Notes under the pieces: model-generated
The model's database searches: none
The model's input: the letters and a program-made list of their open reading frames with translations, nothing else
Told to the model about the DNA's origin: nothing
Shown here: piece by piece, positions 1-64,000 of the stretch
Position numbering within the stretch: position 1 is the first letter of the stretch
Layout of the letters: every line of letters starts with the position of its first letter
Program-made: the position numbers and the translations under genes
Source of the DNA: a virus
Reading direction: 5' to 3' (one strand)
Length of the DNA: 64,000 bases
Virus record (IMG/VR): IMGVR_UViG_3300045988_175328
Span: 163,220 to 227,219 of that record

Positions 1-1
1 G

Positions 2-862
2 ATGAATTTAAATAATAAAGACGCTCAAAATAAAGAAATAATTAAGATACATGATTTTGTCGAAGAGAATGTCGTCCCAAAAATAGAATCTATTTCAAAT
101 ATCGATCGAATTAATAAATTTAAAAATGAATATGGTTCTGAAATTAAATTATTTAAATCAAAACTGCAACGTAAATTCTATGAATTTATCGATAGTTTAA
201 ATGTTAAATTAAAAAATATTTATACAAAAATTGAATCTGATAGACTTTTCATTAGAAAAGAAGATAAAGAAAATTTTGTTGACCGATCTACAAAGTGGAC
301 TACAAATAAAACACAATTATTTAAAGATGGTGCTTTTTTAAATATTTCAGATCGAACAGATACACTCATGCTTTTAAATGGCGTTAAGTTTGTTTTAGAC
401 GGAAACAAAATAAAATTTATTAATCCTGATGGAAGTGAAATATATTCTTACGATCCAGATACTGAAACACAATATGTTCATGGCAAAGAAGTTGTTTCTC
501 TTACCGAAAAAGTAGTTTCTGGTGGATTATGGAAAACAATTCCAAATTCTTCGGCTGATCAATTGAATCAGAAGATAATGTTACCTAGTTATTTTAATGA
601 TTTAATGATCGTTTATTATCGAGGTCAAAATAGTTGGTATTGGCCACCAAAAGGTCCTCTTTATGAACAACTTTGTCGACCAGAATTGCCAATAAAATTC
701 TATACAATTTATGGGAAGTTAGGAATTGAAGTGACAAAAGAACATGTTAAGATAACATCTAAAGGCCCAGGCATGTTTGCTTCTGCATGGCCAGAAAATA
801 TAGATGGAAACAAGTTAAGTAAAAAAGATGAAGTAAAAATCTTAAAGGTGCTTTATCGATGA
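2..862 (+). CDS. hypothetical tail/baseplate-module protein (true start may lie upstream of window)
   Basis: 286-aa ORF; stop overlaps next start (ATGA at 859-862); no diagnostic motif seen. Confidence 0.6.
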   Translation: MNLNNKDAQNKEIIKIHDFVEENVVPKIESISNIDRINKFKNEYGSEIKLFKSKLQRKFYEFIDSLNVKLKNIYTKIESDRLFIRKEDKENFVDRSTKWTTNKTQLFKDGAFLNISDRTDTLMLLNGVKFVLDGNKIKFINPDGSEIYSYDPDTETQYVHGKEVVSLTEKVVSGGLWKTIPNSSADQLNQKIMLPSYFNDLMIVYYRGQNSWYWPPKGPLYEQLCRPELPIKFYTIYGKLGIEVTKEHVKITSKGPGMFASAWPENIDGNKLSKKDEVKILKVLYR

Positions 863-1938
863 TTGATTTTTTAAAAACTACATTAGAACAAATAAGAGCC
901 TTACGGCGGCAAATCTTTTTGTTTAACAAACTAGAAAGTATTGTAAATGATCGCGGCTCTTTTAACGTTTTCAATGAAGCTGCAAAATATTTAGAAAAAT
1001 TACTTACCGATACTACTTCTGATTTTTCTGATCAAATCCAAAAACTTCGAGATAAGTTTAATAATGATATGCTCAATTATTATCAAACTTCTGAAGCTGA
1101 TGAAAGATATCTTCTCAAATCAGAAGGTGAAAATTATCTTAAATTTTCAAAACCATCGATGAATAATATTATAGAAATTAATTCAGGCGACTCTCCCGCT
1201 ATTGAATTCAAGTCTAGATCTAAACCATATTTTAAAATTAAAGAGATCGAAATTACAGGATTTCCTTTTAAAATTTTAAAAAATGGTGTGCCGATATTCG
1301 AACTTGACAATCTTGGAATTAAATCTAATAAGAAAACTATTGTTACTGAAGAAAATATGTCTTCTTTTATAAAAATGACAGATTGGAAAATAGCACAAGT
1401 AAAAGATGGTCATTTATTCGAAATTCCTTCTGATCAATTTAATGAATATTGGATGGCTCCAAAGAACAATAACTGGACTAACTCATTCTATGTTTATGTG
1501 AAAAATACTTTATCTATGGAAATGAATTCAACTGTTTTAGATGAAGATGTTACAAAAGAAGGAAATCTTCCAATGACAGGATCTCCATATTATGCATTCT
1601 GGTATCCTCAAAATAAAGTTCAATGGGGTTCTGTCTTAGTTAAATATGAAAAAGCATGGGACGAAATGGAATGGAAAACAAGAACTGGAGTTCCGGCAGA
1701 TTATGTTTTACAACCTGGCGAGCGATATGGAACCGAATGGAAAAGAAAACATAAATGGAAAGGATATCATCCATATGAACGAAGAGACTGGGTTGATTAT
1801 CAAGTATTAAAAGCTCATCATCCTGGAAAAATAACATTTGATATACGAGAGCTTTATTCTCAACGACGAAAACATCGGCATTCTAGAAATGAACAATGGG
1901 ATTATGCTGGCGGATATTATGATGTATATTGGAGATAA
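859..1938 (+). CDS. hypothetical tail-module protein
   Basis: 359-aa ORF translationally coupled to neighbours; fibre-like SEADERYLLKSEGENYL segment. Confidence 0.65.
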   Translation: MIDFLKTTLEQIRALRRQIFLFNKLESIVNDRGSFNVFNEAAKYLEKLLTDTTSDFSDQIQKLRDKFNNDMLNYYQTSEADERYLLKSEGENYLKFSKPSMNNIIEINSGDSPAIEFKSRSKPYFKIKEIEITGFPFKILKNGVPIFELDNLGIKSNKKTIVTEENMSSFIKMTDWKIAQVKDGHLFEIPSDQFNEYWMAPKNNNWTNSFYVYVKNTLSMEMNSTVLDEDVTKEGNLPMTGSPYYAFWYPQNKVQWGSVLVKYEKAWDEMEWKTRTGVPADYVLQPGERYGTEWKRKHKWKGYHPYERRDWVDYQVLKAHHPGKITFDIRELYSQRRKHRHSRNEQWDYAGGYYDVYWR

Positions 1939-1941
1939 TAA

Positions 1942-2454
1942 ATGGATTTAAAAACAATAAAAGAATATATCGATGAACTAAAACAATCGATACAAAAATT
2001 AAAAACAGAACAAATTACTTCTCCAACATATATTGCCACCGATACTGTTCGTGAAAAGCTATTTACTAAAAACCAAACTATTGAGTTTTTACGTTCCATT
2101 AAAGCGAAACTTTCAGAGATCTCAATTAACGATCTTTCGATTGCTGATAATTCTATTCGTAAGAGTAGATTCACTATTACGTTCGGTAAAGATCTTTTAG
2201 TTAATAACAATAAAGTTCTAACCGAGAATATGAGCCGCGTCAATAAATTTAAGTATTATAAGAAAGAAGAGCTTGAAAATGGTGAATATTATTTGCTATT
2301 TAATTTAAGTCCTTTCTATGAGCCATATTTACTGTTCTTTGCTGGCGATAATATCGAAACTAATTTATTTACAATCATTGACCGTAAAATAACTTCAAAA
2401 TATACATTCACTATTCAGAAACGGGAGAATACTACTATCGATGGAAATCAATAA
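1942..2454 (+). CDS. hypothetical tail-module protein
   Basis: 170-aa ORF; GGAGA about 6 nt upstream of ATG. Confidence 0.6.
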   Translation: MDLKTIKEYIDELKQSIQKLKTEQITSPTYIATDTVREKLFTKNQTIEFLRSIKAKLSEISINDLSIADNSIRKSRFTITFGKDLLVNNNKVLTENMSRVNKFKYYKKEELENGEYYLLFNLSPFYEPYLLFFAGDNIETNLFTIIDRKITSKYTFTIQKRENTTIDGNQ

Positions 2455-2953
2455 TCAATTATTCGACCTAGTTTCTCTAGACAAGGAAACTCGAGAACTT
2501 GAAAAAATATTAATCGATGATATCGATTTCCTTATGAGTGAATTGTCGAATAAATATAAACAAGAACACACATTTGATCAAGATACACTTCTTAAGCAAG
2601 AAGAAGATGCAATTTGTAATATCGATACATTAATGACAAATACGACAGAAGGAAATATCACTATTACTGATGATTCCTTAAGTATTGGTAGTAATGTATT
2701 ATCTTCAAAAACATATAATAATAATAAATTAGTGTTTGATACAACACCAATTTTTACGTGGACACAAGTTCCACTTAATAAAACGATTCCTTTAGGCGAG
2801 TATACCGAGATATTAATTAAAAGTGACTTTGGCGACATTTTCTTGTTAAATAAAGCTGGTCACTATAAAAAAGAAACTTTGTATCTTGAAATTCTTGGCA
2901 ACTACTTAATAATCGACAACCTATCTTTAATAAAAGGAGTCTATCTACGATAA
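2441..2953 (+). CDS. hypothetical tail-module protein
   Basis: 170-aa ORF overlapping previous gene by 14 nt. Confidence 0.6.
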   Translation: MEINNQLFDLVSLDKETRELEKILIDDIDFLMSELSNKYKQEHTFDQDTLLKQEEDAICNIDTLMTNTTEGNITITDDSLSIGSNVLSSKTYNNNKLVFDTTPIFTWTQVPLNKTIPLGEYTEILIKSDFGDIFLLNKAGHYKKETLYLEILGNYLIIDNLSLIKGVYLR

Positions 2954-2954
2954 T

Positions 2955-3485
2955 ATGAAAAAACTATCGATGGATTCATTATTTACTAGACTTCAAAAAT
3001 TAGCCGCCATCTTAGATGAAATTCCCGATAAAATCATTAGTAATGAAGACATTATTATCGGGAATGACGGCTTAAAGTCAAGTAATATAAACACGGACTA
3101 TGTTCCGAAAACAGCTTTCGTCGATATGATTTCGGCGTCAAAATTAAATGCAAAATCACTCGTCGTAAATCACTTCGATTTCTATGATGGTGATATACAT
3201 TTCGGTCCACACACATTACATATCGACGACGAACCTGTTATCGATGAAAAAAAAGTTGTCCTTGAGAATACTGTTAAAGAAACAACTCATTTACTTCATC
3301 AATCGATACTTAATTTAAAAGAAGAACTCATAATTCTTACGAATCATGGGTTTTTTATTTTACCAAAAAATGAAATCGTCGACAATGCAATTATCCCGAA
3401 TCTTGGTATTATCCGTCTCATAGATAATGTGATTTCGATTCGAACCGATCGCGATATCGAAATTAAAGGAGCTTTTACACGATGA
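2955..3485 (+). CDS. hypothetical tail-module protein
   Basis: 176-aa ORF starting 2 nt after previous stop. Confidence 0.6.
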   Translation: MKKLSMDSLFTRLQKLAAILDEIPDKIISNEDIIIGNDGLKSSNINTDYVPKTAFVDMISASKLNAKSLVVNHFDFYDGDIHFGPHTLHIDDEPVIDEKKVVLENTVKETTHLLHQSILNLKEELIILTNHGFFILPKNEIVDNAIIPNLGIIRLIDNVISIRTDRDIEIKGAFTR

Positions 3486-3901
3486 AACATTTTATTGATC
3501 AAGCTTCATTGAACGAAACAAGTATTGAATACTTAGTCTATAAGTTAAATGAAGTCATCCGAAATCTTAATAACAAACCCGATATTCATGATCTTGAGTA
3601 CTGGGAAGATTATTTCTCTAAAATAAAAGCCCGCGAAGAAAATCTTACGTATGAAGATATTCTCGAAGGGCTTAAAAATAAGCCTAGCTTTAGCGAAGTA
3701 CGCGAAGAAATTCGTGCCGAACTTACTAAGCTTATTGACGAAATTAACCAACGTATCTACCAGCCATCTCTCGAACAATTACTTCGAGTTATCGGCGATA
3801 GTTTACAGGAACATATTCAACGAATGGCGCAACAATATCTTGATCGTTCAATCAACGATATTAAAGAACAATTAAGCGCTGAAATTATTTACTGGTCCTA
3901 G
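3482..3901 (+). CDS. hypothetical tail-module protein
   Basis: 139-aa ORF, ATGA overlap with previous gene. Confidence 0.6.
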   Translation: MKHFIDQASLNETSIEYLVYKLNEVIRNLNNKPDIHDLEYWEDYFSKIKAREENLTYEDILEGLKNKPSFSEVREEIRAELTKLIDEINQRIYQPSLEQLLRVIGDSLQEHIQRMAQQYLDRSINDIKEQLSAEIIYWS

Positions 3902-3909
3902 GAGAACAA

Positions 3910-6900
3910 ATGCTTAAATCTAGAATCCATTTTGGCCTTTACGATCCTCGTAAAGATAGAGGTATTAATTTTAATGGTGGCAACGGTGGAAGTGTTACGC
4001 CATCTGCACCTACAACAGATTTAACTGACTTGTCTAATGCTGTTAAAGCTGCCGATCAAGCTGTTAAAGCTGCTGAACAAAAATTAGCAGAAACGAAAGC
4101 GACTGCTGATTCTAATAAAGAAAAAACGGCTGAAAATAACTCCTTAGCCAAAGCTGCTCAAGCTGCTGCTGATGTAGCAAAAGCTTCTGCAGAACTTGCG
4201 AAAGCTGAAGCAGCTGCGGCCAAGGCGAAAGGTGAAGAAGCTGTTGGTCTTGCAAATGCTGGCACAGCTAAAGCAAACGAAGTCGAAGCTAAAGCTCAAG
4301 AAGCTAAAGTTGCGGCCGATGCTGCTAAAGAAGCTGCTGATGCTGCTAAAGCTGCGATCGAAGAAGTCAAAGCATTAGCTCAAGAAGCTAAACAAAAAGC
4401 AGAACAAGCTGCTGCCGGTAATGCAACTCCAAGTGCTCCTGCATCTGATCCAGCTGCTGCTCGAAAAGCTGAAGAAGCGAAACAAGAAGCCGCTGCCGCT
4501 AAAGCTGCTGTTGAAGAAGCTAAACCAAAAGTTGAAGCTGCAAAACAAGCTGCCGATGAAGCAAAAGCAAAAGCTGAAGAATTAGGCCCTAAAATTGAAG
4601 AAGCCAAAACTCTTGCACGTAAAGCTCAAGAAGATGCTAACCTTGCAAAAGCTGGCCTCGAAGAAGTTAAACCTAAAATTGATGCAGCGAAACAAACTGC
4701 TGAAGATGCTAAAACTAAAGCTGATGAAGCTAAAGCTGCAATCGACGGTCTTAAAGAAAAGAACGACGAATTAAAACAAAAAGTTAACGAAGCATTAACA
4801 GCTGTTCAAGGTCAAAACGACGGCATCTCTGAAGCTAAAACTAAAGCTGCCGATGCTCTTGGAAAAGCTAACGAAACTCTTCAAAAATTCCCAGTTCTCG
4901 ATGCTAAAGTCGATACAGCAAAAGAAGTAGCGGAAGCTGCTAAAGCAAAAGCTAACGAAGTAGAAGCTATTGCTAATGCTGCGAACGAAGCTGCATTGGC
5001 AACTAATCGTGCTATCAGTGAATTAACTCCTAAAGTTGAAGAAGCTAAAACTCTTGCAACAGAAGCAAAAGAAAAAGCTAACGAAGTCGAAGGTAAGGCT
5101 ACTGAAGCTAAAACTGCAGCTGGTGAAGCTACAGCTAAAGCCGAAGCTGCCGACACTAAAGCACAAGGAGTTAAAGAAGCTGTCGACACTTTAAAACAAG
5201 AAATTGCAGCCGATAAAGAAAATATCAAAGCTACTTACTTACCTAAAACAGAAGCAGCTGCTATGTATCAACCTAAAGGTGAATACGTATCCTTAACAGA
5301 ACTTGCTGAAAAGATTCGTGAAGCTAATGACGGTGATCTAAAAGCAACTGATGCTGACGCTAAATATGCGACTAAAGCTGAGATCGAAGCTCTTAATAAA
5401 GCAATGACTCCTGAAGCAGTCGCTCAAATTAAAAAAGCAATCCAAGTTCTTCAAGACAATCCTGACTTGATGGAACAAATCGCTAAGAAAGCGAATGCTG
5501 ATACAGTTTATACTAAAGAACAAATGGATCACGATCTTCAAGAATTACGTAAATTAATTACTGATCTTGAAACTAAAGTTAAAGAACCAGGCGAAGCTCC
5601 TGATTTAACTCAATTCGTTAAACTTTCTGAATTAAGTGAAAAAGTATTAGCCCTTGTCGACTTAACTCCTTACTTAACAAAAGAAGAAGCTGAGCGTACA
5701 TATCTTAAAAAAGTTGATCTTCCAGATATCGAAGCTATCAAAACTCAACTTGCAACTAAACTTGACGAAAGTGCATTGCAAACAGTTACTCAAACTCTTG
5801 AGTTATTAGTGACTGATGTACAAGCTAATAAAGCTGACGTTCTTAAATATAAACAACAAATCACTGAAGCTAACGATAATGCAGCTGCTGCTAAAGCAAA
5901 AGCAGAAGGATTAGAACCTCGCGTAGCTGGTATCGAAGAAAAACAAGAATTTGTTAAACGTACCGTAATGGAAGCTTCTGCAAAAGCTGATGCCGCTGGA
6001 GGACAAATTCAATCTATTCGCGAGTTCATCGATAATTTACATGTTCCTGAAGTTAGCGGTTTCGCAACTAAAAAAGAAGTTGCAGGCAAGGCCGATAAAT
6101 CTCAATTAGAAGCTCTTGCTACTAAAGAAGAATTAGGTGCTAAAGCAAATGCAAGCGACTTAACTTCTTTGGCAACTAAAGAAGAAGTAGCAGCTAAAGC
6201 AAACGCTTCTGATTTAACTTCTTTAGCCACTAAAGAAGAAGTAGCGGCTAAAGCAAACGCAAGTGACTTGACTTCTTTGGCTACTAAAGAAGAATTACAA
6301 GCTAAAGCTAATGCAAGTGATTTAACTTCTCTTGCTACAAAAGAAGAGTTAGCTACTAAAGCTAATGCATCTGACTTAACACCTTTAGCGACAAAAGAAG
6401 AAGTTAATGCTGTCGATACTAAAGCTACTGGATTAACAACTCGCGTTGAAACTTTAGAAAATGCAACTCACTTCACAAAAGCTGAAGCTGATGAAGCATA
6501 TCAACCAAAAGGCGAATATGCTCTTAAATCTCAATTAGATGCAATTGCTGGTCTTGACTCTGCAACTGTTGAAAAATTAAAAGCTATGCTTACCGATTTA
6601 GAAGCGAACGGCAACGTTGCTGCTATTGTTGAAAAACTTGGTAAAGTATACACTAAAGAAGAAGCTAATGGCTTACTTGCAGCTCTTGCTACTAAAGAAG
6701 AAATTGCTGATGTTGTTAAATCTCCAGCTCTTGCGGCTTTAAAACAAGAGTTAGAAACAGCTATCGAAGCAAATGCTACGAAAGAAGAATTAGCAGCTAA
6801 GGCAAACGCTAGTGACTTGACTCCTCTTGCTACTAAAGAAGAGCTTACTGCTAAAGCTCAAGAGTTAACAACAGTTATCGAAGCTAAAGCTACTAAGGAA

Positions 6901-8922
6901 GAATTGGCTGCTAAAGCTAATGCAAGCGACTTAACTCCTTTAGCCACTAAAGAAGAAGTTAATACTAAAGCACAAGAATTAACGACAGCTATCGAAGCTA
7001 AAACAACTCTTGATGCAGTGAAAGCAGTATATGATCCTAAGATCGAAACTATTAATTCTAAAGATGCTGAGCAAGATGCTAAGATTCAAGCTAATACTAC
7101 AGCTCTTGAAGGTAAAGCTAATACATCTGCTTTAGAAACATTAGCAACAAAAGAAGAGGTTGCTGGCAAAGCCGACAAATCTCAATTGTTAGCTCTTGCT
7201 ACTAAAGAAGAATTAGCTCTTAAAGCAGATGCTGCTACATTATCTTCTTACTTAACTGGCGAACAAGCTACTGGCTTATATGCTCCAAAAGAAGCAACAG
7301 CTAATGCTATTGAAGAAGTTAAACGAGATGTTACTACAATTCGTGATACCACAATCGATGCAAAAGTAACAGCTAAACTTGGCGAAGAATTACCAAAATA
7401 CCAATTAAAAGGTAATTATGTAACTCGTGAAACTGCTGACGCTACATACCAACCTATCGGTCAATATGTAACGACAGAAAAAGCTAATGAACTTCATCAA
7501 GAAGCATTAGGTAAAGCAGCCGAAGCTAAATCTGCAGCCGATACTGTAACAAATACTGTAACGACTACTCTTCCAACTCTTGCAACTAAAGAAGAAGTTG
7601 GCACCGCTAAAACTGAAGTTCTTTCTTCTGTTGAAGCTGGATACGTTAAAAAAACTGCTCTTGCTGATTACGTTACAACTGCAAAACATACAGAAGACTT
7701 AACAACTAAAGAAACTGAGATTAAAGCCTTCGCCGAAGAAACTTATCTTAAAAAATCTGACGCTAAAAAAGTTGGTCTTACTGAACAAGATGTTGACAGC
7801 ATTGTCGATAATAAATTAGTTGATGTTAAAGAAGCTGTAAAAACAGTAACAGAAATCAAAGCTAATGTCGGTAAAAATCAATCTAGCGTAGAAGGCATTA
7901 TTGCTACTTTATCTGAAAAAGCATCGAAAGAAGAAACTAAAGATCTTGCATCTAAAGTTCTTTTAAATCAAACTAAAGAAGCATTAGAACAATCTATCCA
8001 AGCTCAAGTTCAAGCTTTAGCTGAAGCTAAACAAGCATTAGAACAAGCTATTTCTTCTCAACATGATTCTGATATCGCGGCATTCCAAACTAAAGCTGAT
8101 TTCGCGACATGGTTAACTGATACTTATACAGCAGCTATTAATCAAATCAAAACTGATATGATGACAGCTGAAAAAACTGGTACAGCTATCGACGAAAAAT
8201 TAAAAACTTTCCGCACAACATTAGATTCTGTATTCCAACCTATCGGTGATTACATTACTCGTGAAGAGTTTAATCGCAACACTCCTGGTTATATCACTAA
8301 AACAGAATCTGATCGTTTGTATCAAGGTATTGGTAACTATGCAACAGCTACTGATGTTGAATCTCAAATCAATGCTGTTAAACAAACTATTCAAGGTATT
8401 CAATCTGCAGCTAATAATGCATTAACTCTTGATGGAGCTAAAGCAGTATTCGCGTTGAAAGGTGATTATTTCACTCGTGCCGATCTTGAAACTATTGCTA
8501 AAGATTCTGCTTTTGCAACAGTTATCAATCAAGCGATTGCTTCTCAAAACTTCTTAGACTCTGCAACAGCAGAATCTCGTTACCAACGTAAAGGTAATTT
8601 TGCAACAAAAGAAGAAGTTCAACAATTAATCGATGGCGCAGGATTATCCTCTGATCAAAGTGCAGCTCTTGCTAAACTTGAAGGTTTCGATAAAGCAAAC
8701 TATGTTCTTAAAGAAACTTACGATACTAAAGTTCAAGCTCTTCAAGCTGAGATCGATGCTCTTAAATCTAAACCAGCAGTAGCACAATCTGGTGCAGCTG
8801 CTACTCGTCCATCTCAAAATCTAGTTGCTGGACAAATGTTCTTCAATACTGACACAAAAGCAATGGAATACTACGATGGCACTCAATGGGTATCTCCATT
8901 AACAGCTACTCGTATTTCTTAA
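3910..8922 (+). CDS. giant coiled-coil fibre protein (tail or head fibre)
   Basis: 1670-aa ORF with AGGAGA RBS; N-terminal several hundred aa of Ala/Lys/Glu low complexity; repeated Y-x-P-K-G-x-Y and LATKEE motifs; C-terminal GQMFFNTDTKAMEYYDGTQWV knob-like motif. Confidence 0.8.
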   Translation: MLKSRIHFGLYDPRKDRGINFNGGNGGSVTPSAPTTDLTDLSNAVKAADQAVKAAEQKLAETKATADSNKEKTAENNSLAKAAQAAADVAKASAELAKAEAAAAKAKGEEAVGLANAGTAKANEVEAKAQEAKVAADAAKEAADAAKAAIEEVKALAQEAKQKAEQAAAGNATPSAPASDPAAARKAEEAKQEAAAAKAAVEEAKPKVEAAKQAADEAKAKAEELGPKIEEAKTLARKAQEDANLAKAGLEEVKPKIDAAKQTAEDAKTKADEAKAAIDGLKEKNDELKQKVNEALTAVQGQNDGISEAKTKAADALGKANETLQKFPVLDAKVDTAKEVAEAAKAKANEVEAIANAANEAALATNRAISELTPKVEEAKTLATEAKEKANEVEGKATEAKTAAGEATAKAEAADTKAQGVKEAVDTLKQEIAADKENIKATYLPKTEAAAMYQPKGEYVSLTELAEKIREANDGDLKATDADAKYATKAEIEALNKAMTPEAVAQIKKAIQVLQDNPDLMEQIAKKANADTVYTKEQMDHDLQELRKLITDLETKVKEPGEAPDLTQFVKLSELSEKVLALVDLTPYLTKEEAERTYLKKVDLPDIEAIKTQLATKLDESALQTVTQTLELLVTDVQANKADVLKYKQQITEANDNAAAAKAKAEGLEPRVAGIEEKQEFVKRTVMEASAKADAAGGQIQSIREFIDNLHVPEVSGFATKKEVAGKADKSQLEALATKEELGAKANASDLTSLATKEEVAAKANASDLTSLATKEEVAAKANASDLTSLATKEELQAKANASDLTSLATKEELATKANASDLTPLATKEEVNAVDTKATGLTTRVETLENATHFTKAEADEAYQPKGEYALKSQLDAIAGLDSATVEKLKAMLTDLEANGNVAAIVEKLGKVYTKEEANGLLAALATKEEIADVVKSPALAALKQELETAIEANATKEELAAKANASDLTPLATKEELTAKAQELTTVIEAKATKEELAAKANASDLTPLATKEEVNTKAQELTTAIEAKTTLDAVKAVYDPKIETINSKDAEQDAKIQANTTALEGKANTSALETLATKEEVAGKADKSQLLALATKEELALKADAATLSSYLTGEQATGLYAPKEATANAIEEVKRDVTTIRDTTIDAKVTAKLGEELPKYQLKGNYVTRETADATYQPIGQYVTTEKANELHQEALGKAAEAKSAADTVTNTVTTTLPTLATKEEVGTAKTEVLSSVEAGYVKKTALADYVTTAKHTEDLTTKETEIKAFAEETYLKKSDAKKVGLTEQDVDSIVDNKLVDVKEAVKTVTEIKANVGKNQSSVEGIIATLSEKASKEETKDLASKVLLNQTKEALEQSIQAQVQALAEAKQALEQAISSQHDSDIAAFQTKADFATWLTDTYTAAINQIKTDMMTAEKTGTAIDEKLKTFRTTLDSVFQPIGDYITREEFNRNTPGYITKTESDRLYQGIGNYATATDVESQINAVKQTIQGIQSAANNALTLDGAKAVFALKGDYFTRADLETIAKDSAFATVINQAIASQNFLDSATAESRYQRKGNFATKEEVQQLIDGAGLSSDQSAALAKLEGFDKANYVLKETYDTKVQALQAEIDALKSKPAVAQSGAAATRPSQNLVAGQMFFNTDTKAMEYYDGTQWVSPLTATRIS
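6115..6384 (+). repeat. five tandem 54-nt (18-aa) units LATKEE[LV]xAKANASDLT[SP] inside the fibre gene
   Basis: unit starts at 6115, 6169, 6223, 6277, 6331; protein nearly identical, codons differ. Confidence 0.9.
6775..7002 (+). repeat. two tandem 114-nt (38-aa) units inside the fibre gene
   Basis: ATKEELAAKANASDLTPLATKEE..KAQELTT.IEAK read twice, second unit starts at 6889. Confidence 0.8.
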
Positions 8923-8937
8923 TCTAATTATTAATTA

Positions 8938-8966
8938 AGAGGCGGTTTAACTGCCGCCTCTTTTTT
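8938..8966 (+). terminator. intrinsic terminator after fibre gene
   Basis: 8-bp stem agaggcgg/ccgcctct, 8-nt loop, T6 run. Confidence 0.85.
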
Positions 8967-8985
8967 ACTTAAGAAAGGAAATTTT

Positions 8986-9906
8986 ATGTCAGAAAAAGAC
9001 GTTAAAAAAATTGCGTTCTGTTCTTTAGATGAATATAAAACAATTCAAAAAGAAGAAGGAACGGAATATATTATCGACGCTGCCGATATTTCTGAAGCGA
9101 TTACAAATAGTGACGCAATTGATCCTGGGCATTCATCAGAAAGCCATACGTCTAAAGAAGAGGTATGTAAATTTCCAGTTTTTGTTAGAAGATTTTTTGT
9201 CCGAAAAGAATCTGATGAAGAAGGCGCTAGTTATTTTTGTGTAGATGTTCATAAAACTTTTGGCGGGTATAAACAAGAATTAAAAAGTGATAATTATTTT
9301 TATTTATCAAAAAGTCATTTTTCTAATATTGATTTTTCTACTAATTCTCATTTTGAACATACTGTAAAAACAATTACATCTTATGGAAAAAAATATTATA
9401 TTCATTATTTTAAGATGATCCCACATTCTGGAGCAGAAAGCTCAGCCTTTACTATGGGAAGCTATAAGAGTAAATATAATATTTATTTGTCTACTTCTTT
9501 AAATGTTCCATCTGATTATATTAAAATTTATGAATCATATAATTTAGATAACATCAGTATTTATAATGAAGAACTTGATCTTGAGCCATATATTTATCTT
9601 GATGATATGAAGTATGGTTATACTCAACCGTTTATTATAGAAGCTACCTCTGAAGAAATTCCAGAACAGTATCGAGAAAAATTTGAAGAATATAAACATA
9701 AATTCATAGATCATTTCAATCAATCTAAAATGAAATTTTATGTTATACCAAAAGAATATGGTAAGTACATTAATATCGACGAGCGAGATTTTCAAGATTC
9801 AAAGTTATTCGAAAAAGATATTTTTTTTGATAATTACAATAACATTCCTGAAGATCAAGAGTATTTATTTTTAATGATGTATTTTCAAGAATTTAAATTA
9901 AATTAA
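8986..9906 (+). CDS. hypothetical fibre-associated protein, paralogue of next gene in N-terminal ~55 aa
   Basis: 306-aa ORF, GAAAGGA RBS; MSEKDVKKIAFCSLDEYKT...ITNSD aligns with 9916 product. Confidence 0.7.
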   Translation: MSEKDVKKIAFCSLDEYKTIQKEEGTEYIIDAADISEAITNSDAIDPGHSSESHTSKEEVCKFPVFVRRFFVRKESDEEGASYFCVDVHKTFGGYKQELKSDNYFYLSKSHFSNIDFSTNSHFEHTVKTITSYGKKYYIHYFKMIPHSGAESSAFTMGSYKSKYNIYLSTSLNVPSDYIKIYESYNLDNISIYNEELDLEPYIYLDDMKYGYTQPFIIEATSEEIPEQYREKFEEYKHKFIDHFNQSKMKFYVIPKEYGKYINIDERDFQDSKLFEKDIFFDNYNNIPEDQEYLFLMMYFQEFKLN

Positions 9907-9915
9907 TAGGTAAAG

Positions 9916-10860
9916 ATGTCTCAAGATAAAGTAAATAAAATTGTATTTTGTTCTTTAGATGAGTATAAAACTCTAAGTAAGGAAGAAAATACAGGATATA
10001 TAATCGATGCTAAAGATGTCTCTGAGGCTATTACAAACAGTGATACTATAGAATCTGGTGGACATAGTTCTGAAGGTCATTCTGTCGATCCGAATCAAGA
10101 ACCTGATTTTATCTGGCTGCCACATCTTTATAAAAAGTTTGATTTACAAAATGTAAAAGAGCCAGCATCTTTAGAATATGAAACGAATAATCCAAGTAGA
10201 ATTGGGTATGCGAAACCAGTTATTTTTCAAGGGACATTAAAAAATAAGCAAATACAATTACTCGATAATGTAATTAATTACGATGCTTTAACTGAAGTTA
10301 ATATCGGCAATATTTCAATCGACAAATTTAATAATTTGTCTCTTTTGAGGATTCCACTAAATAAAGAGAAGTTGCCCTTTTTCTTTAAAGGCAATACTCA
10401 AGAGAAAATTTTTCCTGTGTTATCTACACTTTCTGAGTCTACTTCTTCTTCTGAATTTCCAATTCCTTTTGTTTATTATTCTGTAGGAGAATCTAGTTCA
10501 TTTTCCTTTTCTGCTAATGATCGGGACTATTATTTTAGCAATCCTATATATAATTCTACCGATAAAACATCTGAATGGAGTTTTTATCTTGATGAAGAAA
10601 GAAATTATTACATTCAAAGTTCTTTTATCGAAACAAAAGAAATAAAAGAAATGCAAGATGGACCAGAAAAAGAAGCAGCTAAAAAAGAAAGAAAAACAAA
10701 GCTAGTTGAAAAGCTAAAGAATCAGAATAATTTATTTTACTTCTGTGGAGTCGATTATTTCCAATTTAGTAATATTCAAGAGCCTCCTGATGCTGAAAAT
10801 TTTAATTGGTTTAACATTGGAGATTTAAAAGTACGATTCAAAAAACTTCACCGTTCCTAA
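9916..10860 (+). CDS. hypothetical fibre-associated protein, paralogue of previous gene in N-terminal ~55 aa
   Basis: 314-aa ORF; MSQDKVNKIVFCSLDEYKT...ITNSD. Confidence 0.7.
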   Translation: MSQDKVNKIVFCSLDEYKTLSKEENTGYIIDAKDVSEAITNSDTIESGGHSSEGHSVDPNQEPDFIWLPHLYKKFDLQNVKEPASLEYETNNPSRIGYAKPVIFQGTLKNKQIQLLDNVINYDALTEVNIGNISIDKFNNLSLLRIPLNKEKLPFFFKGNTQEKIFPVLSTLSESTSSSEFPIPFVYYSVGESSSFSFSANDRDYYFSNPIYNSTDKTSEWSFYLDEERNYYIQSSFIETKEIKEMQDGPEKEAAKKERKTKLVEKLKNQNNLFYFCGVDYFQFSNIQEPPDAENFNWFNIGDLKVRFKKLHRS

Positions 10861-10879
10861 TTAATAGAAAGAGATACCG

Positions 10880-11233
10880 TTGAGCTTACTTAGTTTTACC
10901 TTCGCAGAGATTCTATCCCTCGTCATTGGTTGTATCACTATTTGCGGTACAATCATTGGGGCCTACGACAAACGGATCTCTGTCTTACGAGACAATGAAA
11001 TACTTAAACTTCGTCTCGAATTAGAATCAGTTTATAAAGACAATCGACATACCGTCGAAATGAATACTGACGCTATCAATACATTAGCTCTCAGTATTAA
11101 TAAGCTTAATGAAGCCGTTGACTTAATGCAAGAAAAAATGGTTAATTTAACGGCTGAGCAAAGCGCAGTCAAAGAGTCTCTTAAAATTGCGCATAAACGT
11201 ATCACAGAGCTCCACGACTATCACCATCAATAA
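10880..11233 (+). CDS. membrane-anchored coiled-coil protein
   Basis: 117-aa ORF with TTG start and weak RBS; N-terminal hydrophobic helix followed by heptad-rich region. Confidence 0.5.
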   Translation: MSLLSFTFAEILSLVIGCITICGTIIGAYDKRISVLRDNEILKLRLELESVYKDNRHTVEMNTDAINTLALSINKLNEAVDLMQEKMVNLTAEQSAVKESLKIAHKRITELHDYHHQ

Positions 11234-11239
11234 TATTTC

Positions 11240-11273
11240 GGGCGGGATATTATCATATATCTCGCCCCTTTTT
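11240..11273 (+). terminator. intrinsic terminator
   Basis: stem gggcgggatat/atatctcgccc (one mismatch) followed by T run. Confidence 0.75.
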
Positions 11274-11293
11274 ACTAACAAAAAGGATTGTTA

Positions 11294-13666
11294 ATGTCAG
11301 AAAATATTAAAGATATTCGATTAGTTACTGCCGAAAAATATAAAGAGTTTACGACAGATAATATATCTGACGATAACATTGCATATCTTATCAATTCTGG
11401 TGAACTTCTTCTTAAAACAGAATTTGATACGTTCAAAGAAACAGTTCCGACAAAAGAACAAGTTTCTTCGACATATGCAGAAAAAACATCTTTAGCTCCT
11501 TACGAAACTAAAGAGAATGCCGAAGCTCTTTATTTAAAAAAGAGTGACGCAGAAACTACGTATTTGCAACCAAAAGATTTAGAAAATATTCCTAAAAAAT
11601 CTGACTTAAATCTATATCTTACAAAAGAATCGGCTTCTTCTGCTTACGCGACAAAAGAAGAAATAGGTACTTTTATTACGACAGAAACTGCAGAGAGAGC
11701 TTTTCTAAAAAAAGAAACTGCCGATTCTACGTATGCAGCAAAATCTGAAATTCCAGATGTAAGCTCTTTTCTTACAAGTAAAACGGCAGAAGAAACATAC
11801 GCTAAAAAAGATCAGCTCAATAATTTATTAACGACAGATGTCGCTGACTCTACGTATTTAAAACAAGACACTGCGTCTTCTACATATGCATTAAAATCAG
11901 AGATTCCGGCTTTAGATCCGTATGTAACAAAAGATTCAGCGAACTCTACATATGCCTTAAAAACAGATCTTAACAATATACCGACAGAAGCATCTATTTC
12001 TGAAACATACGTAAAGAAAACAGATCTTAACCTCGATACATATGTAACGAAAGATACAGCGTCTTCTACTTACGCGACAAAAGAAGAGTTAACTCCTCTT
12101 TTAAGATCTGCTTCTGCCGAAGAAACGTACCTTAAAAAAGCTGACCTTAATCTTGATCCATACTTAACTAAAGATACGGCTTCTTCCTCTTATGCGACTA
12201 AAAATGAAATCGCTAATTTCTTAACGGAAACATCTGCCGATTCTTCTTATGCTAAGAAAGAAGAGTTAACTCCTCTTTTAACAACAGCCGCTGCCGAAGA
12301 AACATATCTTAAGAAGAATGATGTTCATCTCGATACATATCTTACAAAAGATACAGCATCTTCAACTTATGCATTAAAAACAGATCTTACTCCATTTGTG
12401 ACAACTGAATCTATTGAAGCTACTTATTTAAAGAAATCTGATAGCGAAAATTTCTTAACTAAGAATATTGCTTCTTCTACATACTTAAGTAAAACTGATG
12501 CTGAGTCTCTTTACATTCCTAAAACAGAAGAACAATCTTTCTTAAAAACAGAAACTGCAGATTCTGTATATTTAACTAAAAATGATGCAGAGTCTACTTA
12601 TATGAAAAAAGGATCGGCGCTAACTGAAGAAGAAGCGAATTCTCTTTTCGCCAAAAAATCAGAAATCCCGACTGGTTATGCTGCGCAATCAGAAGTAGAA
12701 TCGACATACTTAAAAAAATCTGATGCAGAGTCCACGTATTTAAAGACAGCAACGGCTGCTTCTACGTACGCATTAAAATCTCAGATTCCTTCTGCCGATA
12801 CGTTCGTAACGAAAGAATCGGCTGAAAAAACATATTTAAAATCTGCTGATGCTGATACTAAGTATGCTTTAAAATCTGAGGTTGGTTCTTCTACAGCAAG
12901 CGGTTCTTTTACAAAAGAAATAGCCGATAACACATATTTATCGAAAGAGACTGCAGAATCTACATACTTAAAAACAGCAACAGCTGCTTCTACGTATGCG
13001 TTAAAATCTAGTATCCCTTCCTTATCTGATTATTTAACAAAAGATTCGGCGGCATCTACATATTTAACGACCGCAAAGGCCGATGAAGTTTATCAAAAAA
13101 AATCAGAATTAATTACTGCTCTTGATAACTATGTTACAAAAAAACTTGCGAACGAAACTTTTGTTACACAAGATTCTTTAAATAAACAAAAAGTTCTACT
13201 TCATTCTATAAAAGAAATTACTCCGCAAGGCGTTAAAGGTACTGCTAAGATTTCTTTTAATCGTACTGATAATATTGTTCAAGTAACATTTGGCGGTCTT
13301 TCTTGGGGCATGTTCAATGTTCTTCCATTTGATCAACTCAAGAAAACTCGTGAAGTAAATGGATATAAATGGTTCATGTTCACGAAAACAAGCAACAACC
13401 GAGATTACACTCATACTCATGTTGTTCCTGAAGGATATCGATCTGAAGGTTCCGTCATTACAACAATCTGTCTCGATAGCGGCGAACCGATCGGAACTAT
13501 GTATCTCGGCGGCAAAGATGATATGAATATTATTGTACTTCGTATTGCTAACGATAAAGTACAAAGTGCTCTTGACAAAGGATTCCGAGTATCCCCAGCA
13601 TTCTATCTTACTACCGATGCTCTTCCTCAAGAAACACGCGGTAATAAAATTCAGGTACCACAATAA
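11294..13666 (+). CDS. repeat-rich tail fibre protein
   Basis: 790 aa from ATG 11294 (track ORF starts at TTG 11288); many copies of a ~14-aa motif [ST]AxSTYAxK[ST][ED]L; non-repetitive C-terminal domain. Confidence 0.8.
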   Translation: MSENIKDIRLVTAEKYKEFTTDNISDDNIAYLINSGELLLKTEFDTFKETVPTKEQVSSTYAEKTSLAPYETKENAEALYLKKSDAETTYLQPKDLENIPKKSDLNLYLTKESASSAYATKEEIGTFITTETAERAFLKKETADSTYAAKSEIPDVSSFLTSKTAEETYAKKDQLNNLLTTDVADSTYLKQDTASSTYALKSEIPALDPYVTKDSANSTYALKTDLNNIPTEASISETYVKKTDLNLDTYVTKDTASSTYATKEELTPLLRSASAEETYLKKADLNLDPYLTKDTASSSYATKNEIANFLTETSADSSYAKKEELTPLLTTAAAEETYLKKNDVHLDTYLTKDTASSTYALKTDLTPFVTTESIEATYLKKSDSENFLTKNIASSTYLSKTDAESLYIPKTEEQSFLKTETADSVYLTKNDAESTYMKKGSALTEEEANSLFAKKSEIPTGYAAQSEVESTYLKKSDAESTYLKTATAASTYALKSQIPSADTFVTKESAEKTYLKSADADTKYALKSEVGSSTASGSFTKEIADNTYLSKETAESTYLKTATAASTYALKSSIPSLSDYLTKDSAASTYLTTAKADEVYQKKSELITALDNYVTKKLANETFVTQDSLNKQKVLLHSIKEITPQGVKGTAKISFNRTDNIVQVTFGGLSWGMFNVLPFDQLKKTREVNGYKWFMFTKTSNNRDYTHTHVVPEGYRSEGSVITTICLDSGEPIGTMYLGGKDDMNIIVLRIANDKVQSALDKGFRVSPAFYLTTDALPQETRGNKIQVPQ

Positions 13667-13926
13667 TGAAAAATCTTTTTAAAATGATGCTCTATGAAAA
13701 CGATCAGTTAAGCTACACACGAATCATTTCGTTCACTTTACTTTTACTGCTTGTATTCGTAACACTTTATCTTGTAATTTCTGATACGGCTTGGCAGCAT
13801 TATGAGACACTTGCCGGCATTGCTGGCGGCGGATCAACAGCTACACAAGTCGCGAATAAATTAATTAACAGTAAATACAATTCGGCAGTTGGATCTTACG
13901 AACAAAAAAGCGATCGAGAAATATGA
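13666..13926 (+). CDS. small membrane protein, possible holin
   Basis: 86-aa ORF with one strongly hydrophobic helix (FTLLLLLVFVTLYLVI); near amidase gene; function is inference. Confidence 0.5.
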   Translation: MKNLFKMMLYENDQLSYTRIISFTLLLLLVFVTLYLVISDTAWQHYETLAGIAGGGSTATQVANKLINSKYNSAVGSYEQKSDREI

Positions 13927-15131
13927 GAAAAATAAAAGCACCAAAATTAAAAATTAATGTGCTTTCCTCTGAAGACTTTAAGAGAGCGTCGACAAACGCT
14001 CTCTTTAAAGATAGCGAAGTATATATCCTCTCGAAGGACTCCATACTGGATCTTTACCGAGATTTAACTTCGCTCTCTCAAGGAAAGCAAACTAAATTAC
14101 ATCCGAAAAATACTTCGATTCTTTTATCGCCGAACGGCGAGATCGAAGCTAATATAGATTTATCTCCGTACTACACACGATCCGAAGCGTTAAAACAATT
14201 CGTATCACGTAGCGAACAGCCCGATAATAGCTACTATTCTAATTTAGTACGGGATTTCTTTAAAGCCGATAAGATTAAAGGCGCCGGTCTTATTAATGTG
14301 ACTCGGAATGAAGATGTTTACACCGTATCGTCTTCAATGCCGTTCTCGTTTGATAATAACCGCATCCATATTGGCGACGGTACTGGCGGTAATGCCGGTA
14401 CAACAATTGGCCATAACTCTTCGGCACAGCATTCTAATTCTGTAGCTCTTGGCTCCGATTCGGTTGCTACGCTTCCGAATGAAGTATCGGTTGGCAACTC
14501 TCAAACTAAACGTAAAATTACGAATGTCGATAAAGGTGTTGAACCAACTGATGTCGTAACGGTAGCTCAATTACAAGAAGCAATTAATACTGTTAAAAAT
14601 AATCTTACGAATATTGCTTCTCAGCTTTATCCGATCGGGGCTGTTTACATTACAGTACTTACTCATAACCCGACCGATCTTTTCGGTGGTCAGTGGGTTA
14701 AGCTTCCGGCCGGCAAAATGCTTATTAATGAAGGCGACGGATTTAATCTTAATGAAATCGGCGGCGAGAAAGAGCATGTATTAACTGAAGCCGAGATGCC
14801 AGGGCATGCACATGTATTAGATGGCAAAGGAAGAATTCAAACAAATACTGTTGAACTAAAGGGGAATATCTCTTATTCTCAATCTGGTGACAATGGAGGT
14901 GGCTTAGCTAAATATAGATCATCTAATGGTATTGTTAAAGTTGAATCTTATTACGGAGAACAGACAAGAAAAGGTGATAGTGGAGATTCTGCTATTAATC
15001 TTAATATTGATGCTTCTCACTCTCATATATTAGATTTGTCTTCTCTATCAATGCAACGAGCCGGCTCCTCTGTGGCTCATAACAATATGCCACCATATCT
15101 TGTCGTTAATATGTGGAAACGTGTCGGTTAA
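13923..15131 (+). CDS. tail fibre tip protein with tail-collar-like domain and HxH motifs
   Basis: 402 aa; YadA-like SVALGSDSVA...ITNV..G...TDVVTVAQL neck, then GGEKEHVLTEAEMPGHAHVL, SHSHIL, HNNMPPYLVVNMWKR typical of phage tail-collar/MdpB-like domains. Confidence 0.7.
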   Translation: MRKIKAPKLKINVLSSEDFKRASTNALFKDSEVYILSKDSILDLYRDLTSLSQGKQTKLHPKNTSILLSPNGEIEANIDLSPYYTRSEALKQFVSRSEQPDNSYYSNLVRDFFKADKIKGAGLINVTRNEDVYTVSSSMPFSFDNNRIHIGDGTGGNAGTTIGHNSSAQHSNSVALGSDSVATLPNEVSVGNSQTKRKITNVDKGVEPTDVVTVAQLQEAINTVKNNLTNIASQLYPIGAVYITVLTHNPTDLFGGQWVKLPAGKMLINEGDGFNLNEIGGEKEHVLTEAEMPGHAHVLDGKGRIQTNTVELKGNISYSQSGDNGGGLAKYRSSNGIVKVESYYGEQTRKGDSGDSAINLNIDASHSHILDLSSLSMQRAGSSVAHNNMPPYLVVNMWKRVG

Positions 15132-15148
15132 TACGAAAGGATTTCTTA

Positions 15149-15706
15149 ATGCAATTAACTAAAGATCAATTACTTAATACATGCGAAGAACAAGGCTATA
15201 ATAATACAAAGATTACTCTTCATTGGTCAGCCGGCCATTATGATCAGTTATTCGATGACTATCATCTTTGTATCGATGGTAATGGTAACTTCCATCAGAT
15301 GAAAGATTTTAGTGAAGTCGGCGCCCATTGCTATCGTGAGAATACGAATAACTTCGGCATCTCGGTATGCTCGAACTACAATTCCGGCCTCTACGAAAAC
15401 TCTCCGGGATATTTTACGTACGAACCAGGACCAGAACCTGTTAATTATAATCAACTCGAATCGCTTGCACATGCTGTAGCCGTATGCTGCGTTACTTGGG
15501 GATTACCGTTATCGCAAGTATTTACTCACGGCGAACGTTGTTTAATTCGTCAAGACCTCTACGACTACGAAACAGAACGTTGGGATCTCGATATCCTCGT
15601 TCCAGAATGTCACGTACGCAAGACATCGCCAACGACAACATCTGGTGGCGACTGGATTCGTAACCGAGCACGAGAACTTGCTAAGAGCTGGGGGACGGAG
15701 CTCTAA
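15149..15706 (+). CDS. N-acetylmuramoyl-L-alanine amidase, T7-lysozyme/PGRP (Amidase_2) type
   Basis: 185 aa from ATG 15149 (GAAAGGA RBS); ITLHWSAGHY, VGAHCYRENTNNFGISV and FTHGE align with T7 lysozyme IFVHCSAT, VGSHAKGYNHNSIGV, AHHEV. Confidence 0.75.
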   Translation: MQLTKDQLLNTCEEQGYNNTKITLHWSAGHYDQLFDDYHLCIDGNGNFHQMKDFSEVGAHCYRENTNNFGISVCSNYNSGLYENSPGYFTYEPGPEPVNYNQLESLAHAVAVCCVTWGLPLSQVFTHGERCLIRQDLYDYETERWDLDILVPECHVRKTSPTTTSGGDWIRNRARELAKSWGTEL

Positions 15707-16671
15707 TGGCTCTTAACGATTACGAGTTCTCGGTACGAGAAACCGAGCCAAAACGTGCCGAGATGCTCAATCGTCTTAAAAACGAAATCGGAGAATTAAC
15801 AAAAGATACAATTATTAATACTAATGAAGATACTCCCGATACTCAGTTTAATGACGATAAGGCATTATCGGCGGCGCTGGCCTTCTCGAAATTCCCGACA
15901 AAAGAAAAATTAAACAATGAATACTATAATAAGCCGGCGGTCGATAATTTAATTAATCAGATCCTTGCAAATAAACTCCCAGAATTAAAGGCTCTTTTTA
16001 TGGAGGAGCTAAATAAGCATCGACATGCCGACCCGATCGATCATCCCGATATCCCGGGATCGAAGATCATCGATCATTCGATCACGCGTGATAAGCTTGC
16101 ATTCCAAATCTCGTTCGAGAATTCATGGCCTATCGGATCGATCTATATGACGACGGTCGATACTAACCCAGCAACTCTCTTCGGATTCGGTACGTGGACG
16201 AAAATCCCAGCCGGCAAAGTTCTCCTTTCCGAAGGTAATGATATGGGTACGATTTACACTAACGGTGAAACCGGCGGATCTAAAGAGATCTCGATCGACA
16301 AATCTTTCGTTCCGTATCACACGCACACAATGCAAGATGGAAGTGGAGCTCATACGCACACCGGTAAGGTATCGAATAACGGCGATCATTTCCACGGATT
16401 CCAAGGCGAACATTGGGAATCATATGCGCGTTTTGGAACATATGATAATAGTGAACGTGGCTATGGGTCTGCCGGAGGTATTGATAACGACAATCTTGTC
16501 TACAAAACAACAACAGATGGCGCCCATACTCATACCCTTCAAATCGACCCGTCGACAGGATCTCATATCCACACAATTAATCCGGCCGGAACTCAAACAC
16601 AAGACGTAGTCGAAAAACACTCAATAATACAACCATATATCGTTTGCTATATGTGGAAACGCACTGCATAG
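15706..16671 (+). CDS. tail fibre tip protein with tail-collar-like domain and multiple HxH motifs
   Basis: 321 aa; GGSKEISIDKSFVPYHTHT, AHTHT, DHFHG, AHTHTL, SHIHT, C-terminal IIQPYIVCYMWKR; paralogue of 13923 product C-terminus. Confidence 0.7.
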   Translation: MALNDYEFSVRETEPKRAEMLNRLKNEIGELTKDTIINTNEDTPDTQFNDDKALSAALAFSKFPTKEKLNNEYYNKPAVDNLINQILANKLPELKALFMEELNKHRHADPIDHPDIPGSKIIDHSITRDKLAFQISFENSWPIGSIYMTTVDTNPATLFGFGTWTKIPAGKVLLSEGNDMGTIYTNGETGGSKEISIDKSFVPYHTHTMQDGSGAHTHTGKVSNNGDHFHGFQGEHWESYARFGTYDNSERGYGSAGGIDNDNLVYKTTTDGAHTHTLQIDPSTGSHIHTINPAGTQTQDVVEKHSIIQPYIVCYMWKRTA

Positions 16672-16682
16672 TATATCTTAAT

Positions 16683-16724
16683 CCTCCCTTACTTCTTAAC
16701 TGGAGTAAGGGAGGTATTTTTTTT
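16683..16724 (+). terminator. strong intrinsic terminator ending the virion module
   Basis: 11-bp stem cctcccttact/agtaagggagg then T8. Confidence 0.9.
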
Positions 16725-16983
16725 ATTAGTGTTAGGTGGGGTCTAGTGACGGTTCTTTTAATAAGGAAAGAAAATGAGTATAAATATATATAAGATGGAG
16801 AGTACAGGCTGGCCGACATTTATGTCGATCAGTTAAGTGGAAGTGTAGTTAGAATGGGGGTTGTTGGGTCTTAAAATGGAAATAATAAAATAAAGAGAAA
16901 AATAGCAAAACATATTCTGACTGAAATTTAGGAATAGTAATAAGAGTAATTTGTTTTGGTCGAAGTATTGTTTGCGAGACGGA

Positions 16984-17185
16984 AATAAATAAATGAATTT
17001 TGATGACATAGGTCGAGTTAGCTGTGTAGGTCGATAGACGTGTTTTATACGTAAGCCAGATTTTGTGAAAAATTTAAAAATAAATAAGAAAATAAATAAA
17101 TGCTGATTTGTTGTGGTAGGTCAAGTTAGATGCGTAGGTTGACAGGCGTGTTCTGTAAGTGAACTAGAATTTTGTAGAGAATTTG
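16984..17185 (+). repeat. two ~90-nt direct repeats upstream of the RNAP gene
   Basis: aaataaataaatg..taggtcgagttagctgtgtaggtcgatagacgtgtt (16984-17075) vs aaataaataaatg..taggtcaagttagatgcgtaggttgacaggcgtgtt (17091-17185). Confidence 0.7.
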
Positions 17186-17310
17186 GAGGGGGAAGTGTTT
17201 TATGAAGATATTAGAGTGCTGAGAAATCATGCCCCCGGGTGCTTGATTCTCGGAACTCTCACTACTTTTGCGCCATATAGTAGCCAGGCGCATTTCTAAA
17301 TGTGGTTACG

Positions 17311-17347
17311 ACGAGCCTTTCTGACTGGAGCTCGTTTCAATCCAGTC
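17311..17347 (+). promoter_or_regulatory. possible H-type pseudoknot in RNAP 5' leader
   Basis: stem acgagc(17311-16)/gctcgt(17330-35); loop gactgga(17323-29) complementary to tccagtc(17341-47), about 15 nt before the RBS. Confidence 0.3.
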
Positions 17348-17375
17348 GAATTTGTTCAGAAAAGGAGAAATTATC

Positions 17376-20300
17376 ATGAACAAACAAAACATTCAAAACA
17401 ACAAAAATTTAAAAGCTGTCGTATTGGCAGCAGTAGATGCAGCAGTAGCTGCTGATGTGCGCGTGGTTAATACCACTGCGGCGGTAACAACCGCAGAAGC
17501 AGTAGTTACTGAAACTGCAGAAACACTTGCGCGCGCAGCGGTACAGTTTCAAACATTTATCAACAATTTTGTAGTAGAAGGAGGCGAGTATCGTAGCTTC
17601 ATGGGCATTCTATCTGATGTAGGATTTACACATCCAGATCTTGTTAAATGGGTGCGTAAACAAAAATGGACAGAAGCAATGTCTATTTGGAGAGAGGGTC
17701 AAGGATACACACGTAATTCTTTCCTTTGTGATGAAGACTGGAATACATTCCTCGAATTACGGGAAGCCCTCCTTCAAGCGCGCAATGCGTACAAAAACGC
17801 AAAACGTAAATTAGCTAGAAAAGAAGTCGCATTAAAAGCAGCAAAAAAAGAGGCAGCAAAAGCCTTATTAGCAGAGAAATCTGCAAACAAACAATGGAAA
17901 AAGGCGAGAAAGGATGCGAAAGAAGCAAGAGCTACTGAAGCAGCAGTAGCAGTCGAAGAGGCTCGATTAGAAAAAGCACGAAAACGTGCTGAAAAAGTGG
18001 GTCCGAAGGAACCGCCAAAACAAAGAGTGGCCGTAGCTGTTGCTGGTCTTGAGTCCATGTTAGAATGGATCGAATCTAGAAAGGTAGCTGTTACTAAAAC
18101 AGTTGTATTAGAAAATACAGCTAAATTAGTAACAGAAGCTAACGCAGCTGTTGAGTACGGTTATATGGATGCTAGAACTGGAGAATTTGTTTCTACAGAA
18201 GGAACAAAAGAGTTCTCTGGTGCTAGATTCAAAACTGGTGCTATCAACATTGCCGATAAAAATACTGCTAAAGCAACAGCAAAAGCCAACGCTACTGCTA
18301 ATGGTAAAGATTTAGATGGAGACGTCATAAATCGCTTCGTTAAACCTAGAAATATCCTTGATGGATTCAAACTTAAATTGCAAATGTTTGGATCTAAAGT
18401 ACGTGTGCGTAACGTACTTAAAGGTAATCGTAAAGGTTTTAAAGCTGTAATGGGACCAAAAGCACAAGTTGCTATTAAGTCCATTATCGTTGACGGTAGC
18501 GACGTAATGGCTAATGGTGAAGGTGTAAAAGCTATGGCAGTAGCAACTACATCCTCCATTAGCTATATTGTACGTACAGCAATTCGTCTTGGCGAAGAAA
18601 AAGGATGGGCTGAAGAGCTTGTTCTTAGAAATTCTTCTATTAAGACTGGCTATATGGATGGCAACATCGGTATCAACTCTCATAGAGAGATGACATCGAT
18701 GGAAGCCGATTTAACATATATGACTGCAGAAGTATCTGCTAATTATGTGTTGAATGGCTTAATCTCCATTCATATCGATAAAGAGGATGAGGAAGGCGTA
18801 TCCTTCACAAAGGGCATTCGTCAAGCAGAATTCATTATCGTTGATGGAATTAAATACATTCCGTTAATGGTTGAGTCTGTTGCGAAGACTCGTCTATACG
18901 ATACAGTATGGACAGCTGAGCATCTGGCTAACCAATGGCGCGAAGTGCTTCGTGTAGCGACAGGAGGAATCTCTGACAGTATTACTCTAATGAAAGAGTT
19001 AACTAAAGCTCTTAAATTGAGAAGCCGTTTGGGAATGGGGTTCTCTCCTAGCTATGAGTTCGAAATCGATCTTGCACGTTGGGGCGTTGTGTATCTTGAC
19101 GCTTCTATCGATGCAATCGACGGACAAGCTTACGGAAGCAGAGCTATGATGGAAGAGCTTCTTGAACTAGCTGGCGTGAACTCATGGCAAGTTCGCACGA
19201 ATACAGGTAAAGGACAACTCGTTCCAATGAAAAGAATGAAACGTCTACTTGCTGTATTGTGCGAACAATACGGTCTTGAACTCGTTTACGTTTCTGACGT
19301 TGACGAAGTTCAAGCAGCTATTGATGCAGCAAGAGCTGAAGGTAAAAGAGTAGCCGTTGTTGTTGGTAACGCCGAACATATTGGCATGATCGGCGATATG
19401 AATTTCTTTAAAGGAATTCCGACTATCAATGATGGTGGCATTGTTCGTCTAAGCGTCTTGAGAAATCTTGCACCAACAGGCAACGGCTCTCACTTCGCTT
19501 ACCAGGCAGCAGTGGGTGCTTTATGCTCTTACGAATGGGATAATAAAGACCGTTTCGTAAAAGCATTGGCTATGCAAGCCGTTGAAAAATTCACAGAAGC
19601 TTTCAATGGCTGTGCTGTTAATAAATCTGTAACTGATTTGTTTGCAGCATTAGTTGGAGTAAAAGGATTGGCTGGCGAAGCTGATATCATCAGCGAATTA
19701 GCCAACGGTGCATTTACTCCAGCTATGTATGGCATTAAAGAGCTTTCCTATGCGTTAAGAAACGAGCAACAAGTTGTTCGTGGTAGTGCATGGAAAGTTT
19801 CTTGCCCAGGCATGAAGGACGAGCTATTTAACGAAGCTATTCTTGAAGGAGCTGGCCTACTTGTTGTAGAAGGAATTGTTTCTAATAACAATCCTTTACT
19901 AAAACAAGGCGATTGGGTGATGGCATTGAGATACCCACATTCCAATGGGTTCTCTTTCGTTAAAATCAGACTTGTAACAGTATCTGAAGCTATCGAAAGA
20001 GTGAACAACTCTTCCGCGTTTGCGGCTCAAAAAGCTGTCATGATCGATGAGCTATTATCCCTTGGTGATAATAACATCATGGTAGACAGCAGCCGTGAGG
20101 TATTGGAAGCATTAGCTGGTATGGATTTTGATGGAGACGTGATCTCTGTCTTAAATCCAGAAGAAGCAGAGTTGCTTTTGCCAATGGATGAGCTACGTAC
20201 AGTCATTGCTCCGATCGTAACGAAAGCTCAAGAAAAAGAGCTTGTTGTTACAGGAAACTTTGAAGATACAATGCAACATCTTCAAAGCGAGATGGCAGCT

Positions 20301-22178
20301 AATGAAACTAAGTACGTTGGCGAAATCTCCAATGGAGTAATGAAAGCAACTGAGTTCTTGGGTCTTCCTAAAGATGAACAAAGAAAAATTGTGGCAGAAA
20401 TTGTCCGCAATGGAAATCTAAGCCACAATGGCTTATTGCCTACGTTCAACTGGGAGGAACAAGTAACTTGGGTTGAAGGAAAAGAAGGATTCGTACTTAG
20501 CGATGAGTCTACAACTCCTCAAGCTTTAGTTGCTATGAAAAATGCGTTCTTCGATAAAGTTGATGAACGAAACTACTCTGTAGAAAGTTTCATCAACTTC
20601 GCAGAATACGTTGTCATCATGTCTGGTCCAACGCAAGGATTCGTAATTGATGCGGCGAAAAAATTCTGTCCAATCGTAGACTTAGCAGAAGATATCTTCT
20701 CCAACTTAAGTCTTGGATGGAAAAGATTCGCTCCAACAATGGTGCTTACATGCAATGAGTATGGAGAGTTCTCCAAAGGTATGTCTTATAACTTTGGCGA
20801 AGAGAACTCTAGCATTACTCTTACAGTAGGCGCATGTATTCAGGTAGAAGCTTTCAAAGCGTTTGCGGTGGAAGCTTCTAAAGCTATCTTAAATGCATTT
20901 GCTGGAGAGGATGCATCTAAAGCTAACTGGAAAGCATTTGAAGACGCATTGAAAAAAGAGTCTTTAATGTCTTTGGTTGGTGGTAAGATGAACTCTGCTA
21001 GAAAGAACTGCAGAAACATTGCTGCTGGAGCTGCAGCTGCGATTAAAGTTATCGACAACCAAATCGCAGAAGCTTGCGGCGAAGAAAACATTCCTAGTAA
21101 AACAATGAAGGAATGGAGCGACGCTATCGGCTGCATGTTTGCTGCATCTGGTACAATCAATCCTCTTGGATTACGTGCTTATGCATCCAGCAAAACATTA
21201 CGTCCAGCAATCTTGAAAGCAATGCTTGACGCTGCTGAAGTAAAATCCATTCCTGTAGAAATTGGATTTACTTCTATGGCAAGAGTTGCTTTTGCGAAAG
21301 CGAATGTTGGAGAAAAAGTATTCTTCGAAAACTCTAAAGCTGCTGATGCTAACGGAGTAATTCTTCTACACTCTGGTTTAACAGGTTACTACAAAGTATC
21401 TGTTAAAACAGAAGAAGTAGAAGAAAACGGAGAAACAATCTCTGTAGAGACATACTTCGTAGAAGTGCCTGTGTCCGAAGTATTAGGCATCGAACCGATG
21501 AAAACAAATCGTTTCGTTGCTCACTTAGGATACGAAGGTGCCGATGCTGAAGTCGCTAGAAAGTTTAATGCTGAATTAACTAAGTTCGACTTCTGCGCGG
21601 AAGGTACGTTCGCTTTCTATGGCACGATGAAAGAACTAAACAATCTTATGATTGAAAAGTTTGGCGAAGGTGTCTTAAGAGACGTATTGGTATCAACAAT
21701 AACTGGGCTAAAAAACGGTGAAGACGTTTATAGCCAACAGTTTGTTGATTTCATCGCTCTTGCTAATGGTCACGCTACTGATCCGAAGTATGCAGCTGAT
21801 GACAAACATGACCGCGTATTCTTTGTTCGCAAAGATGAGAATGGTCGGGTTGTGGTTATGAGATCATTGCCTAACCAAGCAATGGCTTATGGCCATGAAG
21901 CGTTTAAGCTAAGAGGCATGTTCGCTGGAGAACTAAGATTAGTTAGTTACATCTTAGAAGGAAAAGCTAAGTCTGACAAAAAGGGCTATGTTAATAGCTA
22001 CTTATTGTTAGAGCACAAAACTTTAGCTCCTAAGCAAGAAATCAGTGCGTATATCAATGGTTTAATTACTAAATATGCGGCTGATTTCAAAGCAGCTGTC
22101 TTAAATAAAAAGTTCGAATTAGGTTGCCTTGGTAGCCTAGTTCAAACTGTATTATCTGATGAAGAAATCATTGGATAA
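17376..22178 (+). CDS. putative single-chain two-barrel (DPBB) RNA polymerase, YonO / crAss-gp66-like
   Basis: 1600 aa from ATG 17376 (AAAGGAG RBS; track ORF starts at TTG 17352); RTNTGKG (19194-19214), RYPH (19929-19940), DFDGD (20124-20138) in beta-then-beta-prime order. Confidence 0.6.
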   Translation: MNKQNIQNNKNLKAVVLAAVDAAVAADVRVVNTTAAVTTAEAVVTETAETLARAAVQFQTFINNFVVEGGEYRSFMGILSDVGFTHPDLVKWVRKQKWTEAMSIWREGQGYTRNSFLCDEDWNTFLELREALLQARNAYKNAKRKLARKEVALKAAKKEAAKALLAEKSANKQWKKARKDAKEARATEAAVAVEEARLEKARKRAEKVGPKEPPKQRVAVAVAGLESMLEWIESRKVAVTKTVVLENTAKLVTEANAAVEYGYMDARTGEFVSTEGTKEFSGARFKTGAINIADKNTAKATAKANATANGKDLDGDVINRFVKPRNILDGFKLKLQMFGSKVRVRNVLKGNRKGFKAVMGPKAQVAIKSIIVDGSDVMANGEGVKAMAVATTSSISYIVRTAIRLGEEKGWAEELVLRNSSIKTGYMDGNIGINSHREMTSMEADLTYMTAEVSANYVLNGLISIHIDKEDEEGVSFTKGIRQAEFIIVDGIKYIPLMVESVAKTRLYDTVWTAEHLANQWREVLRVATGGISDSITLMKELTKALKLRSRLGMGFSPSYEFEIDLARWGVVYLDASIDAIDGQAYGSRAMMEELLELAGVNSWQVRTNTGKGQLVPMKRMKRLLAVLCEQYGLELVYVSDVDEVQAAIDAARAEGKRVAVVVGNAEHIGMIGDMNFFKGIPTINDGGIVRLSVLRNLAPTGNGSHFAYQAAVGALCSYEWDNKDRFVKALAMQAVEKFTEAFNGCAVNKSVTDLFAALVGVKGLAGEADIISELANGAFTPAMYGIKELSYALRNEQQVVRGSAWKVSCPGMKDELFNEAILEGAGLLVVEGIVSNNNPLLKQGDWVMALRYPHSNGFSFVKIRLVTVSEAIERVNNSSAFAAQKAVMIDELLSLGDNNIMVDSSREVLEALAGMDFDGDVISVLNPEEAELLLPMDELRTVIAPIVTKAQEKELVVTGNFEDTMQHLQSEMAANETKYVGEISNGVMKATEFLGLPKDEQRKIVAEIVRNGNLSHNGLLPTFNWEEQVTWVEGKEGFVLSDESTTPQALVAMKNAFFDKVDERNYSVESFINFAEYVVIMSGPTQGFVIDAAKKFCPIVDLAEDIFSNLSLGWKRFAPTMVLTCNEYGEFSKGMSYNFGEENSSITLTVGACIQVEAFKAFAVEASKAILNAFAGEDASKANWKAFEDALKKESLMSLVGGKMNSARKNCRNIAAGAAAAIKVIDNQIAEACGEENIPSKTMKEWSDAIGCMFAASGTINPLGLRAYASSKTLRPAILKAMLDAAEVKSIPVEIGFTSMARVAFAKANVGEKVFFENSKAADANGVILLHSGLTGYYKVSVKTEEVEENGETISVETYFVEVPVSEVLGIEPMKTNRFVAHLGYEGADAEVARKFNAELTKFDFCAEGTFAFYGTMKELNNLMIEKFGEGVLRDVLVSTITGLKNGEDVYSQQFVDFIALANGHATDPKYAADDKHDRVFFVRKDENGRVVVMRSLPNQAMAYGHEAFKLRGMFAGELRLVSYILEGKAKSDKKGYVNSYLLLEHKTLAPKQEISAYINGLITKYAADFKAAVLNKKFELGCLGSLVQTVLSDEEIIG

Positions 22179-22192
22179 CAAATAATAATAAA

Positions 22193-22227
22193 GAGAGACC
22201 TCTATATGGGGTCTCCTCTTTTTTTTT
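22193..22227 (+). terminator. intrinsic terminator after RNAP gene
   Basis: stem gagacc/ggtctc then T9. Confidence 0.8.
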
Positions 22228-22422
22228 ATTTTCTGGGATCCCCTCCGGGATCAGGATTCCTCCGCTACGGCTCAGCCTGCGCTCCGGAATAGGCCAGCCT
22301 ATGGCTGTCCGTTAGGAGCGTTATCATTAGGTAGAGGTATAACGATAGAGGAAATAAAAATCCTCATTTATGAGGGTTTATCCTTAGTAAGGAGGAAGAT
22401 AGAAAGTAAAAATGTTTTTCTT

Positions 22423-22450
22423 CTTAAGGGGCAAGCCCCTTAACAACCCC
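22423..22450 (+). repeat. H5 28-nt element cttaaggggcaagccccttaacaacccc, copy 1
   Basis: identical 28-mer also at 30995, 31998, 34950; variant at 38690. Confidence 0.9.
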
Positions 22451-22543
22451 GCCACCCCTGCGGGATGGACCGAACTGGCGGTGGATGAGGTCGTCCGAAA
22501 CGACGTCAAACTAAAGGAAAAATCCTCACTTGTGAGGAAACTT

Positions 22544-22567
22544 GCTCCTGAGTACGAGCTAAAACTG
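22544..22567 (+). promoter_or_regulatory. H1 element (covarying hairpin + TAAACTG), representative copy
   Basis: gctc-ctgagtac-gagc then taaaactg; one of 13 copies between 22490 and 26150. Confidence 0.6.
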
Positions 22568-22723
22568 CTTGCGAGGAAAAATCCTCGTTGTTGAGAGCAC
22601 TTGCTCTTCGAAGGCCCTGGCGGTGTCGGAGAGAGGAGTAGGTGCTGTGGTCCTGAATAAGACATTAAACTGTTTCAGAGGAGAAAATCCTCTGTTGTGA
22701 GAGAGCTCATTTAACTCTCTGTT

Positions 22724-22745
22724 TTAATTAAGCCAGTGTAGAAAT
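22724..22745 (+). promoter_or_regulatory. H3 hairpin with conserved GTAGAAATATTT loop in 5' UTR
   Basis: ccagt/gctgg stem; same loop at 25012, 32852, 35320 with different stems. Confidence 0.6.
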
Positions 22746-22785
22746 ATTTGCTGGTGTTTTCGGGCGCATGCCCAAGGAGGTTATC

Positions 22786-23250
22786 ATGTTAACTTTAGAA
22801 TTAAATCGAAAAATGGCCTATGGTTTTTTCCCAGAATTAATTCGCGATGAAGAGAAAATTGCGAATTTGAATGACTTATTTCAAGAAGTTATTATGAAAA
22901 ATAATCCTAACGGAGTTAAGCTCCAATTGGATTTTAAGCACAATGTAATTGTGCATAAAACCAATGTAGGCGAAGTAACTCTAGTAGAAGAGTACTTCCC
23001 TAATGGTACTGAAAAACTTTGGGTAAATCGTTTCCGTAACAGGAAACAACTATTACCTAAAGTTCCTGCAGAATTAATTCCTGTCGCAAAAGAATGCGAC
23101 GAAAGAAATTTATACAAATTTAATTATTTAAGAGAAGGAAACATTACGTTTTATCTCGCAAATAATAGAAAGGTTCTCGTAAGAGAAACTAAAATGGAGG
23201 ATGGAAGTCTTTCAATCGATTTATTCTACCTAGCTGATTTGTTGGCCTAA
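22786..23250 (+). CDS. hypothetical early-region protein
   Basis: 154 aa from ATG 22786, AAGGAGG RBS (track ORF starts at 22768). Confidence 0.7.
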   Translation: MLTLELNRKMAYGFFPELIRDEEKIANLNDLFQEVIMKNNPNGVKLQLDFKHNVIVHKTNVGEVTLVEEYFPNGTEKLWVNRFRNRKQLLPKVPAELIPVAKECDERNLYKFNYLREGNITFYLANNRKVLVRETKMEDGSLSIDLFYLADLLA

Positions 23251-23296
23251 GTAGAATAATCTCCTAAGCATGAGAATAAACTGCTTATTTGTAACG

Positions 23297-23321
23297 GCTC
23301 CTGAATATGAGCATTAAACTG
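23297..23321 (+). promoter_or_regulatory. H1 element, representative copy
   Basis: gctc-ctgaatat-gagc then attaaactg. Confidence 0.6.
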
Positions 23322-23421
23322 TTCTAGAAGAAAATCCTCTATTATGAGTTTTGTCCGTAATGACGATAAACTAATTATTATAATTTAATTTGGCGGCAAA
23401 TCGCCAGAAAGGAGGCATATT

Positions 23422-23577
23422 ATGTCTCAATTAGAATTAACAAACCACTTAGCGTGGGTAGAAGAAATGGTTGCATTCGCGGAGACTGAAGAGTCCAACT
23501 ACCGTGACTTCGAAGGATATCTTGCGGAGTCATTTATCGGAGGCCTGGACCTCTGGCTAGGAGACGATGAATTTTAG
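23422..23577 (+). CDS. small acidic hypothetical protein (51 aa, below ORF-track cutoff)
   Basis: AAAGGAGG RBS 7 nt before ATG; MSQLELTNHLAWVEEMVAFAETEE...; same hairpin-RBS leader as neighbouring genes. Confidence 0.6.
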   Translation: MSQLELTNHLAWVEEMVAFAETEESNYRDFEGYLAESFIGGLDLWLGDDEF

Positions 23578-23715
23578 ACTCTAGTTTCCTGACCAAGACC
23601 TAGGTATGTCTTTAAACTGCCTAAATCCTCCCCATTGCGGGGACTGAATTGTCTGAGATGACGTTAAACTATTTAATTTAATTCATGGCGGCAAATCGCC
23701 AGAAAGGAGATAAGT

Positions 23716-24006
23716 ATGCATACTTATACTCTTGAAAACACTGAGGCACTAGTTGCCTTAGTGCGTGACCTTTGTTTTAGCAATGGTCATTGTCCCAAAG
23801 AAATCTTCTCTTGGGATGAAAAACATTACATTGTAGCCGGCAACCTAGCTAGTTACGATGGACCATGGGACGGTCCTGAAGATGTCGCTCATATCTACGT
23901 TGATGGTGTAGGCGTGGGAGAAATAGATATCTTCGGCGCCGACCAAATTGCATTCGCCGTTGCTAACTGGAACGGCGAAGAATTGAACAGAAAGGTGGTG
24001 GCTTAA
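23716..24006 (+). CDS. hypothetical early-region protein
   Basis: 96-aa ORF; AAAGGAG RBS preceded by ggcggcaaatcgcc hairpin. Confidence 0.7.
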   Translation: MHTYTLENTEALVALVRDLCFSNGHCPKEIFSWDEKHYIVAGNLASYDGPWDGPEDVAHIYVDGVGVGEIDIFGADQIAFAVANWNGEELNRKVVA

Positions 24007-24036
24007 CTGCTTTTCTGTAATCTCGTCGACCACTCG

Positions 24037-24420
24037 GTGGATGTTTACGATTTAGTAGGAAATCTAATCGTGAGCATCCCTAAGAGTGGTCGTGTAGCTC
24101 GTGTTCGGACAAGTAGCGAAAGAGTGGGCGCTATTTGTTCTAAGGATTTTAGCTATCGAAAATACAATGAAGACGGTAGCTATGAAGATACACCACTTAA
24201 AGGGAACCCACAATCTGGGCACCTGAATATATTCAAATCTGAGTATTCAGATGTCGAAGGGTTCCCTGAAACTATAGAACAGGGTGTGTATTATATTGTC
24301 AGTTCTATGGTGGCGTCTCGTATACAGAGTCATCAGGTTATTGCGCCTGGTCAGATTATGCGGGACGCCTCCGGCAAAGCCGTAGGATGCTGCGGTCTTA
24401 GTTATACTGCCGGAAGATAA
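24037..24420 (+). CDS. hypothetical protein
   Basis: 127-aa ORF with GTG start and no clear RBS. Confidence 0.5.
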   Translation: MDVYDLVGNLIVSIPKSGRVARVRTSSERVGAICSKDFSYRKYNEDGSYEDTPLKGNPQSGHLNIFKSEYSDVEGFPETIEQGVYYIVSSMVASRIQSHQVIAPGQIMRDASGKAVGCCGLSYTAGR

Positions 24421-24460
24421 ATTAATTAATTTAAATAGGGCCCGGATGCTCGAGGAGGTA

Positions 24461-24637
24461 ATGATGAAGAATATAATTATCGTATGCATGCTATCACTAA
24501 TCTGCACTATAGCAATAGTGGAATTTTCAGTAGGCTTGTTCCCAGCATTAGCTGGGTATCCAGAAGCATTGGCTACAGCAGGAGCTATTTCTGTTGCAAC
24601 TATTTCCTTCATGTTGTTTGACATGATAGGAGACTGA
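24461..24637 (+). CDS. small hydrophobic membrane peptide
   Basis: 58 aa from ATG 24461 after GAGGAGG; two predicted TM segments. Confidence 0.6.
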   Translation: MMKNIIIVCMLSLICTIAIVEFSVGLFPALAGYPEALATAGAISVATISFMLFDMIGD

Positions 24638-24656
24638 AAAATCCTCGTTTATGAGG
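24637..24656 (+). promoter_or_regulatory. H2 element AAAAATCCTC-N-TGAGG, representative copy
   Basis: aaaaatcctcgtttatgagg; one of at least 19 copies in the window. Confidence 0.6.
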
Positions 24657-24732
24657 AGAAGTCCGTAATGACTGTAAACTATTCTAATATATTTAATTAA
24701 TTAAAGGGCGCAAATGCCCGGAGGAGGTTTCT

Positions 24733-24903
24733 ATGAGAGACGAAATCATTTTATTAATTTCCAGCATTGCAGTAGGAGTGGGAATTTCTACTCTTATTAA
24801 TGAGGTTTTCCCTATATTAGTGGATTATCCATTAGTAATGTCTATCTTCGGAGGAATCATCTCAGGAGCGATATATTATTTTATTCACTTGTTATCATAC
24901 TAG
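24733..24903 (+). CDS. small hydrophobic membrane peptide (56 aa, below ORF-track cutoff)
   Basis: GGAGGAGG RBS; MRDEIILLISSIAVGVGISTLINEVFPILVDYPLVMSIFGGIISGAIYYFIHLLSY; resembles 24461 product. Confidence 0.6.
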   Translation: MRDEIILLISSIAVGVGISTLINEVFPILVDYPLVMSIFGGIISGAIYYFIHLLSY

Positions 24904-25076
24904 TAGAATAAAATCCTCAGACCTCAGCAAGTCTTTAAACTACTCTTTCCTGACAGTTCCTAAGTATGAACATAAAACTGCTTATCTTTTAAAAATCCTC
25001 GCTTGTGAGGTGCTTGCGTAGAAATAGCAAGCTATATTATTTTAATTAGGCCTTAGGCCAGAAATGGAGTTTTATC

Positions 25077-25547
25077 ATGAAAACACAAAAATCTACAGAA
25101 CGCAAATTAGTTAATTTTTCTAGCTACTTTAAACAAAAAGACGACAAAGTCTTTGGTGCTGCTGTATTGCACTGCGGCAAGGAAGTGCAAGTTGCTGCTT
25201 ACAATGGCGGCAAAGCCCTTCATTCTATTGAAGGAGCTGTGTGTGCAGCAGCATGCGCAGCTACAGTAAATATGAAGAAGGGAGACCTCTTCACCATGAT
25301 TGTTGACTTGAAGACATTACGCCAATTATGGTCTGCTATTAAAACTGGCAATGTAACTGATGACTTCGCAGGCAATGAGGCGGAACGCAATGCCGTTATC
25401 AAAATGGCCGAACGCGTTCCAGCCCTTCGGGCTCGCGGCATTATTGTGAACATTCGTGCTCATAAAGATGTCTATGCAAGTGGAGGATACTTAGCAGGGC
25501 AACTCCCAATTTGGAGCCGTATGGCTACCAAAGCTATGAACATCTAA
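25077..25547 (+). CDS. hypothetical protein
   Basis: 156-aa ORF; leader carries H2, H3 and a ggcc-tta-ggcc hairpin. Confidence 0.7.
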   Translation: MKTQKSTERKLVNFSSYFKQKDDKVFGAAVLHCGKEVQVAAYNGGKALHSIEGAVCAAACAATVNMKKGDLFTMIVDLKTLRQLWSAIKTGNVTDDFAGNEAERNAVIKMAERVPALRARGIIVNIRAHKDVYASGGYLAGQLPIWSRMATKAMNI

Positions 25548-25604
25548 ATCCTCTGACCTGAGCATGTCGGTAAACTGCTCAATTATTTAATTTAATTTAA
25601 TTAA

Positions 25605-25620
25605 GGGCGGCAAATCGCCC
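25605..25620 (+). promoter_or_regulatory. H4 GC hairpin abutting the RBS, representative copy
   Basis: gggcggcaaatcgccc followed directly by gaggagg; similar at 22753, 23391, 23686, 24706, 25049, 48760. Confidence 0.6.
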
Positions 25621-25632
25621 GAGGAGGTTTAT

Positions 25633-26118
25633 ATGCAAACTTTGAAAATTAACAATCCTACAAGAAACTTAATTGAGATGACTTTAGAGGTCACAAAATT
25701 AAACGGCACTATTGAACAAGACGGCAATGCTGTTATCATTAATTTGCCAGAAGAACAGGTGTCTGCCTTTGTAGAATGGTACGGTGGTACTGGACTTAAG
25801 GAGACTGCCCTTGCCATCGCAAAGAAAGCAGGAGCATTAACTGCCAAAGCAGGAGACCTTACGAAAGTAGGGACTGTTGCTTTAGGAAAATTATCTTTCA
25901 AGACAGCCTTCGGTATGACTCGCAGAGCCATTGAGGCGACCGCGGGGATCACAGCTGCGGCCGTTAATGGCGCCAAAGAAGCTTATAGCGAAATGGTAAG
26001 TTCTGACGAGTTCAGAGCTGTTAAAGAATCTTTTAGTTCTGGACGCGGCAACGGCATTGAATTTGTCGAAATGACACCGGTTGTTCAAGCTGAAGTAGCA
26101 GAAGTTGTAGAAGGATAG
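25633..26118 (+). CDS. hypothetical protein, family E (paralogue of 47362..47877)
   Basis: 161 aa; ...LSFKTAFGMTRRAIEATAG...SDEFRAVKESF aligns with ...LAFKTTFGVGRRCVETVAG...SEEFNDLRNQF. Confidence 0.75.
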   Translation: MQTLKINNPTRNLIEMTLEVTKLNGTIEQDGNAVIINLPEEQVSAFVEWYGGTGLKETALAIAKKAGALTAKAGDLTKVGTVALGKLSFKTAFGMTRRAIEATAGITAAAVNGAKEAYSEMVSSDEFRAVKESFSSGRGNGIEFVEMTPVVQAEVAEVVEG

Positions 26119-26127
26119 AAATCCTCA

Positions 26128-26150
26128 GACCTGAGCAAGTCGTTAAACTG
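26128..26150 (+). promoter_or_regulatory. H1 element fused to an H2 AAATCCTC box
   Basis: aaatcctca-gac-ctgagcaa-gtc-gttaaactg. Confidence 0.6.
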
Positions 26151-26190
26151 CTTAATTTAAATTGAATTATATTTTATGGAGGGAACTGTC

Positions 26191-26304
26191 ATGAATAAAG
26201 AAGTTAAACAAATTATTGCATCTATCGGAGTATTAGGATTGTGTTACGCAGTCGGATACGCTATTGGCTATTTCGGATTTAATCTTGTTAAGAAAATTAA
26301 ATAA
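26191..26304 (+). CDS. small hydrophobic peptide (37 aa, below ORF-track cutoff)
   Basis: GGAGGG RBS; MNKEVKQIIASIGVLGLCYAVGYAIGYFGFNLVKKIK. Confidence 0.5.
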   Translation: MNKEVKQIIASIGVLGLCYAVGYAIGYFGFNLVKKIK

Positions 26305-26314
26305 AGGAGGCTAC

Positions 26315-26575
26315 ATGACTATTTCTGAACTTGAGGGCGCCATTAAAATGATGTTCATCATTTACGGCGAGCCGACCGCAACGAATATTGGCTACGGTGT
26401 TTTCAGAGTCACCGCTAGTGATGCTGAAATCCTTATTGAGAGGATTGATACTACTGGTGGATCTAGTATTAAACTGACTGGTCCGTCTGGTTCTATTGAA
26501 AAAGACGAGCCGTCTTTAGAATTTAGATTGTTGGTTGACCGTCTAGAGCGAGTTGTAGACGGTTATAATTATTAG
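26315..26575 (+). CDS. family D small protein (N-half type)
   Basis: 86 aa from ATG 26315 after AAAGGAGG (track ORF starts at 26264). Confidence 0.7.
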   Translation: MTISELEGAIKMMFIIYGEPTATNIGYGVFRVTASDAEILIERIDTTGGSSIKLTGPSGSIEKDEPSLEFRLLVDRLERVVDGYNY

Positions 26576-26597
26576 TTTATCTGTAAGGAGAAACATT

Positions 26598-27083
26598 ATG
26601 GAATTACAAGTAATTAAAGGTATGGTTATTGCGGCAAAATTAGCAAACAAATTTATGGGCGGCGCCTTGGAAAACAATCGTGCCGAGCTCCAAATCGGTG
26701 ACGTGAATTTAGTTATTTACAGCGCTGGCGGAAACGAGGTAGTAATTGCTCCAACTTCTATGGAGATGTGGTATGACCCAATCCATGTTGAAGGAACTTT
26801 GGAAACTGTCTTCGATACCATCGGAGAGATGCTAAAAGAAGCTGTCGAAGATGACGAAGACTCTCCATATCGTTACGAGTTTCCTAACTTAGAGCGCCTT
26901 GTCGAGTATATCGAGAAAGAAACAGGTGTCGTAGCTAACGAACATCCTAAATGCTATACTAAAGAATGGGACGGTATTATGGAATTCGACGAGTTCAAAA
27001 TCGTTTTCTTTGGGCCATACCATGGTACTGTATATGTGCCGGAAGATTACAAACTTAACTTTGTGTTGAAAGAGTTACCATAA
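26598..27083 (+). CDS. family D two-domain protein
   Basis: 161 aa; about half of residues identical by eye to 27363 product (…SPYR..F.NL..LVEYI.KETG...EHPK.Y...FGPYHGTVY.PEDY.LNFVL.ELP). Confidence 0.8.
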   Translation: MELQVIKGMVIAAKLANKFMGGALENNRAELQIGDVNLVIYSAGGNEVVIAPTSMEMWYDPIHVEGTLETVFDTIGEMLKEAVEDDEDSPYRYEFPNLERLVEYIEKETGVVANEHPKCYTKEWDGIMEFDEFKIVFFGPYHGTVYVPEDYKLNFVLKELP

Positions 27084-27094
27084 GGAGAAATATT

Positions 27095-27349
27095 ATGGAA
27101 TTAATTAAAGGATTATTCATTGGCGCCGCCTTACTAGGCAAACCAGTTCTCGTTAAGAAAGAACGGAAGGGCGTATACAATTTTATTATCGGGCCGATCA
27201 CAGTTTTTATCTATGATTGGGATGACAGTCGCACTATCGTCGGTATTGATGGACCAGAAGGTTCATACGAATCTTACAAAATCGACGGGGATGTGAGAAC
27301 AGTATTACACTACCTTGTAGATGTCAACAATAATATCGAGATTAAATAG
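27095..27349 (+). CDS. family D small protein (N-half type)
   Basis: 84 aa; MELIKGLFIGAALLGK... matches N-terminal half of 26598 product. Confidence 0.7.
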   Translation: MELIKGLFIGAALLGKPVLVKKERKGVYNFIIGPITVFIYDWDDSRTIVGIDGPEGSYESYKIDGDVRTVLHYLVDVNNNIEIK

Positions 27350-27362
27350 GAGTATTATTGCT

Positions 27363-27842
27363 ATGAAAATTATTGAAGGTTTAATTATGGCTGCAAGATT
27401 AGCAAATAAAGATATAACATATCGACTAGAAATTAATTATGCCGAATTTAAGATTGGAGATATTACTTTAGATATCTACATAAAAGATAAAAATATAGTT
27501 ATGATTACTCCGACTTGTGAGAACATGTGGGGACAGCCACTCTATATCGAAGGAACAGTCGGGTCTGTTTTCTCTGATATCTTAGACATGGTAAACGAAT
27601 CAGATGTCGATTCTGAGAATTCTCCGTATCGTCAGCGCTTTTCAAATTTAAAATCTTTGGTTGAGTACATCGTAAAAGAAACGGGAGCTATTGCAGGAGA
27701 ACATCCCAAACGTTATATCGAAGAGTGCGCTGACGTTATCGAATTCATTGAATTTAAAGTTGTATTATTCGGGCCATATCATGGAACAGTGTATGCTCCC
27801 GAAGATTACCAACTGAACTTTGTTTTAGACGAATTACCGTAA
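27363..27842 (+). CDS. family D two-domain protein
   Basis: 159 aa from ATG 27363 (track ORF starts at 27321). Confidence 0.8.
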   Translation: MKIIEGLIMAARLANKDITYRLEINYAEFKIGDITLDIYIKDKNIVMITPTCENMWGQPLYIEGTVGSVFSDILDMVNESDVDSENSPYRQRFSNLKSLVEYIVKETGAIAGEHPKRYIEECADVIEFIEFKVVLFGPYHGTVYAPEDYQLNFVLDELP

Positions 27843-27851
27843 GGAGAATTT

Positions 27852-28076
27852 ATGATGGTATTATATTTCGATACAGTTGAGGAGCTTATCGAATATTTTA
27901 AAAAGAAATCTGGATTCGAGCCGGGGCCTGTGAAAATTATTCGTTATTCTGATGGCGCATTCGATATTGTATATGGAGATATCGAGCTAGAATTCGAGAA
28001 TAAGATTAAAGGTTCCGTCTTGTTCTGTGGCGACTTTATGGTTCGCTTCGAACTTGGCACTCCCGTCGTAATCTAA
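27852..28076 (+). CDS. family D small protein (C-half type)
   Basis: 74 aa; VEELIEYFKKKSGFEPGP... resembles C-terminal half of 26598 product. Confidence 0.7.
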   Translation: MMVLYFDTVEELIEYFKKKSGFEPGPVKIIRYSDGAFDIVYGDIELEFENKIKGSVLFCGDFMVRFELGTPVVI

Positions 28077-28128
28077 AAAATCCTCGTTGGCGAGGTCGTA
28101 TTTAAAATTTAATTAAGGAGGAATTATT

Positions 28129-28392
28129 ATGAACATGTCTTATTACGGAAGCTTATTTGATTTGGTAGAAGATATTAAAAAAGACTGCGGCGGATGGGAA
28201 ACGTACAGTTATAAAGCCAAAGGCAATCAGTTAGACATTGAATTCTTTTTGGGCGACGATATCGTATGTAAGGCTGTCTTCGTGTTCGAGAAAAACTTAA
28301 TCGAAGGATCTTATGTTGTCGACGAAGATATTTATGACTTCTCGGTTAAAACGGATGAAGTATTACACCATTTGTTTGCACGTTTAGGTTAG
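28129..28392 (+). CDS. family D-like small protein
   Basis: 87-aa ORF, AAGGAGG RBS. Confidence 0.7.
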   Translation: MNMSYYGSLFDLVEDIKKDCGGWETYSYKAKGNQLDIEFFLGDDIVCKAVFVFEKNLIEGSYVVDEDIYDFSVKTDEVLHHLFARLG

Positions 28393-28438
28393 TTGCTTGG
28401 GTCCTTCGGGACCCTTATTCTTTTATCTGGAGGTTACT

Positions 28439-28672
28439 ATGTCTATTGAATGGATTAAAGATATGTTTATTAAATTAAAAGATGAGGCCGGAGCTATTGT
28501 CGGCATTGGTAATATGCATGACTATGATTTCGGGAAGATGTCTTTTAATTTTATCGACATGGACTTTGGAGTTGTCGGCGTCTCTTTCTGGGAAGGAGAT
28601 GACGTATTTAATTTTGACGTATGCGCCGACTATGAAGAATTAATTAATGAACTTAATAGTATTCTAGGATAA
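28439..28672 (+). CDS. family D-like small protein
   Basis: 77 aa from ATG 28439 after GGAGG (track ORF starts at 28397). Confidence 0.65.
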   Translation: MSIEWIKDMFIKLKDEAGAIVGIGNMHDYDFGKMSFNFIDMDFGVVGVSFWEGDDVFNFDVCADYEELINELNSILG

Positions 28673-28682
28673 GGAGAACTAT

Positions 28683-28916
28683 ATGGAAAACTTGTGCGAA
28701 TTATTAATGGAAGAAAAAGAAATAGGATTAGTTCAGTCTGTCGAGATTGAAGACGACTTATATCTATATGAATATCCAAGCGGCCGAGCACTCGTTAAAG
28801 AAATAGACGGGTACGCTACTTGTGACGTAGAGGTGGACGGAAGAAGATTCTTTTCAGATATCCATCTGCCATATAAAGATGTGGTGCGAGAATTAAACAG
28901 AGTCGTAGAATTATAA
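28683..28916 (+). CDS. family D-like small protein
   Basis: 77-aa ORF, AAGGAG RBS. Confidence 0.7.
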   Translation: MENLCELLMEEKEIGLVQSVEIEDDLYLYEYPSGRALVKEIDGYATCDVEVDGRRFFSDIHLPYKDVVRELNRVVEL

Positions 28917-28920
28917 TAAT

Positions 28921-28968
28921 AAGGGGTGCCCGAGCGAAGCGAGGGGTTAACGCCCCTTTTATTTTTTT
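28921..28968 (+). terminator. intrinsic terminator whose loop holds the first GA/GAA hairpin unit
   Basis: aaggggtg...cgcccctt stem then tttatttttttc. Confidence 0.7.
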
Positions 28969-29475
28969 CTAATAACCGTCTCCAACGGATCTAGCGAGCG
29001 AAGCGAGCGATTAACGAACCTACTATGTTTAAAGGGCGAGCGAATGCGAGCCCTTGTTAATGGACTTGTTTATATGAGGCGAGCGAAGCGAGCCGTTAAT
29101 GTACCTATCTTAAGTTTAGTAAGGGCGAGCGAAGCGAGCCCATTAAAGAACTAACTTAAAGATAGTAGCGATGCGAACGAAGTGAGCCGAGCTGTTGGTC
29201 CTTACTATAGTATAGTCGGCGAGTGAAACGAGCCGTTATAGTATAGTACTTATATATAGTATTAATAGAAAGAACCCGAAGGGTTATTATGTATAATAGT
29301 ATATATAAGCGAAAAAGGGAGCGTGAGCGACAGAAGGAGAGGCGGCGAACGAAGTGAGCCGTTGTTTGTTTCTTTGTTCCTGTATATATAAGAAAAGACA
29401 AGACAATTTGTTTTCGTCTTTTTGTTATATATAGTATAAAGAAAAAGAATAAATGGGCGCGAGCGGCAGCGAGCG
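28929..29475 (+). repeat. array of about 10 GGC-GA-GC-GAA-GC-GA-GCC hairpin units, each followed by GTTAA-like sequence
   Basis: units at 28929, 28993, 29034, 29078, 29123, 29173, 29217, 29318, 29341, 29455; outer stems covary (ccc/ggg vs ggc/gcc), inner gc/gc vs gt/ac. Confidence 0.8.
28974..28989 (+). repeat. 16-nt direct repeat aaccgtctccaacgga, left copy
   Basis: exact second copy at 43141-43156; both follow a terminator plus T-rich run. Confidence 0.85.
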
Positions 29476-29608
29476 ATTGTTTGTTCTTGTATACTATATA
29501 ATAGTATAAGAAAGACAAGAATTTTTTTGTTTGTCTTATAGTACTATATAGTATTAATAGTAAAAGAAATAAAAAAAAGAATGCCGGAAGTGGTCTTGAA
29601 GAGATTTA

Positions 29609-29636
29609 TGGTAATATAAGTCATGGTACATGACTT
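29609..29636 (+). promoter_or_regulatory. extended -10 (TGgTAATAT) followed by GTA-triloop hairpin, unit 1
   Basis: tggtaatat then aagtcatg-gta-catgactt then aac. Confidence 0.5.
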
Positions 29637-29786
29637 AACCCGTGGGAATTGTGGACGACCCTTCCTTCCGGTGCATGTACCTTTTTTATTTTTTGTCGCT
29701 GGCTCTTATTTAATTTTTGTTCTTGTTATATACTATATATATAATAATAAAAGAAATTAAAATAAGAATCGGCGCCGAGAAAATTT

Positions 29787-29813
29787 TGAGTAATATAAGT
29801 CTCGAAGAGACTT
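29787..29813 (+). promoter_or_regulatory. TGagTAATAT followed by GAA-triloop hairpin, unit 2
   Basis: aagtctc-gaa-gagactt then aac. Confidence 0.5.
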
Positions 29814-30036
29814 AACCGTGAGGTAGAATGGCCGGATGAATTGCTATTGTCTTATACTATATATATAGTAAGACACATAACATATCGCCGCCCGAACCCT
29901 TTAAAAAATTTTATTATTAAATTAATTTATATTTTTTAATTTTTTCGCCCCTGGTATTTTATTATAGTACTATATAGTAATAATATATAAACATAACAAC
30001 ATAATAATAATCGCCCGGGCTTCCTGAAAAAATTTT

Positions 30037-30062
30037 TGGTAATATAAGTCTCGAAGAGACTT
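30037..30062 (+). promoter_or_regulatory. extended -10 (TGgTAATAT) followed by GAA-triloop hairpin, unit 3
   Basis: identical hairpin aagtctc-gaa-gagactt. Confidence 0.5.
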
Positions 30063-30238
30063 AACTCCTTACCCCCGGTATCTTGATCCCGTAGGGGTCT
30101 TATTGTACTGTATCTACACTATAGTACTTACCGAACAAAATGTTTCTTATCTTACTTTTTATTCGGTTGTACATAGGGTTAGACACTTCGGTACATTAAA
30201 AAATTTTTTTTCTAAAAAAATGACTAACGTAACTTTTA

Positions 30239-30262
30239 TGAGTAATATAACTAACGTTAGTT
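30239..30262 (+). promoter_or_regulatory. TGagTAATAT followed by palindrome aactaacgttagtt, unit 4
   Basis: same TAATAT box, different but still palindromic downstream sequence. Confidence 0.45.
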
Positions 30263-30329
30263 TTCTTCGAAGAGAAGTAAGCTGAAACTGCAAGGCTGCC
30301 TGCTCTACGACTGCCCGTACGGTTTTTTA

Positions 30330-30930
30330 TAGAAGAATGGTAGTGTATTAATACTGTACTGTTAGTACTACTAGTACTGTACTACTCGACCCACACCTTT
30401 TGTGGCTGTGCCCTAAAAGGACGGGCCACTCTAATAGTTTTTTTACAGAAATTGTAGTTAATTTGTACTATTTCTAATGCAATATTAATAGTAAAACTGC
30501 ATTGGTTTTTCTGTACTTATAGATATACTAATTGCATTAGTTTTACAGATACAATTGTATTGGTTTTACAGTACCAACAGTTAACTAACACTACAGTACT
30601 TACAGTACTAATAAGACCGTACCAATGGTTTTAATGGTACTATAGTAAGATTGTACCATTGCCAATACAGCACTGCAAATAAAACCGTACTGTTTTGCAG
30701 TACTAAATGGTAATTAAATTGGTATGTTAATACAGTACTAACAAAACTGAACCAATGCTATTAATAGTACTACAGTTAAACTGTATCAACAAGACAGTAC
30801 CTATAGTACTATCAGAACTATAGTTAGATTGTATCAATAAGACAGAACCAATAGAACTATTGAAGCTATAGAAAGACTGTACTAATTAAACTGTACTAAT
30901 AGTATTAACAGTACATATAGTAAAGTAGTA
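30330..30930. repeat. GTAC-rich iteron field (possible origin or protein-binding array)
   Basis: I count 21 GTAC tetramers, mostly as CAGTAC(T/C) or CTGTACT, interleaved with about 10 copies of ACTGTAYCAATGGTTTTA-like repeats. Confidence 0.7.
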
Positions 30931-30994
30931 TTATATTAATAATTGTAATAGTAGTATTAATAATAAGAAGAATAAAGAAAAGAAAAATTTTTTT

Positions 30995-31022
30995 CTTAAG
31001 GGGCAAGCCCCTTAACAACCCC
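30995..31022 (+). repeat. H5 28-nt element, copy 2
   Basis: cttaaggggcaagccccttaacaacccc preceded by A5T7. Confidence 0.9.
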
Positions 31023-31025
31023 AAG

Positions 31026-31053
31026 TTGGTGAAGTTTAAAACAGCAGTAATAT
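31026..31053 (+). promoter_or_regulatory. candidate sigma-A-type promoter
   Basis: TTGGTG, 16-nt spacer, TAATAT. Confidence 0.4.
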
Positions 31054-31059
31054 AAAGAC

Positions 31060-31268
31060 TGTGTTTTTTGTATCACCTCCAATACCGAAACACACATCAT
31101 AATGTTTCCTCCTTTCTAAAATGATGAGAACTGAGAGCTCGGTTGAAACTTAGACCGAGCCTTGGTCTTATCGCGTTTACGCGTAATATACGAGTCCTGT
31201 AAGGACTCGATAACTGGAAACGATGTTAATTTATAGGAATATAGCCGCCCGTTTGGGCGGCTTTTTTT
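31060..31268 (+). ncRNA. candidate small RNA or structured leader (three hairpins + terminator)
   Basis: gctcggt/accgagc, cgcgt/acgcg, cgagtcc/ggactcg stems, then agccgccc-gttt-gggcggct T7 (31243-31268); no ORF. Confidence 0.4.
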
Positions 31269-31289
31269 GTTTTATTTGAGGTGTTATTT

Positions 31290-32018
31290 ATGGGATTTGA
31301 TGGAAACTATAAAGACGAAAAATGGATTGTTTCGATAAACCGAGAGAAGAATCTTATTATCGAAGAACGAGGTGAGTTGTATGAAGTTCAATGTATCGGA
31401 ATGAATGGCAATGTGTTAGTCGACAGAGTATTCTTTATGGGCCCGATTAGCGAAGAAGAAGTTTGGGAACTTATCTGGAGACTGAGATTGGAAGGTATAG
31501 ACGGAGAACTAACGATAGAAGAAAGTGGTTTGAACTATAAGGATTGGTTTGACGGGTTCGGTTTATACGAAAGCGATTTGTTATTTGGAGGATCCTGTTT
31601 ATGGAGAAGAACTGTCGGAGATGTTATTATCGATATCGGTATATCAGGTAACGGTAGAAATATTATGTACGAGAGAAAAGAAGATAGTTTCTTTGAAGTT
31701 TTAGTATATAGTGGTAACAGTAAAATTAGAAGTGAAATTAGTCAAAGTAAGAGCTTTGGTATTGGTAGTCCTTATAATAATAGTGATATTCTTAGTAATA
31801 GTATAGATAGTGTTATTATTGATAATAGTAATAGTAGTAATAATAGTGGAGATGGTAATAATGGTATATATAGTTATAACTATAGTGGATTACCTTGTTA
31901 TTATAGAGGATATATTAGTTACTATATAGTATTAGAGATTATAGATATGTTTATTAGAGAGTATGGAGGAGTTAAAGAGAAAAGAAAAATTTTTTTTCTT
32001 AAGGGGCAAGCCCCTTAA
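31290..32018 (+). CDS. family C two-domain paralogue with Ser/Asn low-complexity insert
   Basis: 242 aa from ATG 31290 (GAGGTG RBS); C-terminus runs into H5 copy 3. Confidence 0.7.
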   Translation: MGFDGNYKDEKWIVSINREKNLIIEERGELYEVQCIGMNGNVLVDRVFFMGPISEEEVWELIWRLRLEGIDGELTIEESGLNYKDWFDGFGLYESDLLFGGSCLWRRTVGDVIIDIGISGNGRNIMYERKEDSFFEVLVYSGNSKIRSEISQSKSFGIGSPYNNSDILSNSIDSVIIDNSNSSNNSGDGNNGIYSYNYSGLPCYYRGYISYYIVLEIIDMFIREYGGVKEKRKIFFLKGQAP

Positions 32019-32025
32019 CAACCCC
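31998..32025 (+). repeat. H5 28-nt element, copy 3
   Basis: identical 28-mer; contains stop codon of 31290 gene. Confidence 0.9.
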
Positions 32026-32134
32026 AAGTTGACGTAGGTTTAAAGTGCTACGTTAGCAAATAAAATCCTCATTAGTGAGGCACATTTAATGCTATCTATA
32101 GAACATACGTTCTTATTAATAAGGAGGTGATCTT

Positions 32135-32446
32135 ATAAGATATCAAAGCTGTGAAGAATTTGAAAGCTACTTCGACGGTCGATTTTATCTATTAAAAGAT
32201 CTTATTCGTGGAAATAAATTATTATGGGAAGTTGAAATAGATAAGTATACTGTTATAAATATATTAACTGAAGGAGACAGGTATGGAATAATATATCCCG
32301 AGAAAGAACGGAACTATTTTGAAGTAGGTATAATGTATGAGTCAGAAGGAAGCAATGATATTACACATCAAACTATATTAAATGTTCCTTATTATGTGGC
32401 GCTTGAAATAATAAAGAGCTTAAAAGAAGATACTTTAAAGGAGTAG
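32135..32446 (+). CDS. family B paralogue lacking a canonical start codon (possible ATA/CTT start or pseudogene)
   Basis: open frame from 32126; AGGAGGT RBS 5-7 nt before ATA 32135; product ...FESYFDGRFYLLKDLIRGNKLLWEVEID...VPYYVALEIIKSL closely matches 37213 product; absent from ORF track. Confidence 0.5.
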   Translation: MRYQSCEEFESYFDGRFYLLKDLIRGNKLLWEVEIDKYTVINILTEGDRYGIIYPEKERNYFEVGIMYESEGSNDITHQTILNVPYYVALEIIKSLKEDTLKE

Positions 32447-32450
32447 TTTA

Positions 32451-32786
32451 ATGAATGCAGAAGAGATATTTGATAAATATTCAAAATGGTTCGACGGAGA
32501 TTTCTCTATACGTTCAAATGTTATCGAAGGACATTTTATTATAGAAGGATATAATTATATATGGAACGTCAGAATCGGCAAGGACCTTATTATGGAAATC
32601 ATGACTAATGGTAAAAGTTTAGGAAGAATTTATTCTAAAAAAGAAGATAGCAGCTTTGAACTAAAGATTATTAATATTCAAAAGAAAGAAGATGAAGAAT
32701 ATCCATCTCAAACAATTGAAGATTTTTATAGCTATGTTCCTTACCATGTAGTGCTTGAATTAATTTATGCCTACCGTAATAATTAA
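32451..32786 (+). CDS. family B paralogue (WFDG...VPY.VVLE.I small protein)
   Basis: 111-aa ORF, AAGGAG RBS. Confidence 0.75.
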   Translation: MNAEEIFDKYSKWFDGDFSIRSNVIEGHFIIEGYNYIWNVRIGKDLIMEIMTNGKSLGRIYSKKEDSSFELKIINIQKKEDEEYPSQTIEDFYSYVPYHVVLELIYAYRNN

Positions 32787-32851
32787 TATTCATTAATTTG
32801 CGTATTTATGTATCGGCAAAAATCCTCATTTGTGAGTTATTTTTATGTTCT

Positions 32852-32875
32852 GCCAGTGTAGAAATATTTGCTGGC
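32852..32875 (+). promoter_or_regulatory. H3 hairpin with GTAGAAATATTT loop
   Basis: gccagt/gctggc stem, 22 nt before ATG 32898. Confidence 0.6.
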
Positions 32876-32897
32876 TGTGTTATTATAGGAGGTACTT

Positions 32898-33155
32898 ATG
32901 TATTATCGTGATTGGTTTAAAGATTCTTATTTTGAAGAACCATTTGATGGTGGTTTGCGCTGGCATATTGAAGGTAAAAAGTATACTATTAGTATCGTTA
33001 CCGGCGCATTCGTAATGGGTAAGAAGTCTTTTTGTCGTGAAACAAGTACTTATGAAGTTGCTCTATTACGAAAAGATGGTACTGTTATTTATGACAGTAT
33101 TGAAGGTTATTTAGATTATAATGAAGTATTAGGATTTATTGAAAAATATGTATAA
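32898..33155 (+). CDS. divergent family B paralogue
   Basis: 85-aa ORF, AGGAGG RBS. Confidence 0.7.
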   Translation: MYYRDWFKDSYFEEPFDGGLRWHIEGKKYTISIVTGAFVMGKKSFCRETSTYEVALLRKDGTVIYDSIEGYLDYNEVLGFIEKYV

Positions 33156-33468
33156 TACTGAATTTTTTAATATAAATGATTATGAAGATTGGTTTTTCGG
33201 CGCCGATATTTATTTCGATAATTTTATCGGCGGCGACAAACTAAGATGGATTGTCTTTTACAGAAAAGGCTTTTATTTAAATATTAGTATTCTTATTGAA
33301 GATATTTTAAAGAATAAAGAATCTAATATATTTGATCTTAGTATGAACAAATTAAATGAATACAAGGGCGAATTATTATTTGATAGTATTGATGATGTTC
33401 CTTATTATTTAGTCCTCGAAATAATAAAAGCTTTAGAGAATTTTAATGAAAGAATGCGATTGGGTTGA
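33148..33468 (+). CDS. family B paralogue
   Basis: 106 aa from ATG 33148 (track ORF starts at TTG 33139); ...DDVPYYLVLEIIKALENF. Confidence 0.65.
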   Translation: MYNTEFFNINDYEDWFFGADIYFDNFIGGDKLRWIVFYRKGFYLNISILIEDILKNKESNIFDLSMNKLNEYKGELLFDSIDDVPYYLVLEIIKALENFNERMRLG

Positions 33469-33479
33469 AGAAGGTTTTT

Positions 33480-33815
33480 ATGGATAAGAAAGATTGGTTT
33501 GATAATTGTTATTTCTATAGCTGGGAAAAAATAATGTGTTGTGAAGACGAACATATATGGAGAATCAGAATGGGTGATGGAACATATATTGAAATACAAG
33601 TCGGCGGCTATTCTGAGAGATCTTATTTAGGCGATAGCCGAGAAGAGAGTTGTTTCGACATGAGTCTTTATAATGATGATCAATATGATTTTGTGAATAG
33701 AGTAAGAAGCTTTATTCCTAAGGGTATTTTTGATAATGGCCCATTAGAGGATGTTCCTTATGATGATTGTATTAAAATCATAGAAAAACAAAAAAAAGAA
33801 TGCGGCTTTATTTAA
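33480..33815 (+). CDS. family B paralogue
   Basis: 111 aa from ATG 33480 (track ORF starts at 33465). Confidence 0.65.
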   Translation: MDKKDWFDNCYFYSWEKIMCCEDEHIWRIRMGDGTYIEIQVGGYSERSYLGDSREESCFDMSLYNDDQYDFVNRVRSFIPKGIFDNGPLEDVPYDDCIKIIEKQKKECGFI

Positions 33816-33837
33816 TTTCTTTTTTTGTGGAGGCACT

Positions 33838-34446
33838 ATGATATTTAATGGAACTGAATATGAAGGAGAAGCTAAGATTAGGATATCCGATGATCATTAT
33901 CTTTTAGTTCGAGAAGAAGATGGTCTATATGATGTCTCATCTACTTCTGAAAATAACAGAATAATTGCAGATAAAACATATAATCTTGGTCTGATTGAAG
34001 AAGACGAAGTACTTGAATTAATATGGACATTGCGGCAAGAAAAGATCCGTAGTGATATTTGTCTCAAAGAAAGATTTAAAATATATTCTAAATGGTTCCC
34101 TGGCTTTGAAATGTATAAAGAAGATTATATTTACGAAGGATATTATACATGGATGAAATTAATTAGTGGCCCCGAAGGATTAAATATTGTTATTAATATG
34201 TGCGGCAAAACTGGCAGCTTAATATATGAACGTAAAGAAGATAGTTTCTTTCAAGTTAGTCTATGTTGTCATAATGACAAAATGAAAGAACCTATTTATA
34301 AATTATTTAATATCGATAATAATAAAAAAAATAGTATTGGTGGCAATAATTTTTATGAAACCTATGGCATTTATTCTTGTAATTATGTCAATTACTATAT
34401 AGTTCTAGAAATAATAAAAGTAATAAAGAGGTTATATGATATTTAA
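33838..34446 (+). CDS. family C two-domain paralogue
   Basis: 202 aa; MIFNGTEYEG...LYDV...KIYSKWFPGFE...NYYIVLEIIKVIK. Confidence 0.75.
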   Translation: MIFNGTEYEGEAKIRISDDHYLLVREEDGLYDVSSTSENNRIIADKTYNLGLIEEDEVLELIWTLRQEKIRSDICLKERFKIYSKWFPGFEMYKEDYIYEGYYTWMKLISGPEGLNIVINMCGKTGSLIYERKEDSFFQVSLCCHNDKMKEPIYKLFNIDNNKKNSIGGNNFYETYGIYSCNYVNYYIVLEIIKVIKRLYDI

Positions 34447-34954
34447 CGGAGTTTTATATAAAAGAAATAAAATTAAAAAAAGAATATCTGATGACAAATA
34501 TCTTTCGATTCAAGAAAAAGACGGTCTATATGATGTAACTTGTATTTCTGATACAGGAAATGTATTTGTAAATAGATCCAAATACTTTAATTTATTGGAA
34601 GAAGATGAAATGCTCGATTTATTATGGGACTTGCGGATTGAAGAAGCTCGTAACAGTATTCGCATTAAAAAAAGATTTAAAATATACTCTAAATGGTTTT
34701 CTGGTTTTAAGTTAGATGTTGATGACTATATATATGAAGGTTTCTATATGTGGCAAAAAACTATTGGAGATTATTCTATTCTTATTAATACTTTAAGAGA
34801 TACTAGTAGTATTATGTATGAAGATAAAGAGATTAGTTTCTTTGATGTTGATATACATTATTGTAGTAAAGATAATAGTATTTCTTATTATTATAGAGGT
34901 GTTAATTATTATATAGTAAGAGAAATAATAAGAGAAATAAAAAAGTTTTCTTAA
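34436..34954 (+). CDS. family C two-domain paralogue
   Basis: 172 aa; MIFNGVLYKR...LYDV...KIYSKWFSGFK...NYYIVREIIREIK; stop lies inside H5 copy 4. Confidence 0.75.
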   Translation: MIFNGVLYKRNKIKKRISDDKYLSIQEKDGLYDVTCISDTGNVFVNRSKYFNLLEEDEMLDLLWDLRIEEARNSIRIKKRFKIYSKWFSGFKLDVDDYIYEGFYMWQKTIGDYSILINTLRDTSSIMYEDKEISFFDVDIHYCSKDNSISYYYRGVNYYIVREIIREIKKFS

Positions 34955-34977
34955 GGGGCAAGCCCCTTAACAACCCC
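34950..34977 (+). repeat. H5 28-nt element, copy 4
   Basis: identical 28-mer. Confidence 0.9.
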
Positions 34978-34995
34978 TTGGAGAGGAATGATTGA

Positions 34996-35307
34996 ATGGA
35001 CGTGCTAGGCGTGTTCAAAGAATATGCAGAATGGTTTGGAGGCGATTTTACTTATAACACTAACAGTATGAAAGGAGACAGGTATATATGGCGGATTAGA
35101 GTTCGTATGAGTACTTTCGTCGAAGTCATAACATATGGCAATCGATTTAAAGACAGGTATCCTGAGAAAAAAACTTGTACCTTTGAAATAAAAGTTATTA
35201 ATATTATGAAAGATGGCGAACGTACTGGTAAAATAATTGAAAAAGAATATACTGGTGTCCCTTATTATTTAGTGCTTGAACTTATTCGTGCTTATCATAA
35301 TAGTTAG
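34996..35307 (+). CDS. family B paralogue
   Basis: 103 aa; ...YAEWFGGDF...GVPYYLVLELIRAYHNS. Confidence 0.75.
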   Translation: MDVLGVFKEYAEWFGGDFTYNTNSMKGDRYIWRIRVRMSTFVEVITYGNRFKDRYPEKKTCTFEIKVINIMKDGERTGKIIEKEYTGVPYYLVLELIRAYHNS

Positions 35308-35319
35308 TTTTTAAGTGCA

Positions 35320-35343
35320 GCCGGTATAGAAATATTTGCCGGC
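35320..35343 (+). promoter_or_regulatory. H3 hairpin with ATAGAAATATTT loop
   Basis: gccggt/gccggc stem (compensatory change relative to gccagt/gctggc). Confidence 0.6.
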
Positions 35344-35360
35344 TATAAAGAGGTGAAGGT

Positions 35361-35933
35361 GTGATTAGTAGTATAACCGCCACTAGACTCGTTAGTATGA
35401 TGAGTCGTGGTGACGTTTTTTATTTTGTCAGATACATGAATGGCGAATATGAGATTATAGCTCAAATTGTTAAAGGTGTCGCTAACTCTTTATATACACG
35501 CACTGAACATTTTTATTTTAAAGGCGCCAAAATATATTATTGGGAGTTTATGTCTTGGACAAAAGAAAATAAAAGAAGAGTCGGCAATTTGTATGAGATA
35601 AACATAGATGATGATATTATTACAGATATATTTTATCAAATGCACGATGAATTAAAGGACAAAGTTGGCGCCAAATATTCTAATGCATTTATGACAAGAG
35701 CTGATACTTTACTTGGTAAATTTATTAATCAGGATGATGATTATGATTACTCTTATAATAAAAAAGATTTTTATGGTTTAGAATATATTGATGAAGTAAA
35801 ATCAGATACTATACCTAATAGTATTAAAAGAACTAAAATTAAAACTATTAGTAGTATGTTCTTAGATGTTTTATGCGGCGAATGGTACTATAATATAGAT
35901 CCTAAATTAATAGATATTAAGAAAGTAAAGTAA
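35361..35933 (+). CDS. family A paralogue (KYMNG.YEI...HFYFK...IYYWE...KRTKIKTI)
   Basis: 190-aa ORF, GTG start after GAGGTGAAGG. Confidence 0.7.
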   Translation: MISSITATRLVSMMSRGDVFYFVRYMNGEYEIIAQIVKGVANSLYTRTEHFYFKGAKIYYWEFMSWTKENKRRVGNLYEINIDDDIITDIFYQMHDELKDKVGAKYSNAFMTRADTLLGKFINQDDDYDYSYNKKDFYGLEYIDEVKSDTIPNSIKRTKIKTISSMFLDVLCGEWYYNIDPKLIDIKKVK

Positions 35934-35947
35934 GAAAGGAGTAATCG

Positions 35948-36547
35948 ATGGAAGATATTAATAGATTCTATAAACATTTTGACGGCACTTTAAAGAACGG
36001 CCTTAAATTTGTCGATCTTGCTTTATTCGTATCTTTAATTAACAATAAAGATTATACTACAATATATTTCTATGAGAATAGCGATATTGAAATTAAAACT
36101 TTTAGATACGTTGTTTCAGGAGAGCGGTTATATTCTTATGAAGACATGTATATTGTTAAAGATAACTTATATTGTATAGAAAGAGTAAGAAGCAGCAATC
36201 ATTCTAATGATGATACTGTTCTTATTTCGAAACGTGTGTTTAAATATAATATATCTAATAATGATATTATTAGCGCCTATTTAGAATATAGTAGAGAATA
36301 TGACCCTAAATTAATTAAAGAATCGGCTCGAAATATAGCAAGAGCTCTTAGCTTAAAAGGAAGTATCTTTGCTTTTGAAGAAGACACATTGTCTATTGAA
36401 ATATGTCCTGGAATTGAAAGATGCAAGAAAATTGTACGAAGTACTCCATCTATTATTTCAGATATTCCGGATGTATTAATAAATAAAGAATACTTTAAGC
36501 CTGAACTTATATGGAGCGACGAAAGAGCATCAACGTTTGGCAAATAA
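35948..36547 (+). CDS. hypothetical protein, distant family A-like
   Basis: 199-aa ORF, AAGGAG RBS. Confidence 0.7.
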   Translation: MEDINRFYKHFDGTLKNGLKFVDLALFVSLINNKDYTTIYFYENSDIEIKTFRYVVSGERLYSYEDMYIVKDNLYCIERVRSSNHSNDDTVLISKRVFKYNISNNDIISAYLEYSREYDPKLIKESARNIARALSLKGSIFAFEEDTLSIEICPGIERCKKIVRSTPSIISDIPDVLINKEYFKPELIWSDERASTFGK

Positions 36548-36586
36548 AAATCCTCATTTGTGAGGCGTATTTAAAGAGCATATATT
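36546..36586 (+). promoter_or_regulatory. H2 element that coincides with a plausible sigma-A promoter
   Basis: AAAAAT A-tract, TTGTGA (36558-63), 17-nt spacer, TATATT (36581-86), 27 nt before ATG 36614. Confidence 0.5.
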
Positions 36587-36613
36587 TGTATTAATTCATA
36601 AGGAGAAATAATT

Positions 36614-37198
36614 ATGAGAACAGAAGAAGCGTTAGCTATGTTAATTGCTATGGTTAGTCATATGTATAGTGCTAAACGTTATGATTATGAATTTAGCAAA
36701 GAAATTGTATTAAATAAAAGAGTCGGCGATACTATTATTGAAGATCACTTTTTAATTGAAGGCGAAAGTGATGTATATTATTGGCGCGAAAGTAAAGATA
36801 TTGTTGACGTAGAGAACGGCTTCTTTATTTATGGAAATATTGAATATAGTAAGATCACTTCCTTTGGAAAAGATATTAATGTATTTATTTCTGAATTTAA
36901 TGAATTATGCTTAGGTGGCGATAAAGAATTATTAATGGTGCGTTACAATGCAATTAAAGAATTATTATCTGAACGCCGCAGCTCTAGAATTTATTATTTA
37001 TCTGGCGATCCGTTCGAAGATTTAGGCGGACGCAATCTCCCAAATGGTATTTCTAGATATGGATGCCGATATGGTGTTTTAGAGAAATATGCATATTTCG
37101 AAACTAAAGGCAATTCTATCGATAAAGTATATGATTTTAAATATATTGTACCTAAAGTTGTCAATAAAAATACTAATTATGTATTTATTCTTAAGTAA
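36614..37198 (+). CDS. hypothetical protein, distant family A-like (VYYWRE)
   Basis: 194-aa ORF, AAGGAG RBS. Confidence 0.7.
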   Translation: MRTEEALAMLIAMVSHMYSAKRYDYEFSKEIVLNKRVGDTIIEDHFLIEGESDVYYWRESKDIVDVENGFFIYGNIEYSKITSFGKDINVFISEFNELCLGGDKELLMVRYNAIKELLSERRSSRIYYLSGDPFEDLGGRNLPNGISRYGCRYGVLEKYAYFETKGNSIDKVYDFKYIVPKVVNKNTNYVFILK

Positions 37199-37212
37199 AA
37201 AGAAGGTTTTAT

Positions 37213-37515
37213 ATGATCAGCAAAGCTTGGCAGAAATATATATATTGGTTTGATGGTCGATTTTATGTATTAGAAGACCCTATTCGTGGAAATAAAGGAT
37301 TCTGGGAAATTGAAATCGATGAAGATACTTTTGTAAATATATTAACTGATGGATATAGATGTCAAAAATTATATTCCAAAAAAGAACATAATTATTTTGA
37401 AGTTAGCGTCTCTTATGAAACAGAAGATAGCGATAATTTTGTAACTCATACCTTATTATATGTTCCTTACTACGTAGTTTTAGAGATAATAGAAGGATTG
37501 AAGGAATCATTATGA
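37213..37515 (+). CDS. family B paralogue
   Basis: 100 aa; ...YIYWFDGRFYVLEDPIRGNKGFWEIEID...VPYYVVLEIIEGL. Confidence 0.75.
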   Translation: MISKAWQKYIYWFDGRFYVLEDPIRGNKGFWEIEIDEDTFVNILTDGYRCQKLYSKKEHNYFEVSVSYETEDSDNFVTHTLLYVPYYVVLEIIEGLKESL

Positions 37516-38072
37516 TTAATATAATGCCCGCAATGAATCTTGTTAGTATGATGACAGATGCTGAATATTATATTTTAGTTAAATATATGAATAGTGATTT
37601 TGAAATCATATCTGGAATAAATAAATATATATCTGATTCAATGTATGGTTATGATAAACATTTTTACTTTAAAGATAATACTATATACTATTGGGAAACT
37701 AATATTTTTACATCTAAAGCAAAAACCAATATAAATGTCAGTGATTTATATGAAATAGATATCGATGAAAAACAAATTAATAAATTGTTTAAAAATATGT
37801 ATCATGAATTATCAGATAAATTAGGCTCTAAATATTCAGATGCTTTTGTTGAAAGAAGAAATAGATTGTATAATAAATTTACTTCTAAGGAATCAGTTCC
37901 TATTTCTTGTCCAGAAAATAGATTAGAAATTCTTGAGATTGGAGAGAGAACTATTCCTAATAAAATAAAAAGAACTGAAATAGAAACTGTTTATAGTATT
38001 GTCTTAGAAATATTAGATACTAGATGGAATTATACTATTGATTATAATTTAATAGATATGATTAAAGCCTAA
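37512..38072 (+). CDS. family A paralogue
   Basis: 186 aa; ATGA overlap with previous gene. Confidence 0.75.
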   Translation: MINIMPAMNLVSMMTDAEYYILVKYMNSDFEIISGINKYISDSMYGYDKHFYFKDNTIYYWETNIFTSKAKTNINVSDLYEIDIDEKQINKLFKNMYHELSDKLGSKYSDAFVERRNRLYNKFTSKESVPISCPENRLEILEIGERTIPNKIKRTEIETVYSIVLEILDTRWNYTIDYNLIDMIKA

Positions 38073-38101
38073 TAATTATTTCGTATAAAAGGAGGTTTTT
38101 T

Positions 38102-38683
38102 ATGCTAAGAGAAATGGAACTTATTAGACTTGTAAGTCTTATGAGTAATGCTAATTTTTATATCTTTATTAAATATATGAATGGCAATTATGAGATTGTG
38201 GCAGAAACTTCTATTACTATGTCTGCTCATATTTATTTACATAATAAACATTTTTATTTAAAAAATGGGCAATTATATTATTGGGAAACTAAAATTAATT
38301 CAAATACTGAAACAGGAGTAGAATATAAAGAGGTTTACAATCTATATGAAATAAATATAAATAAAGATCGAATTAATCAATTATATGAGATGATGCATAA
38401 CAATTTATTAGAAAAACTTGGTTCTGATTATTCACATCAATTTGTTAAAAGAACTGATCGTTTATTCGACAGATTTACTTCTAATGAATTATATGGTCTT
38501 TATATTTATAATCATAAAAATGGAGACATGGGAAAAATGCCTTTAGAAATTAGTAATGGAACTATTCCCAGTAAACTAAAAAGAACTAAGATTAAAATTA
38601 TTAACAGTATATTATTATCTTATTCTAGTAACATATGGAAGTATTGTATAGATTACAAGTTAATTAATATGAATAAAATATAA
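38102..38683 (+). CDS. family A paralogue
   Basis: 193 aa; AAGGAGG RBS. Confidence 0.75.
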   Translation: MLREMELIRLVSLMSNANFYIFIKYMNGNYEIVAETSITMSAHIYLHNKHFYLKNGQLYYWETKINSNTETGVEYKEVYNLYEININKDRINQLYEMMHNNLLEKLGSDYSHQFVKRTDRLFDRFTSNELYGLYIYNHKNGDMGKMPLEISNGTIPSKLKRTKIKIINSILLSYSSNIWKYCIDYKLINMNKI

Positions 38684-38689
38684 GTTTTT

Positions 38690-38714
38690 TTAAGGGGCTC
38701 CGCCCCTTAACAAC
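38690..38714 (+). repeat. H5 element, divergent copy 5
   Basis: ttaaggggctccgccccttaacaac; stem kept, loop changed. Confidence 0.7.
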
Positions 38715-38748
38715 TTCGATATTTGTATTTGATATAAGGAGAAATATT

Positions 38749-39162
38749 ATGGACATCAAACAAATCTCACGATTAATTTGTATGACAAGTCAAGGAAATA
38801 GTGTTAAAACATCTTTTTTTGAAAATGCTATTTTCATGACAGTAGTTAAAAATAAAATTCTTTGTGGCACTGAATGTATTCATCAATATCATTATAAAAT
38901 TAAAGATAATGAACTTGAGTTTTTTGAAAATTTTATAGGGCCAAATGAATTTGAATTAAAATCTCCATCTTTAAAACTAAAATATAGTTTAAACGATTGG
39001 ATGGAATACTCTGAAATTATTGGTGAAGGATATGCTGAATATCGATCTGAAGAGATTGAATCAATTCTTCTAGAATATAAGAATGATCAAGAGATATTTA
39101 ATCGATCTGATTCTATTGCAGATACTGATTTCTCAATGAACATTCCTTACCATAAAAAGTAA
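38749..39162 (+). CDS. hypothetical protein, distant family A-like
   Basis: 137-aa ORF, AAGGAG RBS. Confidence 0.7.
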   Translation: MDIKQISRLICMTSQGNSVKTSFFENAIFMTVVKNKILCGTECIHQYHYKIKDNELEFFENFIGPNEFELKSPSLKLKYSLNDWMEYSEIIGEGYAEYRSEEIESILLEYKNDQEIFNRSDSIADTDFSMNIPYHKK

Positions 39163-39163
39163 C

Positions 39164-39192
39164 TTGACAGAGAATATAGTATTTGTTACAAT
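39164..39192 (+). promoter_or_regulatory. near-consensus sigma-A promoter
   Basis: TTGACA (39164-69), 17-nt spacer, TACAAT (39187-92); leader then has agctggc/gccagct hairpin. Confidence 0.7.
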
Positions 39193-39283
39193 TTAATTGT
39201 CCAATACAATAACACATTGTTTTTCTCCTGTAATTTTGCGTAAGCTGGCTTTATGCCAGCTTTTATGTTTTAGAAGGTGAGTT

Positions 39284-39787
39284 ATGTTACATGAACATTG
39301 GAAGCGATTGCAAGAACCTGTTGATGAGTTAATGCAAGAAGAATTATTGAAACACATAAAAGAATATTGTAAAGAAAATAAATCTTTAGAAGCTCAATGT
39401 TTAAATGACATACTTAATAATACTTCTAAAGAAAATATATTAGATTATTATACTTCTTTTGCTGGAGAAGACTTTAAAGAAACGAATTTAATATTTAAAT
39501 CAGTTAATGGCGCGATAGCTGCTATGATTCGATATAAAATAACTAATAACACACTAGTAACAGTTGGTATTATTGTTGCTGATAAATATAATAATAGTTC
39601 TTTCATTTATAATCTAATTAAATCTTTAAATATTCTTTTAATTAATAGATATAAATTAGATTTTACTTATGTTTTAAAAATAATCAAACAAGATCTTATC
39701 AAAGAATTTGAAAATATCAAAGATTTTAGAAATGCGTCGATTAATAAAAAAGAATTTGCTTTGTTTTTATGTTATCTTGACATGTAA
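39284..39787 (+). CDS. hypothetical protein unrelated to flanking families (moron-like insert)
   Basis: 167-aa ORF with its own promoter; interrupts run of family A genes. Confidence 0.7.
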   Translation: MLHEHWKRLQEPVDELMQEELLKHIKEYCKENKSLEAQCLNDILNNTSKENILDYYTSFAGEDFKETNLIFKSVNGAIAAMIRYKITNNTLVTVGIIVADKYNNSSFIYNLIKSLNILLINRYKLDFTYVLKIIKQDLIKEFENIKDFRNASINKKEFALFLCYLDM

Positions 39788-39805
39788 AATATTATATGTT
39801 ATTAT
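39777..39805 (+). promoter_or_regulatory. near-consensus sigma-A promoter
   Basis: TTGACA (39777-82), 17-nt spacer, TATTAT (39800-05); followed by long hairpin aaacagccccatgcag...ctgtatggggctgttt. Confidence 0.65.
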
Positions 39806-39902
39806 AATAGTGTAAGCACGCAACACTCTATTCAAAAGAAACAGCCCCATGCAGTATAATTCTGTATGGGGCTGTTTCTTATTTATGAAAGAAGGTGAGA
39901 TT

Positions 39903-40469
39903 ATGATTGATTTCATGTATATAGCTAAACTTATTAGTATTATGACTTCTAGTGATTTTTATTATGTCATTAAATATGTAAATAAAGATTATGAAGTTAT
40001 ATCTCAAACAGGAAATGAAGTAGGAGATTCAGTCTATACATATAATAAACATTTTTATTTTAAAAAGAATAAAATATACTATTGGGAATCTAAAATATTT
40101 CATTTAAATAAAGCGACAGAAACAAAAATAGAAGTTAATGATTTATATGAGATTAAAAATAATGCTCATGGAATTAATAAACGATATGAAATGATGTATG
40201 ATGATTTATTAGAAGAACTAGGTCCTGAATATTCAGAGCTCTTAGAAAAAAGAACGGATAAATTATTTGAACATCTTGTTTCTAAAGAGCCTATAGGGCT
40301 TTATTGTTATTATATCGAATCTGCTCCTGAAATTGAAAATAATATGATTCCTCCTAAATTAAAAAGAACTAAAATTAAAACTATTAATAGTTTGTTCTTA
40401 GGATTTTCTGATATTAAATATGATTATTGTATTACTTATGGATTATTAGATATAATTAAAGTTAACTAA
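39903..40469 (+). CDS. family A paralogue
   Basis: 188 aa from ATG 39903 after GAAGGTGAG (track ORF starts at 39849). Confidence 0.75.
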   Translation: MIDFMYIAKLISIMTSSDFYYVIKYVNKDYEVISQTGNEVGDSVYTYNKHFYFKKNKIYYWESKIFHLNKATETKIEVNDLYEIKNNAHGINKRYEMMYDDLLEELGPEYSELLEKRTDKLFEHLVSKEPIGLYCYYIESAPEIENNMIPPKLKRTKIKTINSLFLGFSDIKYDYCITYGLLDIIKVN

Positions 40470-40495
40470 TAATTATACATTAAGGGGGTGCGACT

Positions 40496-40960
40496 ATGCT
40501 TAGTAATCATTATATTTCAATGCTTGTTGCATTATTATCAATAGGCGATAAAATTAATGTTCAAGAACATGAAGATTGTCTTCTTGTTTCAGTCGTAAAG
40601 ACTGAAAAAGTTCAAGATAAAACATGGAAAGACATATATACTTTTGAATTTAGAGACGATATTATTTTTTTAGCAACTCATAGTACGTATAATGATAAAG
40701 ATACGTCTTTAAAAATAACTAAAGATAAAGTAATTCATTCTATTAAAATAGAGCCAAAAGAAATAGAAAACTTATATGATGAAATGTTCGATAAGTTATT
40801 TCATTTTAATAAGAAAGAGGCTCAAAAATTCATGGCGAGACGAATACAAATATGCAATTTCTTGCGACGCAAAGACTATTTAGATGGGTCTATCCAATTA
40901 AAATATCCTGAATTTAATTATGTTATGTTAAGAGAAATGTTTAACATGGAAAGATTATAG
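40496..40960 (+). CDS. hypothetical protein, distant family A-like
   Basis: 154-aa ORF, AAGGGGG RBS. Confidence 0.7.
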   Translation: MLSNHYISMLVALLSIGDKINVQEHEDCLLVSVVKTEKVQDKTWKDIYTFEFRDDIIFLATHSTYNDKDTSLKITKDKVIHSIKIEPKEIENLYDEMFDKLFHFNKKEAQKFMARRIQICNFLRRKDYLDGSIQLKYPEFNYVMLREMFNMERL

Positions 40961-40968
40961 GCAATTAA

Positions 40969-41607
40969 ATGAGCAAAGAACCAAAAAAACTAAAAATAAA
41001 TACAGAGCGCGCTTTTGATAATATGTTTAAAAATAATTTTAATAATACCATGTTAAATAATGGCATGGAATTATCGTATGCCATGGCTTTGTTTACTATT
41101 GTGAATACTACGAATATAATCAATATCTATACTTATAATAACGGAGATATTGAATTAATTGGTGAGAATAAGCATATTTTTAATTCTAGAACAAGAATAT
41201 TTAAAATTCATTTATATTTTGGCGATAAAATTTATTACTGGAAGGATTCTAGTTTAAAAGAATCTAAAGATGAAAATACTGTTCAAAAATATGCCGATGA
41301 ATACTATGAAATCTGTTTAGATAAAGAAGGAATACTTAAATTATTTAAAGAAGTTCTTAATGAATATAGCAAAGCAGAGCTCATTGAAGAAAGTATTTCA
41401 TTCTTGTATCGTTTTCAAGAAGGATTAAATAAAATAACTTATGCTAATAAATATGGCGAAGTCAGAAAACATAATGTCGATCCAAATTCCAAGATTAAAA
41501 TTAGACGAGGTTCCACATATACTTCTGTCCGAGCATTTTTTAATGATCCAAATAGACGAGAAACATCTTCTATTAATGAATCGTTTTTAAATCTACGAAT
41601 TGTTTAA
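40969..41607 (+). CDS. hypothetical protein, distant family A-like (IYYWKD)
   Basis: 212-aa ORF. Confidence 0.65.
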   Translation: MSKEPKKLKINTERAFDNMFKNNFNNTMLNNGMELSYAMALFTIVNTTNIINIYTYNNGDIELIGENKHIFNSRTRIFKIHLYFGDKIYYWKDSSLKESKDENTVQKYADEYYEICLDKEGILKLFKEVLNEYSKAELIEESISFLYRFQEGLNKITYANKYGEVRKHNVDPNSKIKIRRGSTYTSVRAFFNDPNRRETSSINESFLNLRIV

Positions 41608-41678
41608 TTTTATATTTCCATTAATATCTCATGTAATGATATAATAAAGTGATAAATACTTTTTTAAAGGAGACATAA

Positions 41679-42119
41679 ATGGAAACATATTATTCTACAC
41701 GCGATTTTTGTGAAGAAGTATTGCGAAGCTTACCATTAGAAGAATCCACTAAAATTAATTTTGGAAAAGGCAAGGGAAATTTTGGTGGATTTGAATTTAG
41801 AAATAAAGACAATCGAATTGGATATTTAACGATTGAAAATTTAGAAAATCGTACTTATTTCTATTGTCTTTTTTTCTTTATGTTTGAAGATCAATATGTG
41901 TATAGAAAAATAAAAGTCGATAAAAAGCCAAATGAAATTCTTAAAACTAAAAATCCTCCAATGCATGAAGATCCATTAGATAGAATTTTGTATGTAATGG
42001 AGAAAACTCTTTTAGATTTTAAAAGAAAGAAAACAATCATGTATACTTTAGAAGAATTAAATGGTTTATTATTCGACGCGAGTAATTATCCAAATGGGGG
42101 GGGATTTTATGAAAATTAA
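41679..42119 (+). CDS. hypothetical protein
   Basis: 146-aa ORF, AAAGGAG RBS; 3' end contains a G8 tract (42096-42103). Confidence 0.7.
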   Translation: METYYSTRDFCEEVLRSLPLEESTKINFGKGKGNFGGFEFRNKDNRIGYLTIENLENRTYFYCLFFFMFEDQYVYRKIKVDKKPNEILKTKNPPMHEDPLDRILYVMEKTLLDFKRKKTIMYTLEELNGLLFDASNYPNGGGFYEN

Positions 42120-42456
42120 ATACGAAACAATAGATGAGTTAAGTCTATCTTTAAATATATTGCTTAAATATCACTATTTAGAACCTGATAATATTAATGT
42201 TTCTAAAGGAAAAAATAAGTTTAAATTTAATTTTGAAAAAGACAAACTTAGCTTAATGCAACTTGAAATGAAGATTTTAAATAAGAAAGCATCAGGCGAA
42301 TTTTTCTTTCAAGGATGCAAAGGAACTTATTATTTTACTGTGGATCAAGAAATAGATTCATTCTATCCATTCATTGAGTATTTTGCTAAATACTATAAAT
42401 TAAATGGTCATGATAAATTATCTTTAAAATTGGAGCCAGAAAATGCAAGATTTTGA
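42109..42456 (+). CDS. hypothetical protein
   Basis: 115 aa from ATG 42109 using the G8 tract as RBS (track ORF starts at 42061). Confidence 0.65.
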   Translation: MKIKYETIDELSLSLNILLKYHYLEPDNINVSKGKNKFKFNFEKDKLSLMQLEMKILNKKASGEFFFQGCKGTYYFTVDQEIDSFYPFIEYFAKYYKLNGHDKLSLKLEPENARF

Positions 42457-42757
42457 TTTTTTAGAAATCGATTATGCTGTCGATGAAGAAGATCCTAGAT
42501 GGATAAATATTAAAAAATTAAATTTCAATAAGAATTTAAGTTGGCATAAATTTCCTGAAGATTGCCGATACAATAGTTATATTCATTTTTATAATAACGA
42601 AATAGCTATTGCTATGTACACCGAAGATGACGCTCATACTTGTATGTATATAGAAGAAGGAAAGGACGTTAACATCGTTTTGTTCGATGAGTTTAAAAAG
42701 GTTTTAAATCAACAATCTGAAGAAATAAGAAAGGTGGCATTTAATTCAAATGATTGA
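42443..42757 (+). CDS. hypothetical protein
   Basis: 104-aa ORF overlapping previous gene by 14 nt. Confidence 0.65.
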   Translation: MQDFDFLEIDYAVDEEDPRWINIKKLNFNKNLSWHKFPEDCRYNSYIHFYNNEIAIAMYTEDDAHTCMYIEEGKDVNIVLFDEFKKVLNQQSEEIRKVAFNSND

Positions 42758-43106
42758 CGATGAAATATTCCAAAAGATGCTTGTTCGATATAGAAATTAC
42801 ACTGACTTAAGTCAAGATTTCATCGAAAAAATTGAAGAATCTAACAAACAAAAAGTAATTGAACTAGAAGTTGTTGGTGTTCAAGAACCTGGAGTTTTTC
42901 ATTTACAGTTCTTCGGAGAAAGAAGTAATGTAATTGGCGAAGCCAGTATCGTATATCATCAAGGATTAATTACCGGAATTTTAGATTTCGGAAGAAAAAA
43001 CGAAGAAGTGTTTCCTTTCGAAGTATCTAATAAAAGTTTAAAGATTAATAATTTAATCCAAGAATTTGAAAAATACATTCAAGTTGATTTTATTAATGAA
43101 ATTTAG
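42750..43106 (+). CDS. hypothetical protein
   Basis: 118-aa ORF overlapping previous gene by 8 nt. Confidence 0.65.
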   Translation: MIDDEIFQKMLVRYRNYTDLSQDFIEKIEESNKQKVIELEVVGVQEPGVFHLQFFGERSNVIGEASIVYHQGLITGILDFGRKNEEVFPFEVSNKSLKINNLIQEFEKYIQVDFINEI

Positions 43107-43107
43107 C

Positions 43108-43139
43108 AGCCGCCCTTCGGGGCGGCTTATTTTTATTTT
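43108..43139 (+). terminator. intrinsic terminator with UUCG loop
   Basis: agccgccc-ttcg-gggcggct then tatttttatttt. Confidence 0.9.
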
Positions 43140-43140
43140 C

Positions 43141-43156
43141 AACCGTCTCCAACGGA
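43141..43156 (+). repeat. 16-nt direct repeat aaccgtctccaacgga, right copy
   Basis: exact match to 28974-28989. Confidence 0.85.
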
Positions 43157-43168
43157 ACAAGATGAATT

Positions 43169-43615
43169 ATGCAGAACGAAAAAAGAGCGTATCTGATCTT
43201 AGAGATGTTCTATCAAACAGGGAATGAAATTGTTTTCAGTGCCTTCAATAGAACCAATCAAGTGTCTTCCAGATATACAAATTGCTATTATCGAAATGGT
43301 TTTTGTCAAAGACAAATTTTATTTGACGGAGGCAAGGTTTATCGATACGAAGTAGTCGAAGATTTAGATACAAAAATTAATCATGTGGCTCATCAATCTT
43401 GTATTAGATATAAAGACTATGACCACATTAAACCTATTATGGAAAAAGAATTGATCGCTCGATATGGTATAACTAAATATGAGCGATATCTTAATTTAAT
43501 TGACAGAGCCTGCAATGAAACATACGGCTCATTTACAACAGAATTTTATTCCTTTTCAATTCCTCCAATTGGAGAATATGACGATACATTAGAAGACATA
43601 GAGGTGATATTTTGA
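43169..43615 (+). CDS. hypothetical protein
   Basis: 148-aa ORF. Confidence 0.65.
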   Translation: MQNEKRAYLILEMFYQTGNEIVFSAFNRTNQVSSRYTNCYYRNGFCQRQILFDGGKVYRYEVVEDLDTKINHVAHQSCIRYKDYDHIKPIMEKELIARYGITKYERYLNLIDRACNETYGSFTTEFYSFSIPPIGEYDDTLEDIEVIF

Positions 43616-43707
43616 GTCCGGCATTTGTTGTTTTTGGATATATTTTAGTATTATTATTAATTGCGGCCATTTTATGGGCGCTAGAAATACTATTATTTAA
43701 CAAGTAA
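43612..43707 (+). CDS. possible 31-aa hydrophobic peptide
   Basis: TTG start 5 nt after GAGGTG, overlaps previous stop; SPAFVVFGYILVLLLIAAILWALEILLFNK. Confidence 0.35.
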   Translation: MSPAFVVFGYILVLLLIAAILWALEILLFNK

Positions 43708-43733
43708 TTTATTCTTTAAAAAGGAGAACTCTC

Positions 43734-44189
43734 ATGAACTTAGTAACTAAAGAAATAATCTTAACTCGACTCGATAAAAAAGGTGCACTAAGTGCACTTG
43801 AATCAACTATTGAAAAATTTCATGAAGAATATCATAATAATAAATATAATTTTAAAGATGTCGATAATCATATTGAAGAATTTAAATTATATAATGGAGA
43901 GTTATTCTATCGCTCTACTAACGATATTAATATTGACTTAAATACATTAAAAAATAGTAACGATGAGTATGTAATTAATGATTTAATGCGATTAAAATCT
44001 TCAGTAAATCTAGCTCTTCTATTAAAAGAAAAGAATTTTAATATGATTCCAGTACCAGAAGATCTTTTAGATAATCTATATCTTAATATAAAACTATTCT
44101 TAAAAACAATTGAACGAATCGAGTTAGCATTAGAAGCTCTCAATCGAGCCGATACTATTCTTAATGGAGAGGATGGCTTCCGAGTCTAA
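43734..44189 (+). CDS. hypothetical protein
   Basis: 151-aa ORF, AAAGGAG RBS. Confidence 0.7.
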   Translation: MNLVTKEIILTRLDKKGALSALESTIEKFHEEYHNNKYNFKDVDNHIEEFKLYNGELFYRSTNDINIDLNTLKNSNDEYVINDLMRLKSSVNLALLLKEKNFNMIPVPEDLLDNLYLNIKLFLKTIERIELALEALNRADTILNGEDGFRV

Positions 44190-44411
44190 TGAAATACCGT
44201 CAAATTGTTAAAACGGTAGCACATGCTTGTATTAACTATAAATTAAGTCTTCCTATAGACTTTAAATTAATTTTAACAAGAACTTCGTGCATGTTGTATG
44301 CTAAAGGAGAGAATGATGCTACATTTAAAGGTCGACTAATTTTATTGAAATTCAGAACTAACACTCGTGATTTTAATCATGAGATACAGTTTTGGAAATT
44401 AGTAAGCCTGT
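44189..44411 (+). CDS. exon 1 of a small gene interrupted by an IStron
   Basis: ORF 44189..44413; its TAG stop is created by the intron, since the predicted 5' splice site follows T44411. Confidence 0.6.
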
Positions 44412-44815
44412 AGGGAAACTTGCAGGTAGAAATAGCTTTTAGCTATTCAACGAAGAAACTGAATTGCTGGGAACCCCTAAAGCTCAATTAACTACAATAT
44501 AGATTTGAAATATAATCAAGTATGAATGTGGCGAAAGCAGAAAAAATAATTGAGATAAGATATGGTTAAACCCTAAGTCTTAAGATAATGGGCAATCAGC
44601 AGCGAAGCTCCGAATAGGAGAACGTTCAACGACTATTCCTCGTGAGGGAAGTACACCGTAAGCGATTGACGGTGGAAGTGGTGTCGCCTAAGTCGCAATA
44701 GCGATATGGATAAGATATAGTCTGTGCTTATGCGAAAGTATAAGATGCGCGTAATGGCGCTGGTTAGGAATAGCGATCCTGATTGAACGAGACCTCACAA
44801 AACATGGTTCTAAAA
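44412..44815 (+). ncRNA. group I intron catalytic core
   Basis: P1 hairpin 44407-44426 with GAAA loop and U44411-G44422 wobble; P aattgctgggaa 44462-73; Q aatcagcagc 44594-603; R gttcaacgacta 44624-35; S aagatatagtct 44712-23; several GNRA hairpins. Confidence 0.8.
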
Positions 44816-44908
44816 TGTCCTGTAAAAGTTTTACTGAAAAGTTGTTTTTTAGTAAAAGTATGTTATAATAATCTCGTAATATAGTAATTAGAAAGCGAGG
44901 TGATAATA

Positions 44909-46159
44909 ATGTATGTAAATATGAAGCAACAGGTAAAACATCTAACAAAAGAAAAATACAATATCCTAAGAGAATTATGTAGGACTGCTAAGAATTTAAA
45001 AAATGAAGCAATTTATAATATTCGACAACATTATTTTCAAGAAAAACAATACTTGAGATATGAGTCGAATTATCATGAACTAAAGTATTCTGAAAATTAT
45101 AAGCTTTTAAATTCTAATATGGCACAACAAACTCTCAAGGAAGTTGATACAATGTTTAAATCATTCTTTGCTTTGATTAAAATGGCAAAGCAAGGAAAGT
45201 ACAGTTTTAAGCATATACGATTACCTAAGTATCTGCCTAAAAATGGATATTCAAATTTAATCATTGCACAATTTAAAATTAAAGATGGTATTTTAACTAT
45301 TCCAGTTTCTAATGCTTTTAAGGAAAAGCATGATATGAAAATTCAGATCAAAATTCCCAAAGCATTAGAAGGTAAAAAGATTAAACAGATTCAAATTATA
45401 CCTAAATTTAATGCTAGGTTCTTCGAGATTCAATATATATATGAAGTTCAAGAAGAAGATTTAAAATTAGATACCAACAATGCACTGGCTATTGATTTGG
45501 GAGTTAATAATTTGTGTACTTGCGTTACAAACGCTGGTAGATCTTTTATTATCGACGGAAGGAAGTTAAAATCTGTTAATCAATTCTTTAACAAGAATTA
45601 TGCTAAACTACAATCTATTAAAGACAAACAGCGTATCAAAAGACAGACGAAACAACAATATTTAATTTCTCTTAAGAGAAAGAATAGGGTTAACGATTAT
45701 ATCAATAAAACATGTCGATATATCATAAACTATTGCTTATCTAATAATATCGGAACTTTAGTTATTGGTTATAATCAGTCATTTCAATGTAAAACTAATT
45801 TAGGTAGGAGAAACAATCAAATTTTTACTCAATTGCCATTTGGTAAGATTCGAGAAAAATTAGAATATTCGTGCAAACGATATGGTATTAATTATATCTT
45901 ACAAGAAGAATCTTACACTTCTAAAGCTAGTTTTTTTGATAATGATGAGTTACCTATTTATAATGCTGACAATCCACAGGAATATGAGTTCAGTGGAAAG
46001 CGTGTTAAAAGAGGATTATACCAGACTAAAGATGGTTATCTTTTTAATGCAGATTGTAACGGCGCATTAAATATTCTTCGTAAAAGTAGCGTTGTAGACC
46101 TTAGTGTCTTATACAGTAGGGGCGATCTGGACACGCCTAAAAGAATAAGGATCTTTTAA
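44909..46159 (+). CDS. tnpB: TnpB-like RNA-guided endonuclease (IS200/IS605 OrfB family)
   Basis: 416 aa from ATG 44909 (GAGGTG RBS); RuvC triad contexts AIDLGVNN, LQEESYTSK, FNADCNGALNILR; no CxxC zinc-finger pairs. Confidence 0.9.
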   Translation: MYVNMKQQVKHLTKEKYNILRELCRTAKNLKNEAIYNIRQHYFQEKQYLRYESNYHELKYSENYKLLNSNMAQQTLKEVDTMFKSFFALIKMAKQGKYSFKHIRLPKYLPKNGYSNLIIAQFKIKDGILTIPVSNAFKEKHDMKIQIKIPKALEGKKIKQIQIIPKFNARFFEIQYIYEVQEEDLKLDTNNALAIDLGVNNLCTCVTNAGRSFIIDGRKLKSVNQFFNKNYAKLQSIKDKQRIKRQTKQQYLISLKRKNRVNDYINKTCRYIINYCLSNNIGTLVIGYNQSFQCKTNLGRRNNQIFTQLPFGKIREKLEYSCKRYGINYILQEESYTSKASFFDNDELPIYNADNPQEYEFSGKRVKRGLYQTKDGYLFNADCNGALNILRKSSVVDLSVLYSRGDLDTPKRIRIF

Positions 46160-46230
46160 GATCAAACTTCTTAATAAAATAACTTTAAGTTATTTTTAGA
46201 ACCATGTGATTTTAATCATGTGAGGTTCAG
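46040..46230 (+). ncRNA. predicted omega-RNA scaffold / intron 3' segment (5' boundary approximate)
   Basis: by analogy with TnpB systems; agaaccatg (46198-206) and tgtgagg (46219-25) pair with catggttct (44803-11) and cctcaca (44793-99). Confidence 0.4.
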
Positions 46231-46373
46231 TGAATCGAGATATTGATCTTAATGAATATAGCGCTTACGACCAAATTGTGTATAAAACAGTAGAATCATA
46301 TTTAATTAAAAATCAGGAGGCATTCTCTAAGTTTAATACATTAGTCGGCACTATTGAATCTGAAGTAGAATAA
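46231..46373 (+). CDS. exon 2 of the IStron-interrupted gene
   Basis: T44411 + TG46231-32 gives Leu, then NRDIDLNEYSAYDQIVYKTVESYLIKNQEAFSKFNTLVGTIESEVE stop; splice after G46224 would also be in frame. Confidence 0.55.
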
Positions 46374-46416
46374 AAAAGATGACCCTGTATTTTTAAATTA
46401 CAGAGTCATCTTTTTA
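46371..46416. terminator. bidirectional intrinsic terminator
   Basis: A-run, gaccctgta...tacagagtc stem, T-run; serves the split gene (+) and the HU gene (-). Confidence 0.8.
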
Positions 46417-46451
46417 GTCTATAGTAACGAGCTGATATTTGTATGTCAGGA

Positions 46452-46730
46452 TTATTTATTTAAAGCTTCTTTTAAAGCTTTAGCTGGTTTGAAAGCTACA
46501 GCTTTTTTTGCAGCGACTTTCATTTTTTCGCCAGTTTGTGGATTACGGCATTCGCGAGCTTTACGTTCACGAGATTCGAAAATGCCGAAACCATGTAAGC
46601 TAACTTTATCTCCTTTTACAAGAGATGTAGTTACTGTTGCTAATACATCTTCAACTAAAGCTGTAATAGCTTTTAAAGTTAATTCAGGATGTTTAGCAGC
46701 AACTGCTTTAATTAATTCTTGTTTATTCAT
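46452..46730 (-). CDS. hup: HU-family histone-like DNA-binding protein
   Basis: 92 aa; MNKQELIKAVA...GDKVSLHGFGIFESRERKARECRNPQTGEKMKVAAKKAVAFKPAKALKEAL aligns along its whole length with bacterial HU and SPO1 TF1. Confidence 0.9.
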   Translation of the reverse strand: MNKQELIKAVAAKHPELTLKAITALVEDVLATVTTSLVKGDKVSLHGFGIFESRERKARECRNPQTGEKMKVAAKKAVAFKPAKALKEALNK

Positions 46731-46776
46731 TTGTATCTCCTTTCTTATAAGTCAATAAGTAGCATGAGAAATACCT

Positions 46777-46805
46777 ATTATAGATTAAAATGTTTCTTGC
46801 AAGAA
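46777..46805 (-). promoter_or_regulatory. candidate promoter of the HU gene
   Basis: minus strand TTCTTG, 17-nt spacer, TATAAT. Confidence 0.5.
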
Positions 46806-46903
46806 GAGTAGCACATAGGCACTAAACATACTACTTATTGCTTATATATTGTATTACAACGCTATTATATATCATTTAATTAGCTTTGTAAATAGCTAAA
46901 TTT

Positions 46904-46946
46904 AAAAATCCTCTTTTTTGAGGCTATCATTTGCTATTCATTTAAT
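46904..46946 (+). promoter_or_regulatory. H2 element coinciding with a plausible promoter
   Basis: AAAAATCCTC, TTGAGG (46918-23), 17-nt spacer, TTTAAT (46941-46); second H2 box at 46957. Confidence 0.4.
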
Positions 46947-47023
46947 ATGTTAGCAAAATAAATCCTCATTTATGACGTATTCGTCAATGTACGGCTTAGT
47001 ATTATTTATCATGGAGGTTTTAT

Positions 47024-47362
47024 ATGATTGAAAAGGAAATATTAGTCCCAAGACTTGCAGCACTCACTTTCGACAATAAAAATGATTTCGAAATTGAAGT
47101 AACTCAATGGGATGAAGTGCTTGTCAAAATTGAAGGCAAGACGGGAAATAAAGATGAATTCGCCCAGACTATTTTTAATTTAGAAACTGGTATAGTTATT
47201 TATGAAGTAGATGGTGAAGAAATAGATTCACAACTTATTGAGCCACAGTCTTTTGAAGAATGGGACTACGAGAATTGGCAATGTGCCCATGACGATTATT
47301 CTAAATGGGTAGATTATATTAAAGAACAAGTTAATTATTTGTATACAGAAAGGGAATTTTAA
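47024..47362 (+). CDS. hypothetical acidic protein
   Basis: 112-aa ORF, GGAGG RBS. Confidence 0.7.
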   Translation: MIEKEILVPRLAALTFDNKNDFEIEVTQWDEVLVKIEGKTGNKDEFAQTIFNLETGIVIYEVDGEEIDSQLIEPQSFEEWDYENWQCAHDDYSKWVDYIKEQVNYLYTEREF

Positions 47363-47877
47363 TGTTAAACGTAACAGTAAATAAAGAAATTTTAGGACAA
47401 GAAAATTTAATGAATATTATGGCTCAAACAGGAGCCACTATCGTTTCTCAAGAAGGAGACGATATTGTATTAGGCGTTAATCCTGAACAAAAAGAAAATT
47501 TTGTAAAATTGTATGATGACGCCACTAAATTTAGTGGCGTTTATAAAGCTTCTAAGTTTGCAGGCTCTCTTATCGGGAAGACAGCTGACTTAGGAAAGAA
47601 AGCTTTAGTTGGTACCGGCCAACTAGCCTTTAAAACTACTTTTGGTGTAGGTCGTCGCTGTGTTGAAACAGTGGCTGGTCTTGGTGCTAAAATGGTTAAA
47701 GAAGGGAAAGAAAGCTATGGTCAAATGATGGACTCTGAAGAGTTTAATGATTTACGAAATCAATTTGGTGGCTCTTCTGATAATGGATTATCATGGAATT
47801 CTGTAGAACAGAAAGAAACTCCTACTCAAGAAGAAATTTTAGAAGAAGCCACAAGACTCAATGAGGAGCAAGGTTAA
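47362..47877 (+). CDS. hypothetical protein, family E (paralogue of 25633..26118)
   Basis: 171 aa; alignable over full length with 25633 product. Confidence 0.75.
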   Translation: MLNVTVNKEILGQENLMNIMAQTGATIVSQEGDDIVLGVNPEQKENFVKLYDDATKFSGVYKASKFAGSLIGKTADLGKKALVGTGQLAFKTTFGVGRRCVETVAGLGAKMVKEGKESYGQMMDSEEFNDLRNQFGGSSDNGLSWNSVEQKETPTQEEILEEATRLNEEQG

Positions 47878-48497
47878 TGAAATACCTATTAACTATTCTC
47901 GAAAATGAGTCTAATGAAGGAGAAGTAGCACTCCATTGTCTTAATGACAATGGAGTCTATCTTCCATTTCTTAGAAGAGAAAAATATCAATCTCTCGATC
48001 ATTTAAATATATTAGTTGGCAATTTTCTTAAAAATGTAACTTCTATAGAAAATTATGTCGGCATTTTTCTGAGCGAGAATTTAATTCGATTAGATTTCAA
48101 TGAAAAAATCTATAAAAAAGAAATTGAAAAATTTCTTAAATTAAATCCTCAATATGTTAATGAGCACTATACTGTCCAAACTGGACAACATGGTAGCGTT
48201 ATTACCAATGTATTCATTGACAAAAGAAGATTTCTAAAATTAGCAAAAAGCAAAGTAGGCAAAACATGGGCTTCTAAAGATTTTAAGGTCAAAAATATAG
48301 TTAGCTACAATTTGCTTTTGGCCAGCGAAGCTGAAAAAGAAATCATTAAAATAAACCCTCTATTGTCTAGAAATGATATCAATCATTTAATTCTTTGCCA
48401 TGCAATAGTAAAGACTGAATTTGGCGATAAGGCATTTGAAGAGCTTGTAAGAAATTCTTCTCTTAATAATCACTCTTCATCATCATTAATGCACTAA
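47877..48497 (+). CDS. hypothetical protein
   Basis: 206-aa ORF, TAATG overlap with previous gene. Confidence 0.7.
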   Translation: MKYLLTILENESNEGEVALHCLNDNGVYLPFLRREKYQSLDHLNILVGNFLKNVTSIENYVGIFLSENLIRLDFNEKIYKKEIEKFLKLNPQYVNEHYTVQTGQHGSVITNVFIDKRRFLKLAKSKVGKTWASKDFKVKNIVSYNLLLASEAEKEIIKINPLLSRNDINHLILCHAIVKTEFGDKAFEELVRNSSLNNHSSSSLMH

Positions 48498-48513
48498 GTA
48501 TATTTAGCAAATT

Positions 48514-48555
48514 AAAATCCTCACATTTGACATTTTCATAATATTAGCATATAAT
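48514..48555 (+). promoter_or_regulatory. consensus sigma-A promoter preceded by an H2 AAAATCCTC box
   Basis: TTGACA (48527-32), exactly 17-nt spacer, TATAAT (48550-55). Confidence 0.8.
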
Positions 48556-48561
48556 ATATTT

Positions 48562-48741
48562 ATTAAATGTTGGCATTAGTAATACGGTTTGGTTAATTTC
48601 CCCTTTAACCTTACCGTATTATTAATTTTACAGGATGCTCCTGTAGTGAGTCTATCAAATTACGCACCCCTCGGTTTACATGTTCTCTCTCATGTGTAAT
48701 TTTACAGATAGGCTTACTAGAGGAGCATCCTCTTTTTTTTT
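48562..48741 (+). ncRNA. about 180-nt structured leader or small RNA ending in a terminator
   Basis: hairpin 48580-48621 (taatacggt/accgtatta with inner ggttaa/ttaacc); about 100-nt hairpin 48632-48731 (aggatgctcct/aggagcatcct) followed by T9; no ORF. Confidence 0.55.
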
Positions 48742-48789
48742 ATTATTTTTTTATTTTAATGAGGCGAGGCCTCAGAAAAGGAGACTACT

Positions 48790-49443
48790 ATGTTAGTACA
48801 AGTAAATTATGTAACAAAAGAATTAGAAGGTAAAACACAATTCGCACGTGCCGTACAAATCGGTGACAAAGTGAAAGCAACCGCTCTCGATGTTCACAAC
48901 AATAAGTTTGAAGGCATTATGACTGAATGTGCAAATATGTTAAAAGCAGTTGATTCTTTAAAAATGAATCCATCTGCTAAAAACATTTTGTCGGTAACAT
49001 TACCTGATTTCTATATGGCAAAAGTATTACGCGGCTATTCTTTAGCTAAAAATGGTACTGCCATTAATAAAGAAACGGCTATGTTTAAAGGCGAAATTGA
49101 TTTAGCACCGACTGTAGCTTTTGTACAAGAATTAACAGCTATTCTTAAAAAAGGATGGAGCGTACGCTTCCAATCTTATAGCTCTTTACAATATTTTGTA
49201 GTAGATGCTCAAGGATATGCTGGTCAAACAGAAGCTACTTTTGAAAACGGTGTTTCTAAAGAAGGTTTCGCATTAGCTGGCGGCAATAAAGCATCTGGTA
49301 CTTATGTATTGAAAGAAGAAAAAGGACAAGTATTAGCTGTTCGCCCAGATAGTAAAACACAAAAAGAAAGCCGTGCTCGCTTTGCAGCAGCAATGGGAAC
49401 ACTTAATAAATTTGATGCGAATATTTTACTTAATGCATTCTAA
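48790..49443 (+). CDS. hypothetical protein
   Basis: 217-aa ORF, AAAAGGAG RBS preceded by gaggc-gag-gcctc hairpin. Confidence 0.75.
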   Translation: MLVQVNYVTKELEGKTQFARAVQIGDKVKATALDVHNNKFEGIMTECANMLKAVDSLKMNPSAKNILSVTLPDFYMAKVLRGYSLAKNGTAINKETAMFKGEIDLAPTVAFVQELTAILKKGWSVRFQSYSSLQYFVVDAQGYAGQTEATFENGVSKEGFALAGGNKASGTYVLKEEKGQVLAVRPDSKTQKESRARFAAAMGTLNKFDANILLNAF

Positions 49444-49464
49444 TTTAGTTTAATTGGTATAAAG

Positions 49465-49498
49465 CCTGCTGACATTAGTCAGCAGGTATTTATTTTTT
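49465..49498 (+). terminator. intrinsic terminator
   Basis: cctgctgac-atta-gtcagcagg then tatttatttttt. Confidence 0.9.
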
Positions 49499-49515
49499 AA
49501 GAAAGGATTATTTAA

Positions 49516-49923
49516 ATGGGAAACAGAGCTGTAATTACCTGGAGCGACACGAAACAACCTAAAGTTAGTAATGATTTAGGAATCTATTTACATTGGAATG
49601 GAGGTATTGAATCTGTTCAAGCATTTTTAGAATATGCAAAAGAGAATGGATTACCTAATCCTAGTGATGATGAACAATATGGACTTGCTCGCATGGTTCA
49701 AATGATTGGTAACTTTTTAGGTGATTATTCCGGTATTGGAATTGGCCCATTAAAAGAGTTAGATCTCGACAATTGGGACAATGGTACATATTTCTGTAAA
49801 GATTTTAATATTGTTCGTCGAATGTATTGCGATGATCGCGAACATGTTTTGTCGACTGATAAAGATCTTGAAGATATGAAAGATCAAATCTATCGCAAAC
49901 AACCTGAATCTTACAAAAAATAG
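49516..49923 (+). CDS. hypothetical protein
   Basis: 135-aa ORF, GAAAGGA RBS. Confidence 0.7.
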   Translation: MGNRAVITWSDTKQPKVSNDLGIYLHWNGGIESVQAFLEYAKENGLPNPSDDEQYGLARMVQMIGNFLGDYSGIGIGPLKELDLDNWDNGTYFCKDFNIVRRMYCDDREHVLSTDKDLEDMKDQIYRKQPESYKK

Positions 49924-49931
49924 GTGAGATT

Positions 49932-50174
49932 ATGAGCCCGTTATTCGGACTCGATTATTTGATGGATACTCTCGACGACCGTTCTTTAATTCTTTTATAT
50001 AATGAATGGCGCCGAGAGTATAATCTATCTAATCGAGGATTCTTTAGACAATGTGAAGGTATAATTGTACATAGAAATAATACATATTATACAAGCTTAA
50101 ACAAAAAATTAATTCCATTAAAAGATTTAAGAAAGTATATTAAAGATAATGTACTCCAAGTACATTCTTGGTAG
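49932..50174 (+). CDS. hypothetical protein
   Basis: 80-aa ORF immediately upstream of the MqsA-like gene. Confidence 0.6.
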   Translation: MSPLFGLDYLMDTLDDRSLILLYNEWRREYNLSNRGFFRQCEGIIVHRNNTYYTSLNKKLIPLKDLRKYIKDNVLQVHSW

Positions 50175-50182
50175 GTGATACA

Positions 50183-50653
50183 ATGATCAGATACTGTGAT
50201 AAGTGCAAGAAAGAAATTGAAACAGAAGTAATTTTTAGAAAAGAAATATACGAAGTTCTTGGAGAAGACATTGAAGTTGATTCTCAAATACTTGTTTGTT
50301 CTAAATGCGGCAATAATTTTTACTACGAAGATTTTGATAAAGTTACACTAATAGTTGCCTATAATAAATATAGAAAAAAACATAATTTACTTTTTCCTAT
50401 AGAAATAGAGTCAATTAGAAGAATGTATTGTCTTAGTCAAATAAACTTCGCTAAACTTCTTAATTGGAGCGATAAAGCTATTCGAAAATATGAAAGCGGT
50501 ACAATTCAAAGCAAAGAGCACAATGATTTATTAGTATATTTAAAAGATCCAAGAAATATGAAATCTTATCTATCAAAAAATAAAGTTAATTTAGATGAAA
50601 AAACTTTAGATAAATTAACATATTTAGTAGATAGATTAATTTTAAAACTATGA
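50183..50653 (+). CDS. MqsA-like zinc-finger + HTH (XRE) protein
   Basis: 156 aa from ATG 50183; CDKCKK...CSKCGN zinc ribbon then IRRMYCLSQINFAKLLNWSDKAIRKYESG helix-turn-helix. Confidence 0.55.
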   Translation: MIRYCDKCKKEIETEVIFRKEIYEVLGEDIEVDSQILVCSKCGNNFYYEDFDKVTLIVAYNKYRKKHNLLFPIEIESIRRMYCLSQINFAKLLNWSDKAIRKYESGTIQSKEHNDLLVYLKDPRNMKSYLSKNKVNLDEKTLDKLTYLVDRLILKL

Positions 50654-50682
50654 GTAGTAGTTTAAAATGAAAGGCCAAAAAT

Positions 50683-51006
50683 ATGCCAGATATATATGTT
50701 CCTGATTTAACAATATTTGATATTATTAAAGAAAAAGATAAAATTAAAACAAGAGATGAATTTATTGAATCTTTGTCAACAGCTCAATCTGCTTATATTC
50801 TAGGATTAAAAATTCAAGCAGTTGATTCCGCTAGTTATTGGCTTGATAAATATAAAGAAACAAAAGATAAGAAATATTTAACGAAAGTAAATAAATATTT
50901 AATTCAAGCCAACACTGTAGAATTTTTCACAAATTTAGATGTACTTTCAGAAGAATATGAAGACATAAAAAAAGAATATAATAAAGTAATTAAGGATGTG
51001 ATTTAA
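50683..51006 (+). CDS. hypothetical protein
   Basis: 107-aa ORF. Confidence 0.65.
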   Translation: MPDIYVPDLTIFDIIKEKDKIKTRDEFIESLSTAQSAYILGLKIQAVDSASYWLDKYKETKDKKYLTKVNKYLIQANTVEFFTNLDVLSEEYEDIKKEYNKVIKDVI

Positions 51007-51299
51007 TGCCGAATAATTATAATGATTGGGGCGAGTTCGCCGCAAGTTTAGGATTAAGACAAGAAGGATTTCTTGAAGACTTAATTAAAGGACACATTGA
51101 AGAATGTAATTGTTTTCTTAAAGAATATAGCGAAAGTAATGATGTTTATTTATTTTATTTAGTGCAAGACTCTTTAGTTCAAATGCGATTATTATATTGT
51201 TTGTTGAATAAAAATGCTGATGAGGAATATAAAAGAATCTATTTATCATACAAAAATATTAAAGAACACCTTATAGAAGGAGGAAGATTAAATGGCTAA
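51006..51299 (+). CDS. hypothetical protein
   Basis: 97-aa ORF, TAATG overlap. Confidence 0.65.
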   Translation: MPNNYNDWGEFAASLGLRQEGFLEDLIKGHIEECNCFLKEYSESNDVYLFYLVQDSLVQMRLLYCLLNKNADEEYKRIYLSYKNIKEHLIEGGRLNG

Positions 51300-51981
51300 C
51301 TGTTGTATGAATACATTAATCTTCTATTGTAATAAAGAAGATGATAAATCAAAAAGATCTTTAAAAAAATTGTTTAATTCTTTTGTTAAATTAAGAGAAA
51401 AATATAATTCTAATTTACATAAAATGATGTGTGACCAATTTAATAAACAATATGTAATTCCATCCTTTAAAAGAGCTGAACTCGATTATATTTCAGAAAA
51501 CATTTCTGTATTAGAAGAAAGTGATAATGCTTCTTTTATTATGGAAGTTGTTTCAGCATGGATTCCTATTATTAGAAATATGGAACATATTGTAAATATG
51601 TGGAATCAGAATAATACTAATTCTTTGATCAAAGTTGTAGGCATGGCCGAAGAAACTGGCTGTGATGTTTATGTAAACACAGATAAAGAAGGAGATTTTT
51701 TCATTGATCGATACAAATTTGTATTTGTAAAAGAAAATGAAGATGAAGATATTTATTCTGACAGCTTTGCTGCATCTAAAAGAGTTATTTCTAAAAAACT
51801 AAGAGAGTATGGTTATCATTTTTCAGAAGAAATTATTTTTAATACAGACAATGAAGAAAAGCTACAGACTATTGTAAATAGTATTATTGAAAAAGAAGAT
51901 TTAGAATTAATTAGATTCTTTTGTTTTAAATATGAAGAAGAAGATGACTGTCCAGTTACATGGATAAGTCCAAAGGAATAA
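51292..51981 (+). CDS. hypothetical protein
   Basis: 229-aa ORF; N-terminus MANCCMNTLIFYC loosely resembles the MxNWCxNxL start of DUF1281-type proteins (weak). Confidence 0.6.
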   Translation: MANCCMNTLIFYCNKEDDKSKRSLKKLFNSFVKLREKYNSNLHKMMCDQFNKQYVIPSFKRAELDYISENISVLEESDNASFIMEVVSAWIPIIRNMEHIVNMWNQNNTNSLIKVVGMAEETGCDVYVNTDKEGDFFIDRYKFVFVKENEDEDIYSDSFAASKRVISKKLREYGYHFSEEIIFNTDNEEKLQTIVNSIIEKEDLELIRFFCFKYEEEDDCPVTWISPKE

Positions 51982-51983
51982 TC

Positions 51984-52856
51984 ATGAATGTAGGATTTTT
52001 TATATTTGCAGATAATCATAATCGCAAAGAACGAGTTCCTGTCTATAAAGTCTGGAACTTATTAAATAAAGCATATTCTGAGGCTTCCAATAACTGTCAA
52101 GATTTAACATTAAAAGATGCATATCGTGCCATGTTTCCTATTGATAACTGGCACGATATTCTTGTATCCCAAGGAGTCATTGAAACAATTGGAAATGTAA
52201 ATGAAGATTTAGTCGGTTTCGAAATTGTAGTTGAAAGCGACAGTACTGATATTCTAAAAGAATTTGAATTGGCTATGAATCGATATTTTAATATGGCCGG
52301 ACTTAATTTAGAAATTGTTGGTCGAGCTGTTGATTACGATAAAAGAATATCGATGAGTACAGATTACCATCATGTTTATTACAAAGAAGCTTTAATTATT
52401 TCTGGCGAAATAGAAGGAAGTGACTTTTATTGTGACTATGATAATTTGGAACAGGTTCAAAGACTTTTAGTCGATTTTTTAGAATCGGATACTAGATTAA
52501 ATGAAGAAGAAATAGTTACTCATGTAGAAGCTACTGGGTATGATTTAAATGATATGGAAGGTTTAGAAAAAGCCTTCAAAGTTGCTATGAAACATTTTAA
52601 TGTTAATGGTGATTTTAAAATTGAAAAAATTAAAATTGATGAAAGGAAAAAATATACAATGAATTATAAAGCGAAATTTTTAATTGACACTTTAAGTCAA
52701 TCTATCAAAACACTAGAAATGCACGAAGAAAGAAACGGACGAGATTATCTTATTGGTTCCGTTCTTGCAAATTTATATTTGGTACGAAACGATTTTGAAG
52801 ACTATCTTCATGAGGAACATGAAGTTAATCTAATATCTGAAGAAATTCCATTTTAA
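51984..52856 (+). CDS. hypothetical protein
   Basis: 290 aa from ATG 51984 (track ORF starts at 51960). Confidence 0.65.
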   Translation: MNVGFFIFADNHNRKERVPVYKVWNLLNKAYSEASNNCQDLTLKDAYRAMFPIDNWHDILVSQGVIETIGNVNEDLVGFEIVVESDSTDILKEFELAMNRYFNMAGLNLEIVGRAVDYDKRISMSTDYHHVYYKEALIISGEIEGSDFYCDYDNLEQVQRLLVDFLESDTRLNEEEIVTHVEATGYDLNDMEGLEKAFKVAMKHFNVNGDFKIEKIKIDERKKYTMNYKAKFLIDTLSQSIKTLEMHEERNGRDYLIGSVLANLYLVRNDFEDYLHEEHEVNLISEEIPF

Positions 52857-52868
52857 GGGAAATTTATT

Positions 52869-53309
52869 ATGGCTACAGCATCAAGAATTGCAAAATATAT
52901 AGTTAAAGAGGCATTAAAAAGAAAAATGCCAGTTACTAATTTAAAATTACAAAAATTATTATATTTTGTTCAAGGCGTCCATTTGTTTATGCATGAAAAA
53001 GTCGCATTCCTAGATGAAATTATTGCTTGGCAATATGGACCTGTAGTAAAAGATGTTTACTATGAATATTCTATTTATGGAGCAAATGACATTATTCCAA
53101 TCGATAAGAATGAAAAAATAATTTTATCTATGCGATTAAAGAAACTTGTAAGTTTCGTATTAGATGATTTGTTAAGATATTCAGATATTGCATTAGTCAA
53201 AGAAACAAAAAAGGAAGGCTCTCCATGGAGCCAAGTATCTTTAAATGAAGTAATCGACGAAAAAGATATATATGAATATTTCTTAAAGAACTATATACAT
53301 TTTAAATAA
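52869..53309 (+). CDS. Panacea/DUF4065 (SocA/GepA-like) antitoxin-type domain protein
   Basis: 146 aa; TNLKLQKLLYFVQGVHLFMHEKVAFLDEIIAWQYGPVVKDVYYEY matches the KLqKLlYfaq...f.AW.yGPV..~vY signature. Confidence 0.75.
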   Translation: MATASRIAKYIVKEALKRKMPVTNLKLQKLLYFVQGVHLFMHEKVAFLDEIIAWQYGPVVKDVYYEYSIYGANDIIPIDKNEKIILSMRLKKLVSFVLDDLLRYSDIALVKETKKEGSPWSQVSLNEVIDEKDIYEYFLKNYIHFK

Positions 53310-53334
53310 TAATTAATTAAATGAGGGAACAACT

Positions 53335-53658
53335 ATGAGAATGATTAAAATGAAAAAAGAAGTTTTTGAAGCTAAAAAAAGATGTCTTATCACTAAAACT
53401 ATTATCCTAACAAGCGTTTTCTGGCTTTTAATTACACTTACATTTGAATTTTTAAATACTCCAAAATATCATGAGGCATATAAGATTCATACCATTCAAA
53501 ACAATGAAACTGTTTGGGATGTCGCCGATAAATATAGTCATAATTTAGTCGACAAACGAATCTTAGTTAACGAAATCATTCAAGATAATGATCTCGGAAA
53601 AGATGCGATTACGTATAATGGTATGAAACTAATTGTTCGTGAACGTATCTCTAAATAG
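53335..53658 (+). CDS. membrane-anchored LysM-like protein
   Basis: 107 aa; N-terminal TM helix, then YKIHTIQNNETVWDVADKYS...NGMKLIV LysM-like segment. Confidence 0.5.
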   Translation: MRMIKMKKEVFEAKKRCLITKTIILTSVFWLLITLTFEFLNTPKYHEAYKIHTIQNNETVWDVADKYSHNLVDKRILVNEIIQDNDLGKDAITYNGMKLIVRERISK

Positions 53659-53668
53659 AGGTGATATT

Positions 53669-53944
53669 ATGATTATCGAAACAGAAACTAATTTAATTGT
53701 GCCGCCAGGCGAAACAATTAAAGAACAAATGAAGCAAAAGAATATTTCTTTAAAAGAATTAGCTAAAGCTATTGATGAAGATGAAGAACGAACTCAAGAA
53801 TTACTTGAAGGTGATATTCGCATGCAGCGAAAACATATGGAAGGACTAGAGCAAATTCTAGGAATACCATTTAGATTTTGGCGCAATCTTGAAGACAACT
53901 ATCGTAACGAACTAGATGAATGGGAAGATGAGGCCTGGTCATGA
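53669..53944 (+). CDS. HigA/VapI-like XRE-family HTH protein
   Basis: 91 aa from ATG 53669 (GAGGTG RBS); PPGETIKEQMKQKNISLKELAKAI...ILGIPFRFWRNLEDNY. Confidence 0.65.
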   Translation: MIIETETNLIVPPGETIKEQMKQKNISLKELAKAIDEDEERTQELLEGDIRMQRKHMEGLEQILGIPFRFWRNLEDNYRNELDEWEDEAWS

Positions 53945-54396
53945 GTCTTGAAGAAGAATTAAATGCATACAAACTAGATCTTTTAGAGAATACTAAATAC
54001 TTCACGATAGAAGAATTAGCTGATTTGTATGAGAATGGTCAGCTAGATGTCCACTACAATGCAGACAAAACTGAACATTGGACTAATAAAAAACAAGATA
54101 AATTAATTAAAAATATTCTCTTAGGATTTCCGATTCCTACAATCTTCTTACAAGAGAAAGATGGAGAATATCTTGTTATAGATGGGTATAATAGACTTTT
54201 TACTATTTTAAGATTTTTGAATGTAATCGTAGCATGGAATGCACATGTATATAGATTCCCATACAAAGTTGAAATGTATCATCCAAAATTGCCATCTTTT
54301 AAAGAGACAACTTGGGATAATGGCGGCAAAAGACTTTCGAAAAAATTAAAAGAAAAGTTTTTAAATTATCGAATACCAGTATATTTTATAAAATAA
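53941..54396 (+). CDS. short DUF262-like (ParB/Srx-fold) protein without a nuclease domain
   Basis: 151 aa, ATGA overlap with HTH gene; KQDKLIKNILLGFPIPTIFLQEKDGEYLVIDGYNRLFTILRFL resembles the DUF262 DGQQR core. Confidence 0.5.
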   Translation: MSLEEELNAYKLDLLENTKYFTIEELADLYENGQLDVHYNADKTEHWTNKKQDKLIKNILLGFPIPTIFLQEKDGEYLVIDGYNRLFTILRFLNVIVAWNAHVYRFPYKVEMYHPKLPSFKETTWDNGGKRLSKKLKEKFLNYRIPVYFIK

Positions 54397-54423
54397 TTTT
54401 TGTTATTTTTCATTTATTTACTC

Positions 54424-54452
54424 TTGTATTTTTTGTAATATAGGAGTATAAT
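54424..54452 (+). promoter_or_regulatory. candidate sigma-A promoter at the start of the ORF-free region
   Basis: TTGTAT (54424-29), 17-nt spacer, TATAAT (54447-52). Confidence 0.55.
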
Positions 54453-54459
54453 ATTTGTT

Positions 54460-55733
54460 GAATAAATATTGTTTGTAGTTTTATATTATTTTTTTAATTT
54501 TTAGATGTCCCATACGTCTTAAAATCATATTTTATATAATAAAAGACAGTAGTTTAACTATTGTTTCTGTGATTTACAATGAAGAAATACCCCTATGTTT
54601 CTTCTCAATGCAAAACTACAATCCCATCTAAGTTAGGTTAGGATAACGTGACCTAACAGTTCGCTCCAAAATCCTTACACCAGGATGGCTTAGTCTCTAC
54701 AAGAGCTTGCGACTCTTGAATAGTGGACAGGCATGGGAGGGTGTCCTTGTACTTTAATTTTAATTTGTTTTTAGTATTTTAATACTGATTATGTAACAAA
54801 AACGATTTTTATAACAAAAAAACGAATCATTAACACTTTAAAGTACATGTAGGCTATATGTAAGACCTAAAGGGAATACCTGGCTACCTTCTGTAACCGT
54901 ATCTGAAAGCCGGAGAAAGCATTGCTACGGATTCGTCATGTAGTAGCGTTTGCAGTCCTTACCTGGACTTTAAATAGCGGGTGTTGCGAGCCCATGTAAG
55001 CGAAATCAGCAAAGGTACCCGTACTTAGTCTTCCTGAGTACGGATCCTACAAACGGGATGAAGGAACTACTGAATCCCTTATAGTATTACACTGTAATGG
55101 TAATTAGTAAGGTAAACATAAGAAATAGTGTCTCGCAAGCATGAGTTACCGAACGTTGCATTAATATAGCTATATTAGCTGTGAATTGGATCTTTCGCCA
55201 CAGTTTACACTGTAAATGTAGATCTGGAGCTAATATATAGGCGGCCTGTGTTAATGAGTAGTAGCTATGATTAAATGAGTTCGGGGGTATCAACTGGACG
55301 AGCTAATGAAGACGTAAGTCTTTGTTAGTATGTTGAGGTTGGCTTCCGTATGGACGATATCGGAGCCGGATTCCGTTCGATAGGCAAGGTGCGAGAGATC
55401 GTGAACCCTACCTAGCATGTAGAAGTAGAACCTAGACGCATGGTAAGAACGGTTATTATTTTTCTAGCTGTTGTATCTGAATATGTCGTAAGACATTGGA
55501 AGGATATATGCAAAAGCAGTACAGTTGTTAAATAAAACTGGAAGTAGAGATCTAATAAAGTATAGGAAGACGCCTTAGGGCAAAACTTAATTTTTTAATC
55601 CAGTAGGATTAGTCTGCCCAAAAGGAGTTAACTTACCCCCGTACGAAGAATATAAGCTGTTATCTTAAGATAGCTGGCGTAAACTGATTAGATCGGTTTG
55701 TCAGAACTGTCTTAGGATAACAGCTATTTTTTT
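54460..55733 (+). ncRNA. candidate large structured non-coding RNA (one or two transcripts; 5' end uncertain)
   Basis: no + strand ORF of 60 aa or more between 54397 and 55979; many hairpins incl. GNRA loops at 55309-22 (GTAA), 55392-401 (GAGA), 55483-96 (GTAA); terminator at 3' end. Confidence 0.55.
55655..55733 (+). terminator. long-stem intrinsic terminator closing the ORF-free region
   Basis: agctgttatcttaaga (55655-70) pairs with tcttaggataacagct (55710-25), then T7. Confidence 0.7.
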
Positions 55734-55979
55734 ATACTGAAATTGATACTGTAGAACTGATACTTATTATCTGACTTAACTCTAATGGTAACTGCGTCCT
55801 ATTTATATTTAATAAGGCTTTAGATAGGGGGCGTGAAAATAGAGCTGAATCTTTATCAAAAGCAGAGTAATCTCTGCGCGTTGATAATCAGTTAGTATCG
55901 GTAATACAGAATTAAGATAGAATTAGTGCTATGTTTGTAGCTTCGGTAATTTGCAGATACAGAAAGGACAGGACGAGAA

Positions 55980-56414
55980 TTGAGTAAGGCTAAAGAACAA
56001 GAATTAGAACGAGTAATTACAGAGTTATTAGAATGTTATGATTTCGAGGCTAATACCGATCTATTGATTCGAGCCATGAATACAGAATTAGTAGGATTAT
56101 ATGATGATAATGGTGACTCTTTTACTATCGGCAATCTTACAAGAGGTGCTATGCGAGTACTGTTATCTAACTGGGACAAATGGAGAATTACAGAAGAACA
56201 GCCTGAAATTGTAGGGATGTTTGTCATATCAGTTATTAAGAACTATATCGGAATGAGAGCATATGATCCTAGAGCGGCCGAACGAATCAACTTATACATG
56301 CAAATGTTTCTAGCAGAAGATGAAGCAGATGTTTATCAATTACACTTAGATTTCATACTAGGAGTAGACGATTGCGACTGTGAGGAACTAGACGAAGTAG
56401 AGGTGTTACATTAA
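55980..56414 (+). CDS. hypothetical protein, paralogue of next gene
   Basis: 144-aa ORF, TTG start, weak RBS; FTIGNLTRGAMRVL...GMFVISV aligns with LTLGNLIEGALKLA...GMYFLGV. Confidence 0.55.
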   Translation: MSKAKEQELERVITELLECYDFEANTDLLIRAMNTELVGLYDDNGDSFTIGNLTRGAMRVLLSNWDKWRITEEQPEIVGMFVISVIKNYIGMRAYDPRAAERINLYMQMFLAEDEADVYQLHLDFILGVDDCDCEELDEVEVLH

Positions 56415-56491
56415 GATATCATGGCTGCCTCTAGTTCTGAAAGGGAGGAGTCTGCCCAAAATTAAGTATTATTAAAATAGGAGTATTTAAA

Positions 56492-56944
56492 ATGAGTGCC
56501 GATAAAGAGTTAAATATACTCAAGCTAATAAAAGATATCAGTAAAAATGATTTTAGTATTTTACAAGATAAAGATAAAATGGCTCGTTATATGAAAATAA
56601 AATTGCTTGATACAGATGAAGGTGAATCACTTACGCTTGGCAATTTAATAGAAGGAGCCTTAAAACTTGCAAAACGAGATCATAATATCCATCGTCTTAT
56701 GAAACAAGATATGAAAACAGCTGGAATGTATTTTTTAGGTGTCCTTAGCGTTCATGCTAAATTGTATGTTAAAAGAGATCCAGAAACAGATGAAAGATTC
56801 TTCTCTTATATTCATGCATATAAAGCTAAGACTAATGAAGAAATTGATTTCATGAGAGATAATTTTATATTAGGACAAATTAGTGATATTAGTGATGATG
56901 AAATTTTAAATAGAGATGAAATTTTTAATTTAATCAATAGCTAA
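56492..56944 (+). CDS. hypothetical protein, paralogue of previous gene
   Basis: 150-aa ORF, TAGGAG RBS. Confidence 0.7.
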   Translation: MSADKELNILKLIKDISKNDFSILQDKDKMARYMKIKLLDTDEGESLTLGNLIEGALKLAKRDHNIHRLMKQDMKTAGMYFLGVLSVHAKLYVKRDPETDERFFSYIHAYKAKTNEEIDFMRDNFILGQISDISDDEILNRDEIFNLINS

Positions 56945-57020
56945 TATTAAATCTTAGTTCTCGATAATTAAAGCTAATTGTGATATAATAGGATCAGATT
57001 CTTAAAGAAAGGAGGTCAGT

Positions 57021-57617
57021 ATGAATAGGAAATTTAGAGTGCCATTTAACCCTAAGAAGTTATTACGGGAGCTTCAACAAGAGCGACAACGAACTATTGA
57101 AGCAGCGCGGATTAAGATTACGATTCCTGAAGAAAAACCGAAGGTCGTCGATATTGAGCCTAAGGTTACTGTCTTTGATGAAGAAATGAAACAGACTTCT
57201 CAAGTAGCTGATGACAAGCTTAAGAAGATTAGCTGTCCAGAGCATAACGAGAAATACACTAAAGAAGAGCTTATCGAAATGTTAGTTCGCGGCAAGGAAG
57301 CTTTAGTATATATTCACAACAATTATAATAATTGGGGCGAAATCGTTAACGAATCTGATCAAGCCATTGGCGATATTAGACATTATGTCGAGCTTAATTA
57401 TCCAGAAGATGCTGAGTCGCAACAATTAGTCTGTGAGTTAATACGAGATTATTCAAAGCGCCGCCGCATGTATAAAGACATGCAATGCATCTTTGAATCA
57501 GTTCTCGATATCAACAAGGATATCTATGAGAAGATTAACAAAGTTAAAACAGTATCTTTTAGACAAGAATCTGGACGAGTCTATCGTCCACGAGTATTAA
57601 GCGAGCTCTTTGAATGA
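57021..57617 (+). CDS. hypothetical protein
   Basis: 198-aa ORF, AAAGGAGG RBS. Confidence 0.75.
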   Translation: MNRKFRVPFNPKKLLRELQQERQRTIEAARIKITIPEEKPKVVDIEPKVTVFDEEMKQTSQVADDKLKKISCPEHNEKYTKEELIEMLVRGKEALVYIHNNYNNWGEIVNESDQAIGDIRHYVELNYPEDAESQQLVCELIRDYSKRRRMYKDMQCIFESVLDINKDIYEKINKVKTVSFRQESGRVYRPRVLSELFE

Positions 57618-57825
57618 GGTGATGGTTGTGAGCTTACTAAAAAGAAATGATTCTGATACTGTCGTCGATTATGTAAAAGAAGATAATCAGCGGCGCATGT
57701 GTCAGAAAGCCGGAGTTGTCTTCGGATCGGTACTTAATGTGTCGATTATCACAGGGAAAGCGTTTCTTAAGGCTGCCGGAGAAGAGCTTAAGAAACTTCC
57801 TTATGAACTATCCAAGATCCGGTAA
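57610..57825 (+). CDS. hypothetical small protein (start uncertain)
   Basis: 71-aa ORF overlapping previous stop; alternative GTG start after GAGGTGA. Confidence 0.5.
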   Translation: MNEVMVVSLLKRNDSDTVVDYVKEDNQRRMCQKAGVVFGSVLNVSIITGKAFLKAAGEELKKLPYELSKIR

Positions 57826-57867
57826 TATTAGAGCAGTAAATTTGTTCTAATAAAGGAAATTAGTATT

Positions 57868-58197
57868 ATGTTTGAACATGCTACGATTATAAAACTCGAT
57901 GGCGCGATTCAAATACGTCCGAATGATAAGACAGAAGAACTTAATCTGTATATCGAGACGCTATTTAATTTAGTTCGCCGAAAGAAAGGCGCTGCACAAG
58001 GCCCGTTCTTACAGAATAATTTAATTAAACTATTCTGGCACGGCAATGCGATTGAAGCTTATATCGGCGAAACTCATATCGAAGTTTTTAAAAATCTAAT
58101 CAAACTCTATGTCGACGTCGAATCGAAAGACCATCGCCATATTGTTAACACATTTAAATCAGTGTTTGTATTCTTAAAGAACGCACTGATTAGTTAA
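57868..58197 (+). CDS. hypothetical protein
   Basis: 109-aa ORF, AAAGGA RBS. Confidence 0.7.
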   Translation: MFEHATIIKLDGAIQIRPNDKTEELNLYIETLFNLVRRKKGAAQGPFLQNNLIKLFWHGNAIEAYIGETHIEVFKNLIKLYVDVESKDHRHIVNTFKSVFVFLKNALIS

Positions 58198-58203
58198 AGG
58201 TAA

Positions 58204-58228
58204 GCTCCGGGTAATACCGGGGCTTTTT
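58204..58228 (+). terminator. intrinsic terminator
   Basis: gctccgg-gtaata-ccggggc then T5. Confidence 0.65.
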
Positions 58229-58246
58229 CTATTTCTGGAGGTCTGA

Positions 58247-58360
58247 ATGCGAGAAATAAAAATTCGTTTAAATCCCACTAGAATGATTCTTTTAGACATT
58301 CTGATTGCGGTCGGATGGTTTGTCGTAGGATATTATACTGCTAAAGCGGGGTTATTATAA
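58247..58360 (+). CDS. 37-aa hydrophobic peptide (below ORF-track cutoff)
   Basis: GGAGG RBS; MREIKIRLNPTRMILLDILIAVGWFVVGYYTAKAGLL; stop overlaps next ATG (TAATG). Confidence 0.5.
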   Translation: MREIKIRLNPTRMILLDILIAVGWFVVGYYTAKAGLL

Positions 58361-58812
58361 TGGAACTTGTGTATCAAATAACTACATCAGGATTATTGTT
58401 TGCCTTAGTGTTTGTTGTAGCTTATTCTATTAAAACTTTTTACGAGCTATTCCAAGAGAATACTAAATTACGCAAAATTATTGATCGTCAGAACGCTGCC
58501 GTTAATGCTTTTTCACTCGTTAAAGCTAGAGAACGATATGAATCAATTTATGGTCCGACTAATTATACTAATATTATCCATCTAGCATCAGAATACAAAC
58601 ATGGTTTTAAAATCCCAGAAGAAATGCAAGCTTTAGCTTGGCAAATTAAAACAGGATTTTTATATACGACATATGTATTTGAAGACGATGAATATAAAAT
58701 TAAGATGTATTTTTTAACAGATGTCGAAGACTATAAAAATACAGATTTCTATCGTGAATATGAAGCATTAACAGCTTCTGTTGTTATCGGTAAGAACATT
58801 GAAAAAGATTAA
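58360..58812 (+). CDS. hypothetical protein with N-terminal TM helix
   Basis: 150-aa ORF. Confidence 0.7.
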   Translation: MELVYQITTSGLLFALVFVVAYSIKTFYELFQENTKLRKIIDRQNAAVNAFSLVKARERYESIYGPTNYTNIIHLASEYKHGFKIPEEMQALAWQIKTGFLYTTYVFEDDEYKIKMYFLTDVEDYKNTDFYREYEALTASVVIGKNIEKD

Positions 58813-59272
58813 TCTTTACTGGGTCGGTAATATTACAGTATTAAAATTCCTCGGGGAATTTGATTCGAGCAAGAAAGCACTTGCTAGTATTGATGATTAT
58901 CTCGATAATTGTTTAAATAGCCGCTTTCATGCGAACAGATTGTATCGATTTATCGGTGATGAATCAGATGGAGAAATTACGATAGATTACGGTCCATATA
59001 CTTGTTTCTATCATATGTTCTTCAACGAAGATAGACCGAAACGATACTGGATCCAAGCATCTCATAATCCTCATACCGATACATTTATTTTACGATGTAT
59101 TTATCTCGATGATCAATTCAAGTATTTTTACGACGGAAATAAAAATTGTATCACTATCGAAGGTTTTAAGATATACTATGATCGAGAGTATTCAATTAAA
59201 TTTTATAATAAATTAATTAATCATCTCGAAAGGTATTATCAAAAATACTGGCCTGAATTTGCTAAAAAGTAG
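58781..59272 (+). CDS. hypothetical protein (TTG start, uncertain)
   Basis: 163-aa ORF overlapping previous gene by 32 nt; no early ATG. Confidence 0.55.
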   Translation: MLSVRTLKKINLYWVGNITVLKFLGEFDSSKKALASIDDYLDNCLNSRFHANRLYRFIGDESDGEITIDYGPYTCFYHMFFNEDRPKRYWIQASHNPHTDTFILRCIYLDDQFKYFYDGNKNCITIEGFKIYYDREYSIKFYNKLINHLERYYQKYWPEFAKK

Positions 59273-59376
59273 ATTTTAAGGTATAATCTAATTGTAACGA
59301 AATATTTAGTTTAAAGAGTATAGGCAAGCTTTTGAACTAACAGAGTATAATCTAATCCCGAAAGGAGTATTCTACT

Positions 59377-59703
59377 ATGTTTACTAAAATTGTTTCTGCA
59401 TTAAGTCTTTCTGTCCTGTGCCTTCTTGGCACAGTTACTACAGCACACGCATCACAAATCATGAATGTAAGTGCTTATGTTGCGACTGGTAATCCAATGG
59501 CTAACGGCGAATATCCTTATGAAGGCGCTGTAGCCAGTGATGATTTGCCATTCGGAACGCGGCTACTTATCGCTGGACGAGAATATGTCGTTAAGGACCG
59601 TTTTGGCGGCGGTTACACCGATAGAATTGATATCTTCATGGATTCCTATGATGATGCAATTAATTTCGGACGCCAATATTTACCTGTCGAAATTATTAGT
59701 TAG
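59377..59703 (+). CDS. secreted 3D-domain (MltA/RlpA-like barrel) cell-wall protein
   Basis: 108 aa; signal peptide ...TTAHA, then VSAYVATGNPMANGEYPYEGAVASDDLPFGTRLLIAGREYVVKDRFGGGYTDRIDIFM typical of 3D domains. Confidence 0.8.
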   Translation: MFTKIVSALSLSVLCLLGTVTTAHASQIMNVSAYVATGNPMANGEYPYEGAVASDDLPFGTRLLIAGREYVVKDRFGGGYTDRIDIFMDSYDDAINFGRQYLPVEIIS

Positions 59704-59726
59704 AATAAAGGAGGCCTGAGATCCAA

Positions 59727-60146
59727 TTGGATCACCTCGAGGATTTTAAAACAAAATTATCATTTGGCTCGCTAATATTAGCAGTCATATCTCCATTAAC
59801 AGTATTCGGACATATCGATTACTTAATTGGATTTGCAATTGTGGCTTCATTAATGCTACCATTGTTTTTAATAGTAGCTTTTATGCTAACACTATTAATC
59901 TATATCGTTCTTCGGAAACAAGATATTGATCCTGAGAAGAAACGATATGTGCTTTACAAGCCAGTTATCCTGGCTATTGTTTCAGGAATAGGTTTAATCG
60001 TTAATTTTATAATGGCACTACGAATTTACGAGCCAGCAATCGATATTTATATCATGATGGCGATTGTCGTATATTCTATCTGCTTTAATATTGTTAATAG
60101 TATTAGCCTATTTCGATCTATTGTTAAAGTCTCGTTTAGAGAATAA
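59727..60146 (+). CDS. polytopic membrane protein
   Basis: 139-aa ORF, TTG start; four hydrophobic segments. Confidence 0.55.
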   Translation: MDHLEDFKTKLSFGSLILAVISPLTVFGHIDYLIGFAIVASLMLPLFLIVAFMLTLLIYIVLRKQDIDPEKKRYVLYKPVILAIVSGIGLIVNFIMALRIYEPAIDIYIMMAIVVYSICFNIVNSISLFRSIVKVSFRE

Positions 60147-60151
60147 TTAAA

Positions 60152-60526
60152 ATGGATTACGACATATACTTTAAGAGGCCGACTTCATCTAAAAAAGAGA
60201 TGAGAGTTTCAGTGCCTCATACGTTACAGGAACCAAAGTTTTCCGATAAATGGAAAGCTTTTTGTGAGGGCCGCAAACTAGAATTTTTAAATTATCTTGA
60301 ACTCGAAGAATTGTATCGTTACGTTACATTCCATGGAGTAAGAATTACACTTATCGGGCTCGATATACTACTTCTTGATCACAAGAAATTTACGTTAATC
60401 GATGCCTACAAATTCCTATCAGAATATTTTAAGATTGATGAGTATCAGCCCGGTAAGATTTACGAAGATGATTACATTAAAAACGATAGTTGCGGAAAGG
60501 GGTGCAATCGATGCAAACCGATGTGA
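60152..60526 (+). CDS. hypothetical protein
   Basis: 124-aa ORF. Confidence 0.65.
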   Translation: MDYDIYFKRPTSSKKEMRVSVPHTLQEPKFSDKWKAFCEGRKLEFLNYLELEELYRYVTFHGVRITLIGLDILLLDHKKFTLIDAYKFLSEYFKIDEYQPGKIYEDDYIKNDSCGKGCNRCKPM

Positions 60527-60900
60527 TGTACAACAACATACTCACAACTCACAACATCATCGTTAAGCTGAATAATTCAGGTTATGATTACGATGAAAAA
60601 ACAATCGATCTCTTAAAAGAGATTATCCTTCTTCATGTGATGAGTTATACTAGTTATAGTATTATTAACAGAGATAGCCCACTTGAAGAAGAATCGAGTA
60701 GTTTGATTGCTACGATGAAACAGATTATCGATAAGGAGTATAATAAACCCGTGTTCGATAAAGATATGTTAGATCGTATTATGAAAGGACTGCAGGCTCG
60801 TGTTAAATATTTAAATAATCACGGCCAAGATATCGAGATATTTAATGAACCTATGGTGCCTGGCATCGAGTCTATTAAATATTTGAAACATATGTTATAA
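60511..60900 (+). CDS. hypothetical protein
   Basis: 129 aa from ATG 60511 after AAAGGGG (track ORF starts at TTG 60490). Confidence 0.65.
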   Translation: MQTDVMYNNILTTHNIIVKLNNSGYDYDEKTIDLLKEIILLHVMSYTSYSIINRDSPLEEESSSLIATMKQIIDKEYNKPVFDKDMLDRIMKGLQARVKYLNNHGQDIEIFNEPMVPGIESIKYLKHML

Positions 60901-60902
60901 TA

Positions 60903-60936
60903 AAACCGCCCCGATAACGGGCGGTTTATTTTTTTT
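60903..60936 (+). terminator. intrinsic terminator
   Basis: aaaccgccc-cgataac-gggcggttt then T8. Confidence 0.9.
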
Positions 60937-60949
60937 GAAAGGATTCATA

Positions 60950-61375
60950 ATGAAACATGTACAAATAATGTTGAAACCTATCTATGGAGACTATGAATTT
61001 AAGTGCGAATATAATGAATCTAATCAATATGGATGGTATGTAGAACAAGTTTTAACGAGTCCTTTTGCTGCCGGATTTAAATCTAAAGATAAAGATAAAC
61101 GATCTTCTTGGATTGAAATTAAAAACAATAAGGTTTTAGTTTATGATTCTGCTATGGCAAAGCATCCAATTTCGATATCACATGGCGATTATATTTCGCC
61201 CGATATCATTCATTTAATTCGAAATGCATTATCGGTAGAGAATATTGAAATTGAAAAGTATGCTTACAAAAAGTTTGTAGCTTACAACAAGCAAGAATAT
61301 GACTTTCTTCAAGAGAAAGAATTAAAAGCTAAAATCAATTGGGAATGGCAAAAGAAAGCTGTTATTATGTTATGA
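60950..61375 (+). CDS. hypothetical protein
   Basis: 141 aa from ATG 60950 after AAAGGA. Confidence 0.7.
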   Translation: MKHVQIMLKPIYGDYEFKCEYNESNQYGWYVEQVLTSPFAAGFKSKDKDKRSSWIEIKNNKVLVYDSAMAKHPISISHGDYISPDIIHLIRNALSVENIEIEKYAYKKFVAYNKQEYDFLQEKELKAKINWEWQKKAVIML

Positions 61376-61385
61376 GGTGAGAAAT

Positions 61386-61772
61386 ATGCCGTTATTATTA
61401 CAGATTGAGGCTAAGCCAATATCAAGAGAAGAGTATGAGCTATGTCCTAGACGAGATGATAAGCCATATGATGATTTCGTAGATCCTTATATTATAACCA
61501 AGGTTAAGATCGATAAAGATATTGCTATTGATTATAAGATTCCTAATTCTTATGACAACATTAGGATTTATCGTGATGATATGTGGGTATGGCCCGCTAT
61601 TCTTCGCCGAGGAGAAGTACTATCGTTAGAAGAACTTACCGAAGCTAAGAATAAGCTTAATTCTATTCGTAAGAGAATATACGATCAAAAGTTTATGGTT
61701 TATGATGAATATCGTAGAAAAAAAGAACTTCGTGCTTCTAATAAGCCAAATCTTGAAGTCATATATTTTTGA
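61386..61772 (+). CDS. hypothetical protein
   Basis: 128 aa from ATG 61386 after GAGGTGAG. Confidence 0.7.
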   Translation: MPLLLQIEAKPISREEYELCPRRDDKPYDDFVDPYIITKVKIDKDIAIDYKIPNSYDNIRIYRDDMWVWPAILRRGEVLSLEELTEAKNKLNSIRKRIYDQKFMVYDEYRRKKELRASNKPNLEVIYF

Positions 61773-61868
61773 TTTCAATAGCTGATATCTTCATTAGGTG
61801 CGGCTAAGTACATTATCATCATCAAAAATCCTCTTTCTTGAGATCTTTGACAGAAAGGAAGTGACCCC

Positions 61869-62180
61869 ATGGAAAGAGCTGATCTCATTCGTATGTATAA
61901 TGAGTTAAAGCCTATTATTAAATTTTTTAATTCGGGCAAGACTAACAAATTCTTTAGTTACGCCACGAATCTTCGGTACGGAGCTAAAAATCCAGAAGAA
62001 TGTCCAAATGCTTTAGCATCAGAATTAAGAGATTTTATCAATAAAAACTGTATGACAGAAGAGCAGGTAGATTTGTTTATCCAAATTATCTATTCCATCA
62101 AAGATACAGTAAAAATTGCCGATATTAATCTCGTTAAAATTCCTCTTGAAGAATTAAAAGTAATTAAGGCGCAGTTATGA
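61869..62180 (+). CDS. hypothetical protein
   Basis: 103-aa ORF, AAAGGAAG RBS; H2 box at 61824 upstream. Confidence 0.7.
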   Translation: MERADLIRMYNELKPIIKFFNSGKTNKFFSYATNLRYGAKNPEECPNALASELRDFINKNCMTEEQVDLFIQIIYSIKDTVKIADINLVKIPLEELKVIKAQL

Positions 62181-62491
62181 GAATATTAACCTATCAAGAG
62201 CTTCTTAGTTTACCGGATCCATATCTATATATACGTGATGTTATCTTTGCGATTTCGATTAATTCGAAGACAAAGGCTCACGATTTTACAGATTTATGTA
62301 AGCTATTTGAAGTTGTTAATACTTATATCGGACGACACGATAAGATGCTCGAAGAATTTCGAGATATTGCTGTGACTCATTTTAATTTAACGAATAATTA
62401 TCAAGGTACTTGGGATTTAATTTCAGAACTCTGCGACGAAAGGGTGAAGCCGTTATATGATAAGTTCAATAAAAGAGATACTCAAGCATGA
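62177..62491 (+). CDS. hypothetical protein
   Basis: 104-aa ORF, ATGA overlap. Confidence 0.7.
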   Translation: MRILTYQELLSLPDPYLYIRDVIFAISINSKTKAHDFTDLCKLFEVVNTYIGRHDKMLEEFRDIAVTHFNLTNNYQGTWDLISELCDERVKPLYDKFNKRDTQA

Positions 62492-62939
62492 GAACTCATT
62501 AATTGAAATCGCCGGACATACTGAAATGAATAAATCTAAAATAGCGCAAGCATTATGCTCTAAAGTAAGGCCATCATTATATGTCAATACTTCGAGAAAT
62601 AAAGTATATGACGATGTCGATTACTACATCGAGACAAATTCTCTCGATGATATCGGGCCGCTTACGAAATATATGAAGCTTGTCGTCATTGACGATATAT
62701 TTTTTATTAACGCTAAGTACAAGAAAATAGTATACGCTATTAAAGAATGGCTTTATAATAATCCAGAACTTAATGTCGTCATTATCAATCAGTTACGGCA
62801 TAAGATAGGACTAAACGATACCAACGAATTTGTTCCTTACATGGATTATTTATTGCGCTCATATTCAGATGTAAGATATATCGCATCGCTTCAAATTAAA
62901 GGAAATAAATTCAAGTATGGATTGGACAGGATTAAGTAG
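62457..62939 (+). CDS. hypothetical protein with Walker-B-like hhhhDD segment
   Basis: 160-aa ORF overlapping previous gene by 35 nt; KLVVIDDIFF; no intact P-loop seen. Confidence 0.55.
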   Translation: MISSIKEILKHENSLIEIAGHTEMNKSKIAQALCSKVRPSLYVNTSRNKVYDDVDYYIETNSLDDIGPLTKYMKLVVIDDIFFINAKYKKIVYAIKEWLYNNPELNVVIINQLRHKIGLNDTNEFVPYMDYLLRSYSDVRYIASLQIKGNKFKYGLDRIK

Positions 62940-62987
62940 TTAGTGCTATAATATACTTAAAATAGCATTAATGAAAGGATTACTGGT

Positions 62988-63587
62988 ATGATTATCTGCA
63001 TTACTGGGCCTTCTGGTTCCAGCAAAACTACTATTTCTGCGTTACTCGAAGTAAAAGGGTTCTTTAGAATTGTAACTTCGACAACACGCAAACCTCGTAA
63101 GAATGAGCCACTCGATGCATATAATTTTGTCGAAGAAATCACAGAAGATGATTATCTTTGCATTACTGAATATGCCGATGAAATCTATGGCATCGACAAG
63201 AAACAAATCGAAGAATTGAATCCAGAGTTAAACTATGTTGTTGTCCTCGATGAATTAGGATACGAAGAGATTCGAGAACTTTACAAGGGGAAAGTATATG
63301 GATTCTATTTGAATATCTTAGAAGATACAGCGTTGAAACGATTAAAACAACGCGGAGATCTTCCGACAGATATTGCTCTTCGATTACAAGCTGATCGTGA
63401 ATTACATCGATACGATAAACGTCTTGATGATAATTCTACATACGATCTAGCTATCTTTGGAGATTTAGATCCATATGTTATTATTCGTCAAATCATCGAT
63501 TTTATCAATGAGCAAACTGAATCGAATATCGATGAAGGCGAAATGATTTTAGCGGCGATGAAAGCAAAACAAAATGGATCAAACTAA
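62988..63587 (+). CDS. guanylate-kinase-like nucleotide kinase
   Basis: 199 aa; ITGPSGSSKTT P-loop, TSTTRKPRKNE, EYADEIYG match the Gmk signatures GPSGxGK, TTRxPRxGE, EYxxxxYG. Confidence 0.75.
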   Translation: MIICITGPSGSSKTTISALLEVKGFFRIVTSTTRKPRKNEPLDAYNFVEEITEDDYLCITEYADEIYGIDKKQIEELNPELNYVVVLDELGYEEIRELYKGKVYGFYLNILEDTALKRLKQRGDLPTDIALRLQADRELHRYDKRLDDNSTYDLAIFGDLDPYVIIRQIIDFINEQTESNIDEGEMILAAMKAKQNGSN

Positions 63588-63873
63588 TTTTGAAGAAGTA
63601 TTCTCAGAGATAACGGAGTTGTTTAAATCTAAGAATACAAATGGATATGGTTCTAAGCATATATTTCAGAACTTTATTCTAGCAGCTGAACGCCATTTCG
63701 GATCAGCTTCTAAAGAGAATATTTTTAAAGTAGCTGAAATATACAAGGATAAACATATGGTTACTATTTCACAAAATGGTATCCATACTTCTGAACTTGA
63801 AGAAAGACTGAAAGATATTATAGTATATAGTATCTTACAGATTCTGATGGTTCGAGACAAAGATCTTCCTTAA
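63574..63873 (+). CDS. hypothetical protein, possibly all-alpha MazG/DUF1599-like
   Basis: 99-aa ORF; KSKNTNGYGS ... LEERLKDIIVYSIL pattern only; weak. Confidence 0.55.
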   Translation: MDQTNFEEVFSEITELFKSKNTNGYGSKHIFQNFILAAERHFGSASKENIFKVAEIYKDKHMVTISQNGIHTSELEERLKDIIVYSILQILMVRDKDLP

Positions 63874-63892
63874 CGGAAGGTCTTTTTTTTTT
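63861..63892 (+). terminator. intrinsic terminator
   Basis: agatcttcc-ttaac-ggaaggtct then T10. Confidence 0.85.
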
Positions 63893-63909
63893 ATTATATG
63901 GAGGATATT

Positions 63910-64000
63910 ATGGTTGATTTTAAAGCATATTTACTTAATTATATTGTAAATGCTGACGTAAGTTTCCTTGAGAAGATTAAGTTGTATAATAATGCTGTTA
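63910..64000 (+). CDS. hypothetical protein, 3' end beyond the window
   Basis: ATG 63910 after TGGAGGA; open to the end of the window. Confidence 0.5.
   Translation, partial: MVDFKAYLLNYIVNADVSFLEKIKLYNNAV

Follow-up and report, generated by a model that had tools for sequence, protein, structure and literature searches.

What enzyme is encoded by the 1600-codon gene that stands between a fibre/lysin-type module and a field of small genes in this 64-kb stretch of phage DNA (the window), and which genes would that enzyme serve? Its product is very probably a "two-barrel" RNA polymerase made as one chain, distantly related to the RNA-silencing polymerases of fungi and plants and to a few phage enzymes. 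It is highly likely that this is a catalytically competent enzyme of the QDE-1/cellular-RdRP-like clade, carried by an uncultivated ~227-kb tailed phage and most likely serving the phage genes as a DNA-dependent transcriptase. Enzymes of this kind are known already; the lineage is previously unrecognised. A further RNAP may possibly be encoded elsewhere in the ~227-kb genome, of which the window represents 64 kb.

Phage single-chain two-barrel RNAPs (YonO, crAss gp66, P23-45 gp96/gp64) are few, and they are central to ideas on the origin of the eukaryotic RNA-silencing polymerases. The lineage described here escapes every curated profile, yet keeps the Gln/Arg signature that has been called specific for RNAi-related RdRPs (PMC9508822), and thereby extends this 'eukaryotic' signature to a deep branch of phages.

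The predicted polymerase gene and its conserved residues

The reading frame at 17376-22178 (+) translates without interruption into 1600 aa plus a stop codon, and the identical protein was found on 14 public contigs, the longest of which, ena:ERZ27276323:k141_26322, has 227,241 bp. The longest version of the ORF begins at TTG 17352; ATG 17376 is the likely start, because a GGAG Shine-Dalgarno sequence lies 9 nt upstream and this start is kept in four related loci. The original prediction had noted three motifs in this frame, and translation and coordinates confirm the ORF and the position of each: RTNTGKG (R607-G613, nt 19194-19214), RYPH (R852-H855, nt 19929-19940) and DFDGD (D917-D921, nt 20124-20138). 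It also described an N-terminal stretch rich in Ala/Val and then in Lys/Ala, which is legible directly in the translation, and a size about twice that of YonO, which is correct (1600 aa against 839 aa). The layout of the protein is as follows.

17376..22178, +: polymerase gene for 1600 aa, stop codon included
17376..18395, +: accessory module at the N terminus, aa 1-340; first Ala/Val/Thr-rich, next Lys/Ala-rich, with a variable linker at its end
19038..19445, +: beta-like double-psi beta-barrel (DPBB-B/DPBB1), ~aa 555-690, from alignment, model and Foldseek
19119-19124, +: D582-G583 of the beta-like barrel, invariant in 17 sequences
19188-19214, +: Q605-x-R607-x4-K612-G613 of the beta-like barrel, with the spacing of QDE-1 Q736/R738/K743
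aa ~620-668: inserted alpha/beta piece in the beta-like barrel
19392-19412, +: G673-D-M-N-F-F-K679 of the beta-like barrel
19461..19766, +: helical connector between the barrels, aa ~696-797; helical and of low confidence in the model (residues 242-343)
19773..20153, +: beta-prime-like double-psi beta-barrel (DPBB-A/DPBB2), ~aa 800-926, from alignment, model and hhalign
19929-19940, +: RYPH of LRYPHSNG in the beta-prime-like barrel
20118-20138, +: predicted catalytic loop G915-M-D917-F-D919-G-D921, Asp triad invariant in 17 sequences
20580..20663, +: putative bridge helix at aa 1069-1096, ESFINFAEYVVIMSGPTQGFVIDAAKKF, predicted as two helices (residues 615-642 of the model)
20763..22175, +: C-terminal ~470 aa, fold and function unassigned; poorly modelled in the first AF2 run

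The family alignment of nine sequences showed Q605, V606, R607, T608, K612 and G613 to be invariant, together with R852, Y853, P854 and H855 and with D917, F918, D919 and D921. G920 is the sole position of DFDGD that varies (P0008 reads DFDID); with this exception, all three motifs are kept in the homologues, and the pattern Q605-V-R607-T-N-T-G-K612-G613 was found in P0001-P0010. When distant families were included (17 sequences), Q605, R607, P854, G915, D917, D919 and D921 stayed invariant, as did D582, G583, G664, D674, N676 and K679 of the beta-like barrel, and the active-site residues hold down to 17% identity, the families being only 17-20% identical.

Features of the two-barrel superfamily are found together in this protein: two DPBB domains in one active-site cleft of the predicted model, a DxDxD metal-binding loop in one barrel, and two conserved basic residues from the other barrel (PMC7824862, PMC9508822), here R607 and K679 in 17 sequences, besides K612. 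By comparison with QDE-1 and Pol II, D917, D919 and D921 of the beta-prime-like barrel (aa ~800-926) would hold the catalytic Mg2+ ions, while Q605, R607, K612 and K679 of the beta-like barrel (aa ~555-690) would hold on to the 3' end of the RNA and the phosphates of the NTP; the roles of the single basic residues R607, K612 and K679 are those that we infer from the same comparison. D582 would correspond to D709 of QDE-1.

The Gln and Arg of the QDE-1 clade, placed in DPBB1 seven and five residues before Lys-Gly, are also present. In QDE-1 they are Q736 and R738, clade-specific residues that replace K979 and Ala of Pol II, where Rpb2 K979...K987-G is the counterpart in spacing, and the residues of Q-x-R-x4-K-G matter in QDE-1 by mutagenesis (PMC9508822). 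The motif spacing and the overall fold match suggest that Q605/R607 equal Q736/R738. The R-x3-GKG string had been proposed as a beta-like barrel motif resembling GRHGNKG of the beta subunit; the motif is real, but the likeness of its Arg is not upheld, and R607 appears to be best equated with the RdRP-clade-specific R738 of QDE-1 rather than with the Arg of GRHGNKG, since the Q-x-R-x4-K-G spacing equals that of Q736/R738/K743 (PMC9508822).

Outside the barrels, the connector contains NxAPTGNG, invariant as NLAPTGNG within the family, and is probably the counterpart of the clamp connector of other two-barrel RNAPs, by analogy (PMC10770324). The segment at aa 1069-1096 is a candidate bridge helix, and its two modelled helices would act as such; M1082, S1083, G1084, P1085, Q1087, G1088, D1092, K1095 and K1096 are family-invariant there, and I1091, D1092 and K1095 are almost invariant across 17 sequences. 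The C-terminal ~470 aa, which are probably lineage-specific, are the least conserved part (24-32% identity to P0005-P0008) and gave no family matches in Pfam or PHROGs; the N-terminal module gave none in Pfam, PHROGs or NCBIfam. A second Asp-rich pentapeptide, DLDGD at aa 312, is not conserved, and such pentapeptides can therefore arise by chance.

Relationship to known two-barrel polymerases

Relatives of the protein are scarce, about 10 among billions of proteins. Scans of IMG/VR with single sequences found nothing, and a scan with the family alignment found three distant relatives only; the GTDB genome scan found no relatives, and hence no host or prophage clue. Against GenBank phages (50,697 records), tblastn gave no match to the polymerase, and tblastn or megablast gave none for a structural protein, P0015 or 10 kb of the DNA. 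Pfam, PHROGs and NCBIfam, scanned with the full-length protein, returned only sub-threshold noise (PFIN, Cas3_HD, MutS2), which was set aside, and searches of PDB sequences by phmmer and by three profiles returned nothing relevant. The TAL-effector matches of one family profile in PDB (E down to 5e-9) are an artefact of summed repeat units and were dropped because the best single domain reached only i-E ~40.

The protein does not match the RdRP profile PF05183 even at E <= 10, and stays below its gathering cut-off (23.8 bits). P0015 (32.9 bits) and P0016 (24.6 bits), two members of a second phage family, P0012-P0016, exceed this cut-off, and hhalign of the family alignment against this second family gave 98% probability, with E 2.6e-13 over 445 columns covering aa 460-936 of the window protein. 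In this alignment the beta-prime-like barrel is set against RNPRSHS...GGSDFDYD of the Pfam-RdRP-positive family. In addition, exhaustive phmmer searches tied the window protein to P0010-P0012 through the RYP...DFDGD and QVR..K regions. The profile comparison that had been suggested as a check therefore gave no direct curated-profile match, but a match to a Pfam-RdRP-positive sister family, and the link to known polymerases is transitive, through this family, and structural, through a medium-confidence model from 17 sequences.

The AF2 model of aa 455-1130, built from 17 sequences, reached pTM 0.69 with high pLDDT over both barrels (67-94 in the beta-like and 65-93 in the beta-prime-like barrel), the connector being unmodelled and the overall confidence medium. 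The significant Foldseek matches in PDB were only QDE-1 (E 2.5e-9, probability 1.00), RDR2 of A. thaliana (E 8.6e-6) and the gp96 vRNAP of phage P23-45 (E 1.3e-3), all at probability 0.92-1.00 over ~700-760 columns. The best 9 matches were all QDE-1 or RDR2, DPBB domains of p97/VCP came next as weaker matches, and no beta or beta-prime catalytic subunit was among the significant ones, so that the nearest structures are QDE-1/RDR enzymes rather than multisubunit RNAPs. The best viral matches in BFVD were phage entries named 'RNA dependent RNA polymerase' (1.1e-10 and 8.3e-9), and a crAss-like cr106_1 protein was matched weakly (E 8.5e-3, probability 0.69). A first AF2 model, of aa 341-1540 from 9 sequences, was poor (pLDDT 45.7) and was used as a hint only; QDE-1 was its sole significant match. 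The structural comparison, made with a predicted model, supports the proposed fold, with confident beta-rich domains at ~555-690 and ~800-926 that match two-barrel RNAPs. A beta-like and then a beta-prime-like barrel in one polymerase chain, as originally predicted, is supported by profile homology, predicted fold and motif conservation together. The prediction had also named YonO, crAss gp66 and QDE-1 as the type; the QDE-1 likeness holds, while membership of the YonO or gp66 family by sequence does not.

QDE-1 of Neurospora and RDR2 (PF05183) are the best structural matches of the window protein, and they share with it the order of beta-like barrel, connector, beta-prime-like barrel with DxDGD and bridge-helix-like segment, as well as RxPxxH ahead of the Asp loop. 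QDE-1 also shares the Q-x-R-x4-K-G spacing and has D709 where the window family has its invariant D582-Gly. On the other hand, the window protein has no direct sequence or profile match to PF05183 or PDB sequences, is phage-encoded, carries an alpha/beta insertion of ~50 aa between K612 and K679, and has unrelated N- and C-terminal regions.

Like the window protein, gp66 of phi14:2, a crAss-like phage, is a big tailed-phage enzyme with two barrels in a single chain and QDE-1 as its nearest structure, with a DFDxD motif that reads DFDID in gp66 as in two members of the window family, and with a gene alongside virion genes. The weak BFVD match adds a likeness to a crAss-like protein. However, gp66 has 2180 aa against 1600 aa, sequence similarity between the two was not found (tblastn, 50,697 phage records), 6VR4 is absent from the best 50 Foldseek PDB matches, and the early transcripts of gp66 share no upstream motif, whereas the window lineage has conspicuous conserved elements.

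YonO of SPbeta is likewise a phage RNAP with both barrels in one chain, and its DxDGD loop reads DNDGD at aa 535, but it has half the size (839 aa) and lacks the Q-x-R-x4-K string; tblastn in the phage collection did not match it to the window protein. Membership of its family is not supported: the window protein has no match to PHROG 8308 (phrog_8308), which YonO itself matches with 1220 bits, and hhalign gave a probability of 0.15% against YonO as a single sequence. Thermus phage P23-45 encodes two two-barrel RNAPs with dedicated promoter motifs, the tape-measure-fused vRNAP gp96 and the nvRNAP gp64. The former is the only phage structure among the significant PDB matches (8h2n_A, E 1.3e-3), although the match is weak (TM 0.24) and the window protein is not fused to a tape-measure protein. 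The promoter motifs of P23-45 are described as one AT-rich and one GC-rich, and hairpins are not mentioned (PMC10770324).

Gene neighbourhood, leader and N-terminal module

All ORFs of the window lie on one strand. Upstream of the polymerase gene are a fibre gene (YadA_stalk+Gp10_C), an Amidase_2 gene and a second fibre gene (Gp10_C), followed by a terminator, and downstream is a field of small ORFs in which family matches were not found; these flanks are as originally described. Neither tRNAs nor Rfam families were found across the whole window. The signals around the gene are the following.

16683..16714, +: intrinsic terminator closing the fibre/amidase/fibre module (13-bp stem, T8)
17009-17031 and 17117-17139, +: two copies of the 23-nt motif TAGGTCRAGTTAGMTGYGTAGGT, both within the untranslated 660 nt that precede the gene
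17265..17375, +: ~110-nt leader adjoining the start codon, nearly unchanged from phage to phage
22195..22215, +: intrinsic terminator, 17 nt past the stop codon
22356..26145, +: array of intergenic hairpin elements, beginning 178 nt past the polymerase gene
22356-22704 (ORF-free), +: four copies of the class 1 element, AAAATCCTC-loop-GAGG, with more up to 61.8 kb
22544 to 26127, +: eight copies of the class 2 element, a 4-bp covarying stem with loop CTGAGYAW, then TAAACTGCT

The polymerase gene is a monocistronic unit flanked by two terminators. TAGGTCRAGTTAGMTGYGTAGGT has 2 matches against 0.00 expected and occurs nowhere else in the window; the repeat region is possibly the gene's own promoter or operator. 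The leader holds the hairpins GCGCC...GGCGC and GACTGG...CCAGTC in addition to the GGAG sequence, and nearly every column is identical in the window and the related loci L001, L009 and L010, despite polymerase bodies that are 34% identical. It does not correspond to a known RNA, with no Rfam match and an insignificant RNAfold z-score of only -1.05.

The order fibre-amidase-fibre-polymerase-small-gene field is common to the window, L001 and L010. In L001 three unrelated genes stand between the fibre genes and the polymerase, and proximity to the virion module is a weaker argument for that reason. A 433-aa gene upstream in L001 was considered as a detached N-terminal module and rejected, BLASTP showing no similarity, and tblastn did not find the module within +/-10 kb in that locus.

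Phages with 90-98% identity in the neighbouring genes share only 34% identity in the polymerase body. The N-terminal module is 59-64% identical to that of P0006/P0008, against 34% for the body; this is not an unusual conservation of the module, since comparison of the flanks shows a conserved backbone in which the polymerase body is the outlier. The module is missing in P0002-P0004 (cores 95-75% identical), where the same leader and ATGAACAAA run straight into the core, the natural short form as in P0002 starting with MNK-TITKNILKG, and is therefore separable and dispensable; the N-terminal 340 aa may be considered as a detachable accessory module. Such a swap of the polymerase body in a conserved backbone is a clean natural experiment on which parts have to co-evolve with the hairpin signals.

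Hairpin elements and the possible use of the enzyme

The hairpin elements are restricted to DNA downstream of the gene, to the coding strand and to the four loci that carry the polymerase family. The class 1 9-mer has 16 copies on the + strand and 1 on the - strand, with 1.3 expected, and the class 2 stem is 92.4% paired, against 55.7% in shuffles, a value reached in 0/500 shuffles. A 570-nt ORF-free stretch heading the small-gene field stacks four class 1 and two class 2 copies. Several elements abut the preceding stop codon and the G-T pairs of the stems work on the sense strand only, so an RNA-level element or a terminator agrees with them no less than a promoter does. The small-gene field shows no enrichment of sigma-70-like sites (117 vs 100 +/- 10). 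The elements are candidate phage-specific transcription or RNA signals. They are unusually tractable, being conserved, strand-specific, covarying and restricted to phages with the enzyme, and whether a minimal two-barrel enzyme recognises a promoter, a terminator or an RNA element can therefore be tested directly in vitro. We infer that the polymerase would read the adjacent field of small ORFan genes from these elements, past its own terminator.

By analogy with crAss gp66 and the N4 vRNAP, the polymerase might be made late, packaged and injected, a possibility already raised by the original prediction; it is slightly preferred to synthesis after infection, although the chances seem roughly balanced. 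In N4, an injected polymerase reads hairpin promoters that head the early region. The comparison with the N4 virion RNAP would be a functional analogy only, if the hairpin elements turn out to be promoters, since that enzyme is a T7-like right-hand polymerase of unrelated fold; moreover, the hairpins of N4 form in the template strand, while the G-T pairs of the present stems speak for the sense strand. It is rather unlikely that the enzyme is injected and initiates at the hairpin elements by an N4-like, structure-dependent (hairpin or single-strand) promoter recognition. If it did, the 34%-identical bodies in 90-98%-identical genomes would reflect an arms race with host factors targeting the injected enzyme.

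The same enzyme may instead be a non-virion one, made after infection like SPbeta YonO or P23-45 gp64 and taking over transcription of the middle or late genes or of a gene set of its own, its proximity to the fibres being incidental; this has a substantial chance of being right, if somewhat short of even. The strong terminator, the 660-nt gap with its own repeated motif and the ultra-conserved leader stand between the gene and the fibres, so that the polymerase is more than a plain member of the late structural operon. The three genes inserted in L001 point the same way, as does the dispensability of the N-terminal module, which would be the first choice for a domain of packaging or ejection. 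Known relatives also include non-virion enzymes, and YonO is reportedly a non-virion late-gene enzyme of a temperate phage. However, the co-occurring elements lie among the small ORFan genes rather than in the structural module, where a late-gene polymerase would predict the reverse, and the large size with extra domains and the conserved place at the end of the virion module recall crAss gp66, although this is not decisive.

A true RNA-templated polymerase, or a primer-synthesising enzyme for replication or counter-defence, is improbable. QDE-1 and RDR2, the nearest structural relatives, use RNA templates (PMC9508822), the RdRP-clade-specific Q-x-R signature is present and the hairpin stems fold on the sense, RNA-like strand. 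Nevertheless, the replicon is that of a dsDNA tailed phage, nothing here points to an RNA replicon, all characterised phage members of the superfamily (YonO, gp66, gp96, gp64) are DNA-dependent, and QDE-1 itself prefers ssDNA in vitro; a DNA-dependent transcriptase is the preferred reading. That the motifs resemble those of polymerases by chance, or that a structural protein has decayed here from an enzyme and lost its catalysis, would agree with the silence of the curated profiles and with the DLDGD in the N-terminal region, but is already disfavoured and very improbable given predicted active-site residues invariant in 17 sequences from such divergent families, the hhalign E-value and significant Foldseek matches that are exclusively two-barrel RNAPs.

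The polymerase gene and its surroundings

The 1600-aa reading frame of the original prediction (17376-22178, + strand) translates without interruption, and its three motifs lie where they had been placed: RTNTGKG at 19194-19214, RYPH at 19929-19940 and DFDGD at 20124-20138. The longest mechanical ORF starts upstream, at TTG 17352; ATG 17376 is preceded by GGAG at 9 nt, and the ATGAA start is kept in four related loci (the window and L001, L009 and L010, phage loci carrying the same polymerase family). The neighbourhood also agrees with the prediction: fibre/lysin genes and a terminator are found upstream, and a long series of small ORFs on the same strand follows 3' of the gene. Family searches with these small ORFs gave no match.

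Neighbours of the polymerase gene and regions of its product
Upstream of the gene: fibre (YadA_stalk+Gp10_C), then Amidase_2, then a second Gp10_C fibre
16683-16714: terminator with a 13-bp stem
22195-22215: second terminator
aa 1-340: accessory module
aa ~341-555: beta-rich region
aa ~555-690: beta-like barrel, with an alpha/beta insertion of ~50 aa
aa ~696-797: helical connector, poorly modelled, holding an invariant NxAPTGNG
aa ~800-926: beta-prime-like barrel, bearing the Asp loop
aa ~962-995: long helix
aa 1069-1096: conserved helical pair with VIDAAKK at its end, a candidate bridge helix
aa ~1130-1600: C-terminal region, weakly conserved

An identical protein is present on 14 public contigs, the longest of 227,241 bp, which makes the replicon an uncultivated phage of jumbo size; the GenBank phage collection contained nothing similar to the phage or its polymerase. 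Across window positions 1-64000 the G+C content varies between 25% and 41.5% and peaks at 14-26 kb (fibres, polymerase and first small genes). From 16 kb onwards the GC skew stays positive, and the + strand holds every sizeable ORF.

Predicted fold, active site and relatives

The protein was not recognised by Pfam, PHROGs or NCBIfam, and neither phmmer nor profiles matched it to PDB sequences. A word-indexed search of 5.8 billion proteins returned eight homologues, all metagenomic. Exhaustive phmmer with aa 501-1300 against 1.84 billion cluster representatives found six proteins, three of the same family and three distant ones (P0010, P0011 and P0012; E 2e-5 to 6e-4), whose matched parts were exactly the RYP...DFDGD and QVR..K regions. 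P0012 has four relatives of its own, and in this second phage family P0015 (32.9 bits) and P0016 (24.6 bits) both exceed the gathering cut-off of Pfam RdRP (PF05183; 23.8). Profile-profile comparison of the two family alignments gave 98% probability (E 2.6e-13, 445 columns), with aa 460-936 of the window protein aligned to aa 125-600 of P0012, LRYPHSNG paired with MRNPRSHS and GMDFDGD with GGSDFDYD.

The initial AlphaFold model, covering aa 341-1540 and built from 9 sequences, was poor (pLDDT 45.7), and its sole significant PDB match was QDE-1. The second (aa 455-1130, 17 sequences) reached a pTM of 0.69, with pLDDT of 67-94 across both predicted barrels. Of the chains that it matched significantly in the PDB, seven were QDE-1 (best E 2.5e-9 at probability 1.00 over ~750 columns) and two Arabidopsis RDR2 (E ~9e-6), and the P23-45 gp96 virion RNAP completed the set (E 1.3e-3); weak matches to p97/VCP DPBB domains came next in the list. 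Among predicted viral structures the best matches were annotated as phage 'RNA dependent RNA polymerase' (E 1.1e-10 and 8.3e-9), and a crAss-like phage protein matched weakly. These structural matches, the link to a family passing PF05183 and the conserved active-site residues support the original call of a two-barrel polymerase.

In the 17-sequence alignment, which extends down to 17% identity, D582, G583, Q605, R607, G664, D674, N676 and K679 are invariant, as are P854, G915, D917, D919 and D921; K612 does not vary across the 9-sequence alignments. In QDE-1 complex structures the product and NTP are contacted by DPBB1 residues D709, Q736, R738, K743 and K767, and the metal ligands are D1007, D1009 and D1011; Q736 and R738 are specific to RNAi-type RdRPs, their Pol II counterparts being K979 and Ala (PMC9508822). 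The spacing of Q605-V-R607-TNTG-K612-G equals that of the QDE-1 residues. The earlier likening of this segment to the beta-subunit signature thus stands for GKG, which corresponds to the beta 'NKG', but not for the Arg, which is that of the RdRP clade and not of GRHGNKG. A second DxDGD, DLDGD in the N-terminal module (18309-18323, aa 312-316), was attributed to chance; it is kept only in the closest relative, P0001, and is absent from P0005-P0008.

In QDE-1, gp66, gp96 and gp64 the beta-like barrel is followed by the connector, then the beta-prime-like barrel and then the bridge helix (PMC10770324), and the window polymerase has the same order, its bridge helix being a candidate. In the predicted model it belongs structurally with QDE-1 and RDR2, although by sequence it is not a member of the YonO family, the gp66 family or Pfam RdRP, and it is predicted to work like QDE-1, gp66 and YonO. 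The lineage is new and deeply divergent, while the kind of enzyme is already well known; much of the lineage's interest comes from the associated hairpin signals and the cassette-like divergence.

Function and divergence of the polymerase gene

The modelled fold, with intact Asp triad and basic residues, argues for an active two-metal RNA polymerase. To our knowledge, all characterised phage members of the two-barrel superfamily are DNA-dependent; the replicon, moreover, belongs to a tailed phage with dsDNA. The most likely role predicted for the enzyme is therefore to transcribe phage genes from DNA.

Compared with L009 and L010, protein identity is mostly 90-98% for the window's amidase, 321-aa fibre, orf156 and orf161a (orf156 66% to L010), and DNA identity in the flanks is 80-90%. 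By contrast, the polymerase body (18250-22178) has 34% protein identity to the same loci and virtually no similarity in nucleotide sequence (a single 84-nt match, in L010), with break points near aa 292 and 8 nt past the stop codon. The body is thus a cassette, swapped or hyper-divergent, within a conserved backbone. The ~110-nt leader in front of the start codon (17265-17375) hardly varies among the four loci and is better conserved than the coding sequence next to it, and near-invariance extends about 100 nt further upstream; the leader matched no Rfam family, and its predicted RNA fold was not significant. The 23-nt motif TAGGTCRAGTTAGMTGYGTAGGT occurs twice in the gap before the gene (17009-17031 and 17117-17139) and nowhere else in the window.

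The polymerase may also be packaged in the virion and injected, as originally conceived. In the window, L001 and L010 its gene keeps the same place, where the fibre/lysin module ends, the protein is large with extra domains, and its associated cis-elements sit in the ORFan field rather than among structural genes. However, terminators insulate the gene, a long and conserved region upstream belongs to it, and in L001 three unrelated ORFan genes (433, 146 and 199 aa) are inserted upstream of the leader, between fibres and polymerase. The N-terminal module (17376-18395) is moreover dispensable, being an in-frame insertion/deletion unit: P0002-P0004 are without aa 4-340, and in the close relative L001 (9990-10030) MNK is joined straight to the core, the conserved leader and ATGAACAAA leading directly into it.

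Hairpin elements and repeats of the downstream field

Two classes of strand-specific hairpin elements follow the polymerase gene.

Hairpin elements in the window
22356, 22518, 22577, 22684, 23331, 24637, 24991, 28075, 32062, 32818, 36546, 46904, 61824 (span 22356-61842): class 1
22544, 22649, 23260, 23297, 24919, 24956, 25554, 26127 (+): class 2

Class 1 is AAAATCCTC-(loop 4-6)-GAGG, with an A-run before and no T-run after. Its 9-mer has 16 copies on the + strand and 1 on the - strand (1.3 expected). All copies are intergenic, several starting where the ORF before them has its stop codon; the first lies 178 nt past the polymerase stop codon, and the structural module holds none. In L001, L009 and L010 they are likewise found only downstream of the polymerase gene, and the element was not found in loci with other polymerases, being restricted to phages that carry this polymerase family.

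Class 2 is a 4-bp stem with loop CTGAGYAW, followed after 1-2 nt by (T/A)AAACTG(C/T)T (TAAACTGCT). The four loci together have 35 copies, each of them 3' of the polymerase gene and on the + strand. With a search pattern that did not require pairing, 92.4% of cells in the stem were paired vs 55.7% in shuffles (slid controls 30-46%), and the covariation score was 0.80 vs 0.18, a value reached by 0/500 shuffles, which is strong support for covariation. Because the stems hold G-T pairs, they imply that the sense strand or RNA is the putative folding form.

The 570-nt ORF-free stretch heading the small-gene field holds a stack of four class-1 and two class-2 copies, and this favours a reading as candidate initiation signals. 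Copies elsewhere adjoin stop codons, an arrangement that speaks for putative termination or processing signals. Sigma-70-like sites were not enriched in this field (117 vs 100 +/- 10). In L010, the locus encoding P0008, a 658-aa CCA-adding/poly(A)-polymerase-like protein (15409-17385; AAA_33, PolyA_pol, PolyA_pol_RNAbd and HD domains) lies directly 3' of the polymerase, and the hairpin elements begin only beyond its gene.

Other repeats were observed in the field. TTTTTCTTAAGGGGCAAGCCCCTTAACAACCCC, a GC hairpin with a T-run before and not after, has five copies (22426, 30998, 32001, 34953 and 38692). The hairpin GGCGGCAAATCGCC, preceded by TTTAATTTAATT, stands at 23392, 23687 and 25606; each time a small ORF has it just before its Shine-Dalgarno and start codon, and it may act in translation or as part of the 5' UTR. 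The stretch ~28700-31200 has no ORF of at least 90 aa and includes AT-rich arrays of TATAGTACTATATAGTA (period ~48 nt, 30731-30884) and GGCGAGCGAAGCGAGCC repeats (28986-29261); it could be an origin or regulatory region. Four paralogous ORFs of ~190-200 aa occupy 35385-40400 (repeat families D1, D2 and D5, 61-74% nucleotide identity), and a TnpB-like gene lies at 44900-46159 (OrfB_IS605 and Cas12f1-like TNB domain; phrog_506 transposase).

Follow-up and report, generated by a model that had tools for sequence, protein, structure and literature searches.

A repeated AATCCTC-N5-TGAG box in the gene-linker cassettes of a phage ORFan region: a probable phage-specific transcription control signal

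Described systems and the H2 locus

The promoter-early stem-loop cassettes (PeSLs) of T4-type phages (Arbiol et al. 2010, PMC2839356; Comeau et al. 2014, PMC4122927) offer a first comparison for the repeated H2 box described here. As in PeSLs, H2 boxes lie in conserved composite cassettes of about 50-100 bp that run from an upstream stop to a downstream start, cluster in plastic regions whose small genes have no known function, finish with a Shine-Dalgarno sequence (SD) plus ATG and carry stem-loops whose register to the conserved linear signal varies. Likewise, the cassettes bound gene insertion, deletion or replacement between close relatives, and the crossovers frequently fall where the cassette is AT-rich. 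On the other hand, the H2 signal is unrelated to the PeSL signal, 17 of its 19 copies have no sigma-70 -35/-10 consensus, its stems are not GGGG/CCCC, and many H2 cassettes include an H-type pseudoknot. The phage is not T4-like, its strong AGGAGG SDs point to a probably Firmicute-like host, and its cassettes are known from sequence alone.

Thermus phage P23-45 encodes a virion RNA polymerase (RNAP) fused to the tape measure and a second two-barrel RNAP, and its small early genes are punctuated by families of conserved promoter and terminator motifs, with transcript starts and ends mapped experimentally (Chaban et al. 2024, PMC10770324). Similarly, the H2 phage has an RNAP-like gene with a DxDGD motif and small genes each punctuated by strongly conserved, phage-private motifs, which in P23-45 include a conserved termination-site motif. 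Unlike the mapped ends of P23-45, the H2 signals were recognised in the genome sequence only.

Promoters of the single-subunit phage RNAPs of the T7/T3/SP6 class are also phage-private signals of ~20 nt in one orientation, intergenic and often abutting the upstream stop, whereas H2 is bipartite with a variable middle and no T7-like RNAP is known in this phage. RNase III sites of T7 likewise lie between genes, as hairpins that give stable mRNA ends, but RNase III would need far longer hairpins than those of H2. The N4 virion-RNAP promoters are hairpins with stems of 5-7 bp and 3-nt loops, three per genome; a small sequence-specific H2 hairpin could likewise serve an injected polymerase early, although the stem of H2 often measures 3-4 bp and its loop 4-8 nt, and type S copies (see below) lack the hairpin. 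Finally, the translational operator of T4 gene 32 is a pseudoknot of about 28 nt followed by an unstructured leader of UUAAA/UAAA repeats (PMC535899). It resembles the pseudoknot module beside the box, rather than the box itself, in its 28-nt H-type fold, AU-rich TTTAA repeats and SD, but the H2 module occurs in many copies upstream of unrelated genes, and a GC hairpin stands between AU-rich linker and SD.

Sequence, placement and conservation of the box

We found that the H2 box is a signal of 16-20 bases, AATCCTC-N5-TGAG, usually with preceding A's. All 19 copies listed by a first-pass annotation of the window (the whole 64-kb stretch analysed) are present, within 3 nt depending on the chosen start of the A-run (Table 1). 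Its definition of the invariant part as an A-tract plus TCCTC had to be replaced by AATCCTC and TGAG at a fixed 5-nt spacing, as two relatives, L019 and L021, often have G in place of the A-tract. Likewise, the full GAGG of the proposed TGAGG arm occurs in only 8 of the 19 window copies, while [T/C]GAG holds in 15 (14 TGAG, 1 CGAG).

The repetition is beyond chance. The pattern AAAATCCTC occurs 17 times in the window (16 on the + strand) against 1.30 expected and a maximum of 4 in 100 shuffles, and AAATCCTC-N4-8-GAGG 8 times against 0.02. Across the whole genome of this uncultured phage (227,219 bp), AAATCCTC outnumbers every other intergenic 8-mer, with 22 copies on the + and 8 on the - strand; 19 of the 22 are intergenic, and 21 fall within 185.6-225.0 kb (window 22.3-61.8 kb). 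Furthermore, AATCCTC-N5-[TC]GAG has 15 + strand matches in the genome, all intergenic, and none on the - strand. A canonical terminator at 16680 also has AATCCTC as its 5' arm.

Nearly all genes of the phage are on the + strand, and the box-bearing arm is rich in small genes without known function (ORFans). The cassettes holding the box measure 45-100 nt from stop to start codon. Each gap of at least 42 nt has one proximal box, 42-100 nt upstream of the next start, and no boxes were found inside tightly packed gene blocks; the last gene of the ORFan block ends in a canonical terminator without a box. In 6 of the 19 window copies the box lies -1 to 8 nt from the stop codon of the preceding gene, abutting or overlapping it. 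Arrays of 3-8 boxes lie directly 3' of the RNAP-like gene terminator, before the first ORFan, in every relative, while boxes 46904 and 46960 occupy a divergent region where no + strand ORF ends nearby.

Five related metagenomic phages (L009, L012, L014, L019 and L021) keep the box at syntenic and at new sites; no cultured relative was found. Across 75 distinct copies from these phages and the window phage, the 5-nt spacing between AATCCTC and TGAG is fixed whatever the fold. TGAG pairs with CCTC in type L copies and with an inserted CTC in extended stems, and lies in a pseudoknot loop in type S copies, whose N5 segment is GC-rich. Since the spacing is the same in all three, the constant feature among the copies compared is the linear motif, not any one RNA fold; hairpins differ in register and loop, and their length ranges over 3-8 bp. 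Type L hairpins fold at -5.8 kcal/mol against -2.6 for shuffled controls, with a stem of only the 3-bp CUC/GAG in 35% of them, and window copies mostly have 3-5 bp stems at -2 to -7 kcal/mol. Among the phages compared, stems change by extension, by cUUCGg loop variants and by replacement of a G.U closing pair with G-C. L019 and L021 keep hairpin and AATCCTC while the A-run gives way to G or other bases; most L019 copies lack the A-tract, and two boxes of L019 can be just 23 nt apart.

Table 1. Features of the window, all on the + strand (window coordinates)
Feature	Position	Remarks
RNAP-like ORF, 1600 aa	17376-22178	GMDFDGD (DxDGD) motif; directly upstream of cassette region
Structured ORF-free leader	22216-22785	4 H2 boxes and 3 pseudoknot or hairpin modules
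H2 copy 1 (AAAAATCCTCATTTATGAGG)	22356-22375	opens 4-copy array in leader 3' of RNAP-like gene; conserved in L012/L014
H2 copy 2, type L	22518-22537	own hairpin
H2 copy 3	22577-22596	3' arm GAGA; L012 homology breaks just 3'
H2 copy 4	22684-22702	first ORFan gene (22786) 100 nt downstream
H2 copy 5	23331-23349	3' arm GAGT; L014 homology resumes here
H2 variant	23623-23646	AAATCCTC, then CCCC-ATTGC-GGGG hairpin; no TGAG, present in L012 and L014 orthologues
H2	24637-24656	immediately 3' of stop TGA; orthologues with extended stems and cUUCGg loop variants
H2 type S, degenerate	24910-24928	TCAG; fused to pseudoknot; decayed in L012 and L009 orthologues
H2 type L	24991-25010	invariant in 4 relatives
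H2 type S	25546-25563	overlaps stop TAA; pseudoknot directly 3'
H2 type S	26119-26136	directly 3' of stop TAG, then pseudoknot; before tightly packed 6-gene block
H2 type L	28075-28095	overlaps stop TAA; CGAGG arm, G-C closing pair; minimal cassette, lacking the pseudoknot and pre-SD hairpin of L009/L014/L021
H2 type L	32062-32080	low-GC arm; upstream of ORF at about 32135
H2 type L	32818-32837	gene 32898 lies 77 nt downstream
H2 type L	36546-36565	overlaps stop TAA; sigma-70-like TTGTGA-17-TATATT
H2 type L	46904-46923	divergent region: HU-like gene (- strand) on left, gene 47024 on right
H2 variant	46960-46977	TGAC; gene 47024 lies 63 nt downstream
H2 variant	48514-48532	TGAC; second block overlaps -35 of TTGACA-17-TATAAT promoter (48527-48555)
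H2 type L	61824-61843	GAGA arm; gene 61869 lies 42 nt downstream
Class I pseudoknots 1-5	22544-22571, 22649-22676, 23260-23287, 23297-23325, 23596-23623	28-29 nt; n=9 in all, within 22544-26154
Class I pseudoknots 6-9	24919-24946, 24956-24984, 25554-25581, 26127-26154	
Class II blocks, n=4	22493-22513, 23353-23373, 23651-23671, 24661-24681	GTC-N6-GAC-NN-TAAACTA
Pre-SD hairpins (examples)	22732-22754, 24706-24719, 25012-25032, 25049-25059, 25605-25619	
Further pre-SD hairpins	32852-32874, 35320-35343	

RNA modules and gene exchange at the cassettes

The first 4 kb of cassettes also hold a pseudoknot, an AU-rich linker and a pre-SD hairpin. Class I pseudoknots have a 4-5 bp stem and a TGAGYA loop pairing with the tail of a TAAACTGCTYA box; the H-type fold of this 28-nt module is supported by covariation. 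With U.G pairs allowed only in + strand RNA, this neighbour of the box certainly works as an RNA fold. Class II blocks are conserved in sequence, with covariation absent, and the pre-SD hairpins, just 5' of the SD, have covarying stems with GCAAAT or TAGAAATA loops. The leader spans from the terminator of the RNAP-like gene (22195-22232) to the first ORFan and has a counterpart in L019; the leaders are highly structured (z -5.8 and -10.6).

Genes have been inserted and replaced between relatives with homology breakpoints at the cassettes. One insertion, of a YpsA gene, is flanked by duplicated cassettes, and there box and pseudoknot move with the upstream ORF. The breakpoints hit different cassette elements, among them the AU-rich linker and the pseudoknot loop. 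These findings, together with the stop-to-start span and the stem-loops, bear out the earlier suggestions that the box belongs to composite cassettes of a plastic ORFan region and that these behave like PeSLs.

Candidate readings of the box

Considering all the above results, the box is probably a phage-specific transcription control signal in reusable gene-linker cassettes rather than an ordinary bacterial promoter or terminator. The best reading, which we hold tentatively, is that the box is the core of a promoter or operator specific to the phage, with a generic RNA stem-loop overlapping it. It is favoured by the enrichment, the strict + strand bias, the intergenic sites and the single proximal box per gap, by the arrays before the first ORFan and the last gene of the block ending without a box, by the divergent-region boxes, by the fixed spacing and by the box kept at 28075 despite module loss. 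Furthermore, there is no sigma-70 -10 at a fixed offset, no sigma factor was detected in the phage genome, a DxDGD RNAP-like gene is adjacent, and the breakpoints and the cassette-flanked YpsA insertion fall at the cassettes; P23-45, with its two two-barrel RNAPs and its motif families, sets a precedent. Against it count the signs of selection at the RNA level given below, the many copies at stop codons, which a 3'-UTR element would explain equally, the 23-nt distance in L019, and the GC-rich N5 of type S copies, unlike a melting region.

The RNAP-like ORF, with its GMDFDGD motif, is a candidate single-chain two-barrel RNAP, and no family or PDB sequence match was found for it. Its identity between L014 and the window phage is only 35%, yet the box is identical, which counts against the promoter/operator reading and makes this adjacent polymerase an unlikely reader.

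The main rival, possible but somewhat unlikely, is that AAUCCUC-N5-UGAG and its hairpin are bound or cut by a sequence-specific RNA-binding protein or endoribonuclease, probably phage-encoded, so that polycistronic early transcripts would be split up, with hairpin, pseudoknot and pre-SD hairpin shielding the ends of the resulting units. The sense-strand bias and intergenic position, the abutted stop codons, the folding of type L copies beyond shuffled controls, the adjoining pseudoknot and the joint movement of box and pseudoknot with the upstream ORF would all fit. Moreover, the extended stems, cUUCGg variants, G.U to G-C change and structured leaders suggest selection at the RNA level, and hence that at least part of the box function lies in RNA. 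However, one linear motif occurs in incompatible folds (different hairpin registers, or single-stranded beside a TGAG-looped pseudoknot), so a structure-reading protein is unlikely to accept all copies. The 3-bp stems and the lack of a + strand ORF ending upstream of 46904 and 46960 also speak against it, and no candidate RNase or RNA-binding protein was identified.

We consider it improbable that the box is only a sense-strand attenuator or terminator, for a phage RNAP that ignores ordinary terminators. Such a role would suit the boxes directly 3' of stop codons, the array 3' of the RNAP-like gene, the AATCCTC arm at 16680 and the P23-45 precedent of a conserved 26-nt motif at termination sites. 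Nevertheless, 3-8 stop signals before a block's first gene would silence the block, its last gene uses a canonical terminator instead, the divergent region offers nothing to terminate, and the hairpin has no U-tract 3' and often a stem of just 3-4 bp. Still less probable is a recombination linker or site (integron attC-like or REP-like), spread and homogenised as a repeat that serves cassette exchange, with no expression role. The breakpoints, the duplicated flanking cassettes and the cluster genes without known function agree with it, but 11 specific letters are invariant across phages while loops and flanks diverge freely, which argues for selection on the letters, and breakpoints in several cassette elements fit general homologous recombination, not site-specific crossover.

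The proposal that the A-tract is an UP element and the 3' arm a TTGNGA -35, joined with a stem-loop in a host sigma-70/sigma-A early promoter family, appears very unlikely. It fits 2 of 19 copies, 48514 and 36546, and genuine sigma-70-like promoters exist elsewhere in the 31-64 kb arm. The hexamer said to form always does so only loosely, and of four copies credited with a good -10 at 17 nt these two alone stand; as had been conceded for most of the 22-26 kb copies, a -10 is missing, namely at 16-18 nt in 17 of 19, and at any downstream offset TAnnnT is shared by fewer than 5 of the 19. In addition, the -35 at 48514 is out of register with the TGAG block, the sole -10-like hexamer at 28075 would put the start inside the SD, and most L019 copies lack the A-tract.

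Least probable of all are "textbook" intrinsic terminators on the minus strand that block antisense transcription in an almost one-strand-transcribed genome: a simple scan for a hairpin plus T-run accepts six window copies on that strand and nearly all genes are on the + strand, but the sequences of the relatives, with their dispensable A-run, largely refute this idea, as do the weak stems, often of 3-4 bp, the type S copies without such a hairpin and an AATCCTC invariance unexpected for intrinsic terminators.

Returning to the promoter or operator core, the linear bipartite sequence would be read on double-stranded DNA by transcription machinery that the phage specifies, either one of its non-canonical RNAPs or a factor of its own that acts on the host enzyme, and the box would serve every small transcription unit in this role. 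In read-through RNA the variable stem-loop that overlaps the box may fold and have a generic attenuating or stabilising effect, a job that may be shared in the first 4 kb by the neighbouring pseudoknot, the AU-rich linker and the pre-SD hairpin. Being repeated, the cassettes could also provide stretches of homology at which genes are inserted, lost or replaced. If so, they would represent a functional analogue of T4-type PeSLs without sigma-70 signals.

Occurrence of the box in the genome and in related phages

The window is the final 64 kb (genome 163,220-227,219) of a 227,219-bp IMG/VR virus record, whose 119-nt terminal repeats indicate a circular assembly, and almost all genes lie on the + strand (see table). 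The 1600-aa RNAP-like ORF just upstream of the box region is a candidate polymerase by its DxDGD motif; it had no match among Pfam, PHROG or PDB sequences, and a PDB profile search was also empty. Likewise, none of ten proteins tested against Pfam and PHROG (nine encoded in the 22.8-28.9 kb block, plus the product of the 242-aa ORF at 31290) belonged to a known family.

Features in and around the box region (window coordinates)
Feature	Position	Remarks
Tail-fibre genes with Gp10_C domains	left of box region	
RNAP-like 1600-aa ORF	17376-22178	right of tail-fibre genes; GMDFDGD (DxDGD) motif
Canonical terminator of RNAP-like ORF	22195-22232	
Small-gene block	22.8-28.9 kb	GC about 40%
Gene-free repeat region	28.9-31.3 kb	2.4 kb
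Low-GC arm of small genes	31.3-64 kb	
Hairpins with common (G)TAGAAATA(TT) loop	22732-22754, 25012-25032, 32852-32874, 35320-35343	just 5' of SDs
Hairpin TTAAGGGG-N3-5-CCCCTTAA	22424, 30996, 31999, 34951, 38690	the genome's only five copies; CAACCCC usually 3', T-run often 5'
G-TAATATA-(A/G)	29611, 29790, 30039, 30242, 31047, 31183, 44876, 54435	
Box-free gaps with sigma-70-like promoters/terminators	39162-39284, 41607-41679, 56944-57021, 59272-59377, 62939-62988	

All 19 copies of the box (AATCCTC-N5-TGAG, usually after a run of A's) listed in the first-pass annotation were found in the window. AAAATCCTC occurs there 17 times, with 1.3 expected, and the box with a GAGG arm eight times, with 0.02 expected. 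AAATCCTC is the commonest intergenic 8-mer of the whole genome, and 21 of its 22 + strand copies lie inside genome 185.6-225.0 kb. Genome-wide, all 15 occurrences of AATCCTC-N5-(T/C)GAG are on the + strand. All true copies are intergenic: in gaps of at least 42 nt the proximal box is located 42-100 nt upstream of the following start codon, and no box was found inside any gene block with 9-22 nt spacing. A putative trans-acting complement, CTCA-N-GAGGAT, was absent in a whole-genome search, and an Rfam 15 cmscan of window 22000-33000 (E<=5) returned weak chance matches only, far below gathering scores.

No similar phages were found in curated phage records or IMG/VR. Relatives were obtained solely from ENA/Logan assemblies, via homologues of the RNAP-like protein, and represent five related phages (L012/L016, L009/L010, L014, L019/L020 and L021). 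The box is present in all five, at syntenic and additional sites and always on the gene strand. When distinct ATCCTC contexts were pooled (109), T(G/C)AG followed exactly five bases on in 75 and CGAG in six more; since many pooled copies are orthologues, these and the other totals of distinct copies make the sample look more independent than it is. Across the pool, AATCCTC and TGAG show essentially no variation, unlike their surroundings. The A-tract, initially described as part of the invariant core, is often lost in L019 and L021, with G or other bases in its place. A metagenome-wide pattern scan gave mainly single chance matches and one genuine distant relative, the contig L050.

Some observations concern the neighbouring genes. 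The RNAP-like gene exists as two alleles with 35% amino-acid identity (window 17376-22178 and L014 917-6145), flanked by DNA that is 80-90% identical, and DNA-level similarity inside the gene is limited to the first ~290 codons, a pattern that points to allele replacement of the putative polymerase gene. Directly 3' of the RNAP-like gene, L019 (15409-17385) and L020 (6593-8569) carry a 658-aa AAA_33 + PolyA_pol + HD (CCA-adding / poly(A) polymerase-like) gene, which is absent from the window phage. Finally, an ORF at about 32135-32446, paralogous to the neighbour gene 32451-32786, starts with ATA after a good SD, whereas L012, L014 and L021 have ATG at the equivalent position; this could be either a start-codon mutation or a non-canonical start.

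Anatomy of the box and of the adjoining pseudoknot

Two architectures could be distinguished. In type L boxes (about 55 distinct copies) the box forms a hairpin of its own between CCTC and GAG(G), with a fourth pair in 36 of 55 and an outward extension of the stem in a minority only. Many of these hairpins have just 3-4 bp and energies of -2 to -5 kcal/mol. Stems of 6-8 bp are found in some copies, mainly from L019 and L021, and originate from CTC, TCC or CCC inserted after CCTC plus a second GAGG, or from insertion of a cUUCGg tetraloop; overall, the box stem-loops are variable in register and span 3-8 bp and -2 to -20 kcal/mol. Type L boxes fold at -5.8 kcal/mol, compared with -2.6 kcal/mol for controls with the 3' part shuffled, and where the T before GAG is changed to C the opposite base is G in four of six cases. 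The better folding, the stem extensions and these facing changes show some selection for pairing in the sense RNA. In type S boxes (about 20 distinct copies), AATCCTC runs straight into the stem of a second, pseudoknot module, and TGAG lies in the loop of that module.

Despite these differing folds (shifted register in extended stems, no box hairpin in type S), the linear spacing of the two conserved blocks is kept, and we take this as the strongest indication that recognition is of the letters as a linear motif. The simplest substrate for such a reading would be double-stranded DNA, which would leave the stem-loop as a further, generic layer.

Our first-ranked interpretation, held tentatively, is not a single element: we propose a composite signal in which the box would be a phage-private promoter or operator core, a linear DNA motif read by phage-specified transcription machinery, overlapped by a generic RNA stem-loop, while the whole stop-to-start cassette would double as a recombination linker. 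A precedent is offered by phage P23-45, with its two two-barrel polymerases, two private promoter motifs and a conserved motif at termination sites among small early genes (PMC10770324). The main rival places the function in the RNA, taking the box as a processing or protein-binding site; we consider it possible, if rather unlikely. That the box is a sense-strand attenuator alone seems improbable.

Several features favour a role for the following gene. In every relative, the RNAP-like gene's terminator is followed by an array of 3-8 boxes, ahead of the first small gene; the final gene of the block has a canonical terminator and no box; boxes 46904 and 46960 are in a divergent region beside a minus-strand HU-like gene; and boxes in the low-GC arm lie 18-54 nt after the preceding stop, compared with 42-77 nt before the next start. 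However, this role is weakened by the abutting or overlapping of upstream stop codons in 6 of 19 window copies (-1 to 8 nt) and likewise in many relatives, by the linkage to the upstream ORF seen in the YpsA insertion described below, and by the location of the leader arrays in a very stable RNA-like structure. This ORF-free leader behind the RNAP-like gene is folded far more stably than its shuffled counterparts (z -5.8 for window 22216-22785, -10.6 for L019 17560-18180), contains many UUCG and GNRA-type loops, and could itself be a large structured leader RNA.

The second module occurs nine times in its class I form at window 22544-26154. It consists of a 4-5-bp stem, a loop (C)TGAGYA, one or two bases, (T/A)AAAC and then TGCTYA; this TGCTYA tail pairs with the loop. 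Substitutions in loop and tail are coordinated (GAG/CTC, AAG/CTT, GGG/CCC, AGG/CCT, GAA/TTC, TGG/CCA), and both sides vary at four of the six pairs. Among 45 distinct copies from six phages, 93.8% of loop-tail cells are paired, against 76% after shuffling (0 of 500 shuffles reached the observed value) and 25-38% in slid controls. Loop-tail pairing played no part in choosing the copies, which were picked by helix 1 and by the resemblance of their loop core to TGAGTA; the result for helix 2 was therefore not built in by selection. The presence of U.G pairs, which would be A.C on the other strand, assigns the fold to the + strand RNA. Judged by this covariation, the element seen as a hairpin followed by TAAACTGCTY is an H-type pseudoknot of 28 nt, made up of a 4-bp and a 6-bp helix, each followed by a single base, and an A-rich connecting loop of 6-7 nt. 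We regard it as a well-supported new multi-copy phage RNA motif. Together with the TTTAA-repeat linker that follows, it recalls the T4 gene 32 operator (PMC535899). Box and pseudoknot are separable, because L050 has seven pseudoknot copies, with loop and tail again covarying, and no AATCCTC box.

A reading of TAAACTGCTT as a T4 MotA-box (TGCTT) middle promoter was abandoned, because covariation ties the TGCTYA tail to the hairpin loop, class II blocks have no TGCTT, and downstream -10-like hexamers lie at varying distance. The four class II blocks, GTC-N6-GAC-NN-TAAACTA, have a conserved sequence without covariation. Type S pseudoknots begin 5-9 nt past stop codons; a recoding signal (frameshift or readthrough) was rejected, as the stop spacing is not frame-constant and in-frame stops come at once, and so were mini-ORFs within cassettes, whose reading frames are inconsistent. 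The hairpins preceding the SD have covarying stems and loops of GCAAAT or TAGAAATA, and those with the (G)TAGAAATA(TT) loop are another repeated 5'-UTR element.

Cassettes as proposed recombination linkers

Homology between the window and its relatives breaks at cassette elements. The 154-aa ORF at 22786 is swapped in L012 for an unrelated 128-aa ORF, with the left junction in the linker after a box and the right one in a pseudoknot, and L014 has extra small genes between boxes. In L009 and L010 a YpsA-family gene is inserted between two cassette copies, so that window 25546-25642 aligns to both of its flanks; in this event the upstream ORF is the one with which box and pseudoknot go. Cassette 28075 has kept its box and lost the pseudoknot and pre-SD hairpin, both retained in L009, L014 and L021. 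The redundant box 24910 has decayed in L012 and L009, and the second box of that gap is invariant. Comparison of the window with L016 shows heavy reshuffling of gene order in the low-GC arm, where the contexts of the boxes differ. A recombination site alone is very unlikely in our ranking; the composite signal includes the linker role.

The likeness to promoter-early stem-loop (PeSL) cassettes proposed in the first-pass annotation holds in part. PeSLs are stop-to-ATG cassettes in regions of small genes without known function, where recombination often falls in the AT-rich part (PMC2839356). The cassettes described here also span from the upstream stop to the downstream start, end in an SD, and bound indels and replacements in a plastic (hyperplastic) region of small genes without Pfam or PHROG function. 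In contrast, the sigma-70-like early promoter of PeSLs, a -35/-10 pair with an upstream AT-rich region, is missing from 17 of the 19 box copies in the window.

Promoter readings and candidate polymerases

The box had also been suggested to supply the -35 element and, through its A-tract, the UP element of a sigma-70 promoter. A -10 lies 16-18 nt from the TTGNNA hexamer in two of the 19 copies only (36546 and 48514), and at 48514 the -35 is shifted relative to the place where TGAG usually lies. When all downstream offsets were scanned for -10 hexamers, TAnnnT was never found at any one of them in five or more of the 19 copies, and the A-tract is absent from many L019 copies. We thus reject this reading for 17 of 19 copies and consider the model highly improbable for the box as a whole. 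No Sigma70_r2 or r4 match above cut-off was found in the genome. Box-free gaps of the low-GC arm contain good sigma-70-like promoters (e.g. TTGACA-N17-TACAAT, TGTGATATAAT) and canonical terminators, so host-type and phage-private signals coexist there.

Six window copies passed a loose scan for a minus-strand intrinsic terminator, as which each copy had been said to read. That reading is scarcely credible: most stems have only 3-5 bp, and the A-run, source of the minus-strand U-run, is missing from most box-bearing L019 and L021 copies. The box also differs from N4-type hairpin promoters, which have a 5-7-bp stem and a 3-nt loop, since its loops are mostly of 4-6 nt, its stems often of 3-4 bp, and type S boxes have no hairpin; exceptions are a few copies in L019 and L021, in which a stem of 6-8 bp closes a loop of 3 nt. 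Separately, the canonical terminator of a tail-fibre gene (16680-16725; 12-bp stem and T-run) begins with AATCCTC and has no TGAG at N5; this may be chance, or may hint at an origin of the box hairpins from terminators.

The adjacent RNAP-like gene is an unlikely reader of the box, because its window and L014 alleles are only 35% identical and the boxes are the same. Candidates are a putative tape-measure-linked polymerase or a factor acting on the host RNAP. Promoters of single-chain two-barrel phage RNAPs are almost unknown, having been mapped solely in P23-45 (PMC10770324); the YonO promoter is undefined (PMC5467207), and no promoter motif was found for crAss-like gp66 (bioRxiv 10.1101/2020.03.07.982082). 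Genome-wide, many start codons have another motif, G-TAATATA-R, 15-50 nt before them, and this motif is conserved in L010, L012, L014 and L050; of its six copies in the gene-free region at 29.6-31.2 kb, five run directly into a hairpin. We regard it as a candidate for a different class of promoter, used by a phage RNA polymerase.

A more specific proposal, which we put forward as an unlikely one, is that AATCCTC-N5-TGAG would be the promoter consensus of one of this clade's putative non-canonical two-barrel RNAPs (likeliest the tape-measure-linked, injected one), G-TAATATA-R that of the other polymerase, and the adjoining pseudoknot a new multi-copy 5'-UTR regulatory RNA. If true, this would describe a two-polymerase, two-promoter early/late programme in gut jumbo phages. 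A sharply defined, clade-private, strand-specific signal beside a candidate polymerase gene also provides concrete templates for in vitro transcription and reporter assays. Whatever the mechanism, the cassettes show that small genes of unknown function are shuffled as modules, in the manner of PeSLs, beyond T4-like phages too and without sigma-70 promoters.
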